Positions 1-64,000 of a stretch of DNA of 64,000 nucleotides are shown in pieces. The translations under genes were made by a program, and so were the position numbers. Below the pieces are notes generated by a model, which had not been told where the DNA came from, did no database searches, and was given only the letters and a program-made list of their open reading frames with translations. Source of the stretch: an uncultured Candidatus Poseidoniales archaeon (GTDB lineage: Archaea > Thermoplasmatota > Poseidoniia > Poseidoniales > Thalassarchaeaceae). Every line of letters begins with the position of its first letter. The first letter of the stretch is position 1. The stretch is from assembly GCA_964343205.1 (NCBI GenBank), contig CAYFID010000001.1, positions 10,835 through 74,834 on the forward strand. Direction: 5' to 3'.

Positions 1-2032
1 ATGTTCCGTTCATTGATCCCAATATCACCATCCCTTCGAGAGGTAAAACAGCGTGTACATCGTTTGCGCCTGTTAGTAGTCCGTCAATGTTCAGCATTCT
101 TTCACTGTTGAATGCCTCCATAGGTTGAGAAATTAGCAAATCCATGGTGACTTGGTGTAATCCCCCACCCATGCCTATCCATACATCGTCTGAACCCTGT
201 GCGGACTTCTCGACAACGATGGTGTTTACAGTTGCGGTTTTGGAAGAGTCGAGAATGTTCTGAGTGACAAAATCCTCTGCGTTGACCTTATCGAAAATCC
301 ACCATGGTTTTGCCGTGTCCTCGGATCCATCTGTTGTATTCCAACCAATTAGGCCGAAGTTAGTGCCTACGAACAATAGAGGGGTTCTTCCGAAGATCTT
401 GACGTGGGCAGCTGATGTTACCGAGGCATTGGACTTGGATAGTAGCGATGAAAGAGACTCAAGATGGATAAAGTTCGTATCGTCAATAATTGCTTCTTCG
501 CTCAATATCGTTTTCCAAGCACTCTGATCCCCCATAAGAAGAATATCTAAATCTATAGATTCTGACTGAAATACCATTATTTCCGAGATACTGCCGATGT
601 CCCTAGTTACCATGGACTCCATCACAGGTAACCCGTTTTCGAGAGGAATAGAGTGAAATCCAATATTTGACCCCAATAGAAGAAAAACCGAGCTTCCGAC
701 ATTTTGCCTGACCATTGTTTTCATCTCGATTCCCGGGGAGAGCTCGAATGAGGATGTAGTTCCCCTGAATGGATCCAGAACTGTGATTCCATATTTTGTG
801 CCGATCAGCAACCTCTCCCTAACTTGGTCAGAGATAATCGTGTGAACAGAAGAGTCGCCAAGTCTTATTGCCGTTGAGTGATCGAAGCTAATGAGTTCGC
901 TGTGACTAGACATCATTGCCCCCCTGACCCCAGGAATGACATGTCTAGAGTTATCGAAGTCTACCAAGAACTCCTCGAAGTTACTGAATGACTCGCCCCA
1001 TTGGGAAGTCCCAATGGTAACGTCTTGTGTAGTGAAACCGTCCCTATCGAAATCCCAACCATCAAAATCACTGTCGATGATTGCATCACTTGCATTTAAT
1101 GGATCAAGGCCATGGTGTGATTCCCAGCCATCTGGGATCCCATCGCCCAAAACTTCCAGGGGGGCGGGTGAAATCTCATCCCAGAAGAAAAAGTCAGAGT
1201 CGATGAATCTGGGGTCGCTTCCCATCCAGCCCGATAACCCGGTTGGTCTTTCAAACTGGGTTTGACAGGAGTCGTCTGTAAGTCCGTCAATTGTGCCCCA
1301 ACACCAAAGTCCATCCCGCTCAGTAATCCAATCATCCGGGGTCCCGAATAGATATTCCTCAGTGTTGGTGAACATTTCGCCGGTATCGATTATTCCGTCG
1401 CCGTTGAAGTCGAAGCCATCCCCGCAACCCCAGCTAAAGTCTGCTTCACATCTGTCGAAGTCAACGAAGGCATCACTAGCGTCCAATGGATCGAAATATC
1501 TGCATTCCCAGTAGTTATTGGGGTTCATCGGATCGTTTGGGTCCTTCGCGTATAATCCTCCAACTGTACACATATGAACTTCAAATCCATCTGGAATCCC
1601 GTCTCCGTCAGTATCGGCAACCCTAGGATCAAGGTATTCCCTCAGACCGGAATTTGTCTCTTCCGGGGCCTTCCCAGTTAGGCTATTTCTATCCTCGAAG
1701 CACTTGTCCAAAGTATAGGGCCAACAATACTCCTGTAGTGCTGTTAATCCATCTCTATCTAAATCGGTGATATTGTCGGTTGCATCCGATGGGTCGAGGC
1801 CATCTATTGCTTTCTGGAAAGTAGCATATTCAAGGTCCACTGGATTTCCAAATATTACTTCATAAAGGTCGGGAATTAGGTCTCCATCTTGGTCTGTAAC
1901 GGGGGATTCAGTTCCCTCAGCTAAATTAGGATCAGTGGATGAAACTGGCGACTGGGGGCGAGTTTGGGAAACAAACGCCAGGCTAGAAAGAACCAACAGA
2001 GAAACAAGCAAAGCTGTCTGTTTTCGACGCAT
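1..2032 (-). CDS. Partial large secreted protein (C-terminus lies beyond the window edge). Signal peptide followed by thrombospondin-type-3-like Ca-binding Asp repeats (DxDxDG).
   Basis: The reverse-strand frame is open from the ATG at 2032..2030 to position 1; the last codons were checked by hand and read ..HAVLPLEGMVILGSMNGT. The N-terminus MRRKQTALLVSLLVLSSLAFVSQ is signal-like. Repeats such as DQDGDLIPDLYE, DTDGDGIPDGFE and NGDGIIDTGE resemble those of the 2991-aa protein. The ORF track misses it because it is truncated by the window. Confidence 0.6.
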   Translation of the reverse strand, partial: MRRKQTALLVSLLVLSSLAFVSQTRPQSPVSSTDPNLAEGTESPVTDQDGDLIPDLYEVIFGNPVDLEYATFQKAIDGLDPSDATDNITDLDRDGLTALQEYCWPYTLDKCFEDRNSLTGKAPEETNSGLREYLDPRVADTDGDGIPDGFEVHMCTVGGLYAKDPNDPMNPNNYWECRYFDPLDASDAFVDFDRCEADFSWGCGDGFDFNGDGIIDTGEMFTNTEEYLFGTPDDWITERDGLWCWGTIDGLTDDSCQTQFERPTGLSGWMGSDPRFIDSDFFFWDEISPAPLEVLGDGIPDGWESHHGLDPLNASDAIIDSDFDGWDFDRDGFTTQDVTIGTSQWGESFSNFEEFLVDFDNSRHVIPGVRGAMMSSHSELISFDHSTAIRLGDSSVHTIISDQVRERLLIGTKYGITVLDPFRGTTSSFELSPGIEMKTMVRQNVGSSVFLLLGSNIGFHSIPLENGLPVMESMVTRDIGSISEIMVFQSESIDLDILLMGDQSAWKTILSEEAIIDDTNFIHLESLSSLLSKSNASVTSAAHVKIFGRTPLLFVGTNFGLIGWNTTDGSEDTAKPWWIFDKVNAEDFVTQNILDSSKTATVNTIVVEKSAQGSDDVWIGMGGGLHQVTMDLLISQPMEAFNSERMLNIDGLLTGANDVHAVLPLEGMVILGSMNGT

Positions 2033-2205
2033 TCGCACACCGTATTGCAATTTTCTCGTCTTGATGGATTTATCATGCTGATGGAGCGCCGTTCGGACAT
2101 AGATCTTTGTACCAATGTCCGAGAGTCACGCGTTATAAGAAAATCACTATAATTGGGGTCAAGATTATGGATTGTTTCAAAGGGTGTTTAGATTCGGGTT
2201 TTGTC

Positions 2206-3012
2206 ATGAGTCTGGGGATTACGCATCTTGGTTCGGGAAGCAGGGGCAATGCAACTCTAATCACTTCGGATGATTGCAATGTTCTAGTCGATTGCGGATT
2301 CAGCCTTAGACAGACAGAGAAGCGGTTGAAAATAGCAGATGTCGAACCAAAATCAGTTGATTCAATAGTAGTGACACATCATCACAAAGATCACTCGGGT
2401 TCTGCACTTCAAGCCTCTAAGAAATGGGGAGCTACACTTCACTGTAACCTAGGAACCGCCAAAAGAATGGATTGGAGGCCGATTGAAGAGTGTACTACAT
2501 TCGGAAATCTTGAGAGGGTAGAGTTCTCATCCAAGATGAGCATGCTAGCAATTCCAGTACCACATGATGATGCGGACAATGTGGCTTTAATTGCGAGCGA
2601 TGGAGGAGGCAATAGAGCTGCAATTGTGACAGATTTAGGTGAAGCGCCCAAGGATTTAATCACTCATCTTTCAAGTTGCAACCATATTTCCATAGAGGCA
2701 AATTATGACCATTCAAGATTGATGGGGGGCCCATATCCTGATTCCTTGAAAAGGAGGATCTCCGGTAGAGGGGGGCATCTCTCAAATGCTCAGACGGGGA
2801 GGATTCTTCGTGAGGTCTGCAATCGGGATCTGCAAAGTTTGGTACTCTGCCATCTATCAGAAAAGAACAACGCCCCTCATTTAGCAGAAAGCGAGGTCCT
2901 GCATGCAATTGGCGATGCATTCGAAGGTAACGTATCGATTTCTAAGCAATCAGGACCGGAGTTCAGATACTGGACCGGACAGACAGAGCCCAGCAGCATG
3001 GCGACTGCATGA
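2206..3012 (+). CDS. Metallo-beta-lactamase fold hydrolase
   Basis: HxHxDH motif VVTHHHKDHSG and an N-terminal GSGSRGNATLI..VDCG beta-lactamase-fold signature. The start was moved to the internal ATG at 2206 (MSLGITHLG); the upstream 33 codons of the ORF lack homology features. Confidence 0.75.
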   Translation: MSLGITHLGSGSRGNATLITSDDCNVLVDCGFSLRQTEKRLKIADVEPKSVDSIVVTHHHKDHSGSALQASKKWGATLHCNLGTAKRMDWRPIEECTTFGNLERVEFSSKMSMLAIPVPHDDADNVALIASDGGGNRAAIVTDLGEAPKDLITHLSSCNHISIEANYDHSRLMGGPYPDSLKRRISGRGGHLSNAQTGRILREVCNRDLQSLVLCHLSEKNNAPHLAESEVLHAIGDAFEGNVSISKQSGPEFRYWTGQTEPSSMATA

Positions 3013-5550
3013 TTACTTTCCCATTACTGCCCTATGAACCGAATTCTGGACTTCCCTCATTCTTCCAACGGCCCCCAGATCCCTAAATAATGACAAGGAT
3101 CTCTGAAGGTAGTTCATTCTCTGTGAACGATCGGATTCAACCTCTCCTAGCCTCGCCAGAAGCTCTCCCTGTAGCATCCGGAAGTCATTTGACTCAGCGA
3201 CTGCGAGCCCGTTAAGGTAATGCTCAGCGGCTTCGTCCCTCCTGCCAGCATCGATAAGGACCTGGCCCAAGAGCATCTCCACCTCTACTGCACTTTGGGG
3301 GTCATTTAAGTCGGACAGGGTTTCGAGAGCACCCGAATAGTGAAGAAGAGCAAGATCATTGTCGGAGACCTTAGCGTAATATCTCCCCAGAACAGCCCGT
3401 GATCTGGCATGTAAGAAATCCTGATCGGAGTCCTTGGTGTTCTCATAAGAAAATAGTGCATGCTCCCTAGCCCTGTCAAACTCTCCCATTTCGATGAATG
3501 CAGAGGCAAGTCTGATCCTTTCTTCATTTAGCTCTGGGACTTGTTCTTTTTCTAGAAGATCCTCCACATTTCCATAAACTTCGAGGGCTCGGCGCAAGTC
3601 TTTCCTCCTGCGGAAAATACTCCCCATGTTGTTGTAACTTCTAGCCGCACCAACGGCATCCCTGATGTCAATCTGAATTTTCAGAGCATTTCTATGTAGT
3701 TCTAGAGCATCCTCCATAGCACCACGCTTGACGGCGATATCCGCTCTAGCAGTCAAGAGGCGTGCAAGCTCACTACTTGGCTCTCTTCCTCCGAGGTGCT
3801 TGGTTGCAGAGTCGTACTCTTGCTCCGCCTCATCCCACCTTCCCTGTATGGTCAGGATATCCCCCCTTAGTTCCCTAATCAGACCCCAGCTTCTAGAGTC
3901 AAAATCAGCGCTTTCTAGTGAGTTGAGAATGGAAAGAAGTTCTGTGTGGCCCGAACTGATCAGGCCATGGCCCTCCGTTAGCAATACCTCGGCAAGGCCC
4001 TCTTCGTCACCAGTGTTCTTCAGGTGGTGGATGAATTCAATCCTATCTGCTGCGCTACCCTTCCTACCCCTATACCAATTTACAGCAGCGGAATGGAGAT
4101 CAATCTTCATGCCATCATCCATTGAGCGCATTAAGAATTCGCGGACCAAATCGTGGACGTCGAAATTGTCTGCGTCAGATTGACGCGCCAGGCCCTTCTC
4201 GACCAATTCGTCAAGAAGGTCGATTCCTCCTTCCACCTGTTGAATGGCTTGGATAGGAACTGGCTCACGGAATACCGCGATTGCACCAAGAAGTCTTTTC
4301 TCGGATCCGGAGAGTCTACTGAAAATCTCCTTTTCAACGAATGCTTCTAGGGTTGCGTGGAAGGTCTCTGCTACGTTCCCCCTGTTGATAAGTTCCAGAA
4401 TTAATGGATGGCCTCTGGAAAGCGAGTAAATATGAGAAAACTGATCTGTGTCCATTTTAGGCATTGCAGTTAGAATTTGTCTACTCGACGCTTCGTCTAG
4501 GCCCTGCAGAGGCATCACCAGTGTCACGATATTTCCAGATTGGTCTGATTCTGGGACAACCATCCTGAATGATCTTGAGAACATCACAAGTCCTACTTGC
4601 TTTAGATTGTGAATCCTGAGAGTTAGTTCCTTTAGAATTGAGTATAGGGTTTCGTCGCCCACCTTGTGTAAGTCGTCAATAACTATCAGAGAAGGGGATT
4701 CGGAGAGTCCGGCCTCAATCAGATTTACTGCCATGCTAGTCTGAGGAACTGCTGTTGAAGCTAGGTAGTCGGACAAGTCGTTGTGCCCGATTGAGGAAAG
4801 CCATTCCGCACATGCCTCCAGGAACGCCCTGGACCCCTCCCAATCCTGGCACCTATGGTAGATAAGGTTCCTTCTGTGAGTGAACCGGTCTAGAATTTTG
4901 GTCGATAGAGAAGTCTTCCCAATTCCAGCTATCCCTGGAACAAGGATGGAGGCAGACTTGGCATCAAGTAGATTGGCCATAATATCTAATTCCTCTTCTC
5001 TACCATAGAAGCGACGTGACCTGGGGAGGTCGTTCAAGTAAGACACTAGTTGCTTTTCAATGTGTTTTGATAGGTCTCTCTCAATCAACTCAGAAGTGAG
5101 TCCGGACAGGTCAATTGTTCCCGAATCTTCCATGTACCGCAGCATGTCGACGTGCCTTAGGGGGAGTTCTACTTCCTCTAATGCCTCAGAGAGGGTCATG
5201 GTCTCGGAACGCCCATCTGGATGAATAATCCTCACGGTACTCTCTGAGACTCGTGTCCAAATTTCATCTGCTACCTTTGCCCCTTCCTCTGTTAAGAAAT
5301 ATGCCTTTCTCTTCCTAGAAACACCAGTGACGTGTACCTGTCTTTCGATTAGTTGGCCTGCCTCCTTCATTCCTGAAATTGCCCTAGGAACGTTGGACCT
5401 TGCAATGGATACGGCATTTGCTATCCCCATCTGCGACAATGCAAAGGGGACCTCAACCTTGTCGCTATGATCGATATAATCGCTTAGATGAAGAAATATC
5501 CTCTCCTGAACACCCGGACGCGATGCCGCCATGGTAGCCATGTCACTCAA
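3013..5550 (-). CDS. STAND-type signal-transduction NTPase: N-terminal winged helix-turn-helix, central P-loop ATPase (archaeal ATPase/AAA_16-like), C-terminal TPR array
   Basis: Walker A LVPGIAGIGKTSLS and Walker B LIVIDDLHKV. The N-terminal roughly 100 aa is a MarR/TrmB-like wHTH. The C-terminal 350 aa is a TPR-like helical repeat region with repeated A..Y..G/A..L patterns. Confidence 0.7.
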   Translation of the reverse strand: MSDMATMAASRPGVQERIFLHLSDYIDHSDKVEVPFALSQMGIANAVSIARSNVPRAISGMKEAGQLIERQVHVTGVSRKRKAYFLTEEGAKVADEIWTRVSESTVRIIHPDGRSETMTLSEALEEVELPLRHVDMLRYMEDSGTIDLSGLTSELIERDLSKHIEKQLVSYLNDLPRSRRFYGREEELDIMANLLDAKSASILVPGIAGIGKTSLSTKILDRFTHRRNLIYHRCQDWEGSRAFLEACAEWLSSIGHNDLSDYLASTAVPQTSMAVNLIEAGLSESPSLIVIDDLHKVGDETLYSILKELTLRIHNLKQVGLVMFSRSFRMVVPESDQSGNIVTLVMPLQGLDEASSRQILTAMPKMDTDQFSHIYSLSRGHPLILELINRGNVAETFHATLEAFVEKEIFSRLSGSEKRLLGAIAVFREPVPIQAIQQVEGGIDLLDELVEKGLARQSDADNFDVHDLVREFLMRSMDDGMKIDLHSAAVNWYRGRKGSAADRIEFIHHLKNTGDEEGLAEVLLTEGHGLISSGHTELLSILNSLESADFDSRSWGLIRELRGDILTIQGRWDEAEQEYDSATKHLGGREPSSELARLLTARADIAVKRGAMEDALELHRNALKIQIDIRDAVGAARSYNNMGSIFRRRKDLRRALEVYGNVEDLLEKEQVPELNEERIRLASAFIEMGEFDRAREHALFSYENTKDSDQDFLHARSRAVLGRYYAKVSDNDLALLHYSGALETLSDLNDPQSAVEVEMLLGQVLIDAGRRDEAAEHYLNGLAVAESNDFRMLQGELLARLGEVESDRSQRMNYLQRSLSLFRDLGAVGRMREVQNSVHRAVMGK

Positions 5551-5593
5551 CCCTCAGGCCCACTCAATAATGTTAGTAGCATCTGGCAGCAAA

Positions 5594-8500
5594 TCATTCT
5601 TGGAAATCGGGATCCGGTACCCATTCCTCCGTGGAAGAGTCCCAAAGCCACCCCGGATGGTCATCATACTTCTCAAGACTAGTTTCTTTCTCAATATTAT
5701 CCCCGTACCCTTCTGGGATCTCCACAGGAGTCTTCCGTAAGTCCTCATCCTCGATTTCGATTCCTACGAAACCGCTGAAGTAGGCTAGAGCGGTAAGAGC
5801 GAGGACTGCTGAGAATGCTAAAACAATGATCATCGACCAGTTAGTGGAAGAATCCACTGGTTCTCCCTTGCTAATTGATTCGACGGTGGTTGTCTGGCCG
5901 CCATATGTGAATTGGGGAGTTGAAGAGTCTCCCTTAATCCTTGATCCTGGAATACCCAACTCCCATGTTCCGTCTTCTAATACAAGGGTAGTAGCGACTG
6001 GGACGCCTCCGATTGATACCGTGACCTGCTTTCCAGGCAGTCCTACGCCGGAGTAGATGGCATATTCTTCTTCATCAAACCAATTCTTTTCGGGTTCCTG
6101 GATGTAGAACTCAAGAGGAACTACGCGAAATGTCACAGGGTCAGAGTTTGCCCTAGAGTCCCATGCATCTGTGGCAATGAAAATTACATTGTTAAGTGTC
6201 CATGACTCGATATTATCGTCGAAGAACTGCATGTCAGCTGGATCGTATCGTGCTACCCCATCAGTTCCTACACCGACAACCAGGGCATGGCGGTCGTCAG
6301 TGTTAATCGATGTGTCATTGTAAACAGAGATAAACTGGATGTCATTATCCAAATCAGAGAAGAAATCCTTTAGATCTATCTCAACAGTTGTACACTTGTC
6401 TACGGAATTTGACTCTGTGTCGCAATATAGTATAATTTCGTTTTCCCAGCCTGTTGAGTCGAATGTCGGTTGGTTATTTCCTGCGTTGGGTGGATTGTCT
6501 GCGGTAATTGTTACCTCCACCCAGCCACTGAAGTCTATCCCATCGTAGGATCTGAACCTTAGCAGATACTCAGCATCATGGCGTAACTCAGTAGTGTCCC
6601 ATTTCATTTCCCATTCGCCGTCTTGGGTGAACTCACCAATGCTCTGCTCGAATACTGTCACGTAGTCGTTTGAGACATCCTTGACTTCTAGATCGACCCT
6701 AGTAACGATCCCGTCGAAATCCCTCGCAACACCTTGCAATATGGTTTCAGTAGACGTAGAAATTCTGGTTCCGGAGTATGGTTGGTTGACGCTGATTGTG
6801 GGTTGACTGTTCCGGTTGTCTATGGTCAAAGTGAGTATGACGGGTTGGCACTCATCCGTGAATCCGTTGCAAAAGTCTGAGTCGGATGCCCAGATTGTGA
6901 ACGTGTATGTCGATAGGTCTCTGGGCCTAGATCCGAAGTCCCACGTCCATTCCCAAGTTCCGTCCTCGTTCGACTCAACTGGAGTGGTAACCTGGTAGTT
7001 CGGGCCCTCAATCAACATATACACCAAACCGATGTCTTTGTTGCATTCAGATGGGCAACCATATGGGTCCTGAGCATATCCTTCGAAAACCACTTCGCCG
7101 CTGTCGTGAGAAGAGAATGAGCTGGGTGAATTGACGAAAATACTTGGAGGCTGGGTGTTGAGTTTTATTGTCCTCGACACCACTGGACTGAAGTCTATCC
7201 CATCGTAGGATCTGAACTCAAAGGTATAGTCCCCTTCCCCTGCCAAACCGGTTAGATCTATTTCATAATACCATGTTCGGAAAGGTCGGTTGTGCCTAGT
7301 TACCTCTCCCTCGGAAGCACCGCTAGTGTCGATAGCAAGCTCTGCGTCCTCCCAAGAGCTTGTGAACGGGTTCTTCACTTGCACGGAGTGAACGTACCCT
7401 CCTTGGTCCCACTGAGCCAACTCGTCTGTGGCATAGCTGTTTGCCAACTGACCGTCATGGGCACTACCGGTGATGTTTACAACACGCCGGAAGGAGTGAC
7501 CATTATCTTGAGTAACCATCACCTTCGGTGCTACGTTCTCCAAGTGTGCAGTTTCCTGCAAAGAGGCCTCTTCTAGGGTGAATTCGCCATTATAGTACCC
7601 ATAACCGAACCTATAGGCAGTGTACCTGTAGAGGGACATCTCCCTGGTCCCAGCCGAGTAGTCGCAGCTTGGATCATTGGTGTCAATGACCAAATCTCCG
7701 TCATTGTCTATCCCATCAGAGCATGAGTCTTCGTACTCATCATCAGCGAATCCATCAGGATTGTCTCCGCCTCCGAGACCTCTGAAGTCAAGATGGAAGT
7801 TTGATGGTAGAGCAATCCAAGGAGTGAAGCCATCAGTTCCAGTGTTTACTCGGTACAGGTCGTTCCCCATAGCGTCCTCTACCAGTACCATAGCATCGCT
7901 TACCTTTTCACCGTTTATCAGAGCTTGAAATCTAACCAGCTCCGCCCTACTGACCTGGACGGCGAAGTGGGTGGGCTGAGTAGCAATCTTGACCTTTGAA
8001 AGATCAAGGTTAGTTAGGTCTGCGAAAGTGAACACTGTGGAGTTGTTATCCATGCTAACACCAAGAGGGAAGTTTCTGGGAGTCATGTTTTGACAATTGT
8101 TGCAGTCCTTAACCGGAGTGGGGATAATCGCCCCTTGGAAACCGTTCTCAGGCCATGCCTCTTGGTCTGGCCAATAAAGACGAACGGGATATTCTCCCGA
8201 CGGTGGAGAGGGTATGTACTCAGATTGGGCCGTTACTGAGCTCTTGGTGATGTTGTAAGTTGTCTCGACTTGGTGCCAGTCATTATCTGAGAAGTACCCC
8301 AGAGAGCCAAATTGCTGGGAATCTGAGTAACCGCTGTCATAATTCTTGATTACTGCTCCGGTCTTCGGGACGTCAAAGGAGTTTCTCTGTATATCGAGAA
8401 GAGACCCGATGGCCCTTATACCATCTGAACTTCCGCTAGCTGTAATGACATTGTCATACATTGTTACCCCCGTGACGTAGGCATGAACAACTGGACACGG

Positions 8501-9862
8501 GAATTGCCCGCCCCAGTGAGTATTGCTGTTGCAAGTCCCAGTTCCGTCATATGAAATGGAGTTGTTTGCTAGTAATACCCTCGATGCAGATCTCATCCCT
8601 CCACCAGAGTAATACCCTGCACTCACGGGAGTTAGGGTTGTCTCGAAAATTGAGTTGTTCTCTGCAACAACATCGAATGAGCCCACGAGCCAAAGTCCGA
8701 AGTAGCCGCCTACAGGCCCGATCGCGTTTTCGTGAATTTGTGCCTCGCTGTTGTAAATAACGATGCCTGACCCCCCACCAGCGCCTTCAATGTCGTTGTT
8801 CATCAGAGTAACTAATGCTCCTGCCGCTGCGTAAATACCATGACCCTCTACGGTTGTGATTTCGTTGTTGGAGACATCGAAACCGAAAGATGTCGAGCCT
8901 ACGGCCTTCTTTCCGTTGAAGTCCAAGCCGTTGCAGTTGACGTTCATCACAGTGTTTGTTACACTCCCTGCTGACGTCCAGAGGCCTATTCCGAAGTCTC
9001 CAGATAAGATCTCGGCGTTATCAATCTCTATGAAAGAGTCCTCGGCCCAAATCGTGGCCCTTCCACCATCACGATTACCGCATCCATTATCTGTCCCAGT
9101 TAATGTGATGTCGGATAGCAAGAATGGGCTAACTGAAGAGCCAGATGAGTAGATTTGTAGTGCTGCTCCAACTATGCTTCTACTCTCATCCACCCCAACG
9201 GCGAATTGGCCTCCATTGAATGTCGGCTGGGCTAGATTAGTTGTTAGCACGCTTGAAGTGTTTACCTGGCTGAAAGATAACTCGGTGAGAGTGGGGCTAG
9301 CCCCGTCAAGAACGAGTGCCGCGTAGCGGAACTCCCCTACTGCTGAGATGTAATGCGGAACTCCCCACGCACCCTCGAACGAAACGTACCTCAACTCAGT
9401 CTGGGACAGATCGATGGAGCTCCTCATTAGAATGCCCTCATTGCAGGAAGGATCATCGATCCAAATCTCCTGATTGCCATAGCTCATCCCATAGCATTCC
9501 CCTGTTGCACTTCCGTTCTCAGGGTCCTGCCATGTTAGAGTGATTTGCATCGCAGGGCCCCCGTTGGAGGAGGCGCCACAAGATGAGGCCCCGGCACAAA
9601 GGCTCCCGCGAACATCAAGGTGAGTCCCGTTCTGGAAGACAATAGTTGCTCCGGGATTGATGATCAGCTTAGCCCCGGGTGCAACAGTTACGTCGCCCGA
9701 GAGGGTGTGGACTCCGGCCCAGGTTTCTGTTCCGGTAATGGTGCCCTGGGTGGTTTCGTTTGAAGCAATGGCCGTGCCGGCGGGCAAAGCAAGCGAGAGT
9801 AAAATACTGAGCAAAAATAATGCCGTCAATGAAAGGGACCTTGGTCTTCCGTCCCGCGCCAT
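5594..9862 (-). CDS. Cell-surface protein with a right-handed parallel beta-helix (pectin-lyase-fold) region and Ig-like domains. Signal peptide plus C-terminal TM anchor with an acidic tail.
   Basis: Signal MARDGRPRSLSLTALFLLSILLSLALPAGTAIA; the start is probably the ATG at 9862 rather than the ORF start at 9913. Beta-helix repeat signatures NNSI, NNDIEG and GIVIYNSEAQIHENAIG. C-terminal TM MIIVLAFSAVLALTALAYFSGFV followed by an acidic tail. Confidence 0.7.
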   Translation of the reverse strand: MARDGRPRSLSLTALFLLSILLSLALPAGTAIASNETTQGTITGTETWAGVHTLSGDVTVAPGAKLIINPGATIVFQNGTHLDVRGSLCAGASSCGASSNGGPAMQITLTWQDPENGSATGECYGMSYGNQEIWIDDPSCNEGILMRSSIDLSQTELRYVSFEGAWGVPHYISAVGEFRYAALVLDGASPTLTELSFSQVNTSSVLTTNLAQPTFNGGQFAVGVDESRSIVGAALQIYSSGSSVSPFLLSDITLTGTDNGCGNRDGGRATIWAEDSFIEIDNAEILSGDFGIGLWTSAGSVTNTVMNVNCNGLDFNGKKAVGSTSFGFDVSNNEITTVEGHGIYAAAGALVTLMNNDIEGAGGGSGIVIYNSEAQIHENAIGPVGGYFGLWLVGSFDVVAENNSIFETTLTPVSAGYYSGGGMRSASRVLLANNSISYDGTGTCNSNTHWGGQFPCPVVHAYVTGVTMYDNVITASGSSDGIRAIGSLLDIQRNSFDVPKTGAVIKNYDSGYSDSQQFGSLGYFSDNDWHQVETTYNITKSSVTAQSEYIPSPPSGEYPVRLYWPDQEAWPENGFQGAIIPTPVKDCNNCQNMTPRNFPLGVSMDNNSTVFTFADLTNLDLSKVKIATQPTHFAVQVSRAELVRFQALINGEKVSDAMVLVEDAMGNDLYRVNTGTDGFTPWIALPSNFHLDFRGLGGGDNPDGFADDEYEDSCSDGIDNDGDLVIDTNDPSCDYSAGTREMSLYRYTAYRFGYGYYNGEFTLEEASLQETAHLENVAPKVMVTQDNGHSFRRVVNITGSAHDGQLANSYATDELAQWDQGGYVHSVQVKNPFTSSWEDAELAIDTSGASEGEVTRHNRPFRTWYYEIDLTGLAGEGDYTFEFRSYDGIDFSPVVSRTIKLNTQPPSIFVNSPSSFSSHDSGEVVFEGYAQDPYGCPSECNKDIGLVYMLIEGPNYQVTTPVESNEDGTWEWTWDFGSRPRDLSTYTFTIWASDSDFCNGFTDECQPVILTLTIDNRNSQPTISVNQPYSGTRISTSTETILQGVARDFDGIVTRVDLEVKDVSNDYVTVFEQSIGEFTQDGEWEMKWDTTELRHDAEYLLRFRSYDGIDFSGWVEVTITADNPPNAGNNQPTFDSTGWENEIILYCDTESNSVDKCTTVEIDLKDFFSDLDNDIQFISVYNDTSINTDDRHALVVGVGTDGVARYDPADMQFFDDNIESWTLNNVIFIATDAWDSRANSDPVTFRVVPLEFYIQEPEKNWFDEEEYAIYSGVGLPGKQVTVSIGGVPVATTLVLEDGTWELGIPGSRIKGDSSTPQFTYGGQTTTVESISKGEPVDSSTNWSMIIVLAFSAVLALTALAYFSGFVGIEIEDEDLRKTPVEIPEGYGDNIEKETSLEKYDDHPGWLWDSSTEEWVPDPDFQE

Positions 9863-9940
9863 ATGCCTTGGACTCCATCCAGCCAATTTAACCATAGGGA
9901 CGACGAGTATCATCCTTAAGCATAGATTTCGATAGGAAAA

Positions 9941-11176
9941 CTACTCAATCCCTAATTCGAGAGACACTTGGTTGGACCACTCTAAGGCATCTAGAAGGCC
10001 GTAACCGGACTTTGAGTCGTGGGTGGAGGCTTGGTTGGATGCTGGTCTTGCAGAATTTGCCAGGGCCACCTTGACTAAATTCATTTCCTGCTGGTCAATT
10101 ATTCCATCTTCACCGGAAATCGACTCACCGTGGATGGAGAGAATCAAAGCAAGTGCCCCTGCGACGATCACTGTTGAGTCGCTAGTTCCCGTGGAGTAAG
10201 CGTATGGGGGCTCTCTGTCGTTAGAGATACAAGACCAAAGTAATACACCGGGAGCTAAAATCTCTGGCTTCTGATTGGGGAAAGAGCGGTCTTCTCCCGT
10301 TTCTGGATCTATGGGGGATCCTTTCGCGCTGTCCCCCCATGGATTACCACCTTTGTCATGGGCACCTACAGCGATAACACCTGGAAGACTAGCCGGTGTA
10401 GAAACATCAGTATTGTTGGATTGAGGATCGCTGTTACCTGCAGCTGCTACGACAAAAATTCCATCATCTAGGGCCTCTTGAACTGCTTCTACGGTCTCTG
10501 ACGTGGAAGTAACTCCCGACCCAGGTTGGCTTCCTAGGCTCAAGGAGATAACATCGGAACTCTGTGAGATCCTGCACCATCTGATAGCCTGCGAAACCAT
10601 CCTCTCGTTTCCCGACTTTCCGTCCGGCCCAAGAGCTATAGCGACAGAGAGGGAGACTCCGGGAGCTGCTCCCCTGTAAGTCCCATTAGCTACAAGCAGT
10701 CCAGCCATCAGAGTACCGTGGCTATCGTATCCGATGTCTCTAATCTCATCGTTCTCTTCTAGGTAGAAATCTCGGAACCCATGTAGTTTCAACATGGAGA
10801 AGTCGGGGTGGGAGATATCTATGCCAGTGTCGACTATACATACGCGAATACCTTCACCAAGAGTTCCGGTCGATTGTAGGCCCCTTATGCCGCTATCCTC
10901 GTATGCCCATTCAGAATCTGGTAGTACTTCACCGAGTAGCGGCGCTATAGAGGGGTATAACATGATGAACGACAATATAATCGCCGAGAATCCTACAGCA
11001 CCCCATGGCCAGAGGAACCTGACAATCGGACCCATTGGCCACCTGAGTTCCCTGGCTTCCTTGTCGCTGATACCATAGGCTTCCCCCGGATATCCGGGTG
11101 CATCGCTGTCGACGGCAGTCAAGAGGCTAGGATCTTCGGGTTCTGGCATTAGTTCCAAGTGCTGGATTCCCCTCAT
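9941..11176 (-). CDS. Subtilisin-like serine protease (peptidase S8) with an N-terminal membrane anchor
   Basis: Catalytic triad motifs in order: Asp in VCIVDTGID, His in HGTLMAG, Ser in GTSDSTVIVAGALAL; oxyanion Asn in AAAGNS. N-terminal hydrophobic segment FLWPWGAVGFSAIILSFIMLY. Confidence 0.8.
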   Translation of the reverse strand: MRGIQHLELMPEPEDPSLLTAVDSDAPGYPGEAYGISDKEARELRWPMGPIVRFLWPWGAVGFSAIILSFIMLYPSIAPLLGEVLPDSEWAYEDSGIRGLQSTGTLGEGIRVCIVDTGIDISHPDFSMLKLHGFRDFYLEENDEIRDIGYDSHGTLMAGLLVANGTYRGAAPGVSLSVAIALGPDGKSGNERMVSQAIRWCRISQSSDVISLSLGSQPGSGVTSTSETVEAVQEALDDGIFVVAAAGNSDPQSNNTDVSTPASLPGVIAVGAHDKGGNPWGDSAKGSPIDPETGEDRSFPNQKPEILAPGVLLWSCISNDREPPYAYSTGTSDSTVIVAGALALILSIHGESISGEDGIIDQQEMNLVKVALANSARPASNQASTHDSKSGYGLLDALEWSNQVSLELGIE

Positions 11177-11211
11177 GGCCGATCCCCTAAATAGCGCTGT
11201 TAGTGTTAGTA

Positions 11212-14200
11212 TTAGAACGGGGCGCTAATTCTTCTTCCAGGCCTTCTAGTGAAGTATAGTAAAGCAACTAATAGTAGGATGATGAAAACATATGCCATGT
11301 ACTTGAGATTGTCATTATCCACTGAAGCCGCCCACAATTGTGCCTCGTAGACACACGAAGCCTGGCCTTCGGAGAGAGAGTTGCATGCCTCGATTTCTTC
11401 TAATGGCTCGCCTTCTATTTCGAACATGATGTAATACTTCTTTGACTCTTCGAACTGGGTGTAATCCATGTTGATGAAGAAGGCTGATTCGCTCATTGCG
11501 AAAACCGAGCCGGAGGAGCTGGAATTGACTCCAACCTTAGTCAGGCATTTGATATCCTCGCAGAGTGTGGCAAGAAGGGTTACGGTTTCTGCGTCAACAT
11601 TTCCGGAGTTTGAGATGTTAACCGAATAAGTCTCGATTCCTCCATAGCTGGCGAAAGAGCCTCCAAGGAGTCGTACTGATTCCCCTACAATCGATAGAGA
11701 AGGGGCGTCCAAAACTATAGTAGCTTGGAATGGATATGAGTTGTTTGATGAGTCAGTAACCGAGAAGTGAATGGTTTCTGTGTAGTCACTGAGTAGTTCT
11801 TGCTCCGAAACAGGGACTAGGGTGAATGTAGACAGACCATCCGTGAAAGGTGAAACTGGCTGGGTCATTGGACCTGAGACTTCCCAATAATCGGAGTTCT
11901 CGAATTGGAAGTAGAATGTCTCGTCGGCGTTTCCTAGATTCTTGAACGGGACCTGAAGTGGCACAATACTATCACTTGGAGAGAAATATACAATCTCTTG
12001 GAATTCCTCGGAAAGCTCTATTCCAGATGTTTTCGGTATGCCCACGGTCAACTCCGTCTGCGTCGAATATCCTTGGATCGTTGAAAATTTAACTAGGACC
12101 ATATGACCTTCGGGGAAGTGGTGGGCAACGCTACTGTTTGCTGGTGTAACCCTGACATTGATAGTCGAGGTTTCTACATTCTCTAGGCCCATGTCGAAAG
12201 AAATTGACTCCTGCCAGTCGCCGGTTGAGTTCTCGAATTCGACCTTCCAGAAGATTCCATCCATTCCAGGTACTGTACCCGTAACCACGTATGTGTCGAA
12301 GGAGTTGTGCCCTTCATAATCAATACTCAATGTGAATTGAGCAACCTCATATTGGCAGTCTTCCAAGCAATCTGAGTCCGCCAGTACTACGTCTATTCTA
12401 GGTTGTGAGGAGGTTGAAACGGCTATGTCTTGCTTTGAAACCCTCTCTATGCTGAGTGTCTTCACTGGAGTGTCTTGGCCAGCTCTGATAGTGACTCCTT
12501 GCCCGCCAGAGTAAGTAACGTTCCTGCCATCCTCATCGAGATCAAACTCACTTGAAATTTGTACAGTTCCAGTAACAACGAGCAACGATAGAGTGCCGTC
12601 CTGGTTCAATTGCTCAGACCAGGACATGCTGCCGAATTCGACTACTAGATCGTAGTCTTCTATCTCGGAAAGTTGGTGCTCCGCTCCGTTGAAGTCTATC
12701 CACTTGGTGTCTAAATTCAAAACCCCACCTATCGTTAGTTCGGATTCTATCGATGCGCCTTCGACACCTACCTCCAAGGGGGAAATCGAAATCAGATTTT
12801 GGCAATCTGAAGATTGGGCGTCTGTATATGCATATACAACCCAACTACCTGGTTGAACGGATGAAACCCATCCTCCGGTCCAAATAGAGGAGTTACTAGT
12901 CTTGATGACAGTGACTCGGTCACGGGAAATTCCATGCGTCGGTATTAGGACAACCTCCCAATCACCGTTTGAGATGCAAGCCTGGTCCGGGTAGGAAACA
13001 TGTCCCGAGACTTCAACCTCGCCTGCAGTGATTTCGATATCTTCAACCACAGATTCGTTACCCAATTCTACTGACAGAGTAACATTTCCGAATCCTTCCC
13101 TAACTACGAATAGGTCCCAAGAACTCTGTGCAGGGAGGAATGTTGACCATTCCCCGGTGGAACCAGTCACCAATTCATGAGTAGGGGGTGCAAATCCGGG
13201 ATTTTCTGAAGAGAGGTTGACCGTCGCGTTACCTAGGCCTTCGAAGAAACCGGGAGAGTCGTCGTCGTCTAAGTCCCAGAAGACCCGACCACTTAGTTGA
13301 ACCAGCCTCTGCACCGATAGAGTAACTTGGTGGTCCACTCCAACAGTTACCCCTGAGTCGACTAGCGAGGTGTTCTCGAGTAACATCCTGATGCCGTCTG
13401 GGTTGGTCTCATTCATCTCAACGTTCCACTGTCCAGGAGTAAATCTGACCTCCAGAGGCAGCCCTAATCCAAAGTATTGCGTAGAGAAGGAACCTAGTCC
13501 CTCTTGGGATGTGAAAGTGAGTTCCATCATCTCCAGATCGGGACCTCCCCCTGTACTGGAATTCAACTCGATGGTGACGGTTGCTAGTTGTGAAGTATAG
13601 AAATCGTATGTGCTATCAGCTGTGGACTTGGAAACAGAGATTGCCCTTCTCAAGCCTTCGTGAACTCCTGAATTGCTCTCAAATTCATCGATGATGACCA
13701 CCCATTCACCTTCGCTGATGTAATCCACAATCCGCCCATTCTCATCGGTAATGAAAGTCTGAATCCATCCGCTATTAGTGTCTAGCATTGTGACTTGGTG
13801 GTTCACCAAAAGATCCGCACTCTCGTTCCTGAATGTTATGTTTACCAGCCAAAGAGGCTCGAAACCGACGGATCTATTGATTTCAGATGGGTCTAGCCCG
13901 ACGTCGAAAATCTTGTTTATGTCGTATAGAGTATCGAAGAGTTCTCCGGCGGAGGAGTTTGCTCTGTCGACTACAATCCTGTACTTTCCTGGCTCCAGAG
14001 AGACCTGTGCCCTTCCATCAGAAACCCATTCTTGGCCGTCTAGACTGACTGAGTAGCCCGACCCGTTAGAAGTAAGAGGCTTGATCTGGAATGGGTATGA
14101 TACGGGTGTTCCGTTGGATACGTTGTTTTCTCCATCGTGGTCTATGAAAAAGTCGATATTCACGGTACTGTTTTCCTCTGGAATGATAAATAGCTCTATG

Positions 14201-17200
14201 TCCACCGAGGAGTTGATCTCACGGATTACAGAGCTTGATCCCATTTCACCTGCATCTAGTGTGAAGGACCAGTTCCCGAGGGGCAGTAGCATCTCGAACC
14301 TACCAAGTTCGTCGACCTCGACCCGCCAGACGGAGTCAGTATTTCCGTCCATGTTGTTTGCATGAGCATAAACAGGACGCCATCCCGAGAAGCCCTGGTT
14401 GTACGTGTTTCCTTCTCTGTTGAGGCTAGCACTTCCGAAGATTACCATGGCATTCCTAAGTTCGATGCTGATGTCGTCCATTCCCTCTGTGACTTGGAAC
14501 CTTGTCCCATTAGACATGAATCCACCTGCTCCAACCATCCTCTCAACTGTGGCGTCCACGAAGGCCCCAAGAGGGAGGATTACACTGAAGTTCCCATTTG
14601 AGTCGGTTGTTGAAGCAAGAGAGAATCCACCCCATTGGAATGTAATGTCCTGGAACGCCACAGGGCCTCTGGAAGTTTGCAATTCGGGAGAGTCCTTGTT
14701 GGAACTATCTATCACACTTCCATTAACAACTTGGCTAACAAGGAACTCGAATGAGGAGTTGATATCCTCGGTGCCTACACTGATTCGTTGCCATAGTTGC
14801 TTTTCTTCGTTAAGGGTGTGGTTCAAGACCCAAATTCCTGGTGAGAGTTCGGCAAAATATGATCCAGAAGTGTTGTCGAAGGATACGCTCACAGGTTCTA
14901 TAGATTGGTTCTCGGATCGGAATTTCAATTCTAGATTCTCGACGCTTTCATCTCCATCTGTGAGGGTGAATGTGATGTCAGAGGTCTGTGGTACTACAGA
15001 CGGGAATGCTGCAAGTATGTCTTGGTCTGATTCGAAGATGTAGGTCTCCGAAATCTCTGGGAATCCATCATCGTCCACGTCCACCTGGACTAGATATGAA
15101 CCGGGGATTATGGGTCCAATCTCGAATGATCCATCTTCCTCAGGAAGAACGGAGCATGGGGGAGAGACAACAGTGCTACATTCGTGCAGAAATTCTTCTG
15201 AAGAACTGTTGATTGGGAGAATAATGAGCTCACTTGAAAGTGGGTCTCCTGAGTGAAGGGAGACAGCTCCCTTGACGGCTCCACCGGAAATTGATACAGG
15301 AATCTGAGAGTTCGATGGATTTAGAGGGATCTGGAAATATTCACTCAGTTCTACAACAATGCCACCTCCAAAGTCTACAGATACAGAGTATTCCCCAGGT
15401 AGGGCGTCAACAATATGGAAAGAACCCGGACTGACCATGGGGCCACTGAAAACCCCATCTCCAGAGAATGTTCCTGATCCGTTTATAGTGCCGTAGGAAT
15501 CAAGGTTTTGGGATGAGTCTGTTACGAATGTTCCGGATCCGATGAAGGTAGCTTGGAATAGGCTTCTTGTGTATTCGCTGACACCTTCAGAGGTAAATCT
15601 CCCAGATGCGTTTAACGTGCCGTTGACTAGGTAGATTCCATCATCAAAGGAACATGCTTGAGAGCCGTTCGGTACCTCGTTATCCATACATTCTGGGACA
15701 GTGTCGGAGATTTCCCCCTCTAGCGTCCCGCGACCTGTGAATTGTCCGTCACCGGCAATACTGTGGTTGTCGTATATTGTCTGGGTGTGGGTACCTGTGA
15801 ATTCGCTTACTGAGGCAGCCCCCTCGGAAACTACTGTACCATTGCCATAGAATGTAACCTCTCCGAGACCAGTGAATCTCAGAGATTCGCCCTCTAAGCT
15901 CCCATTAGAGGTTGAAGTCACATAGGGCTGTATCGTGATCTCATCTGAGGTCGGCGTGAGTATCATGTCTGCTGAGAGAACTGGTTCACCATCGAAGTCA
16001 AGTTGGCCTGACCATGAAAGTACCCCTGATGCAGCGGAAGGTGAAACGGTGATTGAAGCATCAATTATCGATTGTCCGTTACTGTGACCATCTGTGCGAG
16101 AAATGTTAACTATCGTATGGGTGAGCCAAGTGGACCCGTAGACGTTTCCTAGAATCCCAGTCACTGGATTTACATTCCTGTTCTGCGGATCCTCTGTGAA
16201 GAGCTCACTCATCGCATAGCCCATTCCCGTCATAATCGAGGTTCTCGCTTCTTCCAAGTCGGTTTCTCCTGAGAATGCAGAAACTCTAATCTTGCCAGAC
16301 GGGACGGTGAAGGAGAATTTCCCATTCTCATCTGCTTGGGTGCTTCCTATAGGGATCCAGAATGTCCTAGAGTCGCGGTCAATTACATTTCCTTCCAAAT
16401 CCACATCCTCTTCCCCACTGAAGGCATCCCTCTCTATCAGCAGCCTAGCGTTGGGTACGGGTCCGATCCCATCAAGAGTTACAGTGCCCTCAACTGTTGC
16501 ACCGCTGTAGTATTTCAGAATCTTTACGAACCTGTTGGAGTCGTACACAGTACCGCAATACTGATCCAGCTTCGCCCCTGTCTCGTTAGTTTCACAATGG
16601 GCACCATCAGTGGGATCGTACCAATTAGAAATCACGAAATGGTTCATCATGGCGCCGGGTAGTGACATAGCACCCTCCAGGTAGCTTCCGGGGGATCCTG
16701 AAAGAGCACTTGGAGCAATCCACGCTGAAGGGGAGTCTGCATCGCCAGCAATTCCCCCTGGAGAGTCGAGGCCAAGAGAGGATGTCCCGTAACCTACGTA
16801 GGCTCTAGCAACCATGGTTTCGAAGAACTCGGCGGAATGCTGGTATTCGATATCGTTGATTGCAATCATTTCATCTGCGGTTGATGCTCCTGATGCCTGG
16901 GATCTAATATCCTCCAGATAGCTTGCCTGATATTCATCGGAGGTCATCATTCCCTGGTTTGTCTCGTATGTTGTGGTAATGTATGTGTCAAGGTCCAGTC
17001 CAGACAAATGAGTAGGTGCGTGGAAGATTCCAGTTGTTTGGCCTCTGTGGTAGCTCTGATAATCCGCGTTATACTTGCCACCCAGAGGATAAAGCCTGTT
17101 GTCAACAGCGAAATATCGAATCTCGTGGTTCCTAGTTGTAATGCCACCCTCGTAATCTGTCACTTCGTATGTGTCAATAGAGGAAATTCCATCATAAATA

Positions 17201-20200
17201 TCCACAAGTTCGTTAAGTTCGAATGCAGTAATCAAGAAAGCTCGCATCATCCCGAACTTTGCATTGGCCCTGTGTAGCCCGGTCGAGATGTCGTAGTAGT
17301 CCTCGAAAAGGTCTTTTGTGTATCTATATCCACCCATGTCATAGTGACTGGGATCTTCCATAATTTCGTATGATGAGGATGATCCTCTTGCCTCGTCGAA
17401 AAGTGACTTTGCAGCAGATTCGTTCGTGCTTGGTTCTCCGTAATTCTCACCATCCTTCAAAACTAGCCAGACCTCGTCAGTTTGAGGTATTCCGTTATTG
17501 TCCAGCAAGTGACCATGGAGTAGTTCGGTTGAGCCATATACCGCCTGTAGTGCCATTGTCCTGTCCATAACAAACTGTCTACAACTATCGCAATTACTAT
17601 TCGAGATGATTGCAGAGAATTCTTCAATCTGTTCTTCCGTCATTGAGGACTCCAGAACAACTCTGAAATCTTCGCTCATCTCTCCACCATTCAAGTTTCT
17701 ATCACCTAAAGCAAGCGTGGCAATGAACAAAGATAGTGTGTCCTCCTGACCTGCCGATAATAGCATAGCTCCGCTATTTGGTATGCCTGATTGGAAGTTA
17801 TCAGCAACGGTCGGATGTTGCCCCGAAGTAAGTGCTTGGAAACCATAATCCCACCAAGAGACAAATGCCGGTCTTTGGCTGAACGGAGTAGAATTATCCT
17901 GCTTCGACAGCCAGTCGTAGGCTTCATTCCATCCTTGTGTGTTGAAGCTAGGGCCGAATGTCCCCATGTACCAATGCCCAGTTTCAAACGGTTCGTACGG
18001 ATTGCTGTTCATCACAGAAAACAGGTTGAAGAAGTCCTGCCTAAGGATGTCTGGAGCGATGTCATATATACTCTGGTCAACTTCATAGGCGGACTGCTCG
18101 CCCCTCGGGATTCCAGAGTCTATTCCGTAAGTGGCATGCTGAGAGCTGATGAGGAGAAGAACCAGAATCATTGCTGGAACTCCAGGTCTTGACTTGGTAG
18201 CAGGCCAGAGAGATCTGAATCTTGTTCTCGGAGTTCCAATTCCTGAGTTCCTCCATACCTTGGAAAACGCTGAGAAGTTTGAGCTCCCCCATAGCATCGA
18301 GATGCCTATCCCGCCAGCTACTGCCATGGGTGGGGTCGCGTTGATTATGAAACGGCCAGCGGTCCATGCCATGTAGGTTGCGATAATGGTCCAAAGGCCT
18401 AGTAGAGTGAGACCGGACTTGCTCTTCCTGCTTCCCCTCCAAAGAAGAACGAAGGAGCACCCTATTGCTATCAAGGCTACAATAGGTCCGTACGAAGCGA
18501 ATAGAACACCTCTGTCGGGAGCCTGTGCCTCTCCGATGGTACCGAAGATCTTGTTCTTAGAGAAATAGAAACCTCCGGTGAAAAGAATATCCCAGCCAGC
18601 GTAGATTTCTGTAACCTGAAGTAAAAACAGTAGGGCCAGAATGGTACCAAAAAGTGCCGAACCCCCCATTACAACCAGTAGCCAGGGCTTATCTCTGAAG
18701 GAGCTAGATACCCATCCCACTGCGAATGTGAAGCCGATAATGTAGAACATTGGTTGCATTCCACTTGGCGCAAATAGAAGGTTCATTCCGGGCCAAGCAT
18801 AGAATGGGATGGGGATGATGATTGAAGAAATCATCATCTGAAGAGCCGCGGAAGTGAATTGTAAGCTGTCCTTTCTACGGAAAATGTTGACTGCCACTTG
18901 GAATGAGTATGCTAGGAATAGTATTCCAGGCCCATATACGAATCCCTTCCAACCCAGAGCCATCACTGCGAAGGCTATTCCGGACATGGTTGCGTTTGCC
19001 ATTAATGCAGGATTTCGCTGCCATGTGTCCCTCATTCCAGCCAGTATGTACAAGGGATTTGTACTGGTCTTCTCAAAGACCTCCTTGTGCTCTAGATTTT
19101 CAAGGGCCCTCATCCAGAAATAGAACGCAATTGCAAGGAACAACATCGCGAAGGAGTCGTGATCCGACATTGCGAATGTTGACCGGCTCATGTGTCCGGG
19201 CATCAGTGCTATCAGCCAAGCCGCGAAAATTCCCGAACGCTTGCTGTGAGCCCTTGTCGCGATTCCTGCGATTGGGAGTACGATCAGTGCACCGTATATT
19301 GCTGGGAGGGCGGACATTGACCACCATACTGCTTGGTCCGGTGAGATCTCTAGTAGCCAAGAAAGCGCGAGAGCGCCTAGTGCCAGAGACCACGAGAAAA
19401 GGGGTGGCCTCGGGTTAATGCCCCCTGAGGGGTAAGCCCTATCATGATCGAAAATTAAGTGGCTTCTTTCGGCGATTACGTAGTCCACGACCCGTTTCAT
19501 ATACCATGGGTCAGACCCGCCAGTCATGTCCCAAAGACCAGTTCCAGAGGCATTCATTGCTGGAATGACATTCCATGCCGTCCTGACAACGAGTGCGACA
19601 ACGAATGCAAGAGACACCATCATGATGTAGGAGTTCTCGTCCCACCAAGTCCGGAATCCGCTTCTATCCCTTCTAGGGGCAATGTCACCGAAGGCCCCTC
19701 TTGATGCGAAGAAGATTGCGAAGAAGTTCAGCCAGAAACCAAGGAAAAACCAGGTAAATGATCCAATGAAGCCTGTCTCAGAGAATAGAGAGGGAAGCTC
19801 ATTTCCAATCTCGTGGAGGTGCCCAATAGTGTATAAAATCCAGTTTATTGCCAGCATAGAGCTTAGCACATGCCACCCCTCTGCCCTGAAAAACGAAAAT
19901 GTAAGTACTACGAAAGCCGAGAAAAGTGCCCATACCACTCCGAGATGGCTTCCTTGAGCGAATTCGGCGAGGTCGCTAATCTGCCCCACCCAAATCACAG
20001 GTATTAGGAATCCTATGAATATCAATGAGGGATATGCCAAGACTTCCTTGTTTTCAGTAAATAGTGGAATCCTGGAAAACAGCGACCCAGTGCTCCTCTC
20101 TTCCAGAGTCCCCCGAAGCAAAATCATTACCACAAAACCCAAAGAAATCGAAGCAAGCCAGAATGAGAAGAATGCACTCCCTAATGAGGCCCTTTGAACG

Positions 20201-20688
20201 TCCAATAGGGCTGAGGATGCGGATTGGGCAATTCCTAGGTGAGCCCCATAGAACCCGGCGAGTCGAATCCCCAGTATTGTGGAGAGGAAAACTGAGGATG
20301 CTTCAAATTTCCCAGATTCATGCAGAATCGCAGTTCCCAAACCTATGATCACAAATGTTGCAACGAACATGTTGTCGAAATTTGATGGATCGGACCAGTT
20401 CGCGACTAGTGAAATAACCAGAAGAGTAATGGAAAGGGAGATAACTCTCATTGTTCCAGAATTGATAGGGATTATTGATGTTGACCTGCCTGCGCAGGCT
20501 GGCAACATCGCAGAAAAAGTAATCAGAATGGATGCGGAAATGTACTCGCTGTCAACTTCTCTTCCTTCTAGTTGAGAAGCAGCAATCAGCAGCCCCAGCA
20601 GGGAAAGTGAGATTGCGATAGGCACTCCCATTCTGGATACAAATTGGCTATCCCCAGATGCTTCAATCTCAGTTTCCATCCCATCCAC
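11212..20688 (-). CDS. aglB: Giant (3158 aa) AglB/STT3 oligosaccharyltransferase fusion. Extra N-terminal polytopic membrane domain, STT3 catalytic core, and a roughly 1900-aa extracellular beta-domain extension ending in a C-terminal TM.
   Basis: STT3 EL1 motifs DPWYMKR (about 19505) and FDHDRAYP..NPRPPLF (about 19441), which match eukaryotic STT3 DPYFNYR and FDDRAWYPLGR. WWDYG motif in PAFVSWWDYGF (about 17846). DK-like motif TVADNFQSGIPNSGAMLLS downstream. The C-terminal extension contains carboxypeptidase-regulatory-like and Ig-like repeats and ends with the TM YMAYVFIILLLVALLYF. Confidence 0.85.
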   Translation of the reverse strand: MDGMETEIEASGDSQFVSRMGVPIAISLSLLGLLIAASQLEGREVDSEYISASILITFSAMLPACAGRSTSIIPINSGTMRVISLSITLLVISLVANWSDPSNFDNMFVATFVIIGLGTAILHESGKFEASSVFLSTILGIRLAGFYGAHLGIAQSASSALLDVQRASLGSAFFSFWLASISLGFVVMILLRGTLEERSTGSLFSRIPLFTENKEVLAYPSLIFIGFLIPVIWVGQISDLAEFAQGSHLGVVWALFSAFVVLTFSFFRAEGWHVLSSMLAINWILYTIGHLHEIGNELPSLFSETGFIGSFTWFFLGFWLNFFAIFFASRGAFGDIAPRRDRSGFRTWWDENSYIMMVSLAFVVALVVRTAWNVIPAMNASGTGLWDMTGGSDPWYMKRVVDYVIAERSHLIFDHDRAYPSGGINPRPPLFSWSLALGALALSWLLEISPDQAVWWSMSALPAIYGALIVLPIAGIATRAHSKRSGIFAAWLIALMPGHMSRSTFAMSDHDSFAMLFLAIAFYFWMRALENLEHKEVFEKTSTNPLYILAGMRDTWQRNPALMANATMSGIAFAVMALGWKGFVYGPGILFLAYSFQVAVNIFRRKDSLQFTSAALQMMISSIIIPIPFYAWPGMNLLFAPSGMQPMFYIIGFTFAVGWVSSSFRDKPWLLVVMGGSALFGTILALLFLLQVTEIYAGWDILFTGGFYFSKNKIFGTIGEAQAPDRGVLFASYGPIVALIAIGCSFVLLWRGSRKSKSGLTLLGLWTIIATYMAWTAGRFIINATPPMAVAGGIGISMLWGSSNFSAFSKVWRNSGIGTPRTRFRSLWPATKSRPGVPAMILVLLLISSQHATYGIDSGIPRGEQSAYEVDQSIYDIAPDILRQDFFNLFSVMNSNPYEPFETGHWYMGTFGPSFNTQGWNEAYDWLSKQDNSTPFSQRPAFVSWWDYGFQALTSGQHPTVADNFQSGIPNSGAMLLSAGQEDTLSLFIATLALGDRNLNGGEMSEDFRVVLESSMTEEQIEEFSAIISNSNCDSCRQFVMDRTMALQAVYGSTELLHGHLLDNNGIPQTDEVWLVLKDGENYGEPSTNESAAKSLFDEARGSSSSYEIMEDPSHYDMGGYRYTKDLFEDYYDISTGLHRANAKFGMMRAFLITAFELNELVDIYDGISSIDTYEVTDYEGGITTRNHEIRYFAVDNRLYPLGGKYNADYQSYHRGQTTGIFHAPTHLSGLDLDTYITTTYETNQGMMTSDEYQASYLEDIRSQASGASTADEMIAINDIEYQHSAEFFETMVARAYVGYGTSSLGLDSPGGIAGDADSPSAWIAPSALSGSPGSYLEGAMSLPGAMMNHFVISNWYDPTDGAHCETNETGAKLDQYCGTVYDSNRFVKILKYYSGATVEGTVTLDGIGPVPNARLLIERDAFSGEEDVDLEGNVIDRDSRTFWIPIGSTQADENGKFSFTVPSGKIRVSAFSGETDLEEARTSIMTGMGYAMSELFTEDPQNRNVNPVTGILGNVYGSTWLTHTIVNISRTDGHSNGQSIIDASITVSPSAASGVLSWSGQLDFDGEPVLSADMILTPTSDEITIQPYVTSTSNGSLEGESLRFTGLGEVTFYGNGTVVSEGAASVSEFTGTHTQTIYDNHSIAGDGQFTGRGTLEGEISDTVPECMDNEVPNGSQACSFDDGIYLVNGTLNASGRFTSEGVSEYTRSLFQATFIGSGTFVTDSSQNLDSYGTINGSGTFSGDGVFSGPMVSPGSFHIVDALPGEYSVSVDFGGGIVVELSEYFQIPLNPSNSQIPVSISGGAVKGAVSLHSGDPLSSELIILPINSSSEEFLHECSTVVSPPCSVLPEEDGSFEIGPIIPGSYLVQVDVDDDGFPEISETYIFESDQDILAAFPSVVPQTSDITFTLTDGDESVENLELKFRSENQSIEPVSVSFDNTSGSYFAELSPGIWVLNHTLNEEKQLWQRISVGTEDINSSFEFLVSQVVNGSVIDSSNKDSPELQTSRGPVAFQDITFQWGGFSLASTTDSNGNFSVILPLGAFVDATVERMVGAGGFMSNGTRFQVTEGMDDISIELRNAMVIFGSASLNREGNTYNQGFSGWRPVYAHANNMDGNTDSVWRVEVDELGRFEMLLPLGNWSFTLDAGEMGSSSVIREINSSVDIELFIIPEENSTVNIDFFIDHDGENNVSNGTPVSYPFQIKPLTSNGSGYSVSLDGQEWVSDGRAQVSLEPGKYRIVVDRANSSAGELFDTLYDINKIFDVGLDPSEINRSVGFEPLWLVNITFRNESADLLVNHQVTMLDTNSGWIQTFITDENGRIVDYISEGEWVVIIDEFESNSGVHEGLRRAISVSKSTADSTYDFYTSQLATVTIELNSSTGGGPDLEMMELTFTSQEGLGSFSTQYFGLGLPLEVRFTPGQWNVEMNETNPDGIRMLLENTSLVDSGVTVGVDHQVTLSVQRLVQLSGRVFWDLDDDDSPGFFEGLGNATVNLSSENPGFAPPTHELVTGSTGEWSTFLPAQSSWDLFVVREGFGNVTLSVELGNESVVEDIEITAGEVEVSGHVSYPDQACISNGDWEVVLIPTHGISRDRVTVIKTSNSSIWTGGWVSSVQPGSWVVYAYTDAQSSDCQNLISISPLEVGVEGASIESELTIGGVLNLDTKWIDFNGAEHQLSEIEDYDLVVEFGSMSWSEQLNQDGTLSLLVVTGTVQISSEFDLDEDGRNVTYSGGQGVTIRAGQDTPVKTLSIERVSKQDIAVSTSSQPRIDVVLADSDCLEDCQYEVAQFTLSIDYEGHNSFDTYVVTGTVPGMDGIFWKVEFENSTGDWQESISFDMGLENVETSTINVRVTPANSSVAHHFPEGHMVLVKFSTIQGYSTQTELTVGIPKTSGIELSEEFQEIVYFSPSDSIVPLQVPFKNLGNADETFYFQFENSDYWEVSGPMTQPVSPFTDGLSTFTLVPVSEQELLSDYTETIHFSVTDSSNNSYPFQATIVLDAPSLSIVGESVRLLGGSFASYGGIETYSVNISNSGNVDAETVTLLATLCEDIKCLTKVGVNSSSSGSVFAMSESAFFINMDYTQFEESKKYYIMFEIEGEPLEEIEACNSLSEGQASCVYEAQLWAASVDNDNLKYMAYVFIILLLVALLYFTRRPGRRISAPF

Positions 20689-20739
20689 CGAACCTAGTTA
20701 CCTTCAACCTAGCAGCGCGGCGACCCAAACGCTTGTTTT

Positions 20740-20768
20740 AACCGTTCGTAGAACGGTTGCAATATAGG
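20740..20768 (-). promoter_or_regulatory. Candidate promoter/operator of the aglB block. TATA-like box (minus strand CCTATATT, 20760..20768) abutting a perfect 8-bp inverted repeat AACCGTTC-gta-GAACGGTT (20740..20758).
   Basis: The inverted repeat was read directly from the sequence. It lies about 50..70 nt upstream of the aglB ATG (20688), between the TATA-like element and the expected start-site position. Confidence 0.4.
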
Positions 20769-20790
20769 GCATCGAGATTAGGTGGCAGAA

Positions 20791-22065
20791 TCATGACCGA
20801 AGAGCACGGATTCCTATGTCTTTCCTATAGTGTGAGCCTTCTAAATCAATTCCCTCAATTAACTGGTACGAGGCATGCAAAGCCTCACCTAGGCTGGGTG
20901 CTATTCCGGTAGCAGAGAGAACTCTCCCTCCTGAGGAAACAAGATTGTGTTTGTTTTCTATTCTCACTCCGGACAGATGTGAGAAGGCTATCACCTGGCC
21001 TTCATCGATTCTTGCATCCCACCCTTTGATCGGCCTTCCTGAATATACCTCTCCTGGGTAACCCTCTGCAGCTAAGACGACGGTTGCTGCGTGCATCTCA
21101 CTAAACTCTACTGCAGCATCCGCAATCCTCCCTTGTGCGGTTGCCATTAGGGCGGAGCCGAAATCAGACTTGAATAGCGGAATTGTGACTTGTGCTTCTG
21201 GATCTCCCAGTCTGACATTGAACTCAACGACCCTAGGAGAGCCTTCTGCGTCAATCATTAGTCCAACGTACAGACACCCCCGATATGGAATCGGAAAATT
21301 CCTGAGGTAATGATGCATCGGCTCAACTATTTCTTCTCTTGTTCTAGCCAATACTGAAGGAGTTGCGACAGGGGCTGGTGCGTATGCCCCCATCCCCCCA
21401 GTATTGGGCCCCGAGTCACCATCTCCGACCCTCTTGTGATCCTGACTGGCAGGGAGCATTACGTATCCAGATTCGTCCATAATTACCAACACAGATGCTT
21501 CCTCCCCCGATAGGTGCTCCTCCAGTAGGACGAAACCGTCAGATTCCAACCCATCGAGTAATGCGAGATGGGCTTCCTCCCTAGAAGAGGTAACGATAAC
21601 ACCCTTTCCTCCGGCCAATATGTCCCTTTTAATGACCCAAGGAGGGGTAAAAAAATCTAGTGATTCCTCAATTGACATAGCATCCCTTACCACTTCGAAA
21701 TTTCCTGTTGGAACTGCAAGCGACTCCATAACCCTCTTTGCATGAAGTTTTGAGCCCTCCAGCATTGCACCTTCGGAATGTGGACCGAAACAGGGTATTT
21801 CTTCCTCCCAAAGTCTGTCAGCAAGACCGTCTACGAGTGGTGCTTCGGGACCTACTACTACTAAAGAGACGTCCAATCTTTGGGCAAGTCCAACTATTCC
21901 ATCAATATCTGATGAAGATACGTCATGATTGGTGGCGATAAAGGAGGTTCCAGCATTCCCCGGAGTACAATGTATTCCTGAGACAGACAGACTCTTTGAC
22001 AGACCAATGGCAATTGCATGCTCCCTGCCACCACTTCCTACGACTAGGACATCCAGGGGATTCAT
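20791..22065 (-). CDS. purD: Phosphoribosylamine--glycine ligase
   Basis: The N-terminus VLVVGSGGREHAIA is a PurD signature, followed by an ATP-grasp region; length 424 aa. Confidence 0.9.
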   Translation of the reverse strand: MNPLDVLVVGSGGREHAIAIGLSKSLSVSGIHCTPGNAGTSFIATNHDVSSSDIDGIVGLAQRLDVSLVVVGPEAPLVDGLADRLWEEEIPCFGPHSEGAMLEGSKLHAKRVMESLAVPTGNFEVVRDAMSIEESLDFFTPPWVIKRDILAGGKGVIVTSSREEAHLALLDGLESDGFVLLEEHLSGEEASVLVIMDESGYVMLPASQDHKRVGDGDSGPNTGGMGAYAPAPVATPSVLARTREEIVEPMHHYLRNFPIPYRGCLYVGLMIDAEGSPRVVEFNVRLGDPEAQVTIPLFKSDFGSALMATAQGRIADAAVEFSEMHAATVVLAAEGYPGEVYSGRPIKGWDARIDEGQVIAFSHLSGVRIENKHNLVSSGGRVLSATGIAPSLGEALHASYQLIEGIDLEGSHYRKDIGIRALRS

Positions 22066-22114
22066 GGTTCGCGCTGGCTATGTATATGATAATGGATTCC
22101 ACTCAGAATGCTGA

Positions 22115-22762
22115 CTAGTAAGGAACGGACTTGAGGCCCAATCTGTATCCTAGAATATTGAACGACCTATGTAAAATGGGAGTGATAATGATTAGTATAG
22201 CCATGCCCATCAGAAGCTCTGAGCTTCCAACAATTGACGGATCAAGAAATAACTGCCCGAACACGAAAGTACATACTGCGAATGGAAGAGTATCGAGTAA
22301 AGGGGCCTCGGAGCTAGTACTGCCCTCCCTCTTGTGACCAGTTCGCCGCTTAACGAACGATCCCACGGAATCACCTAGCATGCATCCAAAGCCTAGTACA
22401 CACCCCAAAACAAATGCTGCAGCAATTCCGCCACCCATATAGAACCAAGCATCCGAGATATCCATTGCTCCAGTGCCATAAGACTCCAGAGGGTCTAGTA
22501 ATGGTGCGGAACCCAAATTGTTTCCCTTTGCAATCGAATGGGTAAACACCCCTAATAGGCCTCCGCCAATAGTCCCCCCGACAAGACCGTTCCATGTCTT
22601 TCCATCTCCAAGAATCCTGTTCCCGTCCCCCATTACTCTGCCCCCGTCTATTGTGTAAACGGGAATTCCAGTCAAGTCTGGAATCCATTTTCCACCTAGC
22701 ATTGCAGCAGTATTGGACAAATATCCCGGCAAGTACAACCAAAGAACAAGGAATGTGGCCAT
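22115..22762 (-). CDS. CDP-archaeol synthase-like (CarS/DUF46 family) polytopic membrane protein
   Basis: Motif LPGYLSNTAAMLGG..IDGGR..GDGKTWNGLVGG resembles the CarS LPAYVANG and GxxKTxxG loops. Multiple TM helices. The start was set at the internal Met (MATFLVLWLYLPGY); the family assignment comes from recalled motifs, not a search. Confidence 0.5.
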   Translation of the reverse strand: MATFLVLWLYLPGYLSNTAAMLGGKWIPDLTGIPVYTIDGGRVMGDGNRILGDGKTWNGLVGGTIGGGLLGVFTHSIAKGNNLGSAPLLDPLESYGTGAMDISDAWFYMGGGIAAAFVLGCVLGFGCMLGDSVGSFVKRRTGHKREGSTSSEAPLLDTLPFAVCTFVFGQLFLDPSIVGSSELLMGMAILIIITPILHRSFNILGYRLGLKSVPY

Positions 22763-22917
22763 AAGTGGATCCTCCCAAGGTAGATTCTCCGATGACATCA
22801 ATCGAGGCAGTGAAATCAGGAGGATGAACCTTCGCACATTTCAATGAGTGGATAATTAGCGAAAAATTCAGACTTGCCGGGGTGAGATTCATGTTCCTTC
22901 TAATGTGCCGGGGGACG

Positions 22918-24300
22918 ATGGGTGCTAGGATTACCGCCATAGTTTGCCTGACTCTTGTAGCATCCGTAGTTTCCTTGGCGGGAAATTCAATGGCCGAAGG
23001 CGAAGACATTATTGTAGAGTCTAATCTTACATGGATGAACGATATGGATCTCTCTCAGAATGTCCGAGTTGTCAACGGAGGTTCACTGACACTAACAGGA
23101 ATTGAAATTTCCATCTCCGATGGAATAGAGATTTTTGTAGATGCTGAATCTTCGATTACAGTACAAAGCGCCATATTGAAATCAAATAATACAGATGATG
23201 AAAATCCGGGGGATGGCGAGGGTTATACAATTGTTGTGGATGGGAAAATGGAAGCGAGAAATTCAACTATTAATGGAGCAGGGATTTCTACATCCGGTTC
23301 ACTCTATATCAATGACACAGCATTGGAGAAATCGGGGCCAGTGATTCTAGAAGCGGACGAGTCATCGATTTATCTGGGTGGCAAGAGCAGTTTCTCGAAT
23401 AGCAGCGATGGGCACGACATCAAGTCTAGGGCATTTTCCACGATCAACTGGGGGGAGGAAGTAACAGGGTCGGGAGGGGACACGAACAAGTGGGAGAGGA
23501 GGCTTGCTGGGCAAAACATCGTGTTTGATGCAGTATTCGTGACCTATGAGATTACTGGGATGTATCAAAAAGAAGTCTATACCAACTATAGCAATCAAGA
23601 TGGCGTTTCATTTATCGATGGTGGGAAGGAGAGAGTGGTTGAGATTGCTTGGTCGGATGACAATACATTGGAGATTAATCCAATCTGGACTGAGAAAGCT
23701 ATTGTTACCGTCACAGAATATAGAACAGCATGGAATCCAGTAGAGTCAGGAATAGGGAACTATGGCGGTGGGCAGTTCGAATTGTTATGGGATACCACAG
23801 TTCTTGCTGATTCTGGCACCCCCGAGATTGGATGGGAGTCTATTACCCCTCTAGACGAAGAAGGAGTGAGAATTAGTGAGGCCTCGATTGGAGAGTCAGT
23901 AAACATCGAAGCAGTGATTGCAAACTCGGGAACTGCCGCTGCTTCCTTGGCGATAGGGTGTGAGTTGTCCGGTACTGGAGAATCTGCACAGATATCGCCG
24001 TCTTTCCCGAATACCGTGGTTGCACCCGGGGGACAGGCCACGATTTCTTTCAGCTGGCGATCTTCTAATATTGGCGAAGAAGCCCTATCATGCAGAATTC
24101 TAACTCCCACCCAACTGGTCGATGAGATGGCATTCGGGGGAGGAATGATGACCAGCGGAACACTTGCATGGCAAGAGGGATCTAGCGATAACGATGCAGA
24201 ATCTACCCTCATTCCCGCGGTTGTTGCACTTCTTTTCGGTGCTGCTATTGGAGGGTATTTGCTATTCTCGATATATCAAGAGCAAGAGTTTGAAGATTAG
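22918..24300 (+). CDS. Secreted/surface beta-rich protein with signal peptide and C-terminal TM anchor
   Basis: Signal MGARITAIVCLTLVASVVSLAGNSMA. C-terminal TM LIPAVVALLFGAAIGGYLLFSIY plus the acidic tail QEQEFED. No enzymatic motif recognised. Confidence 0.6.
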   Translation: MGARITAIVCLTLVASVVSLAGNSMAEGEDIIVESNLTWMNDMDLSQNVRVVNGGSLTLTGIEISISDGIEIFVDAESSITVQSAILKSNNTDDENPGDGEGYTIVVDGKMEARNSTINGAGISTSGSLYINDTALEKSGPVILEADESSIYLGGKSSFSNSSDGHDIKSRAFSTINWGEEVTGSGGDTNKWERRLAGQNIVFDAVFVTYEITGMYQKEVYTNYSNQDGVSFIDGGKERVVEIAWSDDNTLEINPIWTEKAIVTVTEYRTAWNPVESGIGNYGGGQFELLWDTTVLADSGTPEIGWESITPLDEEGVRISEASIGESVNIEAVIANSGTAAASLAIGCELSGTGESAQISPSFPNTVVAPGGQATISFSWRSSNIGEEALSCRILTPTQLVDEMAFGGGMMTSGTLAWQEGSSDNDAESTLIPAVVALLFGAAIGGYLLFSIYQEQEFED

Positions 24301-25755
<1,455 letters not shown>

Positions 25756-27162
25756 TTAGGAAAAAAGTCTATTCTCTACAATTCTAGAAACATTAGACTC
25801 GTGGCCAGGGAGTGTCATGACGTAGACTACGTCTTGGCTAACCTGTCTCTTTCTAAGTGCCTCCGCCATCGGAGTCATCTCCTTCAACCATCTTGTTTTC
25901 CCGTCATTTCCTATGACCTTGACGTCTACCTGTGCCATCCTCGGTTCAGAAAGAAGTAGTTTGACGCTTGGAACGTCGATTGCTACATAACCGGGATCTA
26001 ATCCAGACCTGTAAGCCATTTCGTCCTCCAATTCCCTCCTAGAATTAGGGTCACTCGCAATAGAGGCCAGTCTTTCGATCTGATCATTAGTCAAATCTTC
26101 TTTTCTCCTACTCAAACAGACCTTGAGCAACCTCCTGTACTTTAGTCTTGTAATCATGTCTTTTGCAAAGTCTCCTGCACTTTCCAGCGAGCCCCATATC
26201 TCAGCATCTACCATTCTTTGAAGATCGAGAGAGTCTGGCAAATTGTTTCCAGCCCGTTCTACTGCTCTGGATAGCATGACCTCTGTAATTCTTGTTACTT
26301 TGTGGAAGTAAACCGCACTGTACATCAGGCCTCTAGCCATTAGCATCCCCTCAAGGGCGGGCATCCCTCCCTGCTCAACAGCTACATCCCCCCCCTCACT
26401 ACTTAGGCACTCAACCAGCCTCCGATGATCTACAATACCGTGCTTTACTCCAGTGAAGTGAGAATCCCTCAGGAGGTAGTCTAGCTGGTCGCAATCTACT
26501 GGACCATGAATCAGTTTAGCCATAGTCTGGTCCTCGCCTGTGAAGTCTCCACTTCCTTCAGTCCAACTAAGCAATGACCTCTCAGTTCCTGAGGCATCAG
26601 GGCCTCTGATCAACGATGCTACGTGTTTTGGATCTAATTCGTAGTCTTCTAGAATTTCAGGAATTGATCTCCTTCTTCCGAATGAGGAGCTTTCGCCATG
26701 GCCTAGAACATCGTATTCACCCAATATTATCCCCTGAGTAACCGACATGTGGTCCATTCCACCTCTTTCCTCTAGAATATGCTCAAGAGTGTGGGAGTAT
26801 GGCCCATGACCGACATCATGAAGCATTGCTGCTACTTGTAAAGTGGACTTTTCATGTTCATCAAGTGAAAGGGAATCGGCCATTCTACCAGCCAAATGTG
26901 ATGCCCCCAATGAGTGCTCGAATCTAGTATGGTGCGCTCCTGGAAAAACTAGGTGAGCCAGGCCAAGCTGTTTGATATGGCTGAGCTTGTTTATCTCAGG
27001 GGAAGCAAGCAAATCCTCCGTGGCCCCGCCCAGTTTGAACTGGCCATGGATTGCGTCGTTGATGATTTTCACAATTTCACCTATTGCGCCCAGATACCCA
27101 TCTGACTTGAACCGCTCGTTGGTTAGAAAATATGTCCCTGCTGTATCGTATATGTATTTCAT
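25756..27162 (-). CDS. HD-domain phosphohydrolase (dGTP triphosphohydrolase-like)
   Basis: HD motif segments HTRFEHSLG and AAMLHDVGHGPYSH. The start was moved to the internal ATG at 27162 (MKYIYDTAGTYF), which avoids overlap with the divergent RHH gene. Confidence 0.7.
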   Translation of the reverse strand: MKYIYDTAGTYFLTNERFKSDGYLGAIGEIVKIINDAIHGQFKLGGATEDLLASPEINKLSHIKQLGLAHLVFPGAHHTRFEHSLGASHLAGRMADSLSLDEHEKSTLQVAAMLHDVGHGPYSHTLEHILEERGGMDHMSVTQGIILGEYDVLGHGESSSFGRRRSIPEILEDYELDPKHVASLIRGPDASGTERSLLSWTEGSGDFTGEDQTMAKLIHGPVDCDQLDYLLRDSHFTGVKHGIVDHRRLVECLSSEGGDVAVEQGGMPALEGMLMARGLMYSAVYFHKVTRITEVMLSRAVERAGNNLPDSLDLQRMVDAEIWGSLESAGDFAKDMITRLKYRRLLKVCLSRRKEDLTNDQIERLASIASDPNSRRELEDEMAYRSGLDPGYVAIDVPSVKLLLSEPRMAQVDVKVIGNDGKTRWLKEMTPMAEALRKRQVSQDVVYVMTLPGHESNVSRIVENRLFS

Positions 27163-27246
27163 TTGAAATTCAAATGCAATACAATTATATGCCAACCACT
27201 TCTCTCGCAGACTCAGGAGGAGCATGAAGTGCCCGGCAACAGTCCA

Positions 27247-27594
27247 ATGGTCTCGCTTAGAATTCCCGAAGATCACCTTCTGGAGCTAGACAGATTGGTC
27301 GGTTTTGACGGGATGAGGAATAGGTCCGATGTAATTAGAGAAGCGATTCGAAGAATGCTATCTTCACCAATACCTGGAAAGGGAGACAGGATTGAGGTTG
27401 ACCTTGGGCCTGATTTGACAATAAGGCTGAGAGACTACTGCAAGGTTGTGGGAGAATCAGCAGATGTAGTGCTTAGGCAATCTGCCAGAGAAATGATCCG
27501 CAAAGAGATGATCGAGGGTGCCACAGTTGTGGACCTACTAAGAAAGCGTATGGAAGAGTTGCGCTTTAGGCATGATGAGGATTCAAACGCTTGA
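27247..27594 (+). CDS. Ribbon-helix-helix (CopG/NikR-like) transcriptional regulator
   Basis: N-terminal MVSLRIPEDHLLELDRLVGFDGMRNRSDVIREAIRRML is a typical RHH beta-strand followed by two helices; start set at the internal Met. Confidence 0.55.
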   Translation: MVSLRIPEDHLLELDRLVGFDGMRNRSDVIREAIRRMLSSPIPGKGDRIEVDLGPDLTIRLRDYCKVVGESADVVLRQSAREMIRKEMIEGATVVDLLRKRMEELRFRHDEDSNA

Positions 27595-27637
27595 GGTGAG
27601 AGAGATTGAGCGATGTTGGGATGCACACACACAAACC

Positions 27638-27662
27638 GGGGGGGCGGCAAAGCCGCTCCCCC
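27638..27662 (+). other. Strong GC hairpin (11-bp stem with one G-U pair, AAA loop) 44 nt downstream of the RHH gene stop
   Basis: gggggggcggc-aaa-gccgctccccc was read directly from the sequence. Confidence 0.5.
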
Positions 27663-27754
27663 AACCACAATTCGACTAAGGCCAAGAGTTACGGAAACGG
27701 CCTTAGAAAAATTCGAAACAGGGCTAAAGCATTGAGCAATGCGGTGGGTTATGA

Positions 27755-27764
27755 CTCACGTGAG
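27755..27764. promoter_or_regulatory. Perfect 10-bp palindrome CTCACGTGAG about 130 nt upstream of the receiver/PPDK_N gene
   Basis: Read directly; the sequence is self-complementary. Confidence 0.3.
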
Positions 27765-27818
27765 GCCCCAAGAATGCCTAGGAAAGCGGAATAGGTTTAG
27801 TTTCTCCATACACACACC

Positions 27819-27839
27819 GTCCCGCACCCGTTGCGGGAC
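27819..27839 (+). other. Perfect 8-bp stem with a 5-nt loop hairpin (gtcccgca-cccgt-tgcgggac) 50 nt upstream of the ATG at 27890
   Basis: Read directly from the sequence. Confidence 0.4.
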
Positions 27840-27889
27840 AACCTTCCGTTCTCCTGAAATGCAATGCCGTAGACCGGGCAGACAATCAC

Positions 27890-30799
27890 ATGGACGGGAG
27901 CGTCGAAGAGTGGAACAGGTTCGAGAGGTTAACCCCTTTCCGCGTTAGGGAAGTTCTCCTAATTGCTAGTCAGTTCGACCGATATTTACTGGAAGAGTCA
28001 GGTCACCTAGCAGAGATTCTTCAAGAAGAGTATACTGTGCTAAATCTTTCACAAGCACCCAGGATTATCCACAGCCCGGATGCCAAAGATGCGATAGAGC
28101 TTGTATCGAGCAGGAAATTCGATCTCGTCATCACGATGTCCAAGGTAGGAAAGATGGACGTCTACGAACTGGCTAGAAAATTGAAGAAAATCGAAGACGG
28201 AATGCCGGTAGTAATGCTAAGTCAGAACACCAGGGAGCTGGCGACACTGAGAACGGGAGACGGAATAGACCGGATTTTCGTCTGGAGCGGTGATAGCAGA
28301 ATTTTGCTGTCAATATGTAAACTGATTGAGGATGAGAAGAATGTTGAGAATGACGTCAGAGAGGGGGACGTACAGGTGATTCTCCTGGTTGAGGACAGCA
28401 GGAGGTTCTACTCGGCATACCTTCCACTTCTGTATACCCAGTTGGTAAACCAGACTAGTAGATTGACTGGTGAAGGTGGAAACCTACATGAGAACCTACT
28501 GAGGCTAAGAGCCAGAGCGAAGATTCTGCTCGCTACAGACATGGATGAAGCAAAGGGAATCATAGACAGATACTCCAGGAACATAATTGGGGTCTTCACA
28601 GATGGCCGTTTTCCCAATCAAGGAGGGGAGAGAGAAACAGCAGGATTGGAGCTCGTAAAATATGCAGAGAGCGGACACAGGTACCTTCCAATACTTCTCC
28701 AATCAAAGAACATAGAATTGAAAGAAGATGCGGAAGCTATTGGTGTTCCATTCCTTCACAAGGAAGATCCGATGCTGTACCAGAGAATTGAGGAGTTCAT
28801 GCAAGAAGAAATGAGCTTCGGAGATTTCATATTTAAGACTCCAGAAGGGATTGAGATTGGCAGGGCATCAAACCTAGAGGGTTTGGCAGAAATGGTTAGC
28901 GAAGTCCCATTGGAGTCCCTAGAATTCCATGCAAGTAGGAATGAATTCTCACACTGGCTCAGAGGTAGGACCGAATTCTCTCTGGCATCTTCATTAAGAC
29001 CAATGACATTGGAAGATTTCGATCACTCAGATGAGGTCAGAAACCATATCTCAGAGACAATAAAGTCACACATCCAGAGTGTAAGAAAAAGGACCATCAG
29101 GGATCATGACTCTAAATCAGAAAACGGGGGTTTCCAGAGAATCGGTAGAGGCAGCCTAGGGGGGAAAGGCAGGGGTCTGGCCTTCTTCTATACTAGGATG
29201 GATCAGCTAGAGCTTGGCGTGACATACCCCGAAATCGAATTCGTAGTGCCGAACTCAGTAGTAATTGCAACTGGTGTTTTCGGGGACTTCATCGGTAGAA
29301 ATAATCTATCCAGATTTGCTTACGGCGACTACAGTGATGAAGAGATAAATGAGTCGTTCCTTGCTGGAGACTTCGGTGAAGAGGTCGAGGAAATCAGGGA
29401 GATGTTGGACAAAACCTCCTGGCCTGTGGCTGTTCGCTCTTCGAGCCTACTCGAAGACTCTAGTCACCAACCCTTCGCTGGAGTCTACGCGACATACATG
29501 CTGGCCAACGATCACTCAGATTTGGATGTTAGATTGAGGCGCCTACTACAGGCAATAAAACTAGTTTACGCTTCAATATTCCATAAGAATGCCAAGGACT
29601 ACATCACCGCAACGGCAAGCAATATCGAGGACGAGAGGATGGCTGTTGTGGTCCAGGAAGTGATAGGAAGGAAGACTTCTGGCAGGTTCTATCCGGATAT
29701 TTCGGGTGCAGCGAGGAGTCGGAACCACTACCCAGTAGACCCTCTAAAGATGGAGGATGGGCTTGCTGCAGTCTGTATTGGCCTAGGCAGACAGGTCTCT
29801 ACGGGGGGGAAATGCTTGAGATTCAGCCCGGGACAACCAAAGAGAATCCATCAGTTCTACAGCACCAATTCAATCATAGAAACGTCCCAAAGTAGATTTT
29901 TCGCGATTCCTATGTGTGAAGAATACGGTGACGTCTATCCATCTGAGGAAGAAAACCTGGTTCACTTGGGCCTTAATGATGCCGAGGAAGATGGCAGGCT
30001 CTCTTTGGTGGGTTCTACATACTTAGCCTCTGACGACAGAATTGTGGATTCGATAAAGACCAGTGGTGGATCAAGGCTGGTAACCTTCGCTCCAGTTCTA
30101 AAACGCGAGAAATTTCCACTTGCCCCAATCTTGGACCATGTTCTAAAGACTTGTGAGGAGTTCCTTGCAAGCCCTGTGGAAATGGAGTTTGCGATCAACG
30201 TTGACCGGGATAGTGGGGATAGGAAGTTCGCCATCCTACAGGTTAGGCAACTGATGGACGAGTCCGTGGACATAGACATCGACTTAGACAAGATTGATCG
30301 AAGTAAGGCTGTCTGTGTAAGCAGCAAGTCACTTGGCAATGGGGTGATCGAAGGAGTCAATGATGTCGTATATGTTCACCCCGATCGTATGGATAGGATG
30401 AGGACTGTAGAGTTGGTTCCGTTGATAGAGGAGATTGACGCGAGGCTTAGAAAGGAAGGAAGGCCATACTTGCTGATTGGCCCTGGGAGATGGGGGTCAT
30501 CGGACCCCTCCCTGGGAATTCCTGTTCAATGGAACCAAATCATGGGGGCTAAGACGATTGTCGAAGCCCCAATGTCCGACATTCACGTAGACCCCTCCCA
30601 AGGGACTCACTTCTTCCAGAACATTGTGACCTTCAACATAGGTTATCTAACCATAATTAAAGGTGACCTGGTAGACTGGAGATGGTTGGACTCTCATGAC
30701 CCCAAAGTCGACAAGAAGGGGATGAGGCATATTTCCTTGGACGGCCCTCTCAAGGTTGTTCTGGACAGCCGGGACTCGGAGGCAATCGTAGTTAGATGA
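27890..30799 (+). CDS. Multidomain protein: degenerate receiver-like domain, second receiver domain, PPDK_N-type (PEP synthase / pyruvate phosphate dikinase nucleotide-binding) domain
   Basis: The first REC-like segment DLVITMSKVGKMDVYEL..PVVMLS has Met at the phospho-acceptor position. The second, VILLVEDS...IIGVFTDGRFP, retains the Asp. PPDK_N signatures are RIGRGSLGGKGRGLAFF (about 29153) and VAVRSSSLLEDSSHQPFAGVYATY. No TSHAAI phosphohistidine motif was found. Confidence 0.6.
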   Translation: MDGSVEEWNRFERLTPFRVREVLLIASQFDRYLLEESGHLAEILQEEYTVLNLSQAPRIIHSPDAKDAIELVSSRKFDLVITMSKVGKMDVYELARKLKKIEDGMPVVMLSQNTRELATLRTGDGIDRIFVWSGDSRILLSICKLIEDEKNVENDVREGDVQVILLVEDSRRFYSAYLPLLYTQLVNQTSRLTGEGGNLHENLLRLRARAKILLATDMDEAKGIIDRYSRNIIGVFTDGRFPNQGGERETAGLELVKYAESGHRYLPILLQSKNIELKEDAEAIGVPFLHKEDPMLYQRIEEFMQEEMSFGDFIFKTPEGIEIGRASNLEGLAEMVSEVPLESLEFHASRNEFSHWLRGRTEFSLASSLRPMTLEDFDHSDEVRNHISETIKSHIQSVRKRTIRDHDSKSENGGFQRIGRGSLGGKGRGLAFFYTRMDQLELGVTYPEIEFVVPNSVVIATGVFGDFIGRNNLSRFAYGDYSDEEINESFLAGDFGEEVEEIREMLDKTSWPVAVRSSSLLEDSSHQPFAGVYATYMLANDHSDLDVRLRRLLQAIKLVYASIFHKNAKDYITATASNIEDERMAVVVQEVIGRKTSGRFYPDISGAARSRNHYPVDPLKMEDGLAAVCIGLGRQVSTGGKCLRFSPGQPKRIHQFYSTNSIIETSQSRFFAIPMCEEYGDVYPSEEENLVHLGLNDAEEDGRLSLVGSTYLASDDRIVDSIKTSGGSRLVTFAPVLKREKFPLAPILDHVLKTCEEFLASPVEMEFAINVDRDSGDRKFAILQVRQLMDESVDIDIDLDKIDRSKAVCVSSKSLGNGVIEGVNDVVYVHPDRMDRMRTVELVPLIEEIDARLRKEGRPYLLIGPGRWGSSDPSLGIPVQWNQIMGAKTIVEAPMSDIHVDPSQGTHFFQNIVTFNIGYLTIIKGDLVDWRWLDSHDPKVDKKGMRHISLDGPLKVVLDSRDSEAIVVR

Positions 30800-30839
30800 G
30801 GCCAATCTTCTTGGTCGTTCTATTTTCACGTAGTACCCC

Positions 30840-32840
30840 ATGTCGCACGAAGGGGAGGTCAACGCGGATCTTTTCTTCGCACATGATTCCCCCAGAGAAT
30901 CACAAAGAGAGATGATATCGGATGGAATTGAGGCATTGAAGTGCGGTGGTTTCCTTCTTGCAGCGGCCCCTACCGGGATTGGGAAGACGGCTGCTGCACT
31001 AGCATCATCTATAGCAGTAGCAAAATTGTATTCAACTAGTCCCGAGACACCAAAGATTCTATTCCTGACGGGCAGACAATCCCAGCACAGAATTGTCGTT
31101 GACACAATTCGGGAAATAAACAAGAGACTTCCCCCGGGATTCTCCAAGTTAAAATTGGTTGATATTATTGGTCGGAAGAGCATGTGCAAGAATGTTGATG
31201 CAGTTGGGAAATGCCAATGTGAGGAAGGAGTCACAGAATCCGAGAGAAGGTTCCTTAGATCCGACTTGGGGGCATATATTCATTCAGAACCTATGCATGT
31301 TGACCAAGTACTGAAAAGAGTGGAGAAGCAAGATGTTTGTGCATGGGCAACTGCAAGAGAAGCAGCGAGATTAACAGATGTGATTGTCTGCGACTACAAT
31401 CATGTTTTCGTAGAGGGAGTTAGGGATGCGTCTCTACCGGCTATGGGAGTAGATTTGGGTAATTCGATAATTATCGTTGACGAGGCTCACAACCTCCCAG
31501 ATAGAATCAGGGGGGGTCTAGAAAGGAGGATTACGGACCAAGTCTTTAGAAGGGCTCTAGATGATATTGAAGAATACAAAGGTCACATGCAAAAAAGAGA
31601 GGATGACCTAGATATCCCCGAGTCGAATAAGCTTAGAGAAGCAAAATCCCTAGAGAAGCAAATCGGTGCTCTTCGAGAAGATTCGGGGATAAAAAATTGG
31701 TTTGAGGAAAAGAAGTCTGAAAACGAGCGAAGCAAAGGTGACGATGTAAGAGTAACAACTCAAGAGTTCATTGATGTCGTGTCAAATGCAATTGAAGGGG
31801 TTCTAGATGAAGATGCCAATGATGGAATTTCCAGAATCAAGATGATGATCACACGTTTATTGGCCGTGATAATCGAAGAAGAGGAAGATTCTGATGATGA
31901 AGAGCAAAATGACTGCACTAGACTGGCAGAGATTCTGGAGATATGCATTAGATATCGAAACAGTCCGGCATTGGCTCTAGTTTTTGATGAAAAAATGAGT
32001 GAGCCGAGAGTGACGAGTCATCTACTGGACCCGAGCGTAGTGGGCGAGTCAATCTTTGAACAGAGTCTTGGATCGATTCTGATGTCAGGAACTCTCTTCC
32101 CGCCTGAGATGTTCTCTAATGTTCTAGGGGTTCCAAGCGTTCGAGCCAAATGTAAGGAGTACTCATCGGGTTTCCCTCTGAGCAATAGACCAGTGCTGAT
32201 TGCAAGTGATGTTACCACCAAGTATACAGAACGAGAGAAAAGTATGGAGTCGATATTTGCCCATATCAAATCTGTGATAGACAATACAAAGGGGAATGTG
32301 GCAATCTTTGCTCCAAGTTATTCGATGCTCGACAGGATTCATGACCACTTCGATGATAGTTGGATTCCGAAAACTATCCTAAAGGAGGAGCAAGGAATGA
32401 ATAAAAGGGGAGTCCAGGGTTTAGTGGAGAGGCTCCATGAGCAAAAGGACATGGGGGGGGCAGCACTCTTCGGTGTCCTAAGTGGGAAGTTATCCGAGGG
32501 GGTTGACTACTCAGACAATGTCCTCAATGCCCTGGTCTGCGTCGGACTCCCAATGCCACCTCCTAGCGCAAGGCAGGATGCTTTGTTTGAGTACTATACG
32601 AAAAAATTCAACAGGAGCAGAGCATGGAAGTATGCTAGTCTACAACCTGCAGTAAACAGCGTTTTGCAAGCCCTTGGTAGGCCAATAAGGAAGAAGGAAG
32701 ATAGGGCGATTATAATTCTCCTCGAGAAGAGGATGCTAGGGCGAAGAGAAAGCGATTGCATGCCGAAGATGCATAAGATGCAGACCTCAAACCCTTCAAG
32801 AACGGGGGAGCGAGTGAAGGCATTCTTCGAGATTTCGTGA
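30840..32840 (+). CDS. XPD/Rad3-family ATP-dependent DNA helicase (DinG-like) with an FeS-cluster domain
   Basis: Walker A AAPTGIGKTAAAL, DEAH box IIVDEAHNL, and four Cys (CKNVDAVGKCQCEEG...C...C) between motifs I and II as in XPD. Confidence 0.85.
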   Translation: MSHEGEVNADLFFAHDSPRESQREMISDGIEALKCGGFLLAAAPTGIGKTAAALASSIAVAKLYSTSPETPKILFLTGRQSQHRIVVDTIREINKRLPPGFSKLKLVDIIGRKSMCKNVDAVGKCQCEEGVTESERRFLRSDLGAYIHSEPMHVDQVLKRVEKQDVCAWATAREAARLTDVIVCDYNHVFVEGVRDASLPAMGVDLGNSIIIVDEAHNLPDRIRGGLERRITDQVFRRALDDIEEYKGHMQKREDDLDIPESNKLREAKSLEKQIGALREDSGIKNWFEEKKSENERSKGDDVRVTTQEFIDVVSNAIEGVLDEDANDGISRIKMMITRLLAVIIEEEEDSDDEEQNDCTRLAEILEICIRYRNSPALALVFDEKMSEPRVTSHLLDPSVVGESIFEQSLGSILMSGTLFPPEMFSNVLGVPSVRAKCKEYSSGFPLSNRPVLIASDVTTKYTEREKSMESIFAHIKSVIDNTKGNVAIFAPSYSMLDRIHDHFDDSWIPKTILKEEQGMNKRGVQGLVERLHEQKDMGGAALFGVLSGKLSEGVDYSDNVLNALVCVGLPMPPPSARQDALFEYYTKKFNRSRAWKYASLQPAVNSVLQALGRPIRKKEDRAIIILLEKRMLGRRESDCMPKMHKMQTSNPSRTGERVKAFFEIS

Positions 32841-32879
32841 GCAATGGGTTCATGCGAGTCGGGGAGTTGGGGTGTTCCC

Positions 32880-33335
32880 ATGGAGTGGACCAGGGTTAAC
32901 GTTCAATCGGACGACGATTCCGTTGAAGGTACCCTTGATTTTGAAGATCTGAAAATAGGGCTTGACACTAATGCTGAGTCAATGCACGAGTCATTTCTCA
33001 AGGGCTTGCCCCACCTTTCAGAAGTCCAAGAAAGACACAGTGGCGTGGTGTCAGATATAGAGTCGCGGGCACTAAGTACAACAGTCTCGTCATTGGGCGA
33101 CTTCCTCTCAGAATTCGGAGGAGAATGGAGCGAGTCAGAAATCAGGATTCCATTACAAGTGGAAATGAGGGCAGACGTTGTAGTGGATGCCAAGGAATAT
33201 CATGGGAGTCAAGTGGTTCGAATTATTTCTCCAGAGAGGTTTGGGGGCATGTTCAGGTCCTTCCATCTGCCTGAGGGCAGGAATATCCTGGGGGCGTCCT
33301 GGGAAGGGGAGATTCTCTCCATCAAGATAGGTTAA
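32880..33335 (+). CDS. Small heat-shock protein (Hsp20 / alpha-crystallin family)
   Basis: The C-terminal FRSFHLPEGRNILGASWEGEILSIKI matches the Hsp20 F.R.F.LP....I.A...dGvL.I pattern; start uncertain (32844 or 32880). Confidence 0.55.
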   Translation: MEWTRVNVQSDDDSVEGTLDFEDLKIGLDTNAESMHESFLKGLPHLSEVQERHSGVVSDIESRALSTTVSSLGDFLSEFGGEWSESEIRIPLQVEMRADVVVDAKEYHGSQVVRIISPERFGGMFRSFHLPEGRNILGASWEGEILSIKIG

Positions 33336-36300
33336 TCACTCGTCTGACTCGAGTTGCAAGGGGCCTCTAGTAGGCATTTCCTGAATTGCTTCTATCTCCT
33401 GAATTACTGAAGAGAGGGCCAGCTGTGCGTTGTCCCTGTGTGAGTCCCCAAGGACGTGACTAGAGTATCGGGCCTCTTCGAATATTCTGTCTAAGGAAAT
33501 CAGAGAAGCCTCGCTGATAGGGAGTGCTTGCCTGATTGCGGATTCGAACTCTCTGACCGTTTCGAAATTGCGGCGCAAGAAGCTCCTTCTCATCAACACC
33601 GAACAAAGATTCTGGTAGCACAGGAAAATCGCCTTCCTGTACTCATCTCCGGAGGCCAGCATCTCGGCGGTCTGACTGAATACGCTGGCAAGTTCCTTAA
33701 TAGCGGATTTCCTCCTTGTATTCACCAGCATGGCGCCGATGGACAAAGCCGCAGCAGCAGCCAGTAGAGCTCCAATTGCAACCGTAGCGGATCCGAAGAG
33801 AGATCCCGAATCTTGCTCCTCGTAATCTATCTGTACCCCTCCAGTTGGCAACACGGCTAGGCTTCCAGGGTCGATGTATTCAGAGTCGGACCCAATCATC
33901 ACGCTGAGCCTGCCCCATGAAGACAGGTCTGATAGTGGGGGCATGGGTGCTAGAGACTTGAACTCGTAATCGAACACCCCCTCTGAGCTCGTTAGCTTGG
34001 ACATTGAGAAGTGTGAGGTGCTTCCATTCAGAAGAATCGCCGTCATGGACAAGCCCTCCATGGGCTCCCCTGTGTCCTTTGCAGTTACGTTTACAGTCCC
34101 CCTAATCACCCTCTGTCCTATTGATAGTTCTAGATCCGATAGGACGAATTCAACCTCGACCAGAATCATGACATCTACGTCCTTCGATGCCCCGTTGAGG
34201 AATCTGTCCTGATCGGATTCCACCGCTATTGTAATCGTGTTTTCTCCCGGGTGCATGTATTCTTGGGCCTTTGCCCTGATTTGGAAGTTCATCGTGTTCG
34301 GGTTGTCCCATGGCCCCAAAGTAGTTGGAAGAGCTGAGTCACCCCACCACAGCGTCATAGTCAGATTTCCAAATATTGCAGAGTCGCCCCCGACTTCCCG
34401 TATCAGACCCTGAAGCATTATCGAACTCGAAGGTGAGGGATCTCCTCTTACGATCGTGTTGGTTATTGGCTGAATCTCGATTACTATGTCAGAAAGGGCA
34501 AAGACCGTGAGCACAGAGTCTGTTGGCAAGTAGAGGAACTCGCCGCCATATTGGAAGGTGACATTGTGGGACCCGCGACTGAGGGAGTACTGGACTCGTT
34601 GGGAATAAGAAAACAGTCCCCCGGCCTCAGTGATTACAGTTTCCACAATTGAGCCATCTAACAGCACCAAGACCTCCCTGCCGTCCAAGCCCTGTTCGAA
34701 TCCGGTGTCCGATTCGAACAAGCGTCCGGTGAAGTTCCACTCCCCCCCTCTGGTGGCGTACACTTCCTCGACTTGTAAAGAAATAGACGTGTGGTATGAT
34801 ACGGTGAATGATGATTCAGTGCTACCCTGTCTGTAGAAACCCTGGGCTGGAGAGACTGCAGAAACTGAGTGATTACCGATTTCCATGGACTCGGGCAAGG
34901 TCCAGTTTAATGACCAAGTTCCATTGTCTACAGAGCTGGCCATTCCCACAAGCAGCCCGTCCACGAAAACCTCGATTGTATGGCTGCCTAGCCAGCCATC
35001 CTCTAGATTGTCCTTTACCCTGCCCGAGATCGTAAGAGTATCGCCAACTGCTACTGGGTGGGGTTCTTCAATTGTAACGAAAACCGGGGAAAATACGGTA
35101 AATACTACTGAGGAGTTTGAAGGAAGAACGAATTGCTCTCCTTCGTATGACACCTCAATAAGTAGAGGGCCTAGGTGCATGTCTGGAGAGATCGGTACAA
35201 AGGCAGTGAAGGAGCCGTTACCAGCTACTGACAAGGATGTTAGTTCCTCTCCGTTAATTGTCAGCACTAGCTCCCTGTTGGGTAGGGCTCTACCGACCCC
35301 ATCTGTTAGCATACCCTCGATGAGGGCAACCTCTGATCTGTCTATCTCACCTGGAGGGGTGGAAATCACTATTTGTGAAGTCTGGGTGACATTGAATCCC
35401 ACGGAATCAGATGAGCCAATGTAGTACTCTGGGTTGATTGAGTCCCCTTGGCCCATTGGGTCGACCCATGAGAAACCCCCTAGGAACTCGACTCTAGCAG
35501 TGTGCAAACCGAATTCCATGTCCGCGGGAATCTGGAATGTTATCGACCACTGGCCAGTGGTTGCGTTGGAGACAGTCGTGTATGAAGGACCAACATCTAT
35601 ACCGTCAATATACAGGTGGATAAGCCCCCCGAGTGGGTTCCCGTCATCCTTCAGTGGCTGTCCTCTCTCGTCCATTAGCGAGCCAATGAGTGTTACTGAA
35701 TCCCCGGCAATTGACGGAGAGGACGCCTCCTTCAATGTCAAGACGGTGGGGGCCAAAACGATTACGCGAGTCCATGTCTCGTCACCAAGGAGTCCAATTG
35801 ATCCATTTATCCCAGAGAATGTGGCGTTGACCACCATTGGACCGGGATCCCGGTCATCCCTAACTACGATGGAGGCAGATGCGAGCCCATCAGAATCCGT
35901 GATGCCCCCCCATACAGTGACGTTGTCAATCTTGACGATTAGGGTAGCGGATTGGAGAGGGGTTCCTGAGTTGTCAATTATTGAGAGATTTATGTCAAAA
36001 GATTCCCCTCTTAACGTTCTGCTGTCCGAGTCTAAATCGTCGGGGCTCTCGATTGTTAAGAATGAGTATCCTCTGCTGTCGAATGTAGAAAATCCTGAGG
36101 CAGAGGTGAAGTAAGTTACCTGAGGGGTGAAGTCTACTTCGATAGAATGAGGGCCTCTGGGGAAAGAAAGTTCCAGTCTGATTTGGGCTATCCAGGTCCC
36201 ATCAGATTGGAATGAGACTTGAGGGACGGTGAATGTGTCTGTTTCGCCATCTATCGTAAATGTCAGAGTTGGGTTAAGTGCGTTTCCTGTTCTGTCCGTA

Positions 36301-39300
36301 AGCCCGCTTCCGTTGCTAGATGTGAGTGAGCCTGAGACATTGAAGAACTCGCCCGGGAGGGGGTTAGCAGTAATTTGGTCAATGGCCATGCTAGTGGATG
36401 ATCGTACTGTGATGGTGTTGAGGACCTGTACTGCTGGGTTCAGGTCTTCTGACCCGTTGAATACGAATGTGATATTAACCAAGCCAAGTGGGTGGTTATG
36501 GGGAATATCGAACTCGAAAGCGACGCTGCCGTCGGCAGCGGTTACATCGGGATCTAACCAGGTTTGGTGGAATCTGGCATGGATAGTCAGCCCCGACAAT
36601 GGTGCTTCATTATTACTGAACTCAACTAGTCGGGTCGTAATTGTGGCTGTTTCTCCTCTGTTGACTATTGTGTTGATGAATGGGTTTGAATCTACGAATT
36701 GTGAGACACCCATTACTAGGATCGAGGCGTCTCCCGTACCGGTGAGGTAGAATGGAGTCGAGTCGTTAACTACGCTTACGATTACGGTCCTGTCACCTCT
36801 TAGAACGCCATTTCCTAGGGTGTCTGTGGGGACTGTTACGTTGAAGGATCCAGTAGCATTTGTCGTGTAATTTTCAATCAACAACTCGCCGGGCTCGTCG
36901 AGGAAGAATACGTTGATTCCGACAGGGCCCTCGATCGATCTGTTCGAATCCACGGAGTCAAGAACTGTCCCTTCGATGATAAATGGCTGAAGAGCGGTGA
37001 CCTGCGAAGGTATTGAGGTGATATCTACAGAACTGTCTACTTGCACAGTAAGATTGACGATGCTCTCATTTCCAATCCACCTTCCTGCTCCGGCAGTGGT
37101 TAGGTTATCAGTGAGGTCGTCTGGGGCGTGGACCCTTACATCGTAGAAACCAGGAGGGGTGGAGGCGGGGACTACTGGATTGAAGGAAAATCGCCCTGCA
37201 GAGTCGGTGGTCCCACTCTGCAGTAGCTGCTGCAGAGGCCCCCCCCAATCGAAATATAGATCCAGCGATACGCCAGAGATGGTTTCTGTGGCGTCTTCAA
37301 TGTCAGTCACTGTGGATTCCACAATTAGCTGCTCTCCGGCAACTAGGATGATTGACTGAGGGGTTGACTCGACAACGAATTCAGTCTGTATGCCAATCTG
37401 GATAACTGACGAATCACCTGCATTGTAGTATGAGTCTCCTTGAGGAGGATTTACAGAGAAATCTAGCCTGATTTCTAGGTCATAGACACCAGAGGAAATC
37501 CCAGAGGGGATTTCGAAGGAAAGGTTGTAGGCACCGTTTGAAGTGTCTAACCATCCCGATGCAAGAGTGTATACAGTTGGCGAGGCTGGGAAGCCCCCGG
37601 GGGTATTGGGGAGTTCGGACGGAACATTAAGCAGAGCCGTAACGGAGGAGTTGTTGCCAATCACTTGGGTTATCAGAACCATGTCCATTGCAAATCCAGA
37701 AACCCAATTCGTCGACCCGCGTGCCGTCCACTCCTCACCTAACGTAGCTGAGGCGTTAGCAAGGCCTTTGACTCGCACTATCTCCGAGGTCGAGTTCGGA
37801 CTTAGCCATGTGGAGCCACCGTAACTTAGCTCCCATGCATAGTCCCCGGGGTCCATGTCCAACTCTGGAGTGAAGCTTGTAGTAATCCTCCCAGAATCGG
37901 GGTCGGTTTGGTTCCAAACAGAATCGCCAGCGAAGTCTAGGTTGAAATCACCCTCGAAGGAAGCGAATGATGACCCGGTGTGGTCGGTGAGGAAAACGTC
38001 GGTATTGTGCTCTCTTCCCCTAATGGCCGGAGGTAGTGTATAATCGAAAACCACAAAGCTGCGAATTCCGAATATGTCACTAAACTGTTCTTGGTCGTTA
38101 GCATTAAGATCATCTGCATCGAACTGGAACCGAACTTCTACGGGTCCTGCTGGTAGAGGAACATCCGAGGATCCAAATAGCCAAGAAATCGAGAATTCCC
38201 CTGGTGATGACCCCCATGAAGAACTATTCAGATACCATGAAGAAAGCTGTTCGAAGGGTCCGGAAATATCTGATCTTCTCATCTCCAGAAATAGAGTGCC
38301 ATTTAGGGGCGTTGGAGATGGGCCGCGACTTAGCACTGTACCGTTTAGGAATATGTTACTATCGATCTCTAGGATCGAGTTATTTGTGCCCTCTGCCTCA
38401 AGAACTACGGATAGATTAGGAGATAGTGTGATGTTGAACTGGAAGGGGAAGGATCCGGGCCTAGCATGGTATTCAGGGGGAGTCGCATTATTTTGGTCAC
38501 TCGAGTGCCAGCCAAGGAATGAGATAGCTGCGCCAATTAGGCCTAGTGGTTCGGACTCATCGATTGGAACAGAGAATTCGTAGAACCCTCCGCCGGATAC
38601 ATCAGAAACAAGAGTTACCTCCCCATCTACTGAAGATGAAAAATTGAGGACAACCTGAAGATTGTCTACGATTGAGGGGTCTAGATTTGGGGAGCTAGAC
38701 CATGACAACTGTCCTGAGACGGTGGTGTTTACTCCAATCCCCAGCATTGGTTCGGTGATTGGAGATGGCTCATTAATTGAAATTGATACATCGTCCGACA
38801 CATTAAGCACCCATGGCAATGAAGAAAAGGTTGAGAAATCCAAGTAGCCAGTAATTCCTTGTGTCCCGACATAGCCCTTTTCTGAGGTAAGTATTACGAG
38901 AGATCCTAGTCCGGGCTGAATTACCTGTTCTGGAAGGCCGGTAAGATTGAAGGAGCCGTTGGAATCAGTTACCGCCGTGGCCACGATGTGCTCCTGAACC
39001 GCAGCTCTCCCGGGTATCTCTTCAGATAACTCTGGATCGACTAAATACAGGGTTACGGAGATATTGTTGGCAGCAGAGAGGTTGTCCAAGAAGACTAGGG
39101 TCCCATTTATCCAAATATGGTCGGAGATGGTGGTATTCCTCTCTACTGAATCTGGCCCCCAGGAATCCAGGGTCACGGATACCTGGGAAGCTGGAGGGCA
39201 GGCTTCGAATGGGAGCCACCCCAAATCAAGTTCCCCTTGGTTCTGATTTGTCTGCAAATGTACTTCTGCCCATCTAGTGAAATCCTTTCCGTAGACCTGG

Positions 39301-42300
39301 ATTCCCTTGCCGTCCCAAGTTCCCCCGGAAAATCCTGTTACCTTCCTAGCAGGGATCCCGGCAACCCTAAGCATTGTGACGAATACAGTGGTGAATTCGT
39401 CGCAACTTCCCTGATGGGACGAATTCAAGATCCAGTGGGTCACGTCGCTTGTGTTCCAATGCCCGTCTGCTCTACCAGAGCCATCGTGGTTCCTTAGGAA
39501 AGTAATGGTTTCATTACCATTAATCAGAAAGTCCTGGATTGCAATGACCTTGTCCCATGCCGAAATTGCTCCAGACTGGTCCAATACACTTTGTGTTAGA
39601 TTAGAAACAAATTCACTATTGTCGAGGAAGTCCTGGGGAAGGTCAAGTCCATATTCTGATCCAGAGAAGGATGTGCTATTATCCCTAATCTCTGTTCCAA
39701 GAATTACTTCTGGGGCATTCACGTAGAGAGCCTCAATGACAGCATTGTCCACAATTACATCTCTCGTAAAATTGGAGAAGTTTAGACCCGCGGAAAGGTC
39801 AATCCAAGTCGTATAGTTTACAACGTTGTGGGGTTGAATCAATTCTTGTCCTGGCCCAATGTAACCTGCCTCGTCAAATGTTATCTCCCATGAAAGTGGC
39901 CCGGAGTGGTTCCAAAACGACTGATCTGCCACGTCCTCGTCTGCAGAGAAATCGGGGATAATCTGCGAATTGCCGAATAGACTACTGTTTACCCCCCATG
40001 AGACTCCTGTGTAATAATCGTAGGTATGCCATCTCCAGTAGTGAACTATGGAAGGATCTAACCCCTCTGAAGTGTTTGTGGCTGTAAACATAAGTGAGTT
40101 TTCCATGATGTCGTCTAGTGGGTCAAAGGGGTCCCCAGGAGAGCCTACGCATTCGAGAATCCAGAAATCAGGGGGGCACTCTTCCCCATCTGGGACACCA
40201 CCTCCGTCTGTATCTGGGTCCCTCCAATCGGTTCCTAGCTCCTCTTCTATGGTGTCTGGGATACCGTCACCGTCTGTATCCAGGGGATTTATGTCATCAT
40301 CAGGATTGTCTTGGGGATTTGTTCCATCGATGTATTCCTGCCCATCTTCTACGCCTCCGTTATCGGTGTCAGCTACGTTCCACAATGTGAACCAAACGTC
40401 AATTGTAAAATTTCCACCGTCCCCACCCAATATTCCGAAAATCATTTCACATCCTGTGGTGTTCTCGAAGTAGTTGTTAAGCCCATCTCCATCAGTATCC
40501 AATAGGTTGTGGCACGGCTCCCTGGGATCTGTCAAATTGAGAACTTCGGAGAGATCGTCCATCCCGTCTCCGTCGGTATCGGCCAGACTAGGATCTGAGA
40601 GGAATCCCCAGGTTGCCATCTGTTCTTCCCAGTCTGCAAGGCCGTCTCCGTCGGTATCCTTGTAGTCGTCGTCGCACCAAGGGTCGTTAATAGCCCCGGA
40701 TGTTGCGTTCCAGCACCAGGAACCATTGATGAAAACGATAGTGTTTGAATTAGTAGGTGGGGGTGTGTCTACCCCCTCCATGAACACAGATTCCAATGAA
40801 GTGTAATTGAATGGAGTTCTAGTCCCATTAGGAGATATGTAGTAGGCATGCGGGGTGTTTCCCCTCCAGTCAACTGGGTCTGGGTCGATTCCAGTTGTAG
40901 AGTTGAGTGTGAGGGTGTCCCTACTAGCATCCCATTCTAAAATGAGGAATGTCAGCTCGAAGATTGATGTGCAAGGATCGGTCTGGCCCGGGAATCCCTC
41001 GTCCCCGTCACCGACGCCACCTCCGTCTGAATCTGAAACATTCCAAAGTGTGCAAGAATTATTCTCCTGCCAGTTCTGCAAACCGTCTCCGTCAAAGTCC
41101 CCTTCGTCGTTAATTCTGGTTGGATCGGTCTCTCCGGGATCTATGACCCCGTTTCCGTTCAAATCCTCTTCTCCGTCGTCCAAATGATCGCCGTCAGTAT
41201 TGTTGCTCCTTGGGTCAGACCCCTGAGGAGGGTCCCCATAGGTTCCATTGAACTCTATTCCATCGGGGATTCCGTCGGAGTCGGTGTCTGATGAGGTCGG
41301 GTCGGTAAGAAGTACTAGTGCTTCAAATGAGTCATTGAGCCCGTCTCCGTCTGTGTCATTATTTTGAGGATCGGTCTGGGTAATACCATCAACTTCTGCA
41401 GTGAAAATCAGGCAACCACCGGGTCCAAGGGACAATACAGGGTTGCAGGGTGACTCTGTGATTGTCATATTAATTGGGCCGGGTCGAAAGTACTGAGTGG
41501 GGGGGAAGGTGGAACCGTTCCTTGTCCCCCATGCTGGGTTAACATACTCGTATATGTTGGCTAGACCGTCAGAGTCTGGGTCTCCGAAGGTGCCATCCTG
41601 ATTAGAGTTCGAAGTTGGGTCCAAACCGTTTGCGGCCTCCCATCCATCAGGCATCCCGTCTCCATCGGTGTCCCATCCATTGGGGTCCTCGTCTTCTATC
41701 CCATCTCCATCGTCATCATTGGAGCTGCAGTCTGCATCTCCGTCGAAGTCACCGTCATCCGAGTCCACCATCCCATCGTGGTCATTGTCAAATGAATCGG
41801 AGCAAATGTTCCCCATCGGGTCCTCATCTGCCCCATCAGAGCCAGACCCTTGGATGACTTGCATTGCACTCTCTTCGTCCCAATCAGATACTGGTACTGT
41901 TCCGTTCCACCAAACACCATTATCGAGGACGTTGGCTGTGGATGGTTCATCCCAACCAACCGGAATTCCAAATAGATACTCGTTCAAGTTAGTAAGACCA
42001 TCAGAGTCGGGGTCTCCAGTTGAGCCGTTATTTCCGGAGGATGATAGGGGGTCTAACCCATATTGCCATTCCCACCCATCTGGAAGGCCATCGTTGTCGG
42101 AATCCCAATCCTGAGGTTGAGTGTTGATTAGGAATTCAATACCATATGGCAATCCGTCTGCATCTTGGTCGTTGGTAGTAGCAGAAGCCTCGAAGATTCC
42201 CACTTGCATGCCAGCGATTCCAGAGGAAAGTAGGAAGAATGAGAATACTATCGCTGAACCTTTCTTTTTGGTAATTTCCGACCCTTCGTAATTACTCATT

Positions 42301-42311
42301 ACGAACTGCAT
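33336..42311 (-). CDS. Giant (2991 aa) surface protein. Signal peptide, N-terminal array of thrombospondin-type-3-like Ca-binding repeats, transglutaminase-like (TGc) core, long series of Ig-like beta domains, C-terminal TM and a DUF4129-like cytoplasmic tail.
   Basis: Many DTDGDGxxD / DSDNDGLPDGWE repeats. TGc core GSCDEFTTVFVTMLRVAGIPARKVTGF...FTRWAEVHL (about 39250..39410). TM VAIGALLAAAAALSIGAMLV, then a tail containing RIFEEARYSS. Confidence 0.8.
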   Translation of the reverse strand: MQFVMSNYEGSEITKKKGSAIVFSFFLLSSGIAGMQVGIFEASATTNDQDADGLPYGIEFLINTQPQDWDSDNDGLPDGWEWQYGLDPLSSSGNNGSTGDPDSDGLTNLNEYLFGIPVGWDEPSTANVLDNGVWWNGTVPVSDWDEESAMQVIQGSGSDGADEDPMGNICSDSFDNDHDGMVDSDDGDFDGDADCSSNDDDGDGIEDEDPNGWDTDGDGMPDGWEAANGLDPTSNSNQDGTFGDPDSDGLANIYEYVNPAWGTRNGSTFPPTQYFRPGPINMTITESPCNPVLSLGPGGCLIFTAEVDGITQTDPQNNDTDGDGLNDSFEALVLLTDPTSSDTDSDGIPDGIEFNGTYGDPPQGSDPRSNNTDGDHLDDGEEDLNGNGVIDPGETDPTRINDEGDFDGDGLQNWQENNSCTLWNVSDSDGGGVGDGDEGFPGQTDPCTSIFELTFLILEWDASRDTLTLNSTTGIDPDPVDWRGNTPHAYYISPNGTRTPFNYTSLESVFMEGVDTPPPTNSNTIVFINGSWCWNATSGAINDPWCDDDYKDTDGDGLADWEEQMATWGFLSDPSLADTDGDGMDDLSEVLNLTDPREPCHNLLDTDGDGLNNYFENTTGCEMIFGILGGDGGNFTIDVWFTLWNVADTDNGGVEDGQEYIDGTNPQDNPDDDINPLDTDGDGIPDTIEEELGTDWRDPDTDGGGVPDGEECPPDFWILECVGSPGDPFDPLDDIMENSLMFTATNTSEGLDPSIVHYWRWHTYDYYTGVSWGVNSSLFGNSQIIPDFSADEDVADQSFWNHSGPLSWEITFDEAGYIGPGQELIQPHNVVNYTTWIDLSAGLNFSNFTRDVIVDNAVIEALYVNAPEVILGTEIRDNSTSFSGSEYGLDLPQDFLDNSEFVSNLTQSVLDQSGAISAWDKVIAIQDFLINGNETITFLRNHDGSGRADGHWNTSDVTHWILNSSHQGSCDEFTTVFVTMLRVAGIPARKVTGFSGGTWDGKGIQVYGKDFTRWAEVHLQTNQNQGELDLGWLPFEACPPASQVSVTLDSWGPDSVERNTTISDHIWINGTLVFLDNLSAANNISVTLYLVDPELSEEIPGRAAVQEHIVATAVTDSNGSFNLTGLPEQVIQPGLGSLVILTSEKGYVGTQGITGYLDFSTFSSLPWVLNVSDDVSISINEPSPITEPMLGIGVNTTVSGQLSWSSSPNLDPSIVDNLQVVLNFSSSVDGEVTLVSDVSGGGFYEFSVPIDESEPLGLIGAAISFLGWHSSDQNNATPPEYHARPGSFPFQFNITLSPNLSVVLEAEGTNNSILEIDSNIFLNGTVLSRGPSPTPLNGTLFLEMRRSDISGPFEQLSSWYLNSSSWGSSPGEFSISWLFGSSDVPLPAGPVEVRFQFDADDLNANDQEQFSDIFGIRSFVVFDYTLPPAIRGREHNTDVFLTDHTGSSFASFEGDFNLDFAGDSVWNQTDPDSGRITTSFTPELDMDPGDYAWELSYGGSTWLSPNSTSEIVRVKGLANASATLGEEWTARGSTNWVSGFAMDMVLITQVIGNNSSVTALLNVPSELPNTPGGFPASPTVYTLASGWLDTSNGAYNLSFEIPSGISSGVYDLEIRLDFSVNPPQGDSYYNAGDSSVIQIGIQTEFVVESTPQSIILVAGEQLIVESTVTDIEDATETISGVSLDLYFDWGGPLQQLLQSGTTDSAGRFSFNPVVPASTPPGFYDVRVHAPDDLTDNLTTAGAGRWIGNESIVNLTVQVDSSVDITSIPSQVTALQPFIIEGTVLDSVDSNRSIEGPVGINVFFLDEPGELLIENYTTNATGSFNVTVPTDTLGNGVLRGDRTVIVSVVNDSTPFYLTGTGDASILVMGVSQFVDSNPFINTIVNRGETATITTRLVEFSNNEAPLSGLTIHARFHQTWLDPDVTAADGSVAFEFDIPHNHPLGLVNITFVFNGSEDLNPAVQVLNTITVRSSTSMAIDQITANPLPGEFFNVSGSLTSSNGSGLTDRTGNALNPTLTFTIDGETDTFTVPQVSFQSDGTWIAQIRLELSFPRGPHSIEVDFTPQVTYFTSASGFSTFDSRGYSFLTIESPDDLDSDSRTLRGESFDINLSIIDNSGTPLQSATLIVKIDNVTVWGGITDSDGLASASIVVRDDRDPGPMVVNATFSGINGSIGLLGDETWTRVIVLAPTVLTLKEASSPSIAGDSVTLIGSLMDERGQPLKDDGNPLGGLIHLYIDGIDVGPSYTTVSNATTGQWSITFQIPADMEFGLHTARVEFLGGFSWVDPMGQGDSINPEYYIGSSDSVGFNVTQTSQIVISTPPGEIDRSEVALIEGMLTDGVGRALPNRELVLTINGEELTSLSVAGNGSFTAFVPISPDMHLGPLLIEVSYEGEQFVLPSNSSVVFTVFSPVFVTIEEPHPVAVGDTLTISGRVKDNLEDGWLGSHTIEVFVDGLLVGMASSVDNGTWSLNWTLPESMEIGNHSVSAVSPAQGFYRQGSTESSFTVSYHTSISLQVEEVYATRGGEWNFTGRLFESDTGFEQGLDGREVLVLLDGSIVETVITEAGGLFSYSQRVQYSLSRGSHNVTFQYGGEFLYLPTDSVLTVFALSDIVIEIQPITNTIVRGDPSPSSSIMLQGLIREVGGDSAIFGNLTMTLWWGDSALPTTLGPWDNPNTMNFQIRAKAQEYMHPGENTITIAVESDQDRFLNGASKDVDVMILVEVEFVLSDLELSIGQRVIRGTVNVTAKDTGEPMEGLSMTAILLNGSTSHFSMSKLTSSEGVFDYEFKSLAPMPPLSDLSSWGRLSVMIGSDSEYIDPGSLAVLPTGGVQIDYEEQDSGSLFGSATVAIGALLAAAAALSIGAMLVNTRRKSAIKELASVFSQTAEMLASGDEYRKAIFLCYQNLCSVLMRRSFLRRNFETVREFESAIRQALPISEASLISLDRIFEEARYSSHVLGDSHRDNAQLALSSVIQEIEAIQEMPTRGPLQLESDE

Positions 42312-42388
42312 AGTTTTCGACCCCTAATTTATTGGCGCAAACTACGGGTCTTAAGAAGAATGGAGCGTAGTTCGGACAAGTGGGCAGG

Positions 42389-45343
42389 TCATATCAGTTC
42401 GACATCTTCGTCGTCGTACTTTTCCACCCCTATGGGTTCTTCCTGAGCAGTAACTGGAGCGGGTATTTCTGAGAGTTCGTCGGACTCCGCAGTTTCTGGT
42501 TCAGATAGTGACTCTATCATGTCCATCTGGGCCATCCATCTTCTTCTGTTAATTCTGCTCTGAACACCGGCGAAAAGAAGGATAACGCCCACAACAACAA
42601 GGACCAAGGATATTGGTCTTGGGTGGGAGATCTCATTGAGAATTATGTCCGTGAAAGAGCCAATTTCCACAATAGCATTTAGCGTGAACTTTGCGGTCTC
42701 TGACTCCGAGAAACTCTGCTCAGTGTCAAGAGGAGTTGCTGTAACGGTAATGGGTACAGAATCACCGTTATTTGCCGAAGAAGAAACGGAGATTTCCACC
42801 GTGAAAGTAGCCTCATCGAAAGCTTCAATCTCGATAAGTGGAGAACCGGAGAGACCCCCAATCCCCACACCCCAGCCGCTTTGGTCCACGTCTGCCTCAA
42901 GTAGAACTGTCATGGGGCTATTTCCTTCGTTCTTTACCTTCATCTGGATGGAATAGTCCTCACCGGGAGCCAGTTTCGTGTTCTGTGATACTTGAACTAT
43001 CTCCAACATAGGTAGGTCTGCGTCAACCTCGAACGTCATTGGAAGGTCGAAATACCTAGGTTGTTCCTCTTCAATGTCTTCGACGATTCTAAGGAAAACA
43101 GTGTGATTACCTACTTCTACCTGGTTTGTCATTGTAACACTCACGAATACCTCTGTGAAATCACCCGGACCTAATGATATTCGGGGTACGGCTTCACCTT
43201 CAGAATCGGTAATCTGAAAATCCCACTGCCCATAAGCCTGGTTTCGATCCGTGTTCTCCTTCAGCGAGGAGGGGTTCTGAAGAAGCCACCACGATGCTGC
43301 GTCAAGCTCTGTTTCGCTGTTGGTTATCCTTGCCCTGAACTCCATATATGGCCTATCCTGACCTGGTGCGCATAACGAGACCTTCATGTGCCCCAAAGGA
43401 GTTCCGTCACAATCCTGTGAAATCTCACCCCTTATTCCAAATGTTCTCTGAATTGTGAAGGAGACCGTTGTAGCGGTAGAGGCGTTTCCACCGCTAATTA
43501 CCTCTATCTCGATCTCACCTATGTCATTGTCATCTCTGTCTACGCTTGGCTTAATACCAAGAATTAGGACCTGGGTATTGTGCCTCTCCAAGAGTGATGT
43601 GTGAAACGTTCCGTCACCTTCGTCCTGATCGATTCTCTGTCCGGTATTGTTATCATGCAACTGAAAAATTGCCTTTGACCTCTTCACAATGTCGATTCGG
43701 AACGTGTCTGCATCGAAACCTGTATTGAAAATCTCCAAAATAAATGGGTTAAATTCCCCGTATTCAGCGAACCTAGGGACAGTGGAATCCAGAGCATCCC
43801 CCCTCGAAGAGTTGGCTATTGGCACCTTATGATCTTCTGACCAAATTGAGACTACTGGAGGTTGATAAACATCTATCTTCTCCACACTGAGGGTGAGTGT
43901 GTCTTGATGTACGACAGAAATTACCCCTTCAACATCTGCCTCGGCGACGGCTCTGATTTCGATCTTCTTCGGCATGCCGGTAAGATCGTTTGGAGCAGTC
44001 AGAGTAACGGTTGGGTTCAATATTGTCCCACCTGAGCTCATTTCGTATCCTGCTGGAGAATCGAACTCAACTAACCAAGAGCTCCCCAACTCAGTTAGGA
44101 CCTCGAGTTGAACATTCATTGATTTTGTAGAGTCCCCCCTATGCACCAGAACCATGGGTATTGGAGTAACCTTTCCGGGTGCAAAATATTCCACTCCACG
44201 ATCGAACCTGTGCTTCAGAGAGACTCCGAACTGGTGCATCTCTATTGGTTCGTGCTCGATTTCAATCTCGTTCCCGCCTACGTCCCTAACTTTGAGAATC
44301 GCTGTGTACTCCCCGGAAGGTAGGCCGCTCTTGTAGGTGTGCAAGTATTTCCCAAAGATTCCAGTGCTAGAGTCTTCGATGTCTTCTAAATCTCCCGTAA
44401 TCCTTTCATCTACCTCGTAATTCCCGCCCGGGCCCCGCAATAGGATGTGAACCCTGGAGATGTCACTCCTTCCGAAAGCACTGATTGCATCAATTGAGAA
44501 CTGCATCTCCCTGTCCTCAATAATGTCATTGGGGAACCAGTCCAGTTCGGGGCCCTCGGCGATGTTTGCCCCCTCTCTCTGTACTACGATTATGCTATTC
44601 ATCAGGGCATTACCATTTACTTCCACTTTGGAGAACTTATTGGCTTCGTTTTCTATCTTATTGAATGCGACCTCGGCAGTGCAATCTGACCCGCCAAATG
44701 GACTATCGCTGCTGTCGCATCCAGACATGCTAGCTCTGACTTTGATAATCAACCGCTCGTTATTCTTGACCTCGAAGGACTCAGAACCCCCAATTCCTAC
44801 CTCGATAATCTCGTGGTCGAAGTCACAAGTACTTCCCCATGAAGAAGTGCATACTGACCCCCCGTAGGTAGTACTCCCAACGGATCCTGACGTGGTCAGT
44901 ATAGAAACAGTCCAGTCAACGTTTGAGTTTTGGGGCCCCTCTGCCTTGAGGAAAAGTTCTACCGGGATGTAATAGGAATCGTTAGAATGAAATTGTCTAC
45001 CGAAAAGTTCCATTGAAGACATCAATGAAATAGACATGAACTGAACATCGTCGTCCAGGGCACTGGAGACCAATTGCTCTTCATCGGCCGAGGGGGGCTG
45101 TGTTGTAATGAGTCCGTCCATTCCAGAGGTCTGGTTTTGTCCTGGCTCGGCAAAGTATAGTTTGTACAAATTAGCGTCAGGAGGACTTTCGGAGGCATAT
45201 GATTTTCCAGAAGCTTGCAAATCGTTGGTATTTATTCCAAAGCCGTAGGGCACTAGAAGAAGCAAGGCAACGACAAACGTTACGAGGGTCGTTTTGCGGG
45301 TAGTCCGGCCATAACTGTGTTTTCGCACGATTGTGCGCCGCAT
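42389..45343 (-). CDS. Surface protein (984 aa) with N-terminal signal anchor, Ig-like/CARDB-like beta domains, and C-terminal TM plus acidic tail
   Basis: N-terminus TTLVTFVVALLLLVPYGF. C-terminal TM ISLVLVVVGVILLFAGV followed by the acidic tail ...EIPAPVTAQEEPIGVEKYDDEDVELI. Confidence 0.65.
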   Translation of the reverse strand: MRRTIVRKHSYGRTTRKTTLVTFVVALLLLVPYGFGINTNDLQASGKSYASESPPDANLYKLYFAEPGQNQTSGMDGLITTQPPSADEEQLVSSALDDDVQFMSISLMSSMELFGRQFHSNDSYYIPVELFLKAEGPQNSNVDWTVSILTTSGSVGSTTYGGSVCTSSWGSTCDFDHEIIEVGIGGSESFEVKNNERLIIKVRASMSGCDSSDSPFGGSDCTAEVAFNKIENEANKFSKVEVNGNALMNSIIVVQREGANIAEGPELDWFPNDIIEDREMQFSIDAISAFGRSDISRVHILLRGPGGNYEVDERITGDLEDIEDSSTGIFGKYLHTYKSGLPSGEYTAILKVRDVGGNEIEIEHEPIEMHQFGVSLKHRFDRGVEYFAPGKVTPIPMVLVHRGDSTKSMNVQLEVLTELGSSWLVEFDSPAGYEMSSGGTILNPTVTLTAPNDLTGMPKKIEIRAVAEADVEGVISVVHQDTLTLSVEKIDVYQPPVVSIWSEDHKVPIANSSRGDALDSTVPRFAEYGEFNPFILEIFNTGFDADTFRIDIVKRSKAIFQLHDNNTGQRIDQDEGDGTFHTSLLERHNTQVLILGIKPSVDRDDNDIGEIEIEVISGGNASTATTVSFTIQRTFGIRGEISQDCDGTPLGHMKVSLCAPGQDRPYMEFRARITNSETELDAASWWLLQNPSSLKENTDRNQAYGQWDFQITDSEGEAVPRISLGPGDFTEVFVSVTMTNQVEVGNHTVFLRIVEDIEEEQPRYFDLPMTFEVDADLPMLEIVQVSQNTKLAPGEDYSIQMKVKNEGNSPMTVLLEADVDQSGWGVGIGGLSGSPLIEIEAFDEATFTVEISVSSSANNGDSVPITVTATPLDTEQSFSESETAKFTLNAIVEIGSFTDIILNEISHPRPISLVLVVVGVILLFAGVQSRINRRRWMAQMDMIESLSEPETAESDELSEIPAPVTAQEEPIGVEKYDDEDVELI

Positions 45344-45444
45344 CCGGGATGTTAAAGAGTTCGGGAGGTTAGAGCGAGTGATGCATCGGTTATCGCACGT
45401 TCTCGTCCGCTCGGTTGAAATCGAAGGTCGGGACTCGGAGGCCT

Positions 45445-45530
45445 GCAGGGGTACCCGAGCTGGTCAAAGGGGCCGGACTTAAGCTCCGGTGCTTAGTGCT
45501 TCATGGGTTCGAATCCCATCCCCTGCACCA
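45445..45530 (+). tRNA. tRNA-Leu (anticodon UAA), class II, with genomically encoded CCA
   Basis: Acceptor gcagggg/cccctgc (7 perfect bp), D-arm ccc-gagctggtcaaag-ggg, anticodon stem ccgga/tccgg with loop cTTAAgc, long variable region, T-arm atggg-ttcgaat-cccat, discriminator A, then CCA. Confidence 0.8.
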
Positions 45531-45532
45531 AT

Positions 45533-45940
45533 TTACTCCTTGATCCTAGTAATGCAGCAACCAAGGGCTCCCTGGACCCCTGGAATTTCAGACTTAGTAA
45601 TTTTGACAATCCCTGCAATTACCTGGACTGGGGACAAGATGATATCGAGTAATTCGTTCGCAATTTGCTCGAGTAACTCAAACCTCCCACTTCCAATTAC
45701 ATGATCCAGAGCTTCGATTAGGTATTCGTAGTCCATTACATCCTCGATTCCCAATAATTTTGCATCCCCCTCTGAAATATGGGCAGCATAAATATCGAAG
45801 ATGACTCGTTGACTTGATCCAAACTCAAAATCGTGAATTCCTACCTCTATTTCTCTGGCAGCGTTTTCTAGGAAAACCACTGTGGCTTCCCCGTTGGTCT
45901 TAGAAACTAGGCTAGAAAGAGTGTCCCCCAGATCAGCCAC
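45533..45940 (-). CDS. folB: Dihydroneopterin aldolase
   Basis: FolB-like pattern VIFDIYA...DYEYLIEALDHVIGSGRFELLEQIANELLDII...ITKSEIPGVQGA, comparable to bacterial FolB LVFDIEM...YADIAETVVSHVEGARFALVERVAEEVAELL...KPGAV; 135 aa. Confidence 0.65.
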   Translation of the reverse strand: MADLGDTLSSLVSKTNGEATVVFLENAAREIEVGIHDFEFGSSQRVIFDIYAAHISEGDAKLLGIEDVMDYEYLIEALDHVIGSGRFELLEQIANELLDIILSPVQVIAGIVKITKSEIPGVQGALGCCITRIKE

Positions 45941-45942
45941 TT

Positions 45943-46725
45943 CTACTCCTCCGTTTCGAATACTACGTCCCTACCCCTGTTCATGAACCTCTCACCACAA
46001 TCGACGAAAAGAACCTGGCCCGTCAGTGCCTTGGCATTCAGAAGGAAAGAGACGGATTCTGCTACATCGCTAGGTTTTGGTCCGTATCCTAGTGGGGACG
46101 ATTGCTGGGCCTTTGAGAATCCAGAATCTGTTTGTTCGGGACTGGCAAGTGTGTGCCCTGGTGCTACGGCGTTGACTCGTACCTTTGGGGCGAGTCCTCT
46201 GGCGAGGGTTTCGGTCATCCCCAGCATAGCGAATCTCGATGCCGTGTAAGATAGATAATCGGAGTTCGGGGAAGCAATTTTCTGATCTATGATGTTGACA
46301 ACTGATCCATATGCACCATCTGGAATTCCTTCTGCCAGTGCCCCGATCAACAACGTCTGTGCTCTTGCGTTTACAGCCATATGTGAATCCCATGAGGCCT
46401 CACTAACCGAGAATATATCGTCATATTCGAACAATGACGCGTTGTTAACCAAATCAGTAATTGGGCCTAATTCATAGCGACACTGGCCAATTAAACCAGA
46501 TGCCGCTCCAATTTCAGAGAGATCACACCTAACAGAAACCGCTTTAGAGCCCATGGAGACAATCTGCTCCACTACCTCAAGAGATTCGGGTTCTGAATTT
46601 CTATGGTGGACTGCCACATCAAAGCCATCCCTAGCAAGCCTTAGGCAGATTTCCCTACCAATCCTCTTGGACCCCCCGGTAACAAGCACGGTTCTGCCCA
46701 TGGTTGCCGGATGGGAGGCATGCAT
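45943..46725 (-). CDS. Short-chain dehydrogenase/reductase (possible pteridine reductase given folB adjacency)
   Basis: Rossmann motif VLVTGGSKRIGREI, NAS segment, and an active-site region YTASR (Arg in place of the usual Lys of YxxxK). Confidence 0.7.
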   Translation of the reverse strand: MHASHPATMGRTVLVTGGSKRIGREICLRLARDGFDVAVHHRNSEPESLEVVEQIVSMGSKAVSVRCDLSEIGAASGLIGQCRYELGPITDLVNNASLFEYDDIFSVSEASWDSHMAVNARAQTLLIGALAEGIPDGAYGSVVNIIDQKIASPNSDYLSYTASRFAMLGMTETLARGLAPKVRVNAVAPGHTLASPEQTDSGFSKAQQSSPLGYGPKPSDVAESVSFLLNAKALTGQVLFVDCGERFMNRGRDVVFETEE

Positions 46726-46802
46726 TTTACCGATTGGTCGGGTTGGTCGATGGGACCAACACGAGAAAACGGTTAATGTCGAGCCTTCACCCCAGTGTTT
46801 TG

Positions 46803-47870
46803 ATGGAGAGGCGTTTGCCGACCATAGAAGAAGCGGGAGGTCCCCCCGGAGGTTGCGGGGGTACTTCGAGAATTGATCCCTCGGCCAAGAGGAAATCCAT
46901 TAGGAAGAGGCTTCCACCTTGGTTTAGGACGTCCCTCCCAACCGGGAAGTCCCAGGAAAGATACAACGGTACAAAATCAAACGTAAACCAACATGGCCTG
47001 AATACGGTGTGCGAGGAGGCAAGGTGCCCCAACGTCCATGACTGCTGGGGGAGGGGCACTGCCACATTCATGGTTGCAGGAGAAGTATGCACAAGGGGGT
47101 GCAGGTTCTGCGCAGTGGGAACTGTGAAGGCCCCGCCGGAATTGAATACTAATGAGCCCGCAGAGCTAGCAGATGCAGTGTCAAAAATGGGTCTTAGCTA
47201 TGTGGTGATAACTGTCGTAAACAGAGATGACCTAGTAGATGGAGGGGCAACTCACTATCGGAATTGTGTGATTGAGGTTGCAAGAAGAAACCCCGACACA
47301 GGGGTGGAACTGCTGTGTTCTGATTTGGACGGAAACCTTGGCGCCCTCGAATCATTACTGGAAAATCTGCCACTGAGAGTTTTCGCCCACAACGTAGAGT
47401 GCGTCCCTAGGCTTGACGAGTTTGTTAGGGATCCTAGGGCTTCTTTCGGGCAGTCATTGGAGATCCTCAAGATGGCAAAGAAGATTCGTCCCGATCTGCT
47501 CACGAAAACCAGCCTAATGGTGGGCCTGGGGGAAAGTGACGAAGAGATCTCACATGCCTTGGCGTTGATCAGAGAATCAGGTGTTGACATGGTTACTCTG
47601 GGGCAGTACCTTCAGCCGAGCTACAAACACATTCCAGTTGATAGGTTCCCTGAACCTGAGAGATTTGCAGATTGGGACCAAATGGCAAGGGAGATAGGCT
47701 TCAGTGCTGTAGCTAGCGGGCCCCTGGTAAGGTCTAGCTATCGAGCAGGTTTGCTATGGGAAGAGGCCCTCGGAGGAGAGCCCGTAGTTACTCGAGATTC
47801 CACTGGGTCTGCAGTTAGCTACCTGATTTCGAAAGATCAGCCCGTATCAGTAAGAGGCCAAACGTCATGA
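46803..47870 (+). CDS. lipA: Lipoyl synthase
   Basis: TVCEEARCPNVHDCW and FMVAGEVCTRGCRFC radical-SAM/LipA cysteine motifs; start chosen at the internal Met to avoid overlap with the divergent SDR gene (alternatives 46704 and 46776). Confidence 0.85.
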   Translation: MERRLPTIEEAGGPPGGCGGTSRIDPSAKRKSIRKRLPPWFRTSLPTGKSQERYNGTKSNVNQHGLNTVCEEARCPNVHDCWGRGTATFMVAGEVCTRGCRFCAVGTVKAPPELNTNEPAELADAVSKMGLSYVVITVVNRDDLVDGGATHYRNCVIEVARRNPDTGVELLCSDLDGNLGALESLLENLPLRVFAHNVECVPRLDEFVRDPRASFGQSLEILKMAKKIRPDLLTKTSLMVGLGESDEEISHALALIRESGVDMVTLGQYLQPSYKHIPVDRFPEPERFADWDQMAREIGFSAVASGPLVRSSYRAGLLWEEALGGEPVVTRDSTGSAVSYLISKDQPVSVRGQTS

Positions 47871-47892
47871 GCGGGGTTGAGGTGTAGGGGTT

Positions 47893-49128
47893 ATGGGGAT
47901 GAAGGACAGCGATTCGAAAATCCAAGTCCCTGACGCACCATTCAGGCCGGGCGATAAGGCAAGTTTCGAGAACTGGCCATGGAACCCAGGAGACTTAGCA
48001 ATGCCAGACCCAAAAACTTGCAAGTTCCAAGACACAGATGATCTGGCTAACGGACTAGTGCGGGTTTTGGACGATACAGGGGTTGCTTCTGGCGAATGGG
48101 ACCCGAAGCTGAAGGCTGAAGAGCTGCGATCTGGGCTAGAACACATGGTTAGACTGAGGATTTTCGATGACAGGATGATGAAAATGCAGAGGACCGGGCT
48201 CCTATCCTTCTACATGAGGTCATTCGGAGAAGAGGCAGTGGCAATTGCTCAAACCATGGCCCTGGAAGAAGTTGACTGGATATTCCCCACATACAGGCAG
48301 CCTGGTGCGCAGTTCGTAAGGGGGAGAAGCATGGTAAGCATGATTTGCCATTGTATAGGAAACGAAGAGGACAATATCAAGGGGAGGCAAATGCCAGTCC
48401 ATTACTCCTATCGAGAAGGACGCTTCATCTCAGTTTCCAGCCCTGTAGGGACTCAGTTCAGTCAAGCCGTTGGGGTTGCCCTAGCCTCCAAGCACAAAGG
48501 ACTAGACGAAGTCACCATAACTTGGATAGGGGATGGAGCAAGCGCGGAAGGTGACTACCACTATGCCCTCAACTTCGCCAGCGTTTTCAACGCCCCTGTG
48601 ATCCTAAACCTGGTAAACAACCAGTGGGCAATTTCAACGCATGCCAACTTCGCCACTGGAAAAGGGAATTTCGCAACAAGGGGACTCCCATACGGGTTAG
48701 CCTCAATCAGGGTTGATGGGAACGACTTCCTAGCCCTCTACTCAGTTACCAGGTGGGCAAGGGAGAGAGCCTCGGCAGGAGCAGGTGCTACCCATATCGA
48801 AGTTCTAACTTACAGGGCCGGGGCACACAGCAGCAGTGACGACCCTAGCAGATATCGGCCCGGTGACGAGCATACAAAGTGGCCAGGAGGAGACCCAATA
48901 ACTAGGTTGAAGGAACATCTAATCAAATGTGGTGAGTGGAGCGAAGAACAGCATTCGGAACTTGAGGAGAGGATTGACTCAGAGGTTGTTGACGCATACA
49001 AGGAGGCCGTCAAATTTGGAGATCTGGCCAATGGACCTTATCCCTCGGCAGACACCATCTTCACCGAGGTCTATGAAGAAATGCCGTGGCACCTTAGGGA
49101 ACAGCACGATGAGGTAATGGGGGGCTGA
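47893..49128 (+). CDS. 2-oxoacid dehydrogenase E1 component alpha subunit (TPP-dependent)
   Basis: TPP-binding motif GDGASAEGDYHYALNFAS and the YRQPG region. Confidence 0.85.
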   Translation: MGMKDSDSKIQVPDAPFRPGDKASFENWPWNPGDLAMPDPKTCKFQDTDDLANGLVRVLDDTGVASGEWDPKLKAEELRSGLEHMVRLRIFDDRMMKMQRTGLLSFYMRSFGEEAVAIAQTMALEEVDWIFPTYRQPGAQFVRGRSMVSMICHCIGNEEDNIKGRQMPVHYSYREGRFISVSSPVGTQFSQAVGVALASKHKGLDEVTITWIGDGASAEGDYHYALNFASVFNAPVILNLVNNQWAISTHANFATGKGNFATRGLPYGLASIRVDGNDFLALYSVTRWARERASAGAGATHIEVLTYRAGAHSSSDDPSRYRPGDEHTKWPGGDPITRLKEHLIKCGEWSEEQHSELEERIDSEVVDAYKEAVKFGDLANGPYPSADTIFTEVYEEMPWHLREQHDEVMGG

Positions 49129-49130
49129 AT

Positions 49131-50141
49131 ATGGCAAACATGAACATGATACAGTCCCTGAACAGTGCACTAGACAATATGCTCGAAAAGGACCCTAATG
49201 TGATAGTCTTCGGAGAGGATGTAGGATACTTCGGCGGAGTCTTCAGAACAACTGACGGGTTACAGGAAAAGCACGGAGACCATCGAGTATTCGACTCCCC
49301 CCTTTCCGAAGGGGGAATAGCCGCAACAGCATTCGGGATGGGATTGAATGGACTTAGACCAGTCGTGGAGATTCAGTTCGCCGACTACATTTTCCCGGCA
49401 TACGACCAGATAGTAAACGAGATGGCAAAGGTCCGGCATCGCTCCGGGGGAGAATACTGGTCTCCTGTGACTCTCAGAACACCTGCAGGAGGCGGAATAA
49501 GGGGTGGCCATCATCACTCCCAATCTCCCGAGTCTCAGTTTACCCATACCCCAGGTCTTAAGGTGGTTTACTGCTCTACACCATACAATGCAAAGGGTTT
49601 GTTGATTAGCTCAATTGAAAGCAATGACCCAGTAGTATTCTTCGAGCCCAAGAGGTGCTACAGGGGACCTTTCTATGGGGATCCGCATAAAGTTCCAACA
49701 TGGGCGGATCACCCCGAGGCGGAGGTCCCAGAGAATCACTTCAGCATCCCGCTTGGGCAGGCAAGACTGGCCATGGAGGGGAATGATTGTACAGTCATTG
49801 CCTGGGGAGCAATGGTCCACGTTTGTGAGCAGACCATAAGGGATAGCGACGTTTCTTGCGATTTGATCGACCTACAAACGCTATTGCCCTGGGATAAGGA
49901 TGCAATTGTCCAGTCTGTAGAAAAGACTGGTAGATGCGTGATAGTCCACGAGGCCCCCAAGACCAGTGGATTCGGGGCCGAGATGGCAGCTTCGATACAG
50001 GAGAGATGCTTCTACCACCTTGAATGCCCGATAGAGAGGGTCACTGGCTGGGACACGCCTTTCCCCCATACTACTGAATGGGATTACATGCCCGGGCCAT
50101 CTAGGATTGCCGCGGCGATACATCGTACACAGGAGGACTAA
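49131..50141 (+). CDS. 2-oxoacid dehydrogenase E1 component beta subunit
   Basis: Transketolase-like pyrimidine-binding and C-terminal domains; VIVFGEDVGYFGGVFR, E1beta fold. Confidence 0.85.
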   Translation: MANMNMIQSLNSALDNMLEKDPNVIVFGEDVGYFGGVFRTTDGLQEKHGDHRVFDSPLSEGGIAATAFGMGLNGLRPVVEIQFADYIFPAYDQIVNEMAKVRHRSGGEYWSPVTLRTPAGGGIRGGHHHSQSPESQFTHTPGLKVVYCSTPYNAKGLLISSIESNDPVVFFEPKRCYRGPFYGDPHKVPTWADHPEAEVPENHFSIPLGQARLAMEGNDCTVIAWGAMVHVCEQTIRDSDVSCDLIDLQTLLPWDKDAIVQSVEKTGRCVIVHEAPKTSGFGAEMAASIQERCFYHLECPIERVTGWDTPFPHTTEWDYMPGPSRIAAAIHRTQED

Positions 50142-50142
50142 G

Positions 50143-51417
50143 ATGGGAAATTTCGTTTTCAAGCTCCCGGACATAGGCGAGGGAGTGGTAGAGGGAGAGG
50201 TGGTTCAATGGCATGTTTCTGTTGGAGATTCTGTGTCTGAGGACGATCCAATTGTGGATGTAATGACGGACAAGGCAACCGTGACAATTCCATCCCCAGT
50301 GAGCGGAGTCGTGAGCTCCTTGAGCGGAGGGGTCGGGGATATGATTGCAGTAGGTTCAACATTATTGGAAATTGACTCCGATGTAGGCCCTTCTGCAGAG
50401 GAAGAAAGAGTAGAAGAGGCGGTTCCCGAGGAAGAAGAGGTTCCAGAGGAAGGGGCGGGGGAGGAGCCCACTGCACCTACTCCAGACCCACAACCAATGA
50501 AGGAAGCTACTCAACGTGTTAAGGACACCACACAGAAGACTTCCGGAAGAGTTCTGGCTAGTCCTGCGGTTAGGAAGCGTGCCAGAGAAGGAGGCGTGGA
50601 CCTGAGCATGGTAAGGGGTTCGGGCCCTGCAAGCAGGATTAGGCACGCGGATCTGGACGCATACATGGCGGCTGACGGTACCGTTTCAGGTGCACCTCCT
50701 GCGGCATATTCTACTAAGAGAACCGATGTTACCCAGGTGAAGGTAGTAGGACTAAGAAGAAGGATCTCAGAGCAGATGTCCCTCAGCAAGAGCAGGATTC
50801 CGCATTTCTCATACTTCGAAGAGGTTGATGTCACCGAGCTAGAATCACTTAGGGGATTATTGAACTCCACTAAGGACGACTCCCAGCCAAAGTTAACTTA
50901 CCTTCCATTCATCATGCTGGCACTTTCCAAGATTTTGCCGGACCATCCCGAATGCAATGCTCATTTCGATGACGATGGGGGAGTTGTAAACAGACATGCA
51001 GCGGTGAACCTAGGAATTGCCACTCAAACCGAAAGAGGGTTGTATGTCCCAGTAGTGAAGCACGTTGAGGCAATGGACATATGGAGGGCTGCTTCGGAAA
51101 TGCAGAGGATCTCAACAGCAGCAAGGGACGGTACTGCGAGCTTGGACGAGCTGACGGGATCGACTCTAACCATCACTAGCCTTGGCAGAGAGGGAGGGCT
51201 TGGTGCAACTCCAATCATTAACCACCCTGAAGTAGCCATCCTAGGAGTACACAAGGCTAGGGAAATGCCCGTGGTTAGGGACGGGCAGATAGTAGTCCGC
51301 AGAATCATGAACCTTTCGAGCGCATTCGACCATAGGGTTGTGGACGGCGCGGACGGTGCTTCACTAATTCAGCACCTAAGGAGGATGCTGGAGAATCCAG
51401 CGCTAATCTTCATGTGA
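50143..51417 (+). CDS. Dihydrolipoamide acyltransferase E2 component
   Basis: Lipoyl domain (VMTDKATVTIPSPVSG with the lipoyl-Lys), Ala/Pro/Glu-rich linker, peripheral-subunit-binding domain, and catalytic DHRVVDG at the C-terminus. The ATG at 50143 directly follows the E1beta stop. Confidence 0.85.
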   Translation: MGNFVFKLPDIGEGVVEGEVVQWHVSVGDSVSEDDPIVDVMTDKATVTIPSPVSGVVSSLSGGVGDMIAVGSTLLEIDSDVGPSAEEERVEEAVPEEEEVPEEGAGEEPTAPTPDPQPMKEATQRVKDTTQKTSGRVLASPAVRKRAREGGVDLSMVRGSGPASRIRHADLDAYMAADGTVSGAPPAAYSTKRTDVTQVKVVGLRRRISEQMSLSKSRIPHFSYFEEVDVTELESLRGLLNSTKDDSQPKLTYLPFIMLALSKILPDHPECNAHFDDDGGVVNRHAAVNLGIATQTERGLYVPVVKHVEAMDIWRAASEMQRISTAARDGTASLDELTGSTLTITSLGREGGLGATPIINHPEVAILGVHKAREMPVVRDGQIVVRRIMNLSSAFDHRVVDGADGASLIQHLRRMLENPALIFM

Positions 51418-51427
51418 GGGACCTGAT

Positions 51428-52864
51428 ATGGGTGAGTCACGAAAGTGCCAAGTTCTGGTAATTGGAGCAGGGCCAGGAGGCTATGTTGCAGGAATAAGGG
51501 CCGCACAGCTAGGTCTCGAGACAATCGTCATCGAGGGCGATAAGGCCGGAGGGACCTGCCTAATCAGAGGTTGCATACCCAGCAAGGCAATTATTCACGC
51601 CGCGGAAAGGTTCGAGTCACTTCGACAGCACTCTGCGGAGGGCGGACATATGGGCCTATCCGTGGACGGAGTTCCAGAAGTTGACATGGCCGCGCTAGTT
51701 TCCTGGAAGGACTCGATAGTAGATAGGCTGAACAAGGGAGTGGAGGGGCTCCTAAAGGCCGCAGGTGCAGAGCTAATCAGTGGATGGGCCAGTTTCGAAG
51801 GGCCAAAGAAGTGCACTGTTGACACAGCAGACGGCAAGGTGAATATAGAGCCGGAGAATATCATTCTGGCCACAGGATCCAGTCACATAGACCTGCCATT
51901 CATGCCCTGCGACGAAGAATTCGTACTCTCGTCGACAGGAGCCTTGGACTTGGACAAGCTGCCCAAGAGTGCGGCTATTGTAGGAGGGGGCTACATAGGC
52001 CTTGAGCTAGGCTGCGCATTGGCCAAACTCGGCACAGAAGTGACAGTTGTGGAGGGTTTGGAGAGCATCCTAGGCATAATGGACAAGGAAATCAGGAGAC
52101 CACTGGAGCTCTGGCTGAAGAAGCATGGGGTCAAGGTCCACACAGAAGCGCTAGCCAGGGGGGCCGAGGTCAAAGGAAAAGGCGCATCCAGGAAGGTAGA
52201 GTTAACATTCGAGAAGGACGGATCTGAACACAAAGTGAAAGTCGACAAGGTACTAGTAACAGTGGGAAGGAAGCCCAACACTAGGGGGTGGGGGTTGGAA
52301 AATACAGGAGTAAGGATGGACACCTCTGGTCGCTTCATCAGGACGGACAGGCAGTGCAGAACCTCTGTGCCCGGAGTCTATGCCATAGGGGATGTAGCGG
52401 GAGAACCGATGCTGGCCCACAAGGCTAGTGCCGAGGGAGAGATGGTTGCGGAGATAATTGCGGGCCACAAGCGCGAATTTGACAAGGTTGCCATTCCAGC
52501 AATTGTATTCACAGAGCCAGAAATAGTGTCTGTTGGGCTTACTCCGGAGGAAGCCCAGGAAAGAGGCGAGGAAGTAATCGTTGGAAAGTTCCCTCTGGCT
52601 GCCAATGGTCGAGCACTTAGCATAGAGGCAGAGAAGACTGGTGGATTCATCCGAGTAACTGCTAGGGAGTCTGACCACGTTATTCTGGGAGTTCAGGCTG
52701 TGGGGAGCCACGTCGCAGAGCTACATGCGGAATTCGTACTGGCCCTTGAAATGGGGGCCCTTCTTGAAGACGTGGCTGGTACTGTACACGCTCACCCGAC
52801 CATGGCAGAGTCATTCCACGAGGGAGTTCTCAAGACCCTCGGGCATGCGATTCACATAAGCTGA
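51428..52864 (+). CDS. lpdA: Dihydrolipoamide dehydrogenase E3
   Basis: FAD motif VIGAGPGGYVA, redox-active disulfide GGTCLIRGCIPSK, NAD-binding GGGYIGLE, and a C-terminal dimerisation domain with HAHPT. Confidence 0.9.
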   Translation: MGESRKCQVLVIGAGPGGYVAGIRAAQLGLETIVIEGDKAGGTCLIRGCIPSKAIIHAAERFESLRQHSAEGGHMGLSVDGVPEVDMAALVSWKDSIVDRLNKGVEGLLKAAGAELISGWASFEGPKKCTVDTADGKVNIEPENIILATGSSHIDLPFMPCDEEFVLSSTGALDLDKLPKSAAIVGGGYIGLELGCALAKLGTEVTVVEGLESILGIMDKEIRRPLELWLKKHGVKVHTEALARGAEVKGKGASRKVELTFEKDGSEHKVKVDKVLVTVGRKPNTRGWGLENTGVRMDTSGRFIRTDRQCRTSVPGVYAIGDVAGEPMLAHKASAEGEMVAEIIAGHKREFDKVAIPAIVFTEPEIVSVGLTPEEAQERGEEVIVGKFPLAANGRALSIEAEKTGGFIRVTARESDHVILGVQAVGSHVAELHAEFVLALEMGALLEDVAGTVHAHPTMAESFHEGVLKTLGHAIHIS

Positions 52865-52873
52865 GGTGGTTGG

Positions 52874-53548
52874 ATGGGTCGAATCAGAGTCATCGGGTGC
52901 GGAGTCGTTGAACATGGAGAAATGTCTGATAGGATGAAGACACTTCAGCAACAGAGAATCAAAGACCAGATCCCGGACACTCTAATCTTCGTCGAGCATC
53001 CCGAAATAGTAACTATCGGCCCCAAGGCAGAAAGAGAAGGGGTGGTTGTAGATGGATACCCGACTTCGTTGACCGACAGAGGTGGTGGCATAACCTGGCA
53101 CGGTCCGGGCCAGCTAGTTGTGTACCCCATCGTAAAATGGAATGTGGGGGAGCAGAGCGTAAGAGGGGTTATCGAAAGACTAGAAGACTGGTCAATTGAG
53201 GCATTGTCTGATTGCGGAGTTAATGCCTACAAGGACCCCAAAATGCAGGGTGCTTGGGTTGACGGTCACAAGGTCTGCTCAATCGGCCTTTCGTTCCTGC
53301 ACTGGGTGAGTCGGCACGGGATGTCGATCAACATCGACACACCCGGAACAAGGGTGGAGGATTTGGAGGGCTGTGGGATCACTGCCGGAACTCACTCCAG
53401 TCTGGCAAAGCTAGGATACTCGTATGATTCGAATGGGACCATCATAGACCTAGATAGGGTCAAGAAGAGCCTGATTTATTCATGCGAGAAGCACCTCGGA
53501 AGAAAGCCTGAGATGGAAGTTGACTGGACGCCGGAGATGACAGCATGA
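52874..53548 (+). CDS. lipB: Lipoyl(octanoyl) transferase
   Basis: RGGGITWHGPGQLVVYPI and KVCSIGL match the LipB catalytic region. Confidence 0.8.
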   Translation: MGRIRVIGCGVVEHGEMSDRMKTLQQQRIKDQIPDTLIFVEHPEIVTIGPKAEREGVVVDGYPTSLTDRGGGITWHGPGQLVVYPIVKWNVGEQSVRGVIERLEDWSIEALSDCGVNAYKDPKMQGAWVDGHKVCSIGLSFLHWVSRHGMSINIDTPGTRVEDLEGCGITAGTHSSLAKLGYSYDSNGTIIDLDRVKKSLIYSCEKHLGRKPEMEVDWTPEMTA

Positions 53549-54735
53549 ACAGGCCCCAGAGGGGAAGCCTAGCCGTTCACTGGTCACTAGACCCGAACAT
53601 CACTTTCCTAAATCACGGATCTTTCGGAGCCACACCAATTGCAGTAATGGAAGAACAATCGAAGATTCGCTCACAGATGGAAAGGGACCCAGTACGATTC
53701 TTCGAGAGAGATTTCCTAGGATTAATGGCCTCTTCTAGGGAGGCCCTAGCAGACTTTCTGAATGCTGATCCGGATGGATTGGTCTTCGTCAAGAATGCCA
53801 CAGAGGGAGTCAACACAATTCTTCGTAGCCTAAGTCTAGGGGAGGGAGACGAAATCATTGTGCCCGATCACAGCTACCAGGCATGCTGGAATGCAGTTGA
53901 CTTCGTAACGCAGAGATCTGGGGCCAAGACAGTAGTGGTGGACATCCCATTCAGGGTTCAGAGTGAGTCCGAGATTGTTGACCTGATTATGGGGGCGGTG
54001 ACTGAGAAAACCGTACTTGCGCTAGTTGACACTGTGACCAGCCCCACAGGATTGAGGATGCCATTCGAGGAGCTAGTAGGTAAGTTGCAGAAGTCGGGAG
54101 TAGACGTCCTACTAGATGCGGCTCACGGGCCAGGGATAGTACCACTAGACCTGGGTGATTTAGGAGTCGCATACTGCACTGGCAACTGCCACAAGTGGAT
54201 ATGCACCCCTAAGGGATCAGCATTCCTACACATCAGGCACGACAGGAAGAGTCGTATTCGCCCGCTCAGCATTGGCCATGGGGCCAGTTTTCAGGGAAGC
54301 GATCAAGAGAAGTTCGAATATGAGTTTGGTTGGCCGGGAACCCAAGATCCGACACCATGGCTTTGCATCCCTAAGGCCCTAGAGTACATTGGAGGACTAG
54401 TCGATGGTGGGTGGCCCTCAATAATGAAGAGTAACAGAAATTTGGCACTCGAGGGAAGAAGAGCAATTTGTGAAGTATTGGGAACCGACCCCCCCGTCCC
54501 GGAATCCATGGTCTCTTCTATTGCTGCTGTGGAGATGCCCGAGGACGGCGAGGTGGGGCCGATGAGCTTCGAGGGAGATCCTTTCCACAACTCCCTACTC
54601 GATGATTATGGTATCCAAGTCCCTGTCTTCCCTTGGATGCACCATGGTACCAGATACATCAGAGTCTCGGCACAACTCTACAACCACTTAGATGAGTATG
54701 TTTTCCTCGCTGACGCACTGAAAGAAACCCTGTGA
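53545..54735 (+). CDS. Class-V (fold type I) PLP-dependent aminotransferase/epimerase-like enzyme
   Basis: PLP-lysine region CTGNCHKWICTPKGSAFL; overall class V layout; overlaps the lipB stop by 4 nt. Confidence 0.7.
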   Translation: MNRPQRGSLAVHWSLDPNITFLNHGSFGATPIAVMEEQSKIRSQMERDPVRFFERDFLGLMASSREALADFLNADPDGLVFVKNATEGVNTILRSLSLGEGDEIIVPDHSYQACWNAVDFVTQRSGAKTVVVDIPFRVQSESEIVDLIMGAVTEKTVLALVDTVTSPTGLRMPFEELVGKLQKSGVDVLLDAAHGPGIVPLDLGDLGVAYCTGNCHKWICTPKGSAFLHIRHDRKSRIRPLSIGHGASFQGSDQEKFEYEFGWPGTQDPTPWLCIPKALEYIGGLVDGGWPSIMKSNRNLALEGRRAICEVLGTDPPVPESMVSSIAAVEMPEDGEVGPMSFEGDPFHNSLLDDYGIQVPVFPWMHHGTRYIRVSAQLYNHLDEYVFLADALKETL

Positions 54736-54778
54736 AAAAAAGCAACCCTTCAAGGAGTGGACATGTGGCCCTATAGCC

Positions 54779-55360
54779 ATGCCAGAGGCAGTGGTAGCTC
54801 TAACCGGGGCATCCGGATCGAGCTACGCCGTGAGGCTAATTGACTCTCTAATTGATCATGGGTGGTCTGTCAATCTTATCGTAACGAGCAGTGGAGCGAT
54901 TAACTTGGACTTGGAATGCAGCATCACCCCAGAGGAGCTGGCGGCCAAAGAAGGAGTAGTCCTAGAGGACAACAATAATCTCGCTGCCAGAGCCGCATCA
55001 GGGTCGGCAAGATTCGACGCCTACGTGATTTGTCCGGCCAGTGGGACCACCATAGGAAAGATTGCTGCTGGCATAAGTGACAATCTTGCAACTAGGAGTG
55101 CCCTAGTCGCAATGAAGGAGAGGAGGAAACTGATCCTAATCCCCAGAGAGGCCCCTTACTCCACGCCCCATCTAAAGGCGATGGCTAATCTCTCAGAATG
55201 GGGGGTAGTCATACTCCCAGCTAGTCCTGGCTTCTACCATTCACCTGAAACCATAGGGGACATGATTGACTTCGTCGTGGCAAGGATTCTCGACCAACTA
55301 GGCATAGATCACACACTCGGGAAAAGATGGACGGGTGACGAAGTCCAGTCCAAAGACTGA
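54779..55360 (+). CDS. ubiX: UbiX/PAD1-family flavin prenyltransferase
   Basis: The N-terminus VVALTGASGSSYAVRLIDSL is a flavoprotein motif; length 193 aa. Confidence 0.8.
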   Translation: MPEAVVALTGASGSSYAVRLIDSLIDHGWSVNLIVTSSGAINLDLECSITPEELAAKEGVVLEDNNNLAARAASGSARFDAYVICPASGTTIGKIAAGISDNLATRSALVAMKERRKLILIPREAPYSTPHLKAMANLSEWGVVILPASPGFYHSPETIGDMIDFVVARILDQLGIDHTLGKRWTGDEVQSKD

Positions 55361-55424
55361 TGCGAAAGATGACTATGACTGGAATGGGTTCAATAGTAGC
55401 GGAAAGAGCTGAATTGCCGATAGC

Positions 55425-57182
55425 ATGACCGAGTGGTCTTCGAAAACAGTTCAGGAACTCAGGGACGAGTTGCGCTCCATGGGCCTGTCAGGATCGGGAA
55501 AAAAGGCCGATTTGGTTGAAAGGCTCCAAGAGAGTGAGGAAGCTAGCATAGCTATAGATGCAGAAATCGTAGAAGAGCCACCCTACGAGGGGGTTTCTGG
55601 TGTGCTGGCTAGGGCTAGGACATTCGGGATGAGGAATGCAGGAAGGTCTCGGATAAACACGATAGTTGTGGCTGCCATCATCATTATTGGAACGTCTGGA
55701 GGGGGGTTATTGTTCGGGGACGACATAGCAAGATGGATTAGAGGATCTCCGGATTACGAATTAATTGAGTTCGACTCCAACCAGACTAGATCGTTCGCAC
55801 AGGGTCTTGTGGACTTGGGGCATCCGGAGTGGGAAGGAAGGCTATCTGGCACAGTGGAGGAAGAGAACACGGCCCAGTCCATAAAGACCAACTTCTCGAA
55901 CAGCGGATTGCCCTCGATTCTCGACGAGTTTGAGGTGCCTCTGTACTATATGGGGAATCAGTTCGACCTCATGATTTGCCAGCCGGGAAACCTCGGGGGA
56001 ATAATTGGTGGCCCTACCCCATGCTCAATTGCCGACTTGAATAGAGATGAGACGGAATACGCACACAGGGTCGACTATGTCGTCCAGGGATATAGTGGAA
56101 GTGTGAATATACCTGCAAGCAGTAACGTCCAGGTGGTTGATCTTGGAATGGGCAACGAGTCAGAAGAGTGGGGTTCCGCGGGAAATGGAATCGGTCTGGT
56201 TTGGATTATGGATGGGCAGGAAGGTCAGCCTGGAACAGAAAGCAATACAATACTGATGGGAAGGGCCCAGGATAACAGCCTTAGAGGGCTTATCACTATC
56301 AACGCGAGGCAGAACTGTGATGACCTAGTGCAAGACGACTGCGTGCCTTACTCGAAGTCATTGGATATCACGCAGTTTGATGAGAAACCCTACGACATCG
56401 GTTTTGTCATGGTGTCGAAAAGTGTTGGTGAGACCATAGTCGACCAAGTAGTAAACGGGGATGGGATGCTCCAATTCCAAGTAGACGTAGAGAACCAGCA
56501 AGATGGCTACATACACGTCCCATGTGGAATCATCGAGGGTGAAACCGACGAGAAAATCATCATCGGGGCACATCATGACACTGTGTACAACGGACAAGGC
56601 GCTGTCGACAACACAGCAGGAACTGCCACGGTCCAAGAGATGGCTCGGCAGATGGCCCTTGTTAAGACGGAGCTTGGCGAGCCTAAGCTGACGATCTACT
56701 TCTGCACATGGGGAGGAGAGGAAGAGGGGCTATGGGGCTCTAGTGAATGGGTTCAAAAGTATCAGTCTGACCTTCAAGAGAATCTCAGACTTTACATCAA
56801 TCTAGACATGAACCATGTAGATGCCCAGAGGAACTCAGGCCTCACCCTACAAGGAAACAGCCCGGATGATGTGAGGCACATCGAAGGAATTGTCAGTAAA
56901 TTCTCGAAGGAGCACCCCGATTTGGCAAACAAGTACCCAATCAGCATAAGGCAGTTAGATTCTGAAGAAATGCCATACAACTCGGACCACGCTCCGTTCG
57001 TTTACAACCTATACGAAGGTAGTGAGGATGAAGGGGAATTCGGCAAGGCAATGTTATGCTATGGATCCGGTTCTTCGGAGTACCATACTTACCTGGACAC
57101 GATGGATAGGTTCAACGAAGAGAGCCTGATGGTTTCAGGAATTATCTACGGTTCACTAGTGCGTCACCTTGCATGGGACTAA
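55425..57182 (+). CDS. Membrane-anchored M28-family peptidase with an N-terminal cytoplasmic SAP domain
   Basis: SAP motif TVQELRDELRSMGLSGSGKKADLVERL. TM TIVVAAIIIIGTSGGGLLF. M28 motifs GAHHDTVYNGQGAVDNTAGTATVQEMARQ, GGEEEGLWGSSEW, NLDM and SDHAPF. Confidence 0.8.
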   Translation: MTEWSSKTVQELRDELRSMGLSGSGKKADLVERLQESEEASIAIDAEIVEEPPYEGVSGVLARARTFGMRNAGRSRINTIVVAAIIIIGTSGGGLLFGDDIARWIRGSPDYELIEFDSNQTRSFAQGLVDLGHPEWEGRLSGTVEEENTAQSIKTNFSNSGLPSILDEFEVPLYYMGNQFDLMICQPGNLGGIIGGPTPCSIADLNRDETEYAHRVDYVVQGYSGSVNIPASSNVQVVDLGMGNESEEWGSAGNGIGLVWIMDGQEGQPGTESNTILMGRAQDNSLRGLITINARQNCDDLVQDDCVPYSKSLDITQFDEKPYDIGFVMVSKSVGETIVDQVVNGDGMLQFQVDVENQQDGYIHVPCGIIEGETDEKIIIGAHHDTVYNGQGAVDNTAGTATVQEMARQMALVKTELGEPKLTIYFCTWGGEEEGLWGSSEWVQKYQSDLQENLRLYINLDMNHVDAQRNSGLTLQGNSPDDVRHIEGIVSKFSKEHPDLANKYPISIRQLDSEEMPYNSDHAPFVYNLYEGSEDEGEFGKAMLCYGSGSSEYHTYLDTMDRFNEESLMVSGIIYGSLVRHLAWD

Positions 57183-57640
57183 GTGGAACAGAACGATACT
57201 ACTGCATCATAATCCGGTTCCATCCCGGGGTTTTCCGCTACCCACGAATAACCTATTGCCCCATCTGGCTCGACTATGAAAACTGCTCTCTGCGAGGCCG
57301 TATATCCTGGAGCCCCAAAGTCGTGAATTGAAAGACCATAGGCCTCTATCGCAGATCTCTGGACGTCGCACAGAAGAGGGAATCCGATGCCCTTGGCATC
57401 TGCGAACTCCTTGTTGGCGAATACGTTGTCAGCAGATATGCCTAGAATCATCGCGTCTGCTTCGTTAAGCACCCCTAACGAGTCAGTAAAGTTGCAAAGC
57501 TCAGTGGAGCAGACTCCAGTGAATGCTGCTGGGTAGAATGCAAGAACGACTCTCTTGCCTATTTCGCTGAGAGTAACCATCGACCTATCTTGGGCAGCCA
57601 TCAGCGTGAAGTCGGGAGCAGCATCTCCTACGGAAACCAT
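57179..57640 (-). CDS. bcp: Peroxiredoxin (Bcp/PrxQ-like thiol peroxidase)
   Basis: FYPAAFTGVCSTELC contains the peroxidatic and resolving Cys; 153 aa. Confidence 0.8.
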   Translation of the reverse strand: MVSVGDAAPDFTLMAAQDRSMVTLSEIGKRVVLAFYPAAFTGVCSTELCNFTDSLGVLNEADAMILGISADNVFANKEFADAKGIGFPLLCDVQRSAIEAYGLSIHDFGAPGYTASQRAVFIVEPDGAIGYSWVAENPGMEPDYDAVVSFCST

Positions 57641-57680
57641 GATGCGCCGAGAGGTTTCTGATTTTCAAGATGACCTAGTC

Positions 57681-59429
57681 TCACATCCTCTCAGGAGTTC
57701 CAATTCCCAGTAGATTCAAGCCCATTCTTAGTTCCCTGGCAGTCAAGTCGCAAAGAGCTAGTCTTCCCAGTAAGATCTCGGAATCTTCAGAATTAAGGAC
57801 TGGGCAATTCTCGTAAAATGAAGCAAATGAAGAAGCTATGGAGTGCAAATGAGTGCATAGCTTGTGAGGGTTGAATGATGAAATTGAGTCTTCCACGGCA
57901 GACGGGAATTCGACCAGGCTCCTAGAGAGAGCGAGTTCATCAGAATGAGCGACATTGAATCTGGATCCGGAAAGCTCTCGTCGATCCCCGCCCCACCTTC
58001 TGAAAATGCTGCATATTCTTGCATGGGCGTACTGAAGATACGGGGCTGTGTTTCCATCAAATGAAAGCATCCCCTCCCAGTCAAAGATGTAGTCCTTGGT
58101 CCTCTCGGTGGACAAGTCGGCGTATTTCACAGCTCCAATCCCTACGGCCCTTGCAACTTCTGCCCTCTCTTCAGCAACCAAATCTGGATTCTTCTCTTTG
58201 ACGGCATTCTCTGCTCTTTTGACTGCCTCTTGAAGTAGATCATGTAGTTTGACCACCTCCCCCTCTCTGCTCTTCAGTACCTTTCCATCCGTATCTAGTA
58301 CCGAACCGAAATTTACGTGAATTGCTCTATGGGAATCGGACATGAATCCAGCTTGCCGAGCAACTTGGAAAACCATCTCGAAATGTTGCTTCTGGGGAGT
58401 TCCGACCACGTATAGGAATCCATCGCACCCGAGCCTCTCCACCCTGTCGATAATACAGGCTAAGTCAGATGTGCTGTAATTATACCCGCCATCCCCCTTC
58501 CTAATAATCATAGGAAGTGGTTCCCCTTCCCTGTTAACCCAACCTCCCGGGAAGACGACATCTGCGCCTTCGCTATTTTCTAGAATTCCCGCATTAGATA
58601 GCCTTTCTACAACTACCGGTAGAAGTTCTTGGTAGCTTGATTCTCCCATTATATCATCGTCGGTGAGTAGTACGTCTAGAATTGAGTAGACTTCGTTGAA
58701 ATACCTCATTGATTCGTCGACCAGAATCCTCCAGAGTCTCAGAGTCTCGAAGTCACCCCCTTGCAGTTGGACCACTCGATTCCTAGATCTCTCTGCGAAG
58801 GCTGCGTCGGAAACGAACTTGGCTCTAGCTTGTTTGTAGAAAGAGTCCAGGTCCCCCACCCCAAGATCATTGGCTGCTTGGTCCTCGCCTAAATCCAGCA
58901 GGTGCTCGATTAGCATGCCAAATGGAGTACCCCAGTCACCAACATGATTCTCACGAATTACATTGTGTCCCTTGAATTCAAGCATCCTGACAATTGTGTC
59001 GCCAATTACAGTAGACCTGAGGTGTCCGACATGCATCTCTTTGGCGACGTTTGGTGCGGAGTAGTCAACTGCGATGGTTTGGCTGCTTTCTGTTACGACC
59101 CCTATTCTGGGGTCGGAGAATAGTTTGGACAATTGCGTGGATAGCCAAGTTGGTTTTGCCTTAATATTCACGAATCCGCTGATAGAGGAAACGTCTGCGA
59201 TTTCATCAAGCCCACCTTTGACTAGAACGCATATTTCCTCGGCGATCTCTTTGGGCGGCCTATTCAGAATACTGGAAAGTGAGTGGCAGGGAAGAGCCAC
59301 ATCTCCATGGTCCTGGACAGTAGCCTTCCCGATTAGGGGCATCCATTTCGATTCTTTAATCCCTAGAGAGGTCATGGCCTTTGAAAATACTGGCAATGAC
59401 TCCGTGACGAGATTCCTAATCAAAACCAC
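57681..59429 (-). CDS. argS: Arginine--tRNA ligase
   Basis: Class I HIGH motif in PNVAKEMHVGHLRSTVIGD, and ArgRS N-terminal and anticodon-binding regions; 582 aa. Confidence 0.9.
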   Translation of the reverse strand: MVLIRNLVTESLPVFSKAMTSLGIKESKWMPLIGKATVQDHGDVALPCHSLSSILNRPPKEIAEEICVLVKGGLDEIADVSSISGFVNIKAKPTWLSTQLSKLFSDPRIGVVTESSQTIAVDYSAPNVAKEMHVGHLRSTVIGDTIVRMLEFKGHNVIRENHVGDWGTPFGMLIEHLLDLGEDQAANDLGVGDLDSFYKQARAKFVSDAAFAERSRNRVVQLQGGDFETLRLWRILVDESMRYFNEVYSILDVLLTDDDIMGESSYQELLPVVVERLSNAGILENSEGADVVFPGGWVNREGEPLPMIIRKGDGGYNYSTSDLACIIDRVERLGCDGFLYVVGTPQKQHFEMVFQVARQAGFMSDSHRAIHVNFGSVLDTDGKVLKSREGEVVKLHDLLQEAVKRAENAVKEKNPDLVAEERAEVARAVGIGAVKYADLSTERTKDYIFDWEGMLSFDGNTAPYLQYAHARICSIFRRWGGDRRELSGSRFNVAHSDELALSRSLVEFPSAVEDSISSFNPHKLCTHLHSIASSFASFYENCPVLNSEDSEILLGRLALCDLTARELRMGLNLLGIGTPERM

Positions 59430-59430
59430 C

Positions 59431-60678
59431 TCAAGAAATCTGGTACCTCAACAATGCTGCGATACCGCCGAAGGCGGAGTTTAGTGTGGCTCCTTCTTCC
59501 GTATCCAGCGAGATTAGTCTGACCTTGGCAGAGGTATGGCCTGCTAGTACAGTGAACTCGTCAATTAGCTCCATGGTCCTCTCTGAATCCTCCCTAACCA
59601 TCCCTGAATGGCACTCAGGACAATTAGGCTGTGATGATCTCTTGTCTTGAGTTGACTGCCATTCATGCTTGCACCCCTTGCAAATCCAAGATACTCTACT
59701 CTTAGTGAGCCCTTCAGAAAGAAGTAGTGTGGAGACGGCCCCCTGATCTAGAGCTGAACGAATCATGACTTCTCCGTAGGTCGCCTTCGGATTTGCCTTC
59801 ATTACCTCTTTAAGAAACTCGTCGACTAGTGTCCTCTCTATATCCAGTTCTATCTGGTCCATCGTTGATCCGGCTCGTTGTATCAACTCCCTCAGGCCGC
59901 TCTCATTAGAATAGCCGACGTCAAAATATGGCTCTGCTATTAGTTTCTTTATTTCATGATGGAAGTAGTCTTGCTTAACTACGAAGTCCTTTGTCGCTCC
60001 GGGCCCCCCAATAATGATGCCTCTGAGGTTCTGCACCATTGGTAGCCAATAACTCGAAGCTCTCTCTGTTGCCTTCTTGAAGAACTTGTGCGCGGCCTCC
60101 TCGATCAGTCTCTCGAACCTCTGAGCGGATTGTCCTCCTCGTCCATGCTTGGATGGAACCAGTGAGGTGATGTGTTCCTGGCAGTGAAGCCTCTTACCCG
60201 ATGCTAATCCATATGCTGCTTCTGATCTGTCAATCACGAATAGGCCGTAAGATGTTCGGTCGATGAGCATCTCTTCCAACTGACTAATTTCGAAGGTGGA
60301 GTCACACCTGTACCTGAATGAAGGAAATGGCTCCGGGGGGTCGTCCACTACCGTGGAGATCAATCTGGTCTTGTTATTGCCAACAATCACATGACCTACG
60401 AAAATTGCAATTCCCCCTTCGCCCGGAGTTTTGTAGCGGTTCAATGATGAAACGGCAGATTCAATGGCATCTGTAACGTGCTTTTTAGTTGATTTTGACT
60501 TGATATTAGCGGCCTGCCCGGACTCATGGATAAGGTGGTGCCTAACATCGCTAATCATGCGATCCGGGGGGATAATCACAGTGACTAACTCCGTCCCCAT
60601 ACCTTTCATTTCGGAAAGTTCCTTGATCGCCTTCTTAAGACGGAGCCTCCGCTGCTGTTGTTCGAGATCGTCGGGCAT
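59431..60678 (-). CDS. prf1: Peptide chain release factor aRF1
   Basis: NIKS motif (AANIKSKS) and GGQ motif (HGRGGQSAQRFERL); a C-domain Cys4 insertion CKGC...CPEC. Confidence 0.9.
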   Translation of the reverse strand: MPDDLEQQQRRLRLKKAIKELSEMKGMGTELVTVIIPPDRMISDVRHHLIHESGQAANIKSKSTKKHVTDAIESAVSSLNRYKTPGEGGIAIFVGHVIVGNNKTRLISTVVDDPPEPFPSFRYRCDSTFEISQLEEMLIDRTSYGLFVIDRSEAAYGLASGKRLHCQEHITSLVPSKHGRGGQSAQRFERLIEEAAHKFFKKATERASSYWLPMVQNLRGIIIGGPGATKDFVVKQDYFHHEIKKLIAEPYFDVGYSNESGLRELIQRAGSTMDQIELDIERTLVDEFLKEVMKANPKATYGEVMIRSALDQGAVSTLLLSEGLTKSRVSWICKGCKHEWQSTQDKRSSQPNCPECHSGMVREDSERTMELIDEFTVLAGHTSAKVRLISLDTEEGATLNSAFGGIAALLRYQIS

Positions 60679-60773
60679 GTCGTTCCCCCGTGAATTGCCA
60701 CCACAGGCGGCATTTCAACCCTTCAGCGCTAGTATAGCATACGCATTGAAAGGCAGAGTGCCGACCTAGGGAC

Positions 60774-61475
60774 ATGGCGACGGTCGTAGTAGCGCTTGGC
60801 GGTAGTCTCCTAAGGCCCGAGGTAGATCATAGGCACAAGTGGTTGTTAGATCTGGTAGTAATCCTCAGGAAAAGAGTGGATTCCGGGGATAGAGTAGGGC
60901 TAGTCGTAGGGGGAGGGGCCCCCGCCCGAGAAGGAATAGAGCTGGCTAAGCCAATCATAGACGACACAGATCATCTGGACAGAATAGGAATTGCAGCTAC
61001 GAGACTGAATGCGACAATAGTTAGAGAGGCACTGTCGGACGGAGGCATTCCCGTATCTGGAAAGATACCCAAGACCGTCGATGACGCAGTGTTAGAGTTG
61101 GAGGAATGGGGTGTCGTAGTAATGGGGGGGACAGTCCCAGGGCACACGACAGATGCAGTCGCAGTCAAACTAGCGATTAGGAGTGGTGCGGAGAAGTGCG
61201 TAATTGCTACGAACGTCTCCAAGGTCTATGCTAACGATCCCAGACTGGATCCGGAATCAGAAGCATTCGACAGCCTCACCCTAGAGCAGCTACAGGGAAT
61301 CGTTGGCCCTCCAGAGCATTCAGTAGCTGGTGGGTCTCAAGTTGTAGACCCAGTGGGGGTTGGGGAGGCCTTGACAAATGGACTTGCTCTGGACATCCTG
61401 GATGGAAGAGACACGGACAAGATTAGGCGATCATTGGAAGGGAAGGATTTCGATGGAACGAAGGTGAGGGGTTGA
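60774..61475 (+). CDS. pyrH: Uridylate kinase (archaeal type)
   Basis: Amino-acid-kinase fold beginning VVVALGGSLL, and GGGAPAREGIE; 233 aa. Confidence 0.85.
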   Translation: MATVVVALGGSLLRPEVDHRHKWLLDLVVILRKRVDSGDRVGLVVGGGAPAREGIELAKPIIDDTDHLDRIGIAATRLNATIVREALSDGGIPVSGKIPKTVDDAVLELEEWGVVVMGGTVPGHTTDAVAVKLAIRSGAEKCVIATNVSKVYANDPRLDPESEAFDSLTLEQLQGIVGPPEHSVAGGSQVVDPVGVGEALTNGLALDILDGRDTDKIRRSLEGKDFDGTKVRG

Positions 61476-61774
61476 TGGCCAGTCGGAAGGACACGATAAT
61501 GAAGGCCGCAACTAGGACGGCGCAGCAGGCTCATGCCGCGGCATCAAAGAGGATATCACCCCCAAGAGGTAGGGTGAATTCCAACTCACACAGGCATTGC
61601 GTGGTTTGCTGGAAACCCATTCCTCTAGAAAGTGATCCAAGTATATGCGAGGGAGAGGATTGTGAGAGAATGCATTCTCGTAGGGAAAAGTCTAGGCGAA
61701 GATGGACATTCTTGATGTACTTGGGAATGGCGATTTTCGTTGGTTTGCTGGTATTTCAGTTAATAGCATATTAA
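61472..61774 (+). CDS. Small zinc-ribbon protein with C-terminal TM helix (hypothetical)
   Basis: HCVVCWKPI...CEGEDC Cys/His cluster and the C-terminal hydrophobic segment FLMYLGMAIFVGLLVFQLIAY; overlaps the pyrH stop by 4 nt. Confidence 0.45.
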   Translation: MMASRKDTIMKAATRTAQQAHAAASKRISPPRGRVNSNSHRHCVVCWKPIPLESDPSICEGEDCERMHSRREKSRRRWTFLMYLGMAIFVGLLVFQLIAY

Positions 61775-61819
61775 TGGGGGCAACAAATTGAATGATACCA
61801 AAATCTTGGAGATAATGGC

Positions 61820-62404
61820 ATGATGGTCAGGCTCCTATCGGTTCTGCCTGGTTTTATCGGAGTCCTTTGCGCTGTTATCGTTATTCTCAGCCTAATTGGC
61901 TACCAACCCGACGAGTCTGGCTCAGTGATTCCGGTAGTCCCGTGCACAGATGATGATTTTGGGTGTAACGTGGGAATGACAGGAGATGACATGGTGGTCC
62001 CTCTTGCATTTATCCTACTGGACATAGATATGGAAGTGGATTGGAATGAGCCAGATAGAGGGTGGATAGGGGTCGTTGATGCTTCTGCGGCTGATGATTG
62101 CCCTCCCGACTCCAATGGGCTAACTCAATGCAAAGCAGAAGATATCGAAGTTTTCCTAGTAGCCGGTGGGCCCCAATCTACCGGATCGATGAACTTCCAA
62201 GTGGATCCTGGAGCTTACAGGTTTGTTGCAGGAGGTCACGAGGGTTCTGGCCTAGACTCCCAAGAGGCGGTAATGAAGACTAGCGTGCACCTAAGTAACT
62301 ACGTAGAGATAGTTCTAGCAATGACATCTGCTCTCCTACTTGTGGGAGCAGGTGAAATGGCGTTCCCAGTTAGGAACTTACTGAAACGCTTCAGGGACTC
62401 TTGA
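61820..62404 (+). CDS. Hypothetical membrane/surface protein (N-terminal signal anchor plus C-terminal TM)
   Basis: N-terminal hydrophobic segment LLSVLPGFIGVLCAVIVILSLIGY and C-terminal IVLAMTSALLLVGAG; no recognisable domain. Confidence 0.45.
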   Translation: MMVRLLSVLPGFIGVLCAVIVILSLIGYQPDESGSVIPVVPCTDDDFGCNVGMTGDDMVVPLAFILLDIDMEVDWNEPDRGWIGVVDASAADDCPPDSNGLTQCKAEDIEVFLVAGGPQSTGSMNFQVDPGAYRFVAGGHEGSGLDSQEAVMKTSVHLSNYVEIVLAMTSALLLVGAGEMAFPVRNLLKRFRDS

Positions 62405-62440
62405 GCATGAGTGTCAGCATCGTTGAATAACCGGGGCTTT

Positions 62441-62569
62441 GTGGAGTTAGACGTGCAAGTAGCCAAATGCCCAAACTGCGGTTCAGAGATAGATGTCTCT
62501 GGACTAAACTCGTCATACGGGGGCTACAACTTCTACTGCGTAGTTTGTGGGCACACATGGCACGTATGA
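62441..62569 (+). CDS. Candidate 42-aa Cys4 zinc-ribbon miniprotein (GTG start)
   Basis: Reads VELDVQVAKCPNCGSEIDVSGLNSSYGGYNFYCVVCGHTWHV, with two CxxC pairs spaced as in zinc ribbons. Absent from the ORF track, presumably because there is no in-frame ATG. Confidence 0.3.
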   Translation: MELDVQVAKCPNCGSEIDVSGLNSSYGGYNFYCVVCGHTWHV

Positions 62570-62596
62570 ATTCTAGATGACGGCTTTAGTCTGGTT

Positions 62597-63625
62597 TCAG
62601 TCTTCCCTTGGCCAGTGTTCTGGAAGTGATAGGGGGTCCACTATCTCATCCGCGGCTATAATCTCAATCAGATTACCTTGTAGCTCTTCGAGACCAGTGC
62701 CAGTATGGGAACTGATGGTGTGATCGTCATCATTAGAGGTTTGTTCAGAAATGTCAGATTTGGTTCCCACGACCAATACTCTTCTGTCCGACATTAAACC
62801 TCTTACTTCCTCGAGTAGGCTCTCCTGCTCGGAGATAGGTGTTGTTGATTCTTCTGATCTATCAAGCAAGAACAACAGCACGTCTCCAAGATGTTCCAAT
62901 GCTGCAATGGCCTGCATCTCAATCTGATTCCTCTCGTCCATTGGGCGGTCCAGAAGCCCTGGCGTATCCACCATCTGGTACACCCTCCTTCTGTGAGTAA
63001 AGTGACCAAGGTGGAGCTGCTTTGTGGTGAACGGATAGGAGGCCACCTGTGGCTCCCCACTAGACATAGCCTCGATTAGTGCGGATTTTCCCACATTTGG
63101 AGAGCCAGCTACAACGATGCACGGTTCTAGGGGATCGATCGAGGGGAGCGTGCGAAGGGTGTTCCTTGCATCTCCGAGCCACAATATCTGCGGAGAGATC
63201 TGGTCAATAACTGAAGATAGCCTCCCATAGGCATGCCTCCTTGCCTTGTGGAAACCGTCGATGTCCCTTAGTCTGAGGATCTTTGACTGGGCCTCTCCTG
63301 AGATTCTCTGTGCTCTTTCTGCTGCCCATTGGAGAGCGCCTAGATTCCTCTTGTAATCGTCACAACCAACAGCAGCGTCCACCAAAGCCCTATCGAAATC
63401 AGTTAGGGCATTCAAACTGGGCCACCTGTCAACATAAGAGTTCAGAGTCTTGGCTGCTACGTCACATGCTGACTGCACCATCCTATTCATTTGCTTCCTG
63501 ACCCTGTGATACTTATCGGGATCTTCTACTAAATCTGCCTGGCTGCTTGCCCTACCAAATGCCTTGTCCAGTATCTCCTGAGGATAAAGAACGGTCGGAA
63601 TCGACCTCCACTCTACTGACGCCAT
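62597..63625 (-). CDS. Nog1-family GTP-binding protein
   Basis: G1 AGSPNVGKSAL, G2 FTT, G3 VDTPGLLD, and the Nog1 N-terminal helical domain; start set at the internal Met (MASVEWRSIPTV). Confidence 0.8.
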   Translation of the reverse strand: MASVEWRSIPTVLYPQEILDKAFGRASSQADLVEDPDKYHRVRKQMNRMVQSACDVAAKTLNSYVDRWPSLNALTDFDRALVDAAVGCDDYKRNLGALQWAAERAQRISGEAQSKILRLRDIDGFHKARRHAYGRLSSVIDQISPQILWLGDARNTLRTLPSIDPLEPCIVVAGSPNVGKSALIEAMSSGEPQVASYPFTTKQLHLGHFTHRRRVYQMVDTPGLLDRPMDERNQIEMQAIAALEHLGDVLLFLLDRSEESTTPISEQESLLEEVRGLMSDRRVLVVGTKSDISEQTSNDDDHTISSHTGTGLEELQGNLIEIIAADEIVDPLSLPEHWPRED

Positions 63626-63765
63626 GCCTCTACCTCCTTCACCGCCGCCACGGCATCGCACTTCAAGCATTAGCCGAGACGGGATTATCATTTTGAGCTA
63701 AATCGACCCGCTTATTTTTTCTATGACTACCTGAACGAAGGTGTGTGTCGGGGAGTAGCAATGGC

Positions 63766-64000
63766 ATGAAAATCCGCGATCTGCCGGACTGGGCAGTCAG
63801 GTTCCACGAGGAATATGGCTCCCCGAACCTTGATGATCTAAGCGATGTTTTCCACGGCCCCCTGATGGACAGGAAATATGGCCTCAGAAAGGATGACCTC
63901 GTGGAAGTACTGCTAGATCGTAGGATGCTACCAGAGGACAAGGACCCCTTTGTTAGGGGGATGATGATTGGAGGTAGGAGCACTTCTATAGACATACTCG
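63766..64000 (+). CDS. Hypothetical protein, 5-prime partial view (continues beyond window)
   Basis: Open frame from the ATG at 63766 to the window end; reads MKIRDLPDWAVRFHEEYGSPNLDDL...; no domain recognised. Confidence 0.35.
   Translation, partial: MKIRDLPDWAVRFHEEYGSPNLDDLSDVFHGPLMDRKYGLRKDDLVEVLLDRRMLPEDKDPFVRGMMIGGRSTSIDIL

Follow-up and report, generated by a model that had tools for sequence, protein, structure and literature searches.

The window, a stretch of 64,000 nucleotides, comes from a Poseidoniales (MGIIb) archaeon and carries four co-directional genes on its minus strand, listed here in the order of transcription:

11212..20679, minus strand: aglB, a giant AglB oligosaccharyltransferase of 3155 aa (Pfam STT3, AglB_core, CarboxypepD_reg)
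9941..11176, minus strand: S8, a subtilase of 411 aa (Pfam Peptidase_S8, E 1e-37)
5594..9862, minus strand: BH, a beta-helix/Ig type-I membrane protein of 1422 aa (Pfam Beta_helix, Big_7)
3013..5541, minus strand: STAND, a wHTH-STAND-TPR regulator of 842 aa (Pfam AAA_16, TPR_12; NCBIfam MalT)

The open reading frames and their Pfam domains agreed with a sequence-only reading of this DNA, which had placed co-directional minus-strand genes here with a gap of 35 nt (11177..11211) between aglB and S8. The 27 nt gap that it gave between S8 and BH was found to be an artefact of taking the longest ORF (1439 aa). The BH start is most likely ATG 9862, M18 of that ORF, which is invariant in a 20-sequence alignment and 5′ of which the sequence is not conserved as protein; an identical public gene call (P0121) is likewise of 1422 aa. 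With BH starting at this ATG, the S8–BH spacer is 78 nt (9863..9940). Two further starts were replaced, GTG 20688 of aglB by the conserved ATG 20679, which has GGTGGA just 5′ of it, and TTG 5550 of STAND by ATG 5541.

The giant AglB begins with ~350 aa of extra TM helices without a family match, continues with an STT3/AglB core carrying WWDYG at aa 942 (Pfam STT3 above cutoff; NCBIfam archaeo_STT3), and then extends by ~2100 sequon-rich extracellular residues, at the end of which a C-terminal TM helix leads into a basic tail whose last residue is Phe. For residues 1-1060, the best structural matches of the AF2 model were A. fulgidus AglB and STT3. All 79 full-length orthologs are 3097-3297 aa long and retain WWDYG, DPxY and DxD (79/79), their extensions have a median observed/expected sequon ratio of 2.06, and the C-terminal Phe is present in 113 of 115 unique termini. 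The GT-C membrane core and the three motifs are shared with A. fulgidus AglB-L (PDB 3WAK, 7E9S; GT66), whereas the giant is ~3.5 times as long as the solved chains (793-867 residues) and adds the N-terminal helices, the sequon-rich extension, a second membrane anchor and the basic Phe-ending tail. A precedent for an oligosaccharyltransferase gene linked to a surface-glycoprotein-processing peptidase is the archaeosortase A/PGF-CTERM AglB subfamily (TIGR04154), which is the top NCBIfam match of the giant but at a score of 157, far under the cutoff of 450; here, instead of an archaeosortase, the peptidase is a serine enzyme of family S8, and no PGF-CTERM signal was seen at the AglB or BH C-termini.

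The S8 protein consists of a cytoplasmic N-terminal peptide, a single TM helix (aa 55-84, by hydropathy) and a catalytic domain directly after it, with no I9 prodomain in its 411 aa. It aligns to subtilisin BPN′, its D, H and S and the oxyanion N are invariant among nine divergent orthologs, and the N-terminal motif PEPEDP...LTAVD occurs in 136/136 unique N-termini. The retained catalytic residues of AglB and S8 speak for catalytic competence of both enzymes. The mycosin MycP of type VII secretion, top NCBIfam match of S8 (E 2e-30; score 106, under the cutoff of 278), is likewise a prodomain-less, membrane-tethered S8 protease encoded in a membrane-machine cluster, but its anchor is C-terminal rather than N-terminal, and the host here is archaeal with no T7SS genes. 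The tetrabrachion/STABLE protease system of Staphylothermus marinus also pairs a subtilisin-family protease with giant glycosylated, membrane-anchored archaeal stalks, and for that protease two roles have been suggested, processing of the precursor of the stalk and nutrition from peptides (review PMC5744192). STABLE binds its stalk, whereas S8 is held in the membrane by an N-terminal anchor of its own; a coiled-coil stalk is not apparent here, and the association is genomic, not structural.

BH is composed of a Sec signal peptide, a right-handed beta-helix (~aa 30-560), an acidic disulfide/Ca-type motif, Ig-like domains and a TM helix (aa 1342-1367), followed by a cytoplasmic tail ending HPGWLWD....WVPDP, a motif found in 97 of 104 unique tails. 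Its AF2 model is all-beta (pLDDT 87, pTM 0.87), its sequon ratio of 0.90 observed/expected indicates no enrichment, and at E≤1e-5 only 150 homologs were found among 5.8 billion proteins. The Pfam Beta_helix hit is above cutoff, but Foldseek with the beta-helix model returned fold matches that were all generic and weak (E about 1e-5, TM up to 0.47, 8-16% identity) and no specific lyase or hydrolase family. The fold is common to right-handed parallel beta-helix proteins such as phage tailspikes, the AlgE4 epimerase, PL6 alginate lyases and adhesins; unlike these, the BH domain forms part of a type-I membrane protein that also has Ig-like domains and whose cytoplasmic tail is conserved. STAND combines an N-terminal wHTH-like region, a weak assignment (HTH_Crp_2, E 9e-4, below the Pfam cutoff), with a NOD ATPase homologous to that of P. 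horikoshii PH0952 (6mfv, E 2e-28) and a TPR sensor. PH0952 has itself been described as a TPR-sensor STAND protein with an N-terminal ArsR-like effector (PMC6468293), and the NOD ATPase, TPR repeats and N-terminal DNA-binding-like region are common to MalT/PH0952-type regulators; what sets STAND apart is its fixed place beside a giant surface protein, with which it probably shares a transcript.

The gene order purD>aglB>S8>BH>STAND was kept wherever the contig was long enough to show it, in a set of 163 loci drawn from both families of the order (80 species-representative genomes and 83 metagenome contigs), which cover MGIIb, MGIIa-like lineages (including P0246, whose cluster is named Poseidoniaceae) and a 67% GC lineage (L163). 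Counting only loci with room, aglB lay directly upstream of S8 in 138/138, BH downstream of S8 in 150/150 and STAND next after BH in 121/121, even as S8 identity fell to 36% across the loci (36-43% in MGIIa-like lineages). STAND is the best-conserved member of the block. The synteny of the trio in related genomes is thus strongly upheld, order-wide and far deeper than expected. However, purD has no plausible envelope role and is equally conserved upstream, so conserved adjacency alone is no proof of shared function. Its presence at the same position favours the explanation that the genes are uncoupled and simply inherited together on a rarely rearranged chromosome stretch, S8 then being a nutritional surface protease, BH acting as an adhesin and STAND being a regulator with no tie to them, as does the general view of MGII peptidases as protein-degrading and the usual interpretation of their S8 members as nutritional exoenzymes (PMC9723583, PMC5069720). 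We consider this explanation somewhat unlikely, since synteny is lost right after STAND between families, where the next gene (o2107) changes, being lost outside MGIIb (81/108), while the four-gene block is unbroken in 121-150 informative loci; furthermore, an S8 catalytic domain directly on the membrane is poor for foraging, and AglB, S8 and BH each carry an order-wide conserved cytoplasmic peptide.

The following non-coding features accompany the genes:

20740..20758, minus strand: palindrome AACCGTTC-TAC-GAACGGTT, read from the sequence and abutting the aglB promoter box
20734..20743, minus strand: conserved aglB TATA-like box GGTTAAAACA, ~59 nt 5′ of the ATG
20680..20733, minus strand: predicted aglB 5′ leader, its start set by TATA spacing
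20712-20694, minus strand: small hairpin in the predicted leader, at a position shared with orthologs
20689-20684, minus strand: SD-like GGTGGA in the aglB leader sequence
11177..11211, minus strand: aglB–S8 spacer of 35 nt, with SD-like GGGGAT at 11187-11182
9937..9940, minus strand: TTTT run directly following the S8 stop codon, similar to the oligo-T terminators of archaea
9883..9899, minus strand: predicted BH promoter box CCCTATGGTTAAATTGG, with TTAAAT core at 9891-9886, ~26 nt 5′ of the ATG
5561..5576, minus strand: box CTAACATTATTGAGTG in the BH–STAND spacer, conserved in the ortholog alignment

Upstream of aglB, 83% of MGIIb regions had a TATA-like hexamer at -70..-61 and 40% of MGIIa-like regions had one at -80..-71; elsewhere such hexamers were nearly absent. 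The conserved element is the box at 20743-20734, not the CTATATT (20767-20761) previously named as candidate promoter. The abutting palindrome recurs unchanged in the most closely related clade of orthologous loci and may serve as an operator or mark where the purD transcript ends. Ortholog leader hairpins take the form xAGCC-loop-GGCTx with some compensatory changes, and an Rfam search of the leader gave no match. All promoters and terminators named here are read from sequence footprints rather than from mapped transcript ends.

Across loci, TATA-like hexamers with a fixed position precede aglB and BH only. The TTA[A/T]AT core of the BH box and the BH ATG are invariant in the 20-sequence alignment, the remaining spacer being unalignable, and the box sits at leaderless distance from the start. 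T4+ runs, which after S8 were counted within 40 nt of the stop codon in unique loci, are found downstream of purD in 60% of loci and downstream of S8 in 40%; the corresponding values are 14% for aglB, 12% for BH and 10% for the coding control. They are thus ~4-fold enriched after S8 and at background after aglB, and the pattern is alike in both family groups. The aglB–S8 spacer contains no T-run and no order-wide conserved box. In the positional test across loci, the canonical TATA hexamer was not enriched upstream of STAND; the box there (consensus ACnAACATTnTTGARTGA at -38..-22 in the alignment) is a candidate weak internal promoter or RNA signal, and together with clade-specific AT-rich boxes before S8 it could provide extra promoters.

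The sequence-only reading had proposed one operon behind a single promoter 5′ of aglB, encoding a dedicated glycoprotein maturation module in which AglB and S8 are joined by a beta-helix protein that could bind or cleave glycans. The co-directional genes with short spacers in the window and the conserved promoter-like box 5′ of aglB are consistent with it. However, S8 and BH are separated by a second, invariant promoter-like box and enriched T-runs, in a spacer that widens to 92-223 nt among the MGIIa-like loci and to 409 nt in L163, and the beta-helix matches no specific lyase or hydrolase. Given the box and T-run, the trio forms a conserved cluster but apparently not one transcription unit, and the single-operon module is very improbable. 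These footprints suggest two transcription units, [aglB-S8] and [BH-STAND]. The separate boxes and the intervening T-run also fit mere collinearity of unrelated genes, against which stand the missing terminator-like signals within aglB–S8 and BH–STAND and the partial overlap of the latter pair (BH–STAND spacers of -17 to 66 nt in MGIIa-like loci).

Transcription in situ was read from a published metatranscriptome containing an MGIIb O1 MAG that shares this gene order (PMC9723583, supplementary file 4). Normalized coverage was 0.35/0.38 for aglB, 0.18/0.16 for S8, 0.16/0.18 for BH and 0.19/0.18 for STAND, and 0/0.08 for purD and 0.01/0.05 for the downstream gene. All four genes are thus transcribed at similar levels, unlike either flank, which argues against uncoupled collinearity; the similar coverage of S8, BH and STAND would also fit a single operon. 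The ~2-fold fall between aglB and S8 could stem from partial termination as well as from a separate promoter.

The pairing of BH with STAND also bears on a transmembrane signalling device, in which BH would be a surface sensor whose tail, possibly with those of AglB and S8, is bound by the STAND TPR domain, so that envelope or glycan status would be coupled to transcription; such a device would be akin to MalK/MalT-style sequestration, or else to regulated proteolysis in which S8 is the site-1 protease. BH and STAND appear co-transcribed and overlap in several lineages, STAND is of the PH0952/MalT type with a TPR sensor, MalT is kept inactive by membrane-associated MalK (PMC6468293), the short cytoplasmic motifs, including the AglB Phe, are kept order-wide, and the palindrome abuts the aglB promoter box. 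Nevertheless, we judge such a device improbable, as the sequence does not allow TPR ligands to be predicted, 1300 aa would be a large ectodomain for a sensor, and the wHTH assignment is weak.

The best explanation, which we hold tentatively, is an order-wide conserved Poseidoniales cell-envelope cluster of two adjacent transcription units, not one operon. The first would run from the TATA-like box, by way of a structured leader of ~50 nt, through the giant AglB to S8, which has its own SD-like motif; the second would run from its own box at leaderless distance through BH to the STAND-TPR regulator, both probably free of internal termination. A shared envelope function is plausible. AglB, S8 and BH each have their bulk on the outer face: AglB with its own stalk re-anchored by the C-terminal helix, S8 as a subtilase kept within ~20-30 residues of the membrane, and BH as a beta-helix/Ig stalk protein. 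We infer physical or functional coupling in glycoprotein maturation or remodelling, in which AglB would glycosylate substrates including its own extension, S8 may act on stalk proteins as a membrane-proximal processing or shedding protease, and BH may be a structural or glycan-binding surface component. The short cytoplasmic peptides of these proteins would give the neighbouring cytoplasmic STAND-TPR regulator something to read, and the three membrane proteins together would build and maintain the glycoprotein coat of Poseidoniales.

Four minus-strand ORFs running in the same direction lie downstream of purD in the window, the source of which was assigned to Poseidoniales (Marine Group II), MGIIb family Thalassarchaeaceae. 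Pfam and NCBIfam searches indicated that the 3158-aa ORF carries STT3, AglB_core and CarboxypepD_reg, the 1439-aa ORF Beta_helix and Big_7, and the 845-aa ORF AAA_16, TPR and MalT-like matches, while the 411-aa ORF matched Pfam Peptidase_S8 (E 1e-37). Three start codons were revised from comparative data, namely those of aglB (ATG 20679, with GGTGGA just before it), BH (ATG 9862; an identical public gene call, P0121, is 1422 aa long) and STAND (ATG 5541), giving the following features.

11212..20679, minus strand: aglB, giant AglB
9941..11176, minus strand: S8, subtilase
5594..9862, minus strand: BH, beta-helix protein
3013..5541, minus strand: STAND, regulator
2107-3012, plus strand: o2107, gene after STAND

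The sequence-only reading had given spacers of 35 nt for aglB–S8, which is correct, and of 27 nt for S8–BH, which becomes 78 nt with the revised BH start. Orthologs of these genes are badly annotated: in a published MAG table, BH has no annotation, and Prokka labels STAND as FtsY and purD as pyruvate carboxylase subunit A (PMC9723583, supplementary file 4). A protein search with the AglB core showed that most gene calls for the giant AglB in a large protein collection are partial or fragmented.

The gene order was then compared among 80 species-representative genome loci fetched with the S8 protein, 80 metagenome loci fetched with an alignment built from the remotest S8 orthologs, and three further contigs; order was mapped by tblastn with the window proteins, and only loci with enough contig room were counted. 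The order purD>aglB>S8>BH>STAND was found wherever the contig reaches. aglB lies directly upstream of S8 in 138/138 loci, BH lies downstream of S8 in 150/150 (147 by tblastn, and three missed by it, where a 1433-1498-aa ORF has the N-terminus and the tail motif of BH), and STAND follows BH in 121/121. Conservation of the order in related genomes, on which the sequence-only reading depended, runs deeper than that reader could know. The loci include MGIIa-like lineages with S8 36-43% identical to that of the window, one S8 cluster within this range being named Poseidoniaceae, and a lineage of 67% GC (L163). An identical order appears in the published annotation table of the MGIIb O1 MAG (PMC9723583, supplementary file 4), and the same order was recovered in the original MG-II reference genome via the eggNOG seeds MG2_1284, 1283, 1281 and 1279; full-text literature searches found no paper discussing the block. 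The non-orthologous S8 relatives P0255, P0259 and P0262 have no aglB or BH neighbours on their short contigs, which is barely informative either way.

The gene after STAND is kept only within MGIIb (81/108) and marks the downstream synteny boundary. It is convergent with STAND and is described as metallo-beta-lactamase-fold or RNase BN-like in an orthologous MAG annotation; three other genes are inserted ahead of it at two loci (L081 and L082), and the MGIIa-like flanks are without it. Upstream of aglB, purD is also conserved, and adjacency alone is no proof of shared function, given this equally conserved neighbour. The main rival explanation, plain inherited collinearity with a nutritional S8, draws on the same fact and has to be set against the conserved peptides described below; we consider it rather unlikely.

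Because archaeal promoters take up little sequence, short gaps between genes cannot be taken as a sign of co-transcription, and comparative footprints were therefore sought. Archaeal-terminator-like T-runs were scored as T4 or more within 40 nt past the stop codon at unique loci, and published normalized transcript coverage was taken from the orthologs of SIMO Bin 19-2 in samples FN66 and FN71 (PMC9723583, supplementary file 4).

T-runs past the stop codon (share of unique loci) and normalized transcript coverage, in block order.
purD: T-run 60%; FN66 0; FN71 0.08
aglB: T-run 14%; FN66 0.35; FN71 0.38
S8: T-run 40%; FN66 0.18; FN71 0.16
BH: T-run 12%; FN66 0.16; FN71 0.18
STAND: T-run 25%; FN66 0.19; FN71 0.18
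Gene after STAND: FN66 0.01; FN71 0.05
Coding control: T-run 10%

The T-run contrast was seen in the MGIIb and in the MGIIa-like loci, each alone, and in the window a TTTT (9940-9937) lies directly past the S8 stop. TATA-like hexamers were sharply positioned before aglB, in the bin -70..-61 for 83% of MGIIb loci and in the next bin upstream for MGIIa-like loci. Before BH they fell at -30..-21 (58% of MGIIb loci), and before S8 or STAND they were not enriched. In a 20-sequence alignment of divergent loci, the sole invariant columns of the S8–BH spacer were a TTA[A/T]AT core and, 26 nt further down, the ATG (consensus CCCTATGGTTAAATC; core 9891-9886 and ATG 9862 in the window). A box-to-ATG spacing of ~26 nt is canonical for leaderless archaeal mRNA. 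The aglB box is GGTTAAAACA (20743-20734), and the leader after it contains a small hairpin and a GGTGA-type SD. S8 has no box shared across the order ahead of it; AT-rich elements confined to single clades and SD-like, G-rich motifs are all that was seen there. The BH–STAND spacers contract as far as overlap in several MGIIa-like loci (-17 to 0 nt), and the S8–BH spacers lengthen to 92-223 nt in MGIIa-like loci and to 409 nt in the 67% GC lineage.

The coverage values indicated that aglB, S8, BH and STAND are expressed in situ at similar levels, unlike both flanks, and these per-gene values fit one transcript or several. The proposal that aglB, S8 and BH form one operon behind a single promoter, compatible as it is with the coverage, fails, by the refuting condition that the sequence-only reading itself had set, on the internal terminator-like T-run after S8 and the invariant promoter-like box before BH, and is now very improbable. 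The data are best read as two units, [aglB-S8] and [BH-STAND], with extra internal promoters possible. A scan for sigma-70 promoters and rho-independent terminators, which is unsuited to archaea, showed no enrichment and was replaced by the comparative footprints; the main text of the mdRNA-seq paper on MG-II holds no MG-II promoter consensus (PMC5069720).

Further cis-elements were observed around these boxes. The heptamer GGTTAAA is common to the BH and aglB boxes (9886-9893 and 20736-20743, minus strand), and of only three GGTTAWAW sites in the whole 64-kb window two are these boxes, which hints that the two promoters may be related or co-regulated. A perfect palindrome, AACCGTTC-TAC-GAACGGTT (20740-20758, minus strand), directly adjoins the TATA-like box of aglB and is conserved in no clade but the closest; a third half-site (GCGTTC) follows shortly downstream of that box. 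The palindrome might act as an operator, perhaps one bound by the putative wHTH of STAND, or mark the end of the purD transcript. GAACGGTT half-sites are not enriched in the window, and an operator common to the aglB and BH promoters was considered and rejected, the heptamer alone being in common. Ahead of STAND, 22-38 nt from its start, lies a conserved non-coding box, CTAACATTATTGAGTG (5561-5576, minus strand; consensus ACnAACATTnTTGARTGA), which is non-canonical, unlike the TATA-like boxes of aglB and BH.

The small hairpin in the predicted aglB 5' leader (20694-20712, minus strand) takes the form xAGCC-NNNN-GGCTx in orthologs (L028-L159). Its outer pairs vary between C-G, G-C and U-A, and an inner C-G becomes U-A in three loci. 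RNAalifold on the raw MAFFT alignment of the leader returned no structure because the hairpins were misaligned; a hand-anchored alignment gave a 4-5 bp core with some compensatory pairs, a support that is only moderate because the sequences were picked for having the hairpin. Rfam gave no relevant match for the leader, and the hairpin may act in cis as a regulatory RNA element in the mRNA of the giant AglB.

The giant AglB carries the features of an oligosaccharyltransferase throughout the order. WWDYG (aa 942; window 17842-17856) and the DPxY and DxD patterns (DPWY at aa 390 and DHD at aa 506 in the window) are present in 79/79 full-length orthologs of 3097-3297 aa, and D390, P391, D506, H507 and D508 are invariant in the alignment A7; by their pattern, the latter two motifs probably represent the acidic motifs of the first external catalytic loops. 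An AF2 model of residues 1-1060 (pLDDT 68, pTM 0.72, with the soluble domain badly modelled) retrieved A. fulgidus AglB as the best Foldseek match (E 1e-9), followed by STT3 and PglB, and thus predicts a GT-C membrane fold like that of solved OSTs. Residues 1-350 (window 19630-20679), which have no Pfam match, form about ten extra TM helices ahead of the STT3 core in the model (pLDDT 80-94). The ~2100-aa extension shows weak transthyretin-like (CarboxypepD_reg) matches, holds 48 N-x-S/T sequons vs 24 expected in the window (ortholog median ratio 2.06), and ends with a TM helix and a basic tail with a terminal Phe in 113/115 unique termini. The closest genomic precedent is the AglB–archaeosortase association (TIGR04154, archaeosortase A-associated AglB), from which the window AglB is excluded by score (157 bits vs a cutoff of 450); AglB and BH have no PGF-CTERM model match, and their C-terminal regions, read directly, lack the PGF motif.

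S8 retains an intact Asp-His-Ser triad and oxyanion Asn, in the motifs VDTGID (aa 115), SHGT (aa 152), AAAGN (aa 244) and GTS (aa 330), none of which varies among 9 orthologs with identities down to 39%. It lacks an I9 prodomain and has a single N-terminal TM helix with only ~30 residues from helix to catalytic Asp, preceded by a cytoplasmic N-terminus with PEP...[S/T]A[V/I]D in 136/136 unique sequences. Its best NCBIfam match, mycosin (TIGR03921), reached 106 bits vs a cutoff of 278; the block holds no T7SS genes, and the host is archaeal.

BH belongs to a lineage-restricted family: a collection of 5.8 billion proteins contains 150 members at E<=1e-5. Residues 30-720 gave a confident right-handed beta-helix model (pLDDT 87), which matched generic beta-helix proteins only in Foldseek (E about 1e-5), and therefore the fold speaks neither for nor against a lyase or hydrolase activity of BH. 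BH is not sequon-enriched (observed/expected 0.90), and its cytoplasmic tail ends in HPGW[L/M/I]WD-x4-5-W[V/I]PDP in 97/104 unique tails. STAND is the best-conserved protein of the block, with 49-53% identity between families vs 34-43% for the others. It matched AAA_16 (38 bits, cutoff 32.6) and TPR_12 (61 bits), its NOD (residues 172-487) is homologous to P. horikoshii PH0952 (E 2e-28), and residues 20-70 weakly matched HTH_Crp_2 (E 9e-4; 19.6 bits, under the cutoff of 27). PH0952, a regulator related to MalT, combines a TPR sensor with an ArsR-like effector at its N-terminus, and the STAND architecture agrees with that N-terminus (PMC6468293). An anti-phage role is unlikely, as the locus is core and fixed and PADLOC assigned STAND, S8 and BH to no defence system, giving only generic TPR and subtilase matches.

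Short cytoplasmic peptides are conserved order-wide in AglB (11215-11250; basic stretch and terminal Phe), BH (5597-5659; HPGWLWD....WVPDP) and S8 (11129-11146; PEPEDP...LTAVD), and MGIIa-like BH tails also carry DPYAWAK. Judged from their sequences, these peptides look like docking motifs for a cytoplasmic partner. The explanation that the block is a signalling device could call on them and on STAND; we regard it as improbable. Two further surface proteins are encoded on the minus strand, at 33336-42311 (2991 aa) and 42389-45343 (984 aa), each with a signal peptide and a C-terminal anchor; the former has 79 N-x-S/T sequons vs 30 expected, and the tail of the latter has an EKYDD motif in common with that of BH. 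Both are probable substrates of AglB and may form part of the same surface system.

The block encodes three outward-facing membrane proteins, catalytically or structurally intact, and a cytoplasmic signal-transducing regulator, and we classify it as an OST-centred surface-protein gene cluster. There is a little under an even chance that the products work together to build or monitor the glycoprotein surface, and the sequence-only reading's surface-glycoprotein maturation or remodelling module is a reasonable hypothesis. Here S8 would process stalk proteins, e.g. AglB's own extension, and BH and STAND may exchange signals through the membrane. In function, the nearest analogy is the tetrabrachion/STABLE protease pair of S. 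marinus (PMC5744192). A joint reading, which we offer as a long shot, is a previously unrecognised envelope assembly-and-sensing system, in which AglB would be a major self-glycosylated surface stalk processed by the co-transcribed, membrane-hugging S8, and BH and STAND-TPR would be a transmembrane signalling pair that reads the cytoplasmic peptides of all three proteins and feeds back on the two related GGTTAAA promoters.

Poseidoniales rank with the most abundant archaea of the plankton, and because they are uncultured, we know of nothing established experimentally about their cell envelope. Particle attachment, virus recognition and protein foraging are all governed by the cell surface. What makes the block moderately interesting is its bearing on the envelope of this very abundant uncultured order. 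Short archaeal spacers do not imply operons where mRNAs are leaderless, and the promoter boxes, leader hairpin and cytoplasmic motifs are concrete testable targets. With an OST of ~3100-3300 aa, ~3.5x the length of the solved A. fulgidus AglB chains, this never-broken block is the best available handle on how Poseidoniales build and monitor their surface.

Follow-up and report, generated by a model that had tools for sequence, protein, structure and literature searches.

A giant AglB/STT3-type oligosaccharyltransferase with a long beta-sandwich extension in the archaeal order Poseidoniales

In archaeal N-glycosylation, AglB is the one enzyme conserved universally; it is an ancestor-like relative of eukaryotic STT3, and, to our knowledge, all characterised AglBs are of a single domain architecture and roughly 600–1,050 aa long. 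In the surface ocean, few archaea are as abundant as the uncultivated Marine Group II; we know of no description of their cell envelope. Three described systems come closest to the protein analysed here. Archaeoglobus fulgidus AglB-L (AfAglB-L; 3WAJ and 5GMY) combines a GT-C domain, bearing an EL1 DPWY motif, a D-x-D/H motif and an EL5 TIXE motif, with a WWDYG domain and a C-terminal transthyretin-like sandwich. NOMO (human NOMO2, PDB 9C7V) occurs in eukaryotes as a stand-alone protein; it has a signal peptide and, in the BOS complex, Nicalin and TMEM147 as partners, and its long string of prealbumin/transthyretin-like domains lies on the non-cytoplasmic side and is followed by a single C-terminal transmembrane (TM) helix and a short tail; PMC11186639, citing Amaya et al. 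2021, reports that NOMO sets ER-sheet spacing. Finally, Gram-positive pilins and MSCRAMM stalks (RrgB, BcpA, the B domains of SdrD, Bacillus anthracis TIE) consist of tandem CnaB/transthyretin-like beta-sandwiches.

We analysed a 64-kb stretch of DNA from an uncultured Candidatus Poseidoniales archaeon (contig CAYFID010000001.1; “the window” hereafter), in which one gene encodes an oligosaccharyltransferase (OST) with all of the AfAglB-L elements listed above (Table 1). At 3,155 aa, compared to 875 residues in the 3WAJ chain, the giant OST adds a 10-TM N-terminal module, a ~190-aa insertion after the WWDYG motif, another ~1,650 residues of beta-sandwich and a further membrane anchor. As in NOMO, a long array of transthyretin-like domains on the non-cytoplasmic side runs into a single C-terminal TM helix and a short tail, whereas here the array is fused to the enzyme. 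Tandem sandwiches are likewise shared with the pilins and MSCRAMM stalks, from which the giant OST differs in being archaeal, enzyme-fused and devoid of a sortase signal or polymerisation logic; its C-terminus lacks an LPXTG cell-wall sorting signal and has a TM helix and basic tail instead. This overall anatomy (OST core, extra N-terminal TM helices, beta-domain ectodomain, C-terminal anchor) had been proposed in a sequence-only reading of the window and is supported by Pfam, 3WAJ, AlphaFold2 (AF2) and hydropathy. A full-text literature search returned no description of a giant AglB and no archaeal NOMO counterpart.

Table 1 Features of the giant OST gene and of the genes behind it (nucleotide positions in the window; aa, residues of the protein)
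Feature	Position	Strand	Remarks
Whole giant OST reading frame	11212..20688	(-)	Uninterrupted, 3,158 codons; stop 11212-11214
Extra N-terminal membrane module, aa 1-345	19654..20688	(-)	10 predicted TM helices, N-terminus inside
STT3/AglB GT-C membrane domain, aa ~346-857	18118..19653	(-)	PF02516; TIGR04154; 3WAJ alignment from aa 356
EL1 catalytic motif DPWY (D393)	19501..19512	(-)	Aligned to AfAglB-L GGNDPWY; kept in 53/53 orthologues
Second metal-binding motif DHD, aa 509-511	19156..19164	(-)	Aligned to AfAglB-L D-H-H
EL5 TIXE motif (TIGE, aa 717-720)	18529..18540	(-)	Aligned to AfAglB-L TIAE
Extracellular AglB soluble domain (predicted), aa ~858-1395	16504..18117	(-)	AglB_core-like; 3VGP/3VU0 matches, aa 917-986
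WWDYG motif, aa 945-949	17842..17856	(-)	In 53/53 orthologues; invariant in alignment A3
Extension, aa ~1396-3125	11314..16503	(-)	Non-repetitive array of ~15-18 transthyretin-like (CarboxypepD_reg) and Ig-like beta-sandwich domains
CarboxypepD_reg domain, aa 2484-2548	13045..13239	(-)	Sole one past the Pfam cut-off: 42.3 bits vs 32.3, E 1e-10
C-terminal TM anchor, aa 3128-3146	11251..11307	(-)	Hydropathy 2.29
Short basic cytoplasmic tail TRRPGRRISAPF	11215..11250	(-)	Directly after the C-terminal TM
S8 subtilase, downstream gene	9941..11176	(-)	Pfam; N-terminal signal-anchor TM aa 55-81
Beta-helix/Big_7 surface protein, 1,439 aa	5594..9913	(-)	Signal peptide and C-terminal TM

Intact loci in Poseidoniales and shorter relatives in Thermoplasmatota

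The ATG at codon 4 (nt 20679) is the probable start of the gene, giving the 3,155-aa product; a database protein (P0001) has the same length and is 100% identical, and gene callers return that length as well. Across 53 species-level Poseidoniales (Marine Group II) loci, counted where no contig end cuts the gene, the frame was intact and collinear in 52 (3,124–3,335 codons), the exception being an orthologue with a shorter frame of 2,697 codons (locus L067). Furthermore, more than 120 database clusters fall at 2,944–3,338 aa, full length down to 45% identity, and a genome scan counted at least 494 loci, of which the top 80 were all orthologues. The intact loci bear out the earlier claim of a single unbroken frame, with no frameshift or stop separating aglB from surface-protein genes, and together with the full-length clusters they rule out an assembly artefact. 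That a frameshift, a chimeric contig or faulty annotation had joined a normal aglB to surface-protein genes lying downstream is thus given practically no credence: apart from the shorter L067 orthologue no support for it was found, and the identical uninterrupted architecture recurs in independent MAGs, SAGs and metagenomes of many projects. An aglB of an MGIIb MAG is reportedly transcribed in field metatranscriptomes, in a paper that does not give the protein's size (PMC9723583).

Outside this set of orthologues, the next-closest STT3 proteins among the matches listed in an all-against-all search were mostly 2,000–2,800 aa long and came from Thermoplasmata, Thermoplasmatota and Methanomassiliicoccales MAGs; most of ten shorter STT3 matches that were checked proved to be partial or truncated copies. 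Thermoplasmatota relatives of 2,100–2,800 aa, from MAGs of these groups and of Methanomethylophilaceae, share the core (28–38% identity), a conserved block after the WWDYG motif, stretches collinear with parts of the extension and, at the C-terminus, a TM helix with a basic tail. They differ from the Poseidoniales proteins in being ~400–1,000 aa shorter, in having neither the 10-TM module at the N-terminus nor the conserved terminal Phe and, at the three loci examined, in having no adjoining S8 gene, while several carry a PGF-CTERM-like PGFE or PSFE before the last TM helix that the Poseidoniales proteins do not have. In databases, relatives and orthologues are labelled as hypothetical, STT3-domain, GT39 or “carboxypeptidase regulatory-like domain-containing protein”. 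The notion that such a length is unusual for the lineage did not hold, the giant form being routine at 52 of the 53 loci, with Poseidoniales orthologues of about 3,150–3,300 aa; since these orthologues and most of the listed relatives are long, the protein is ordinary for its phylum and unusual in comparison with characterised AglBs.

Catalytic core and N-terminal membrane module

Matches to Pfam, NCBIfam and PDB entries, together with sequence motifs, confirm the protein as an AglB/STT3-type N-oligosaccharyltransferase, whose core occupies aa ~346–1395 with its catalytic motifs intact. The membrane domain contains about 13 TM helices (TM1 at ~353–371, the last at ~838–856), and Pfam STT3 matches aa 391–794 with 47.7 bits (cut-off 24.5). 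The NCBIfam model TIGR04154, which describes the archaeosortase A system-associated OST subfamily, matches aa 356–1007 at 157 bits, under the 450-bit subfamily cut-off, so that the match does not place the protein in that subfamily. AfAglB-L (3WAJ) is the best solved relative (E 3.4e-8 for the single sequence, 1.1e-32 for a profile), query aa 356 pairing with chain residue 17. In this alignment GGSDPWY at aa 390–396 brings the EL1 Asp to the equivalent of AfAglB-L D47, and SDHDSF is paired with NDHHIW, the DHD within it being nearly invariant in alignments A1, A2 and A3; T378 and E381 of the TIXE motif are invariant in the phylum-wide alignment A3. The DHD metal motif is absent from the motif list of the sequence-only reading. 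Of the motifs on that list, taken there as signs of an intact catalytic core, DPWY, FDHDRAYP...NPRPPLF (aa 413–431, in EL1) and WWDYG are present, but a DK-like motif before aa 996 was not confirmed. On a by-eye comparison with AfAglB-L, DNRLYPLGGK at ~aa 1196–1205, past the ~190-aa insertion and in a stretch outside the alignments obtained, is a candidate for the DK (DKi, MI) motif of the Ser/Thr pocket.

The soluble domain that contains this lineage-specific insertion also holds a highly conserved block (IRYFAVDNRLYPLGGKY, LPGAMMNHFVISNWYD). It is 60–74% identical across Poseidoniales and is found in the 2,000–2,800-aa relatives as well; the AF2 model of aa 821–1395 was poor. Judging from its motifs the giant AglB is probably catalytically active, and it is possibly the main OST of its archaeon, a Marine Group II member probably belonging to MGIIb.

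For the N-terminal module, AF2 returned a model with 10 TM helices (pLDDT 85.5, pTM 0.84), and Lys and Arg number 10 in the predicted inside loops as against 1 in the outside loops. Its conserved part covers aa ~230–349, the best-conserved residues lying in the last four helices and on the outer face, where HLHEIGNELP (aa 290–299) is predicted to sit. No sequence or fold relative of the module was detected in Pfam, NCBIfam or the PDB, and Foldseek gave nothing significant. When the module was compared by hhalign with the STT3 TM region, and one half of it with the other, the probability was 0.4%. A mis-called start, by which the N-terminal region would belong to STT3, is ruled out: TIGR04154 and 3WAJ both begin to align at aa 356, the alignments of the 2,000–2,800-aa relatives start at their own residues 1–160, and the hhalign probability points the same way. 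The earlier description of ~350 aa with ~10 TM helices ahead of STT3 TM1, unlike any STT3 region, is therefore upheld by AF2, TIGR04154, 3WAJ and hhalign. An HMM of the module found no match within ±10 kb at three Thermoplasmatota loci or in the whole window, and a separate adjoining gene for it near those three loci was thus rejected; in a search for stand-alone homologues, the matches listed were saturated by the giant family. Going by the sequences compared, the module is specific to Poseidoniales and missing from the 2,000–2,800-aa relatives; it could serve the OST as an accessory partner within the membrane.

Another reading is a substrate-handling scaffold, in which the extension would work with the catalytic site and hold or shield nascent secreted chains, or select substrates at the active site, in the manner of the lumenal subunits of eukaryotic OST, with the N-terminal module in the place of the small membrane subunits. 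We consider this unlikely. A DAD1/OST2 match of the module was no better than the designed helical bundles listed alongside it, Foldseek gave no significant match, and an extension that runs to ~1,700 aa and has its own membrane anchor far exceeds the need of a local chaperone. Characterised single-subunit archaeal AglBs, moreover, function without any such rod.

Extension, C-terminal anchor and adjoining genes

The extension (~1,730 aa) ends in CARDB/DUF11-like domains, and Pfam finds weaker CarboxypepD_reg copies besides the one that passes the cut-off. Its count of ~15–18 domains is an estimate from length, and stays one because a simple regular expression written for the hairpin of the sandwich misses part of the domains. 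The part modelled by AF2 (aa ~1397–1990, with aa 1990–3125 as roughly the other half) came out confidently as all-beta. In Foldseek it matched the tandem beta-sandwich pilins and adhesins TIE, RrgB, SdrD and BcpA (E 1e-9 to 1e-6), with low global TM-scores of 0.07–0.11. The C-terminal sandwich of AfAglB-L aligns to the first sandwich at ~aa 1340–1480, and the true surplus over a canonical AglB-L is therefore ~1,650–1,730 aa. The earlier estimate of a ~1900-aa ectodomain was accordingly too long, although the kinds of domain it named, Ig-like and carboxypeptidase-regulatory-like, were correct.

Among solved structures, NOMO2 is the best match of the extension when a phylum-wide profile is used, in which other Thermoplasmatota dominate (E 3.8e-33 over ~700 residues, NOMO2 residues 126–861); the next non-OST structure scored 24 bits only. 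With a profile built from Marine Group II alone the NOMO2 match is weak (19.8 bits, E 4.8e-4), no NOMO Pfam families were reported for the window protein, and in its Thermoplasmatota relatives the generic CarboxypepD_reg scores far exceed those of the NOMO-specific families. Because of this weak match and the higher CarboxypepD_reg scores, orthology to NOMO was set aside, and we regard the likeness as one of domain superfamily and architecture.

Within the extension, BLAST self-comparison detected no internal repeats at E≤1, and the family alignment runs almost free of gaps at 40–70% identity; the extension thus has a fixed geometry, as opposed to the variability of an adhesin. Sequons are enriched about two-fold (40 observed, 17.4 expected), with observed-to-expected ratios of 1.3–3.7 across the 53 orthologues (median 2.3). 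Twenty-seven of 48 sequons recur in half or more of the homologues and 12, among them N1528, N1736 and N2192, in 80% or more, and sequon Asn residues are better conserved than other Asn (0.58 vs 0.41), a pattern that suggests that this rod is N-glycosylated. An ectodomain that serves as an adhesin, binding particles, algal surfaces or polymers while the OST core merely anchors it, would agree with the pilin and MSCRAMM adhesins heading the fold matches and with the large surface proteins encoded by adjoining genes. It nevertheless strikes us as very improbable: length and domain order hardly vary over the radiation of a whole order, neither near-identical tandem repeats nor a recognisable ligand-binding head domain is present, and the strict conservation of the catalytic motifs argues that the core is more than an anchor.

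The claim that the protein ends in a TM anchor of its own was substantiated by hydropathy and by its universality in the orthologues examined: a C-terminal TM helix occurs in 54/54 full-length Poseidoniales orthologues and in all 70 listed C-termini of the 2,050–2,900-aa relatives. A terminal Phe is present in every one of the 54 Poseidoniales orthologues examined and is uncommon in the shorter Thermoplasmatota relatives. No PGF precedes the C-terminal TM helix (window sequence ...DNDNLKYMAYVFIILLLVALLYFTRRPGRRISAPF), and a role as a PGF-CTERM substrate of archaeosortase A was rejected for the Poseidoniales protein on the lack of this motif. With 10 + 13 TM helices ahead of it, the soluble domain is placed outside; since a basic cytoplasmic tail follows the C-terminal TM helix, the ectodomain would be anchored at both ends.

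Poseidoniales loci share a gene order of purD, giant OST, membrane-anchored S8 subtilase and beta-helix protein. In the window the S8 gene starts 35 nt past the OST stop, and it lies immediately downstream in all 52 loci with room for it, its catalytic domain being predicted extracellular, and the beta-helix gene comes after it at every locus extending far enough. Once made, the chain may be cleaved by the protease next door, and the double anchor would then be lost. Pursued further, this would make the product a polyprotein, cut outside the cell by the presumably co-transcribed subtilase into an AglB of normal size and a C-terminally anchored, glycosylated S-layer-like protein. The constant adjacency and the predicted location of the catalytic domain are in keeping with such processing, as is the type I layout, with a C-terminal TM anchor, of the surface proteins in this genome. 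At the three Thermoplasmatota loci examined, however, the extension is present with no adjoining co-directional S8 gene. Moreover, the whole neighbourhood, housekeeping purD and CarS included, is syntenic across Poseidoniales, so the adjacency may be inherited and not functional, and we hold the polyprotein to be decidedly improbable.

A candidate component of the Poseidoniales envelope

Taken as a whole, we favour, with a probability of about 0.6, a working AglB, possibly the main one, that carries a fixed-length, glycosylated and doubly anchored envelope rod. Its canonical GT-C core would transfer a dolichol-phosphate-linked glycan onto Asn-X-Ser/Thr of proteins emerging outside the cell, while the ~15–18 distinct and heavily N-glycosylated beta-sandwich domains would form a rod or arch returning to the membrane through the C-terminal TM helix. 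In this reading the rod elaborates on the one C-terminal sandwich that an ordinary AglB-L has; many other Thermoplasmatota share it, in proteins of 2,100–2,800 aa, and by analogy with NOMO it would give the envelope a structural spacer or a part of its canopy and would not be a variable adhesin. The Poseidoniales 10-TM module could perhaps be where the C-terminal helix and tail dock, or where the lipid-linked donor does. The earlier suggestion of an enzyme that reaches into, or itself forms, the surface canopy is compatible with the constant length, collinearity, conserved sequons and predicted double anchoring. A bolder version, which we regard as improbable, makes the giant AglB a principal building block of the Poseidoniales envelope, a self-glycosylating hybrid of enzyme and envelope in which a NOMO-like rod would set the height of the canopy or pseudo-periplasm and the 10-TM module would be a new membrane-protein fold, on which the C-terminal helix and Phe-ended tail dock so that the arch is closed, or which handles the lipid-linked glycan.

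An entire order, Poseidoniales, thus carries an AglB that exceeds the usual size three- to fourfold, of which many other Thermoplasmatota have a shorter form. The surplus, a conserved, sequon-rich rod with a predicted membrane anchor at each end, is a concrete candidate for an envelope component, and the 10-TM module, confidently folded in prediction, is without a known relative. In linking an OST to a NOMO-type domain array, the protein is a natural “Rosetta-stone” fusion. If the bolder version above is true, the Thermoplasmatota OST–NOMO-type fusion would be a prokaryotic precedent for the association of the N-glycosylation machinery with a lumenal spacer at the eukaryotic ER.

Gene, locus and distribution

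The giant oligosaccharyltransferase (OST) of the AglB/STT3 type has its first in-frame ATG at codon 4 (nt 20679), giving a 3,155-aa product that is 100% identical to P0001, a protein of the same length found in public data (NCBI and Tara). Base composition is even throughout the region around the ORF, and the neighbouring genes are the signature of an archaeal chromosome. The purD-OST intergenic region carries, at window positions ~20740..20758 and ~50 nt ahead of the OST start, an inverted repeat of 8 bp whose arms enclose a 3-nt loop (aaccgttc tac gaacggtt, minus strand).

Features of the giant OST and of its surroundings in the window
Feature	Position	Strand	Description
Giant OST ORF	11212..20688	-	open reading frame without interruption, 3,158 codons
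C-terminal TM helix of giant OST	aa 3128-3146		followed by the tail TRRPGRRISAPF, the protein end
purD and CDP-archaeol synthase genes	upstream of giant OST gene		
Co-directional block, downstream of giant OST gene	3013..11176	-	membrane-anchored S8 subtilase; 1,439-aa beta-helix/Big_7 type I surface protein; HTH/AAA_16/TPR regulator
Second giant ORF, 2,991 aa	33336..42311	-	Transglut_core, TSP3_bac, Big_3_5, CarboxypepD_reg and DUF4129 matches

A first database search returned 464 clusters, the best 120 of which were all 2,944-3,338 aa long at identities down to 45%; the few named entries among them carried marine group II (MGII)/Poseidoniales or broader Euryarchaeota/Thermoplasmatota labels. 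Scanning one genome per species recovered at least 494 relatives, and the best 80 loci nearly all bore the label Poseidoniales, with both named families (Poseidoniaceae and Thalassarchaeaceae) included, or broader names (Euryarchaeota, Methanobacteriota, Thermoplasmatota). The sequence-only reading had regarded the giant length as unusual for AglB, and had named routine occurrence of such lengths in the lineage as the third finding that would speak against this. Routine they are: of 53 loci that no contig end truncates, 52 have an ORF of 3,124-3,335 codons, and the enzyme is therefore no oddity of one genome. The sole shortened ORF (2,697 codons; L067, JAURCP010000005.1), with an S8 gene still present ~1.5 kb further on, may be a frameshift, pseudogene or assembly error. 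Within Poseidoniales the family aligns nearly without gaps (identity 70-90% in the core, 40-70% in the extension).

Gene order is equally constant where contigs leave room, with purD upstream (71/71 loci) and the S8 subtilase immediately downstream (52/52). Furthermore, the beta-helix gene follows the S8 gene in every Poseidoniales locus extending far enough, and the regulator was present in all three loci followed to that point, namely the window and those of the database proteins P0081 and P0009; together the downstream genes may form an operon for cell-surface biogenesis.

An exhaustive search of 1.84 billion representatives yielded a second tier of ~100 clusters (2,000-2,800 aa, 28-38% identity to the giant OST), whose available names are Thermoplasmata, Thermoplasmatota, Methanomassiliicoccales and Methanomethylophilaceae MAGs. 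These relatives match the giant OST collinearly over parts of the extension and over the block that follows WWDYG, and ten shorter entries checked were mostly partial or truncated copies of them. Two public records carry labels that probably reflect contamination or mislabelling: a giant OST locus of MGII type occurs in a single-cell assembly named 'Deltaproteobacteria bacterium AH-558-G13' (L059, JAOMAZ010000025.1), and an STT3 of Thermoplasmatota type goes under '[Eubacterium] cellulosolvens' (P0336).

Catalytic core and N-terminal module

The Pfam STT3 profile matches above cut-off at aa 391-794, and NCBIfam TIGR04154 at aa 356-1007 with 157 bits, below its cut-off of 450 bits. The nearest solved structure is A. 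fulgidus AglB-L (AfAglB-L), aligned from aa 356 of the query and residue 17 of the chain, pairing GGSDPWY with GGNDPWY and SDHDSF with NDHHIW; the EL1 motifs had been placed correctly from sequence alone. WWDYG (aa 945-949) and TIGE (aa 717-720) are also present, and the catalytic-motif residues are invariant or nearly so both in alignments down to 25-30% identity and in 53 species-level orthologues. By-eye comparison places a candidate DK-like motif at ~aa 1196-1205, past a lineage-specific insertion; its earlier proposed location is unconfirmed.

An N-terminal stretch, put at about 350 aa in the sequence-only reading, had been described as additional to STT3, and for aa 1-345 this is borne out by all profile and structure matches, which begin at ~aa 353-356; alignments of the 2,000-2,800-aa relatives begin at their own residues 1-160. 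A confident AlphaFold2 model of the module, built on a 25-sequence family alignment (pLDDT 85.5, pTM 0.84), has ten TM helices, with 10 K+R in predicted inside loops versus 1 in outside loops; because the helix number is even, the orientation of STT3 TM1 stays normal. Identity is 26-44% over the first ~200 aa and high over aa 230-349. Neither Pfam and NCBIfam profiles nor a Foldseek search of PDB (E<=0.001) matched the module, and its HMM had no match within 10 kb of the loci of three Thermoplasmatota relatives. Comparison by hhalign detected no relationship of the module to the STT3 membrane domain, nor of its two halves to each other (probability 0.4%).

Extension and C-terminal anchor

Past the WWDYG domain the chain runs on to aa ~3125, and Pfam recognises CarboxypepD_reg above cut-off once (aa 2484-2548), with several weak matches besides. 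In an AlphaFold2 model of aa 821-2020, which removes the soluble OST domain from its context, that domain was modelled poorly, and aa ~1397-1990 were confidently all-beta (pLDDT 80-92). Foldseek matched this model to the tandem-sandwich pilins and adhesins TIE, RrgB, SdrD and BcpA (E 1e-9 to 1e-6). Unusually long strands of up to ~40 residues are confidently predicted at aa ~1598-1748 (nt 15445..15897), a segment that on this model may form an elongated beta-ribbon, different from the neighbouring sandwiches; the spacing G-x-G-x-F-x-G recurs there, and Cys pairs are conserved.

A profile of Poseidoniales and other Thermoplasmatota matched human NOMO2 (PDB 9C7V) at E 3.8e-33 over ~700 residues, as strongly as it matched AfAglB-L; with an MGII-only profile the NOMO2 match was weak (E 4.8e-4), and in the relatives generic CarboxypepD_reg scores above NOMO families. 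We therefore regard NOMO as the nearest analogue of the extension in architecture and not as a family assignment. In the mixed-profile search, the terminal sandwich of AfAglB-L itself (residues 684-826) aligned with the extension's first sandwich, and the extension can thus be viewed as the final domain of an ordinary AglB-L in elaborated form. Tandem sandwiches might also denote a variable adhesin; against this speak a length that hardly varies, a strictly collinear layout and the lack of repeat homogenisation (BLAST self-comparison found no internal repeats).

The C-terminal TM helix, short basic tail and terminal Phe recur in 54/54 full-length orthologues examined; shorter Thermoplasmatota relatives have the helix and basic tail, and the terminal Phe is rare. 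Several relatives of 2,200-2,700 aa (P0143, P0154, P0158, P0159, P0169, P0189, P0218 and P0224) carry a PGF-CTERM-like signal (PGFE/PSFE/PGFG, then TM and basic tail), so that archaeosortase may process their anchor; Poseidoniales giant OSTs are without this motif. A purely local role for the extension as catalytic helper is argued against by the surplus size and second anchor.

Predicted glycosylation and proposed envelope role

Within OST aa 1391-3125 we counted 40 N-X-S/T sites against 17.4 expected, an enrichment seen in 53/53 orthologues (median ratio 2.3). Sequon Asn residues are better conserved than other Asn, and 27 of 48 sites are kept in at least half of 24 homologues. Sequons are similarly enriched in the second giant surface protein of the window and not in cytoplasmic proteins. 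That 2,991-aa protein, with an N-terminal signal-anchor and a C-terminal TM, has 79 sequons against 30.3 expected, an enrichment above that of the giant OST, and is likely a major N-glycoprotein substrate. Elsewhere in the window, a 969-aa protein (27890..30799, +) shows an unusual pairing of response-regulator receiver and PPDK_N (PEP-utilising, ATP-binding) domains.

The giant OST lies far beyond characterised AglBs in size and architecture, and a full-text literature search found no description of a giant Poseidoniales AglB. One study, which leaves the size of aglB uncommented, counts this gene as one of those with higher transcript numbers in field samples with an active MGIIb genus (PMC9723583). 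The neighbouring S8 protease, which is conserved, membrane-anchored and predicted extracellular, suggests a much less probable alternative in which the protein is a precursor that this protease cleaves, although no co-directional S8 gene lies beside the OST gene in three non-Poseidoniales relatives. We favour, with a probability of about 0.6, the reading that this AglB is functional and possibly the main one, and that it carries an envelope rod and an accessory membrane module. The N-terminal module would then be a Poseidoniales-specific accessory, and the rod would be glycosylated, doubly anchored and of fixed geometry, serving as a spacer or canopy element in the envelope.

What the first reader, a model, noticed from the sequence alone, without database searches (positions are those of the whole stretch)
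27890..30799. Tandem receiver domains (the first lacking the phospho-acceptor Asp) fused to a PPDK_N nucleotide-binding domain without the phosphohistidine/PEP domains
PPDK_N (the ATP-grasp-like GGKG...VRSS..ED..FAG domain of PEP synthase / pyruvate phosphate dikinase, also used by rifampicin phosphotransferase-type kinases) normally works with a swivelling phospho-His domain. Here it is preceded by two receiver-like domains, and no TSHAAI His motif is detectable in the C-terminal 200 aa. That architecture suggests a response-regulator-controlled ATP-dependent kinase or phosphotransferase acting on an unknown substrate. An RHH regulator gene and a structured spacer lie immediately upstream.
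Basis: partly seen in the sequence, partly recalled or inferred. Interest (0 to 1): 0.6.

Follow-up and report, generated by a model that had tools for sequence, protein, structure and literature searches.

The report
Receiver-gated ATP-grasp enzyme linked to glutamate dehydrogenase
This archaeal gene encodes a signal-receiver protein fused to the ATP-binding half of a PEP-synthase-type enzyme and to a new, unannotated end domain; its relatives in many bacterial phyla sit next to glutamate dehydrogenase genes, which suggests an undescribed switch for that central nitrogen enzyme.

Summary
Window 27890-30799 (+) is one 969-aa ORF with five parts: an Asp-less pseudo-receiver, a second receiver, a DUF5752-like helical module, a PPDK_N ATP-grasp, and a 174-aa C-terminal domain. 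Pfam misses the second receiver, but it keeps the full active-site quintet (E168/D169, D238, S272, K291). The ATP-grasp keeps its catalytic residues. The C-terminal domain models confidently yet matches nothing: no PEP-utilizers swivel or TIM-barrel domain was found in four independent tests. It carries near-invariant GxGRWG[ST]xD and SxG[TS]HFF motifs.

REC-PPDK_N is already catalogued as an architecture (Maule 2015; Galperin 2018), but no function has been reported. New here: NADP-glutamate dehydrogenase lies within 8 kb in 60 of 84 homologous loci, and usually directly adjacent. This holds across many bacterial phyla, including cultured Parabacteroides and Phocaeicola. REC-less paralogs form GDH→PPDK_N→PPDK_N-nucleotidyltransferase(→metallophosphoesterase) operons. 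No conserved histidine kinase partner was found.

In the window, GDH lies 2.2 kb upstream on the opposite strand. Other MGII archaeal clades lack this linkage.

Best reading: a receiver-gated, ATP-dependent regulator of GDH, probably a modifying enzyme. The chemistry and the target are inferred, not shown.

The parts
27890..30799 (+). Whole gene: 969-aa pseudo-REC / REC / DUF5752-like / PPDK_N / novel C-terminal domain protein
   Evidence: ORF list. A 100%-identical protein is in public MGII archaeal assemblies. Full-length homologs at 31-89% identity.
27941..28363 (+). Receiver 1 (residues ~18-158): Asp-less pseudo-receiver
   Evidence: Response_reg at 26.7-28.7 bits, below the 30.2 gathering score. 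(beta-alpha)5 fold in the AF2 model. M83 sits at the acceptor position; there is no DD pair and no Lys.
28367..28807 (+). Receiver 2 (residues ~160-306): cryptic receiver with an intact phospho-acceptor site and an extra helix inserted after alpha1
   Evidence: No Pfam hit. AF2 fold and Foldseek matches to PleD tandem receivers. E168/D169, D238, S272 and K291 are conserved in 51-61 of 61 sequences.
28817..29134 (+). DUF5752-like helical module (residues ~310-415) with near-invariant G311, F313, F315, H347 and invariant W356
   Evidence: PF19027 at 26.8 bits (gathering score 23) when the segment is scanned alone, 19.3 bits in the whole protein. Weak profile match to OrfY (PDB 4cso), E=0.008.
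29153..30262 (+). PPDK_N ATP-grasp nucleotide-binding domain (residues 422-791)
   Evidence: PF01326, E=2.7e-32. hhalign to E. coli PpsA N-terminus, probability 96.5%. Foldseek to the rifampin phosphotransferase ATP domain: 5hv1 1e-10, 5hv6_A TM 0.61. Catalytic residues invariant.
30275..30796 (+). Novel C-terminal alpha/beta domain (residues 796-969) with motifs G864-x-G-R-W-G-[ST]-x-D872, E892 and S903-x-G-[TS]-H907-F-F-[QH]-N
   Evidence: AF2 pLDDT 94.8, pTM 0.91. No Pfam, PDB-sequence, Foldseek-PDB or PpsA match. Motif conservation in the REC family and in REC-less and NTase-fused paralogs.
24301..25656 (-). NADP-specific glutamate dehydrogenase (GdhA type), the conserved genomic partner of the family; here 2.2 kb upstream on the opposite strand
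   Evidence: NCBIfam PRK09414 at 736 bits against a cut-off of 536. ELFV Pfam domains. Synteny statistics.
25756..27276 (-). HD + HD_assoc_2 phosphohydrolase gene lying between GDH and the target (true start probably 27162). Conserved in this position only in the window's own archaeal clade; whether it belongs to the system is unknown.
   Evidence: Pfam. Four-locus neighbour cluster: L005, L006, L007 and the window.
27247..27594 (+). Ribbon-helix-helix (CdrS/aCcr1-like) small ORF immediately upstream (listed ORF starts at TTG 27163; ATG 27247 is more likely). Lineage-specific neighbour.
   Evidence: RHH_1 at 22.3 bits against a gathering score of 20.5. CdrS and aCcr1 NCBIfam matches at E~1e-6, below their cut-offs. 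Its 3' end aligns in L005 and L006.
27595..27889 (+). Structured 295-nt spacer / probable 5' leader with two conserved GC-rich hairpins (27638-27662 and 27819-27839)
   Evidence: MFE -106.8 kcal/mol, z=-4.28, 0 of 200 shuffles fold as well. The hairpins are conserved with a few compensatory changes in L005-L007. No Rfam match.

Best explanation
The gene encodes an orphan, enzyme-type response regulator of a widespread but uncharacterised family. Two receiver-fold domains make up the input. The first is a dead adaptor. The second has a functional Asp238 pocket. A helical DUF5752-like module links them to a catalytic core. The core is a PPDK-type ATP-grasp plus a family-specific C-terminal domain that stands where dikinases carry their swivelling phospho-His domain.

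Proposed mechanism:
1. Phosphorylation of Asp238 rearranges the REC1/REC2/linker unit. The donor would be an unlinked kinase or a small phospho-donor.
2. This releases or activates the ATP-grasp/C-terminal core.
3. The core uses ATP to transfer a phosphoryl (or pyrophosphoryl/nucleotidyl) group. The near-invariant R867/S870/D872 loop and the [TS]906-H907 helix cap form the likely acceptor or transfer site.
4. The target is glutamate dehydrogenase, or at least the GDH reaction node. The protein would then set GDH activity according to a nitrogen or carbon signal, much as AceK, PDRP/PSRP or GlnE control their enzymes.

Shown: the domain anatomy, the residue conservation, the absence of a canonical His/PEP domain, and the GDH synteny.
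Inferred: catalysis, gating by Asp238, GDH as the direct target, and any role for His907.
For: Anatomy and conservation.

The family is large. There are 1026 50%-identity cluster representatives at E<=1e-30 and at least 598 GTDB species genomes.

GDH synteny in the REC-type family:
- Unbiased clustering of neighbouring ORFs gave one dominant family, a ~450-aa GDH, in 52 of 82 loci. It sits directly upstream on the same strand in 26.
- tblastn finds a GDH within 8 kb in 60 of 84 loci, about 45 of them within 500 bp. My rough estimate for a single-copy gene falling there by chance is under 1% per locus (16 kb out of a genome of a few Mb).
- The linkage recurs in Acidobacteriota, Gemmatimonadota, Ignavibacteriales, Bacteroidota, Fibrobacteraceae, Eisenbacteria, Zixiibacteriota, Planctomycetota, Bdellovibrionota, Kofleriaceae, Thermoleophilia and others.
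- Tandem GDH-regulator-GDH-regulator arrays occur in L028, L042 and L049, with related layouts in L031 and L054.

REC-less paralogs: those with the same core sit in a GDH -> PPDK_N -> PPDK_N+NTP_transf_2 operon in 6 of 6 contexts examined. A conserved metallophosphoesterase is often next to it. Pairing is subtype-specific: the REC type goes with GdhA-type GDH, and the REC-less type with the 428-aa GDH type.

Cultured Parabacteroides distasonis and Phocaeicola massiliensis have gdhA divergently adjacent to the homolog.

In the window, GDH is two genes away, as in its closest relatives L005-L007.
Against: There is no biochemical evidence at all; synteny cannot tell 'modifies GDH' from 'works in the same pathway'.

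In the window GDH is 2.2 kb away on the opposite strand, with an HD gene and an RHH ORF in between. Four other MGII archaeal clades (P0083, P0105, P0109, P0117) have no GDH within 6-8 kb. The archaeal case therefore rests on homology at 38-45% identity to the bacterial loci.

24 of 84 loci show no GDH nearby, though several of these have truncated flanks.

Every characterised PPDK_N enzyme uses a PEP-utilizers phospho-His domain, which is absent here, so the chemistry is unprecedented or different.

No phospho-donor for Asp238 was identified.
Confidence: 0.45

Rival explanations
1. Small-molecule kinase/dikinase. The ATP-grasp/C-terminal core phosphorylates a metabolite of the glutamate / 2-oxoglutarate / ammonium node, or makes a signalling compound from it. 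GDH is a pathway neighbour, not a protein substrate. The receivers simply tune flux.
For: All characterised PPDK_N enzymes other than PPDK and PEPS act on small molecules or glucans: rifampin phosphotransferase (best structural match), and PigC/RedH (best NCBIfam matches). The C-terminal domain has a compact alpha/beta fold with a Gly-rich loop, compatible with a ligand pocket. Operons with extra enzymes (NTase, metallophosphoesterase) resemble a pathway.
Against: The GDH partner is the ordinary housekeeping NADP-GDH. One-to-one tandem pairing of GDH paralogs with regulator paralogs and subtype-specific pairing are more typical of a protein-specific regulator. There is no conserved transporter or further biosynthetic gene. 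A two-receiver input is unusual for a pathway enzyme.
Confidence: 0.2
2. Self-contained non-canonical phosphorelay. The ATP-grasp phosphorylates His907 of the C-terminal domain, which passes the phosphoryl group to Asp238 of the second receiver. The protein is then its own 'kinase' and signals onward, to GDH or elsewhere, by protein-protein contact.
For: No partner histidine kinase is conserved nearby. [TS]-His907 is near-invariant and caps a helix, as phospho-His residues often do. The receiver quintet is intact. Some database records name family members 'histidine kinase', though without evidence.
Against: REC-less paralogs keep the same His motif, so the His has a role independent of any receiver. 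No homology to any known phospho-His domain was detected. Orphan response regulators with distant kinases are common (general knowledge).
Confidence: 0.1
3. Non-catalytic nucleotide sensor or scaffold. The ATP-grasp only binds ATP/AMP (energy charge), and the protein regulates GDH allosterically by binding.
For: The dikinase His domain is lost. The synteny fits any kind of GDH regulator.
Against: Residues needed for catalysis, not just binding, are invariant across sequences only 31-89% identical to the window protein: the Mg ligands E764/E766 and Q784, plus K426 and R516. Pseudo-enzymes usually lose some of these.
Confidence: 0.08
4. It is simply a divergent PEP synthase or pyruvate phosphate dikinase with receiver domains.
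For: PPDK_N hit. Weak NCBIfam matches to PEP synthase models over residues ~480-600.
Against: NCBIfam scores are 16-43 bits against cut-offs of 598-1063. There is no PEP-utilizers or PEP-utilizers_C domain and no TSH motif. The protein ends 178 residues after the ATP-grasp.
Confidence: 0.02

Closest known systems
REC-PPDK_N response regulators as catalogued by Maule et al. 2015 (PMC4395418) and Galperin et al. 2018 (PMC5847659)
   Same: Same architecture and evidently the same family. A Pfam-detectable receiver lacking the Asp is followed by PPDK_N. [quoted passage not shown]
   Different: Those papers are censuses only, and the text and supplement passages I searched give no function.
Rifampin phosphotransferase (RPH; PDB 5hv1/5hv6) and PEP synthase / PPDK
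   Same: Homologous ATP-grasp nucleotide-binding domain with the same GGKG, RSS..ED and Glu/Gln Mg-ligand motifs.
   Different: RPH, PEPS and PPDK pass the phosphate through a PEP-utilizers swivel His domain and have a dedicated substrate domain. Here both are absent and replaced by an unrelated 174-aa domain, and receiver domains are added.
PleD-type tandem receivers (REC-REC-output)
   Same: Two consecutive receiver folds, one of them degenerate, ahead of an enzymatic output. PleD is the best structural match for the N-terminal half.
   Different: In PleD the first receiver carries the Asp and the second is the adaptor; here the order is reversed. The output is an ATP-grasp, not GGDEF.
Enzyme-modifying metabolic regulators: AceK (isocitrate dehydrogenase kinase/phosphatase), PDRP/PSRP (PPDK/PEPS regulatory proteins), GlnE (glutamine synthetase adenylyltransferase)
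   Same: Functional analogy only: a dedicated ATP-using protein, often encoded next to its target, that switches a central metabolic enzyme. The NTase-fused paralog and the nearby metallophosphoesterase recall writer/eraser pairs.
   Different: No sequence or fold relationship was detected. The analogy rests on synteny and is untested.
Phenylphosphate synthase / acetovanillone kinase type split dikinases
   Same: These show that a PPDK_N ATP-binding module can work with a phospho-His module carried on another polypeptide (general knowledge; the paper surfaced).
   Different: No gene with a PEP-utilizers domain is conserved near this family.

Membership tests
Response regulator receiver (REC, PF00072) | Pfam model at or above the gathering score (30.2 bits) | tested here: not met
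   REC1 scores 26.7-28.7 bits; REC2 has no hit.
Response regulator receiver (REC, PF00072) | (beta-alpha)5 CheY-like fold | tested here: met
   Both units in the AF2 model. Foldseek matches PleD at 1.4e-8 and ArlR/PmrA receivers at TM 0.7-0.78.
Response regulator receiver (REC, PF00072) | Active-site quintet: acidic pair, acceptor Asp, Thr/Ser, Lys | tested here: met
   Met for REC2 only: E168/D169, D238, S272, K291 in 51-61 of 61 sequences. REC1 has S27/x28, M83 and W132, so it is a pseudo-receiver.
Response regulator receiver (REC, PF00072) | Cognate histidine kinase or demonstrated phosphorylation | tested here: not met
   No kinase family recurs among neighbours of 82 loci, and no kinase family appears among the 25 families listed of 64 for the window's ORFs (the list is truncated). 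Phosphorylation itself cannot be tested here.
PPDK_N ATP-grasp (PF01326) | Pfam model above gathering score; conserved ATP and Mg residues | tested here: met
   112.8 bits against 27. G424, K426, R516, S517, S518 and Q784 are 61/61; G425, E522, D523, Q589 and E766 are 60/61. hhalign to PpsA gives 96.5%.
PEP synthase / PPDK / PEP-utilising dikinases | PEP-utilizers swivelling phospho-His domain (PF00391; G-G-x-T-S-H) | tested here: not met
   No hit. hhalign of the C-terminal profile against E. coli PpsA gives probability 0.06%.
PEP synthase / PPDK / PEP-utilising dikinases | PEP/pyruvate-binding TIM barrel (PF02896) | tested here: not met
   No hit. Only 178 residues follow the ATP-grasp.
PEP synthase / PPDK / PEP-utilising dikinases | NCBIfam equivalog score at or above cut-off | tested here: not met
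   16-43 bits against cut-offs of 598-1063.
Rifampin phosphotransferase (NF041857) | Equivalog score; rifampin-binding domain; C-terminal His domain | tested here: not met
   29 bits against a cut-off of 999. The structural match to RPH is partial: 454 aligned columns, TM 0.27 on the 847-residue target.
DUF5752 (PF19027) | Pfam model above gathering score (23 bits) | tested here: inconclusive
   19.3 bits in the full protein and 26.8 bits for the isolated segment, covering only profile positions 19-109 of 208.
GDH-associated PPDK_N core family (defined here) | PPDK_N followed by a domain with GxGRWG[ST] and SxG[ST]HFF motifs | tested here: met
   Both motifs are present at 864-872 and 903-911. 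The same motifs occur in REC-less and NTase-fused paralogs.
GDH-associated PPDK_N core family (defined here) | A glutamate dehydrogenase gene adjacent | tested here: inconclusive
   The window GDH is 2.2 kb upstream on the opposite strand, two ORFs away. The same holds in L005-L007. It is absent within 6-8 kb in four other archaeal clades and adjacent in most bacterial loci.
Anti-phage defence systems (PADLOC) | Match to any defence-system model | tested here: not met
   No hit for the target.

The most novel reading that the evidence does not exclude
The family is the 'writer' of a previously unrecognised post-translational control system for glutamate dehydrogenase that spans many phyla. A PPDK-type ATP-grasp has swapped the classical swivel domain for a new phospho-carrier domain (GRWG / [ST]-His-Phe-Phe) and covalently modifies its cognate GDH. 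One branch, which includes this archaeal gene, takes its orders from two-component signalling through a cryptic receiver. Another branch works with a nucleotidyltransferase-fused paralog and a metallophosphoesterase 'eraser'.
Probability: 0.3. Interest if true: 0.85.

Novelty: new variant of a known kind. Interest (0 to 1): 0.65.

Why it matters
Glutamate dehydrogenase sits at the junction of carbon and nitrogen metabolism. In marine group II archaea and gut Bacteroidales it is central to living on peptides and ammonium. Dedicated covalent switches are textbook cases for isocitrate dehydrogenase (AceK), glutamine synthetase (GlnE) and PPDK/PEPS (PDRP/PSRP). My ten searches of the paper library found no equivalent for prokaryotic GDH.

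A receiver-gated ATP-grasp encoded next to gdhA in hundreds of species would be a concrete, testable candidate. It would also show a PPDK-type nucleotide domain working without the classical phospho-His swivel domain, and it would give a function to a large group of proteins annotated only as 'PEP/pyruvate-binding domain-containing protein'.

From memory only, and not verified here: reversible in-vivo inactivation of GDH was reported for Bacteroides fragilis in the 1980s without a mechanism. This gene pair would be an obvious place to look.

Tried and rejected
1. C-terminal domain as a divergent swivel phospho-His domain. The motif order (GNG..., GRWGSSD, SQGTH-helix) looked similar by eye to GxGASPG / ETSPED / GGxTSH. 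It was not supported by Pfam on 40 members, a PDB profile search, Foldseek against PDB or hhalign against PpsA. I keep it only as a low-probability idea of functional analogy.

2. Conserved partner histidine kinase. None appeared among clustered neighbours; only a 5-locus LuxR-type regulator cluster did.

3. Defence-system reading. No PADLOC hit for the target. The downstream helicase's 'typeIV_DinG' hit is generic XPD/Rad3 homology.

4. Known RNA in the spacer. No Rfam match.

5. A PEP-utilizers gene elsewhere in the fetched loci. The motif scan found none.

6. N-terminal extensions of longer family members as functional clues. Pfam found nothing informative.

7. Literature on GDH regulation by such a protein. 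Six searches found nothing relevant, and 'DUF5752' occurs in no paper.

9. My first neighbour-calling script missed targets in high-GC loci. It was replaced by motif-anchored calling and checked by tblastn.


Full report
WHAT IS THERE. Window 27890-30799 (+) is a single 969-aa ORF with an ATG start. An identical protein is present in public marine assemblies. Its nearest relatives (66-89% identity) come from Candidatus Thalassarchaeaceae and other marine group II (Thermoplasmatota) archaea. The rest of the window fits an archaeal genome: CDP-archaeol synthase, eRF1, and very large surface proteins.

DOMAIN ANATOMY. Pfam finds PPDK_N at residues 422-791 (E=2.7e-32, 112.8 bits). It finds a sub-threshold Response_reg at 50-115 (26.7 bits against a 30.2 gathering score). 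It finds a weak DUF5752 at 325-400, which passes its threshold when the segment is scanned alone.

An AlphaFold2 model built on a 61-sequence alignment is confident (pLDDT 86.6, pTM 0.77). It shows two consecutive (beta-alpha)5 units at 21-159 and 163-306, a helical module, the ATP-grasp, and a C-terminal alpha/beta domain.

Foldseek against the PDB returns the rifampin phosphotransferase ATP-binding domain as best hit (5hv1 at 1e-10; 5hv6_A at TM 0.61). Next come the tandem-receiver protein PleD (1.4e-8) and single receivers at TM 0.7-0.78. hhalign aligns residues ~423-641 with the N-terminal ATP-binding region of E. coli PpsA at 96.5% probability.

THE TWO RECEIVERS. Column counts over 61 family members, which are 31-89% identical to the window protein, show the following.
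- The first unit has no acidic pair, Met at the acceptor position (M83, 40 of 61) and Trp where the Lys should be.
- Pfam cannot see the second unit. It carries a long alpha1 plus an extra helix. Even so, it keeps the complete quintet: E/D168 61/61, D169 51/61, D238 53/61, S272 56/61, K291 57/61.

The protein is therefore best described as pseudo-REC followed by REC, the reverse order of PleD.

THE MISSING HIS DOMAIN AND WHAT REPLACES IT. No PEP-utilizers or PEP-utilizers_C domain is detectable by any of these tests:
- Pfam on the whole protein, on the isolated C-terminus at E<=10, or on 40 family C-termini;
- a profile search of all PDB sequences;
- Foldseek of a separate, very confident model of residues 796-969 (pLDDT 94.8, pTM 0.91; no hit at E<=0.001);
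- hhalign of the C-terminal profile against PpsA (0.06% probability).

NCBIfam PEP-synthase and rifampin-phosphotransferase equivalogs score 16-43 bits against cut-offs of about 600-1060. The protein is therefore not a divergent PEP synthase.

The C-terminal 174 residues are nonetheless among the most conserved in the protein. G864-x-G-R-W-G-[ST]-x-D872, E892 and S903-x-G-[TS]-H907-F-F-[QH]-N are near-invariant. His907 caps a helix.

By eye, the order of elements recalls a swivel domain. Since every homology test failed, I treat a phospho-carrier role for His907 as speculation. The ATP-grasp keeps all residues expected for catalysis: GGK426, R516-S-S, E522-D523, Q589, E764/E766, Q784/R786.

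HOW COMMON, AND WHAT IS ALREADY KNOWN. The full-length architecture is widespread.
- 7782 proteins at E<=1e-3 among the 8000 scored.
- 1026 50%-identity cluster representatives at E<=1e-30.

Databases call the members 'PEP/pyruvate-binding domain-containing protein' or, without evidence, 'histidine kinase'.

The architecture has been catalogued. Maule et al. 2015 list Response_reg~PPDK_N with 18 of 18 receivers Asp-less, in Bacteroidetes, Acidobacteria and Spirochaetes (PMC4395418 supplement). Galperin et al. [quoted passage not shown] In the passages I searched, neither assigns a function or mentions the second receiver or the C-terminal domain.

GENOMIC CONTEXT: THE MAIN NEW RESULT. I called ORFs around 82 loci and clustered the neighbours without prior assumptions. 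One family dominates: a ~450-aa glutamate dehydrogenase, present within four ORFs in 52 loci and directly upstream on the same strand in 26. The next cluster is a paralog of the target itself (9 loci). No histidine kinase cluster appears.

tblastn with the window's GDH confirms the result. A GDH lies within 8 kb in 60 of 84 loci and within about 500 bp in roughly 45. Thirty are upstream on the same strand. Several of the 24 negatives are truncated contigs. For a single-copy gene, I estimate the chance expectation at well under 1% per locus.

Further patterns:
- Some genomes carry tandem arrays, GDH-regulator-GDH-regulator (L028, L042, L049; related layouts in L031 and L054).
- The same loci revealed REC-less paralogs of about 580 aa (PPDK_N plus the same C-terminal domain) next to a different, 428-aa GDH type.
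- Following that family up, all six contexts examined show a same-strand run: GDH -> PPDK_N (578-589 aa) -> PPDK_N of 1044-1063 aa. These come from Elusimicrobia, Planctomycetota, Vicinamibacterales and unclassified bacteria. The long paralog carries NTP_transf_2 in five of the six.
- A conserved ~287-aa metallophosphoesterase follows in at least four of the six, and also occurs near five REC-type loci.
- The GRWG and [ST]HFF motifs are kept in all three subfamilies.
- Cultured Bacteroidales carry full-length homologs (35-36% identity, 99% coverage). In Parabacteroides distasonis the gene is divergently adjacent (196 bp) to an annotated gdhA, with a second NADP-GDH 3.5 kb away. Phocaeicola massiliensis has the same layout. 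One Prevotella has no GDH within 6 kb.

THE WINDOW ITSELF. The window's GDH (24301-25656, minus strand) is a bona fide NADP-GDH: PRK09414 at 736 bits against a cut-off of 536. It lies 2.2 kb upstream of the target on the opposite strand. An HD/HD_assoc_2 gene and a small RHH ORF lie between them.

The closest relatives L005-L007 share this layout. Four more distant MGII clades (45-53% identity) have no GDH within 6-8 kb. The link to GDH is therefore strong for the family and only suggestive for this particular gene.

INTERPRETATION. The most economical reading is a receiver-gated, ATP-using regulator of GDH. Asp238 phosphorylation would control the ATP-grasp/C-terminal core through the dead first receiver and the helical linker. 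The phosphate source is unknown and may be an unlinked kinase or a small phospho-donor. The core would then modify, or otherwise act on, its cognate GDH.

Three observations favour a protein-specific regulator over a pathway enzyme: one-to-one pairing in tandem arrays, subtype-specific pairing, and the recurrence of nucleotidyltransferase and phosphoesterase partners in the REC-less branch. None of them is proof.

I give this reading 0.45. The rivals are a small-molecule kinase at the GDH node (0.2), a self-contained ATP-grasp -> His907 -> Asp238 relay (0.1), a non-catalytic nucleotide sensor (0.08), and a divergent PEP synthase (0.02, effectively refuted).

THE UPSTREAM ELEMENTS. The RHH ORF most likely starts at ATG 27247. 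It passes the RHH_1 threshold and resembles the archaeal CdrS/aCcr1 regulators below their cut-offs. It is conserved only in the nearest relatives.

The 295-nt spacer is unusually structured (z=-4.28). It contains two GC-rich hairpins (27638-27662 and 27819-27839). Both are conserved, with a few compensatory changes, in the three related archaeal loci. Neither matches an Rfam family. With four sequences this is weak evidence. They may be a terminator for the RHH gene and a leader element for the target.

VERDICT. The architecture itself is already catalogued, so this is not a new kind of protein. It is, however, an uncharacterised variant of the PPDK_N enzymes. It has a new C-terminal domain in place of the phospho-His module and a hidden functional receiver. 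Its genomic association with glutamate dehydrogenase is strong, and my searches of the paper library found no description of it. That association makes a specific hypothesis directly testable in cultured Bacteroidales.

Noticed in passing
window 27595-27889 (hairpins 27638-27662 and 27819-27839): The spacer between the RHH ORF and the target is strongly structured (z=-4.28). It has two GC-rich hairpins conserved, with a few compensatory changes, in three related MGII loci. There is no Rfam match. They could be a terminator plus a leader element, or a small RNA.
   Followed up: partly
window 27163-27594 (+), probable start 27247: Small ribbon-helix-helix ORF resembling the archaeal cell-cycle regulators CdrS/aCcr1 (E~1e-6, below their cut-offs). 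It has a ~75-aa C-terminal extension and is divergent from the HD gene.
   Followed up: partly
window 25756-27276 (-), probable start 27162: HD + HD_assoc_2 phosphohydrolase gene lies between GDH and the target in the window and in L005-L007. It could be an unrelated dNTPase-like housekeeping gene, or a candidate 'eraser' for this clade.
   Followed up: no
L087-L092 (locus coordinates ~2400-9000 in each): Conserved bacterial operon: GDH (428-437 aa) -> PPDK_N protein (~580 aa) -> PPDK_N protein of 1044-1063 aa, with a nucleotidyltransferase domain in five of the six. A ~287-aa metallophosphoesterase often follows. All PPDK_N members carry the same GRWG / [ST]HFF C-terminal domain as the window protein.
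   Followed up: partly
L028 6493-15686; L042 6698-17270; L049 1660-12283 (related layouts in L031 8001-18767 and L054 3811-15656): Tandem arrays of alternating GDH and REC-PPDK_N genes, with a second, ~30%-identical GDH-like gene in each locus. This suggests one regulator per GDH paralog.
   Followed up: partly
L096 9000-13727 (Parabacteroides distasonis NZ_OY725790.1): Downstream of the homolog there is a minus-strand run: second NADP-GDH -> 'RapZ'-annotated P-loop protein -> nucleotidyltransferase family protein -> endonuclease/exonuclease/phosphatase family protein. This is another GDH gene followed by nucleotide-handling enzymes. It may instead be an unrelated sugar-recycling cluster.
   Followed up: no
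window 30840-32840 (+) and 32844-33335 (+): An XPD/Rad3-type helicase (TIGR00604, E=3e-57) starts 40 nt after the target's stop and is conserved at that position in L005 and L007. It is followed by a 163-aa ORF with no Pfam match that is also conserved there. The PADLOC 'typeIV_DinG' hit reflects generic helicase homology.
   Followed up: partly
window 11212-20688 (-) and 33336-42311 (-): Two giant ORFs (3158 and 2991 aa). The 2991-aa one has many Asp-rich calcium-binding-like repeats and a C-terminal membrane anchor, typical of MGII surface proteins.
   Followed up: no
P0263 (1639 aa), P0169 (1557 aa), P0210 (1524 aa): Family variants: one has two PPDK_N cores in a single polypeptide, and two have ~560-590-aa N-terminal extensions with no Pfam match.
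   Followed up: partly
window ~46700-52900 (+): Genes for a 2-oxoacid dehydrogenase complex (E1, E2, E3) together with a lipoate-protein ligase were found among the window's ORFs. They belong to the same 2-oxoacid/amino-acid catabolic theme as GDH but are 16 kb from the target.
   Followed up: no

Follow-up and report, generated by a model that had tools for sequence, protein, structure and literature searches.

TgpA-like proteins occur in MoxR-DUF58-TGc operons, and the C-terminus of TgpA is, judging from Pfam architectures, presumably a DUF4129 domain. TgpA of Pseudomonas aeruginosa (PA2873) is a protein of 668-688 aa with five N-terminal DUF3488 helices, a transglutaminase-like (TGc) module outside the cytoplasmic membrane and then a membrane helix; its Cys-His-Asp triad is intact, and transglutaminase activity has been reported in vitro (PMC3507681). 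The next-nearest sequence relatives of the protein described here are the giant, presumably archaeal multi-TGc proteins P0064, P0069, P0070 and P0072, which it resembles in size (2400-3150 aa), in having membrane helices and in a DUF4129-type tail end, 'FEEADYSEH' in the giants. On the other hand, proteins of the P0064 type have five N-terminal helices and three to four tandem TGc domains and lack TSP3 repeats, and most of these TGc domains have an intact Cys-His-(Glu/Asp) set, Thr occupying the position Asp+2.

The window, a 64,000-nt stretch of DNA from an uncultured Candidatus Poseidoniales archaeon, carries an ATG-started open reading frame at 33336..42311 (stop codon 33336-33338) on the minus strand, as do all features described below. 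As proposed in the initial annotation, its translation is a surface protein of 2991 aa; it is a real cell-surface protein of type I, conserved across the marine Group II (MGII) archaea. A hydrophobic segment following KKK (aa 19-40, 42192..42257) is either a signal peptide or an anchor at the N-terminus. Near the other end, a single transmembrane helix (aa 2842-2863, 33723..33788), a hydrophobic stretch followed by NTRRK, is conserved in the orthologs and leads into a 128-aa cytoplasmic tail (33339..33722). DUF4129 (PF13559) matches this tail at aa 2898-2964 (33420-33620), a region containing RIFEEARYSS (aa 2942-2951, 33459-33488), with 29.5 bits against a cut-off of 24.8 when the tail is searched in isolation and with a sub-cut-off 22.9 bits in the whole protein; 43 of 43 homologous tails match as well. 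The AF2 model of the tail comprises five helices (pLDDT 76), and the tail is as well conserved as the TGc module. Above the membrane, a Cys-free stalk (aa 1051-2841, 33789..39161) would consist of approximately 16 Ig-like or beta-sandwich domains, a number estimated by dividing its length by the repeat period. Pfam matches in the stalk are Big_3_5 (38.6 bits) and, below threshold, CarboxypepD_reg and MG2, and the self-profile reveals at least six strong internal repeats of ~110 aa at aa 1990-2588 with weaker copies upstream. The stalk alone contains 50 N-x-S/T sequons; 79 lie on the outside, against 29.6 +/- 4.8 in shuffles (2.7-fold enrichment), and no sequon occurs in the 128-aa tail. The ~1800-aa Ig-like stretch, the single membrane crossing after it and the DUF4129-like tail of ~130 aa, all named in the initial annotation, are recovered where it had placed them.

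Like TgpA, the protein has an extracytoplasmic TGc module and later a membrane helix; a DUF4129 domain then follows in the cytoplasm, as it presumably does in TgpA. Unlike TgpA, it is 2991 aa long and carries only one N-terminal hydrophobic segment, with no Pfam match to the five-helix DUF3488 block anywhere in the protein, and ~660 aa of TSP3 repeats and the ~1800-aa Ig-like stalk have been added; in addition, the catalytic His is missing and an extra Cys is present at Asp+2. Because the order of extracytoplasmic TGc, membrane helix and DUF4129 is the known TgpA-type layout, of which canonical, presumably archaeal versions exist, the connection of an extracellular TGc module to the cytoplasm, pointed out in the initial annotation, is indeed present but is not new. 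The protein is best described as a variant of this known architecture, predicted to be non-catalytic.

The N-terminal ~700 aa had been described as dense in calcium-binding DxDxDGxxDxxE repeats, and both motif counts and profile scores agree. The TSP3-type region (aa 48-711, 40179..42170) is defined by 16 DxDxDG motifs and six conserved neighbouring Cys pairs; the 16 motifs, at aa 48-703, compare with an expectation of 0.49 +/- 0.69 and a maximum of 4 in 2000 shuffles of the region. Pfam TSP3_bac (PF18884) matches with 31.9 bits against a cut-off of 25, in five stretches. The same DxDxDG calcium-binding repeats are found in CglD and MtsD, the bacterial TSP3 adhesion proteins of Myxococcus, and the NCBIfam models of these proteins match the repeats partially (CglD, NF033765, 88 bits; MtsD, NF047639, 47 bits). 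Both values fall far short of the respective equivalog cut-offs (400 and 800 bits), which leaves the repeat alone in common, and CglD and MtsD, unlike the archaeal protein, have neither a TGc module nor a DUF4129 tail. In the comparison of orthologs, the TSP3 region is the best-conserved part of all 2991 aa. Thrombospondin genes have been listed among the adhesion traits of MGII (Poseidoniales) by Rinke et al. (PMC6461757).

Downstream of the repeats, a TgpA-like extracellular module (aa 740-1050, 39162..40094) includes an upstream YWR...Y(Y/F)TG motif. Its best solved-structure relative is 6g49, the periplasmic domain of P. aeruginosa TgpA, which is the top match both by sequence and by family profile (profile E 2.6e-9); the family profile also matches FXIII and TG2. 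The AF2 model of aa 740-1080 is poor (pLDDT 42.7), and for a low-confidence model 6g49 is again the top Foldseek match, with Rad4 structures also among the matches. The upstream motif, YWR..(F/Y).G..W, is collinear with 6g49 in an alignment that is not significant alone. Pfam Transglut_core (PF01841) covers aa 953-1036 (39204..39455; E 1.2e-11, 45.3 bits against a cut-off of 23). Within the TGc signature GSCDEFTTVFVTMLRVAGIPARKVTGF (aa 968-994, 39330-39410), Cys970 (39402..39404) aligns with the nucleophile of TgpA and with the nucleophile Cys314 of FXIII, in accordance with the initial reading, and it is invariant in 81 loci and in all orthologs. The position of the catalytic His is occupied by Thr1012 (39276..39278) in FTRWAEVHL (aa 1011-1019, 39255-39281): 'fdaHaWvEy' of 6g49 is aligned with 'kdfTrWaEv' by the single protein and by the family profile, and the register is fixed by the flanking residues W1014 and E1016, which retain the Trp and Glu of the canonical H-x-W-x-E motif. 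No profile alignment puts a His back at this position. According to the family alignments, Glu1036 (39204..39206) in FEACP (aa 1035-1039, 39195-39209) takes the place of the catalytic Asp of the GW..D-P-T motif. Compared with TgpA, the triad thus reads Cys970, Thr1012 and Glu1036; the acid is retained and its partner His is gone. Both substitutions had been called from the primary sequence, although Glu in the acid position is not unusual in itself, as it is common among relatives with intact Cys and His.

The His position of the 81 Poseidoniales loci is Thr in 66, Ser in 13 and Lys in 2, and in the distant orthologs it is T, S, D, N, L or A. Because the position varies in close and distant orthologs alike, the canonical triad has been lost family-wide. 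His1018 is invariant in the 81 closest loci and is replaced by Q, R, N or K in distant orthologs; the acid position is Glu in the 81 closest loci and Asp or Asn in the distant ones, the divergent orthologs reading GW(I/V)P(I/F/M)DPCP in the family alignments, and the GW..(E/D) motif is kept. The absence of the His predicts a loss of transglutaminase activity, and the TGc module is likely inactive. Of the two possibilities initially offered, a pseudo-enzyme or a variant triad, the variability (T/S/K/D/N/L/A) favors the former, and the latter is weighed below as a rival.

The cysteines point in a similar direction. The ectodomain contains exactly 14 Cys residues arranged as seven neighbouring pairs, a pattern that holds in six distant orthologs as well as in the 55 full-length copies from species genomes. 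The conserved pairs of the TSP3 region are 170/195, 289/300, 420/447, 533/546, 600/621 and 712/721, and additional ectodomain Cys residues also come paired (2760/2806, in seven species). The remaining pair is formed by Cys970 and the family-specific Cys1038 (39198..39200), which occupies Asp+2 in every family member, versus Thr in canonical relatives; the two residues co-occur in the family without exception. The equivalent of Asp+2 in human TG2 is Thr360, part of the active-site tunnel (PMC13073648). Taken together, the seven-pair pattern and this co-occurrence suggest a Cys970-Cys1038 disulfide. The strict retention of Cys970 could also mean that a chemical role has been kept.

The family motif is present in at least 271 species genomes, the best 80 of which are all Poseidoniales. 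The 55 full-length copies in species genomes have a median length of 2982 aa, with full-length orthologs ranging from 2700 to 3090 aa, and length and synteny are conserved among the orthologous loci. Directly upstream, after a 77-nt gap and in the same orientation, lies the gene of a 984-aa membrane-anchored Ig-like protein (42389..45343) with N- and C-terminal hydrophobic segments and only weak Ig-like Pfam matches. The same gene is directly upstream in 69 of the 81 orthologous loci and also in L001, and the 984-aa protein is a probable operon partner. MoxR and DUF58 partners had also been suggested, and here the result is different: AAA_3 (MoxR) and DUF58 match none of the window ORFs scanned, and in tblastn searches the MoxR and DUF58 genes of L082 have no match, either in the window or across the 81 orthologous loci (1.33 Mb). 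In this respect, the protein differs from its nearest canonical relative, P0064, whose gene sits two genes from MoxR and DUF58.

The explanation that we hold to be somewhat probable is that this is a giant, heavily N-glycosylated, calcium-binding Poseidoniales surface protein whose disulfide-locked, non-catalytic TGc module has a binding or scaffold role. From the membrane outwards, the transmembrane helix would be followed by the Ig-like stalk, the TgpA-type TGc module and a distal TSP3 region, stapled by disulfides, that would bind calcium; inside the cytoplasm, below the single helix, the five-helix DUF4129 domain would tie the protein to a cytoplasmic partner. The TGc module would no longer be a Cys-His-Asp enzyme, its His being gone family-wide, and the former nucleophile Cys970 would most likely be locked to Cys1038 at the active-site tunnel position. 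Because the His is lost and Cys970 is likely engaged in a disulfide, binding or scaffolding is likely rather than catalysis. TGc folds without the triad that serve binding or structural roles are found in Rad4/XPC (its TGD domain) and erythrocyte band 4.2. Both proteins are eukaryotic and intracellular, and in band 4.2 the Cys is missing. The human transglutaminase family has band 4.2 as its inactive structural member (PMC13073648). The archaeal module, most likely a rigid binding or structural domain of this kind, differs from them in being extracellular and in keeping Cys970, putatively paired with a new Cys. Judging from its domain types, the whole protein would serve as an adhesin or an envelope-spacing protein.

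The invariance of Cys970 and the retention of W1014, E1016 and the GW..(E/D) motif would also fit a module that is still an enzyme (a transglutaminase, protease or amidase), with Cys970 activated by a base other than the lost His, for example His1018, Glu1036 or some residue far off in the sequence. The invariance of His1018 and Glu1036 in the 81 closest loci supports this possibility and counts against a binding role, and Glu is common as the third residue in His-intact relatives. However, the former His position is unconstrained, and His1018, which comes six residues later in that strand, would by strand geometry lie ~20 Å from the canonical site and is replaced in distant orthologs. We know of no TGc or papain-like enzyme that functions in the absence of a His, and we consider continued catalysis unlikely. 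The perfect co-occurrence of Cys970 and Cys1038 at the former active site could alternatively reflect a redox-active pair. Such a pair might be a redox switch, or it might tie the protein covalently, through thiol-disulfide exchange, to a partner or a substrate on particles; in TG2, a disulfide switch at Cys370/371 does have a regulatory function (PMC13073648). On the other hand, a thioredoxin-like CxxC context is absent, the other six Cys pairs resemble ordinary structural staples, and oxic surface seawater would favor permanently oxidised ectodomain Cys residues, so that a redox function appears very unlikely.

The DUF4129 tail raises a different question, namely, whether the main role of the protein is that of a transmembrane receptor, its tail passing on the external binding of ligand or calcium to a machine of the MoxR/DUF58 type whose genes lie elsewhere in the genome, as with the TgpA-like proteins of MoxR-DUF58-TGc operons. 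The tail is a genuine DUF4129 domain with the conservation described above, P0064 is encoded close to such a machine, and the bifidobacterial PFNA cluster joins aaa-atp, duf58 and tgm (PMC8430577). Against this stand the lack of MoxR/DUF58 homologs in the window and in the orthologous loci and the single-pass helix, which under a stalk of ~1800 aa would be a poor conduit for a conformational signal; a receptor as the chief role is therefore improbable in our view. Such a role is compatible with the binding or scaffold explanation rather than exclusive of it.

The binding or scaffold explanation may be extended, albeit with considerable doubt, to the ~3000-aa protein and its 984-aa partner together forming the main structure of the Poseidoniales envelope, a spacer, or the organelle by which these archaea attach to particles; the former active site would then have become a binding pocket that is locked by a disulfide (or redox-gated), with a DUF4129 tail acting independently of the usual MoxR and DUF58 machinery. 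If true, this would provide a first functional handle on the cell surface of uncultured MGII and on the uncharacterised DUF4129 domain.

The giant gene (window 33336..42311, minus strand) is a real ORF encoding 2991 aa, and every motif quoted in the initial annotation lies where it had been placed: direct reading locates Cys970 in GSCDEF (window 39402-39404, minus strand), FTRWAEVHL at aa 1011-1019, FEACP at aa 1035-1039, a hydrophobic helix at aa 2842-2863 and RIFEEARYSS at aa 2942-2951. Pfam matches bear out the proposed transglutaminase-core (TGc) module (Transglut_core, aa 953-1036, E 1.2e-11, 45.3 bits against a cut-off of 23) and the TSP3-like calcium-binding repeats (TSP3_bac, five stretches, 31.9 bits against a cut-off of 25); aa 41-740 hold 16 D.D.DG motifs, compared with 0.49 +/- 0.69 in shuffled sequences. 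Big_3_5 was also matched (38.6 bits). A self-derived profile detects six strong repeats of ~110 aa in the stalk (aa 1990-2588) and weaker ones upstream; therefore, the 1790-aa stalk can be described as a run of beta-sandwich domains. The suggested DUF4129-like tail falls slightly below the cut-off in the whole protein (22.9 vs 24.8 bits); the isolated 128-aa tail scores 29.5 bits, and 43/43 homologous tails match DUF4129.

The N-terminus starts with KKK followed by a 22-aa hydrophobic segment, and NTRRK stands directly after the helix at aa 2842-2863. N-x-S/T sequons number 79 in aa 41-2841 (29.6 +/- 4.8 in shuffles) and are absent from the DUF4129 tail, in which Lys and Arg make up 12.5% of residues, compared with 1.4-3.9% in the ectodomain. 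These features indicate a type-I orientation with the tail predicted to lie inside the cell, in agreement with the single membrane crossing and cytoplasmic C-terminal domain first proposed. The tail is modeled as five helices (AF2, pLDDT 76), and a Foldseek search with this model gave no significant PDB neighbour, the best being the HEPN four-helix bundle 2hsb (E 0.034). HEPN proteins carry an Rx4-6H motif. A HEPN identity based on the R-x3-H of 'ARYSSH' was rejected, as this spacing is shorter than the HEPN motif and the Arg is replaced by Asp in more distant DUF4129 tails ('EEADYSEH'). The published literature contains almost nothing on DUF4129. The tail also carries a CxxxxC pair (FLCYQNLC, aa 2898 and 2903; window 33594-33614, minus strand) that is kept in nearly all orthologs.

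Among solved structures, the TGc module is nearest to P. aeruginosa TgpA (periplasmic domain, 6g49), which is matched with E 0.005 from the single sequence and E 2.6e-9 from the family profile. In both alignments TgpA 'fdaHaWvEy' faces 'kdfTrWaEv', and the conserved W1014 and E1016 anchor the register, so that Thr1012 occupies the position of the catalytic His, as initially read. The Glu reported at the Asp position likewise stands, since divergent orthologs with GW(I/V)P(I/F/M)DPCP place Glu1036 there. An AF2 model built for aa 740-1080 with 13 aligned sequences was poor (pLDDT 42.7), and its top Foldseek hit, again 6g49 (E 2.6e-3, TM 0.25), offers only weak corroboration. His1018 was considered as a displaced catalytic His and rejected, given the register set by W1014/E1016 and the Q, R, N or K found there in distant orthologs.

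Searching 1.84 billion representatives exhaustively with HMMER returned 1710 matches, and the triad columns were read in 204 sequences, comprising the best 150 of these matches and proteins from two word-index searches. Among these 204, the orthologous family (2700-3090 aa, TGc module at ~aa 870-1050) keeps the nucleophile Cys, the W and the E, and shows T/S/D/N/L/A at the His position, H/Q/R/N/K at position 1018, E/D/N at the Asp position and Cys at Asp+2. Across 81 loci (the best 80 species-genome relatives and a long-read ortholog), these positions read C / T(66) S(13) K(2) / W / E / H / E / C. Next in similarity come giant multi-TGc proteins, in which most domains retain Cys-His-(Glu or Asp) with Thr at Asp+2; therefore, Glu is an ordinary third residue in this branch. 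The real change in the family of Marine Group II archaea (MGII, Poseidoniales) is the loss of the His together with the gain of Cys1038. Relatives of 1500-3300 aa with 3-4 tandem TGc domains (P0064, P0069, P0070, P0072-P0089) frequently carry Ser, Ala or Gly instead of the nucleophile Cys in the first copies and Cys-His-Glu/Asp in later copies; P0064 has HEAT-repeat matches as well.

The protein contains 16 Cys. The predicted ectodomain accounts for 14 of them, arranged in neighbour pairs (170/195, 289/300, 420/447, 533/546, 600/621, 712/721 and 970/1038), with none in the stalk. In six distant orthologs only 3 of the 84 ectodomain Cys positions are replaced, and the same residues are kept across 55 species copies; among the latter, additional ectodomain Cys appear paired (2760/2806, seven species), and the even-number rule is broken in only two copies. 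Paired, conserved ectodomain Cys are a signature of structural disulfides, which argues that Cys970 pairs with Cys1038, and a disulfide at the former active site is probable. In human TG2, Cys1038 corresponds to Thr360, a residue that active enzymes keep strictly and that forms part of the wall of the active-site tunnel beside Cys277 (PMC13073648); therefore, proximity of Cys970 and Cys1038 is plausible.

In TgpA-type proteins, the TGc domain lies outside, followed by a membrane helix (PMC3507681) and DUF4129 inside, and the giant protein is a much-expanded version of this plan. Thus, the TGc-to-DUF4129 link across the membrane put forward in the initial annotation is present, but it is not new. 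Compared with the TgpA type, the MGII family has a single N-terminal segment in place of DUF3488, adds a long stalk and, distally, a TSP3 region, and has a triad that appears inactivated, probably with a disulfide at the active site. The function is most likely non-catalytic. Residual non-canonical catalysis by the TGc module could draw on the retained nucleophile Cys; with the His lost throughout the family, it seems improbable. The constancy of the Cys970/Cys1038 pair might also reflect redox activity, and we regard this as less likely still, as the other conserved ectodomain pairs share the structural-disulfide pattern.

A third reading is receptor signalling to a distant MoxR/DUF58 system. 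In fact, P0064, the nearest canonical relative (five N-terminal helices, four TGc domains and a DUF4129 tail), is encoded two genes away from MoxR and DUF58 (locus L082), in agreement with the known MoxR-DUF58-TGc association, e.g., the bifidobacterial PFNA cluster (PMC8430577). On the other side, the MoxR/DUF58 partners that the initial annotation had in mind are absent from the window ORFs scanned with Pfam and from the 81 orthologous loci searched by tblastn with flanks of up to ±10 kb (1.33 Mb in total), and such signalling is unlikely. In the preferred, non-catalytic reading, the protein would act as an adhesin or envelope spacer, glycosylated and stiffened by calcium, in which the TGc fold may serve as a binding or structural module and the DUF4129 tail may bind a cytoplasmic partner. 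TSP3 genes have previously been proposed as Poseidoniales adhesion traits (PMC6461757).

A family-motif scan of 185,579 species genomes yielded at least 271 relatives, the best 80 of which all belong to Poseidoniales, Thalassarchaeaceae or MGII MAGs; full-length copies (n=55) have a median of 2982 aa. The conserved gene order is LipA | SDR-FolB-984-aa protein-giant gene | orf163-XPD helicase. The 984-aa protein (window 42389-45343, minus strand) lies immediately 5' of the giant gene with a 77-nt gap, keeps this position in 69/81 MGII loci and is a probable operon partner; it has hydrophobic segments at both termini and an acidic C-terminal tail. Its identification as a diverged DUF58/vWA protein was unsupported, with only weak Ig-like matches (FixG_C, Ig_VWA7, choice-of-anchor T).

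Poseidoniales are among the most abundant archaea of the surface ocean and are still uncultured, and for this reason their envelope is essentially unknown. A glycosylated, calcium-binding surface protein of ~3000 aa, found in at least 271 species genomes with near-fixed length and gene order, is a strong candidate for a main part in the envelope or in adhesion and would be well worth targeting by metaproteomics and cryo-ET. Since the TGc-outside/DUF4129-inside plan is known from TgpA-like proteins and pseudo-transglutaminases are already known, the finding is informative rather than surprising. What appears to be new is that the His is lost throughout the family in combination with the Cys970/Cys1038 pair, that both length and synteny are conserved in MGII, and that the gene is uncoupled from MoxR/DUF58. 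With its His lost and its nucleophile Cys probably bound to an additional Cys at the tunnel position, the module offers a clean natural case of an enzyme fold becoming a pseudoenzyme. Most database entries for the family are fragments, annotated on MAGs as 'transglutaminase-like domain-containing protein' or 'DUF4129 domain-containing protein', which may be why the full architecture has gone unremarked; one paper on MGII transcription does not mention the protein. In a 1.1-Mb long-read contig, gene calling splits the ortholog (L001, 7695-16642) into at least six fragments, probably owing to frameshift errors.

Several neighbouring features were also observed. A convergent 163-aa ORF (window 32844-33335, plus strand), without a match in Pfam or NCBIfam, abuts the stop codon of the giant gene with zero gap and is kept in 63/81 loci. 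The interval between FolB and the 984-aa gene contains a tRNA-Leu(TAA) in the opposite orientation (window 45445-45530, plus strand). The 969-aa fusion of a response-regulator receiver with PPDK_N (PEP-utilising, ATP-binding; window 27890-30799, plus strand) adjoins the helicase in only 19/81 loci. A 3158-aa ORF (window 11212-20688, minus strand) encodes a giant AglB fusion at a distance of 13 kb from the surface protein with its many sequons; the STT3/AglB oligosaccharyltransferase domain occupies aa 391-794, and the more than 2000 aa behind it contain CarboxypepD_reg-like repeats. A 1439-aa right-handed beta-helix/NosD-like protein with Big_7 and an adjoining 411-aa subtilase (together window 5594-11176, minus strand) are an apparent further surface or secreted pair. 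An 845-aa STAND-type NTPase (AAA_16 / nSTAND6-like; window 3013-5550, minus strand) shows a weak N-terminal HTH match and C-terminal TPR repeats, and a 585-aa protein (window 55425-57182, plus strand) unusually pairs an N-terminal SAP domain with an M28 peptidase domain.
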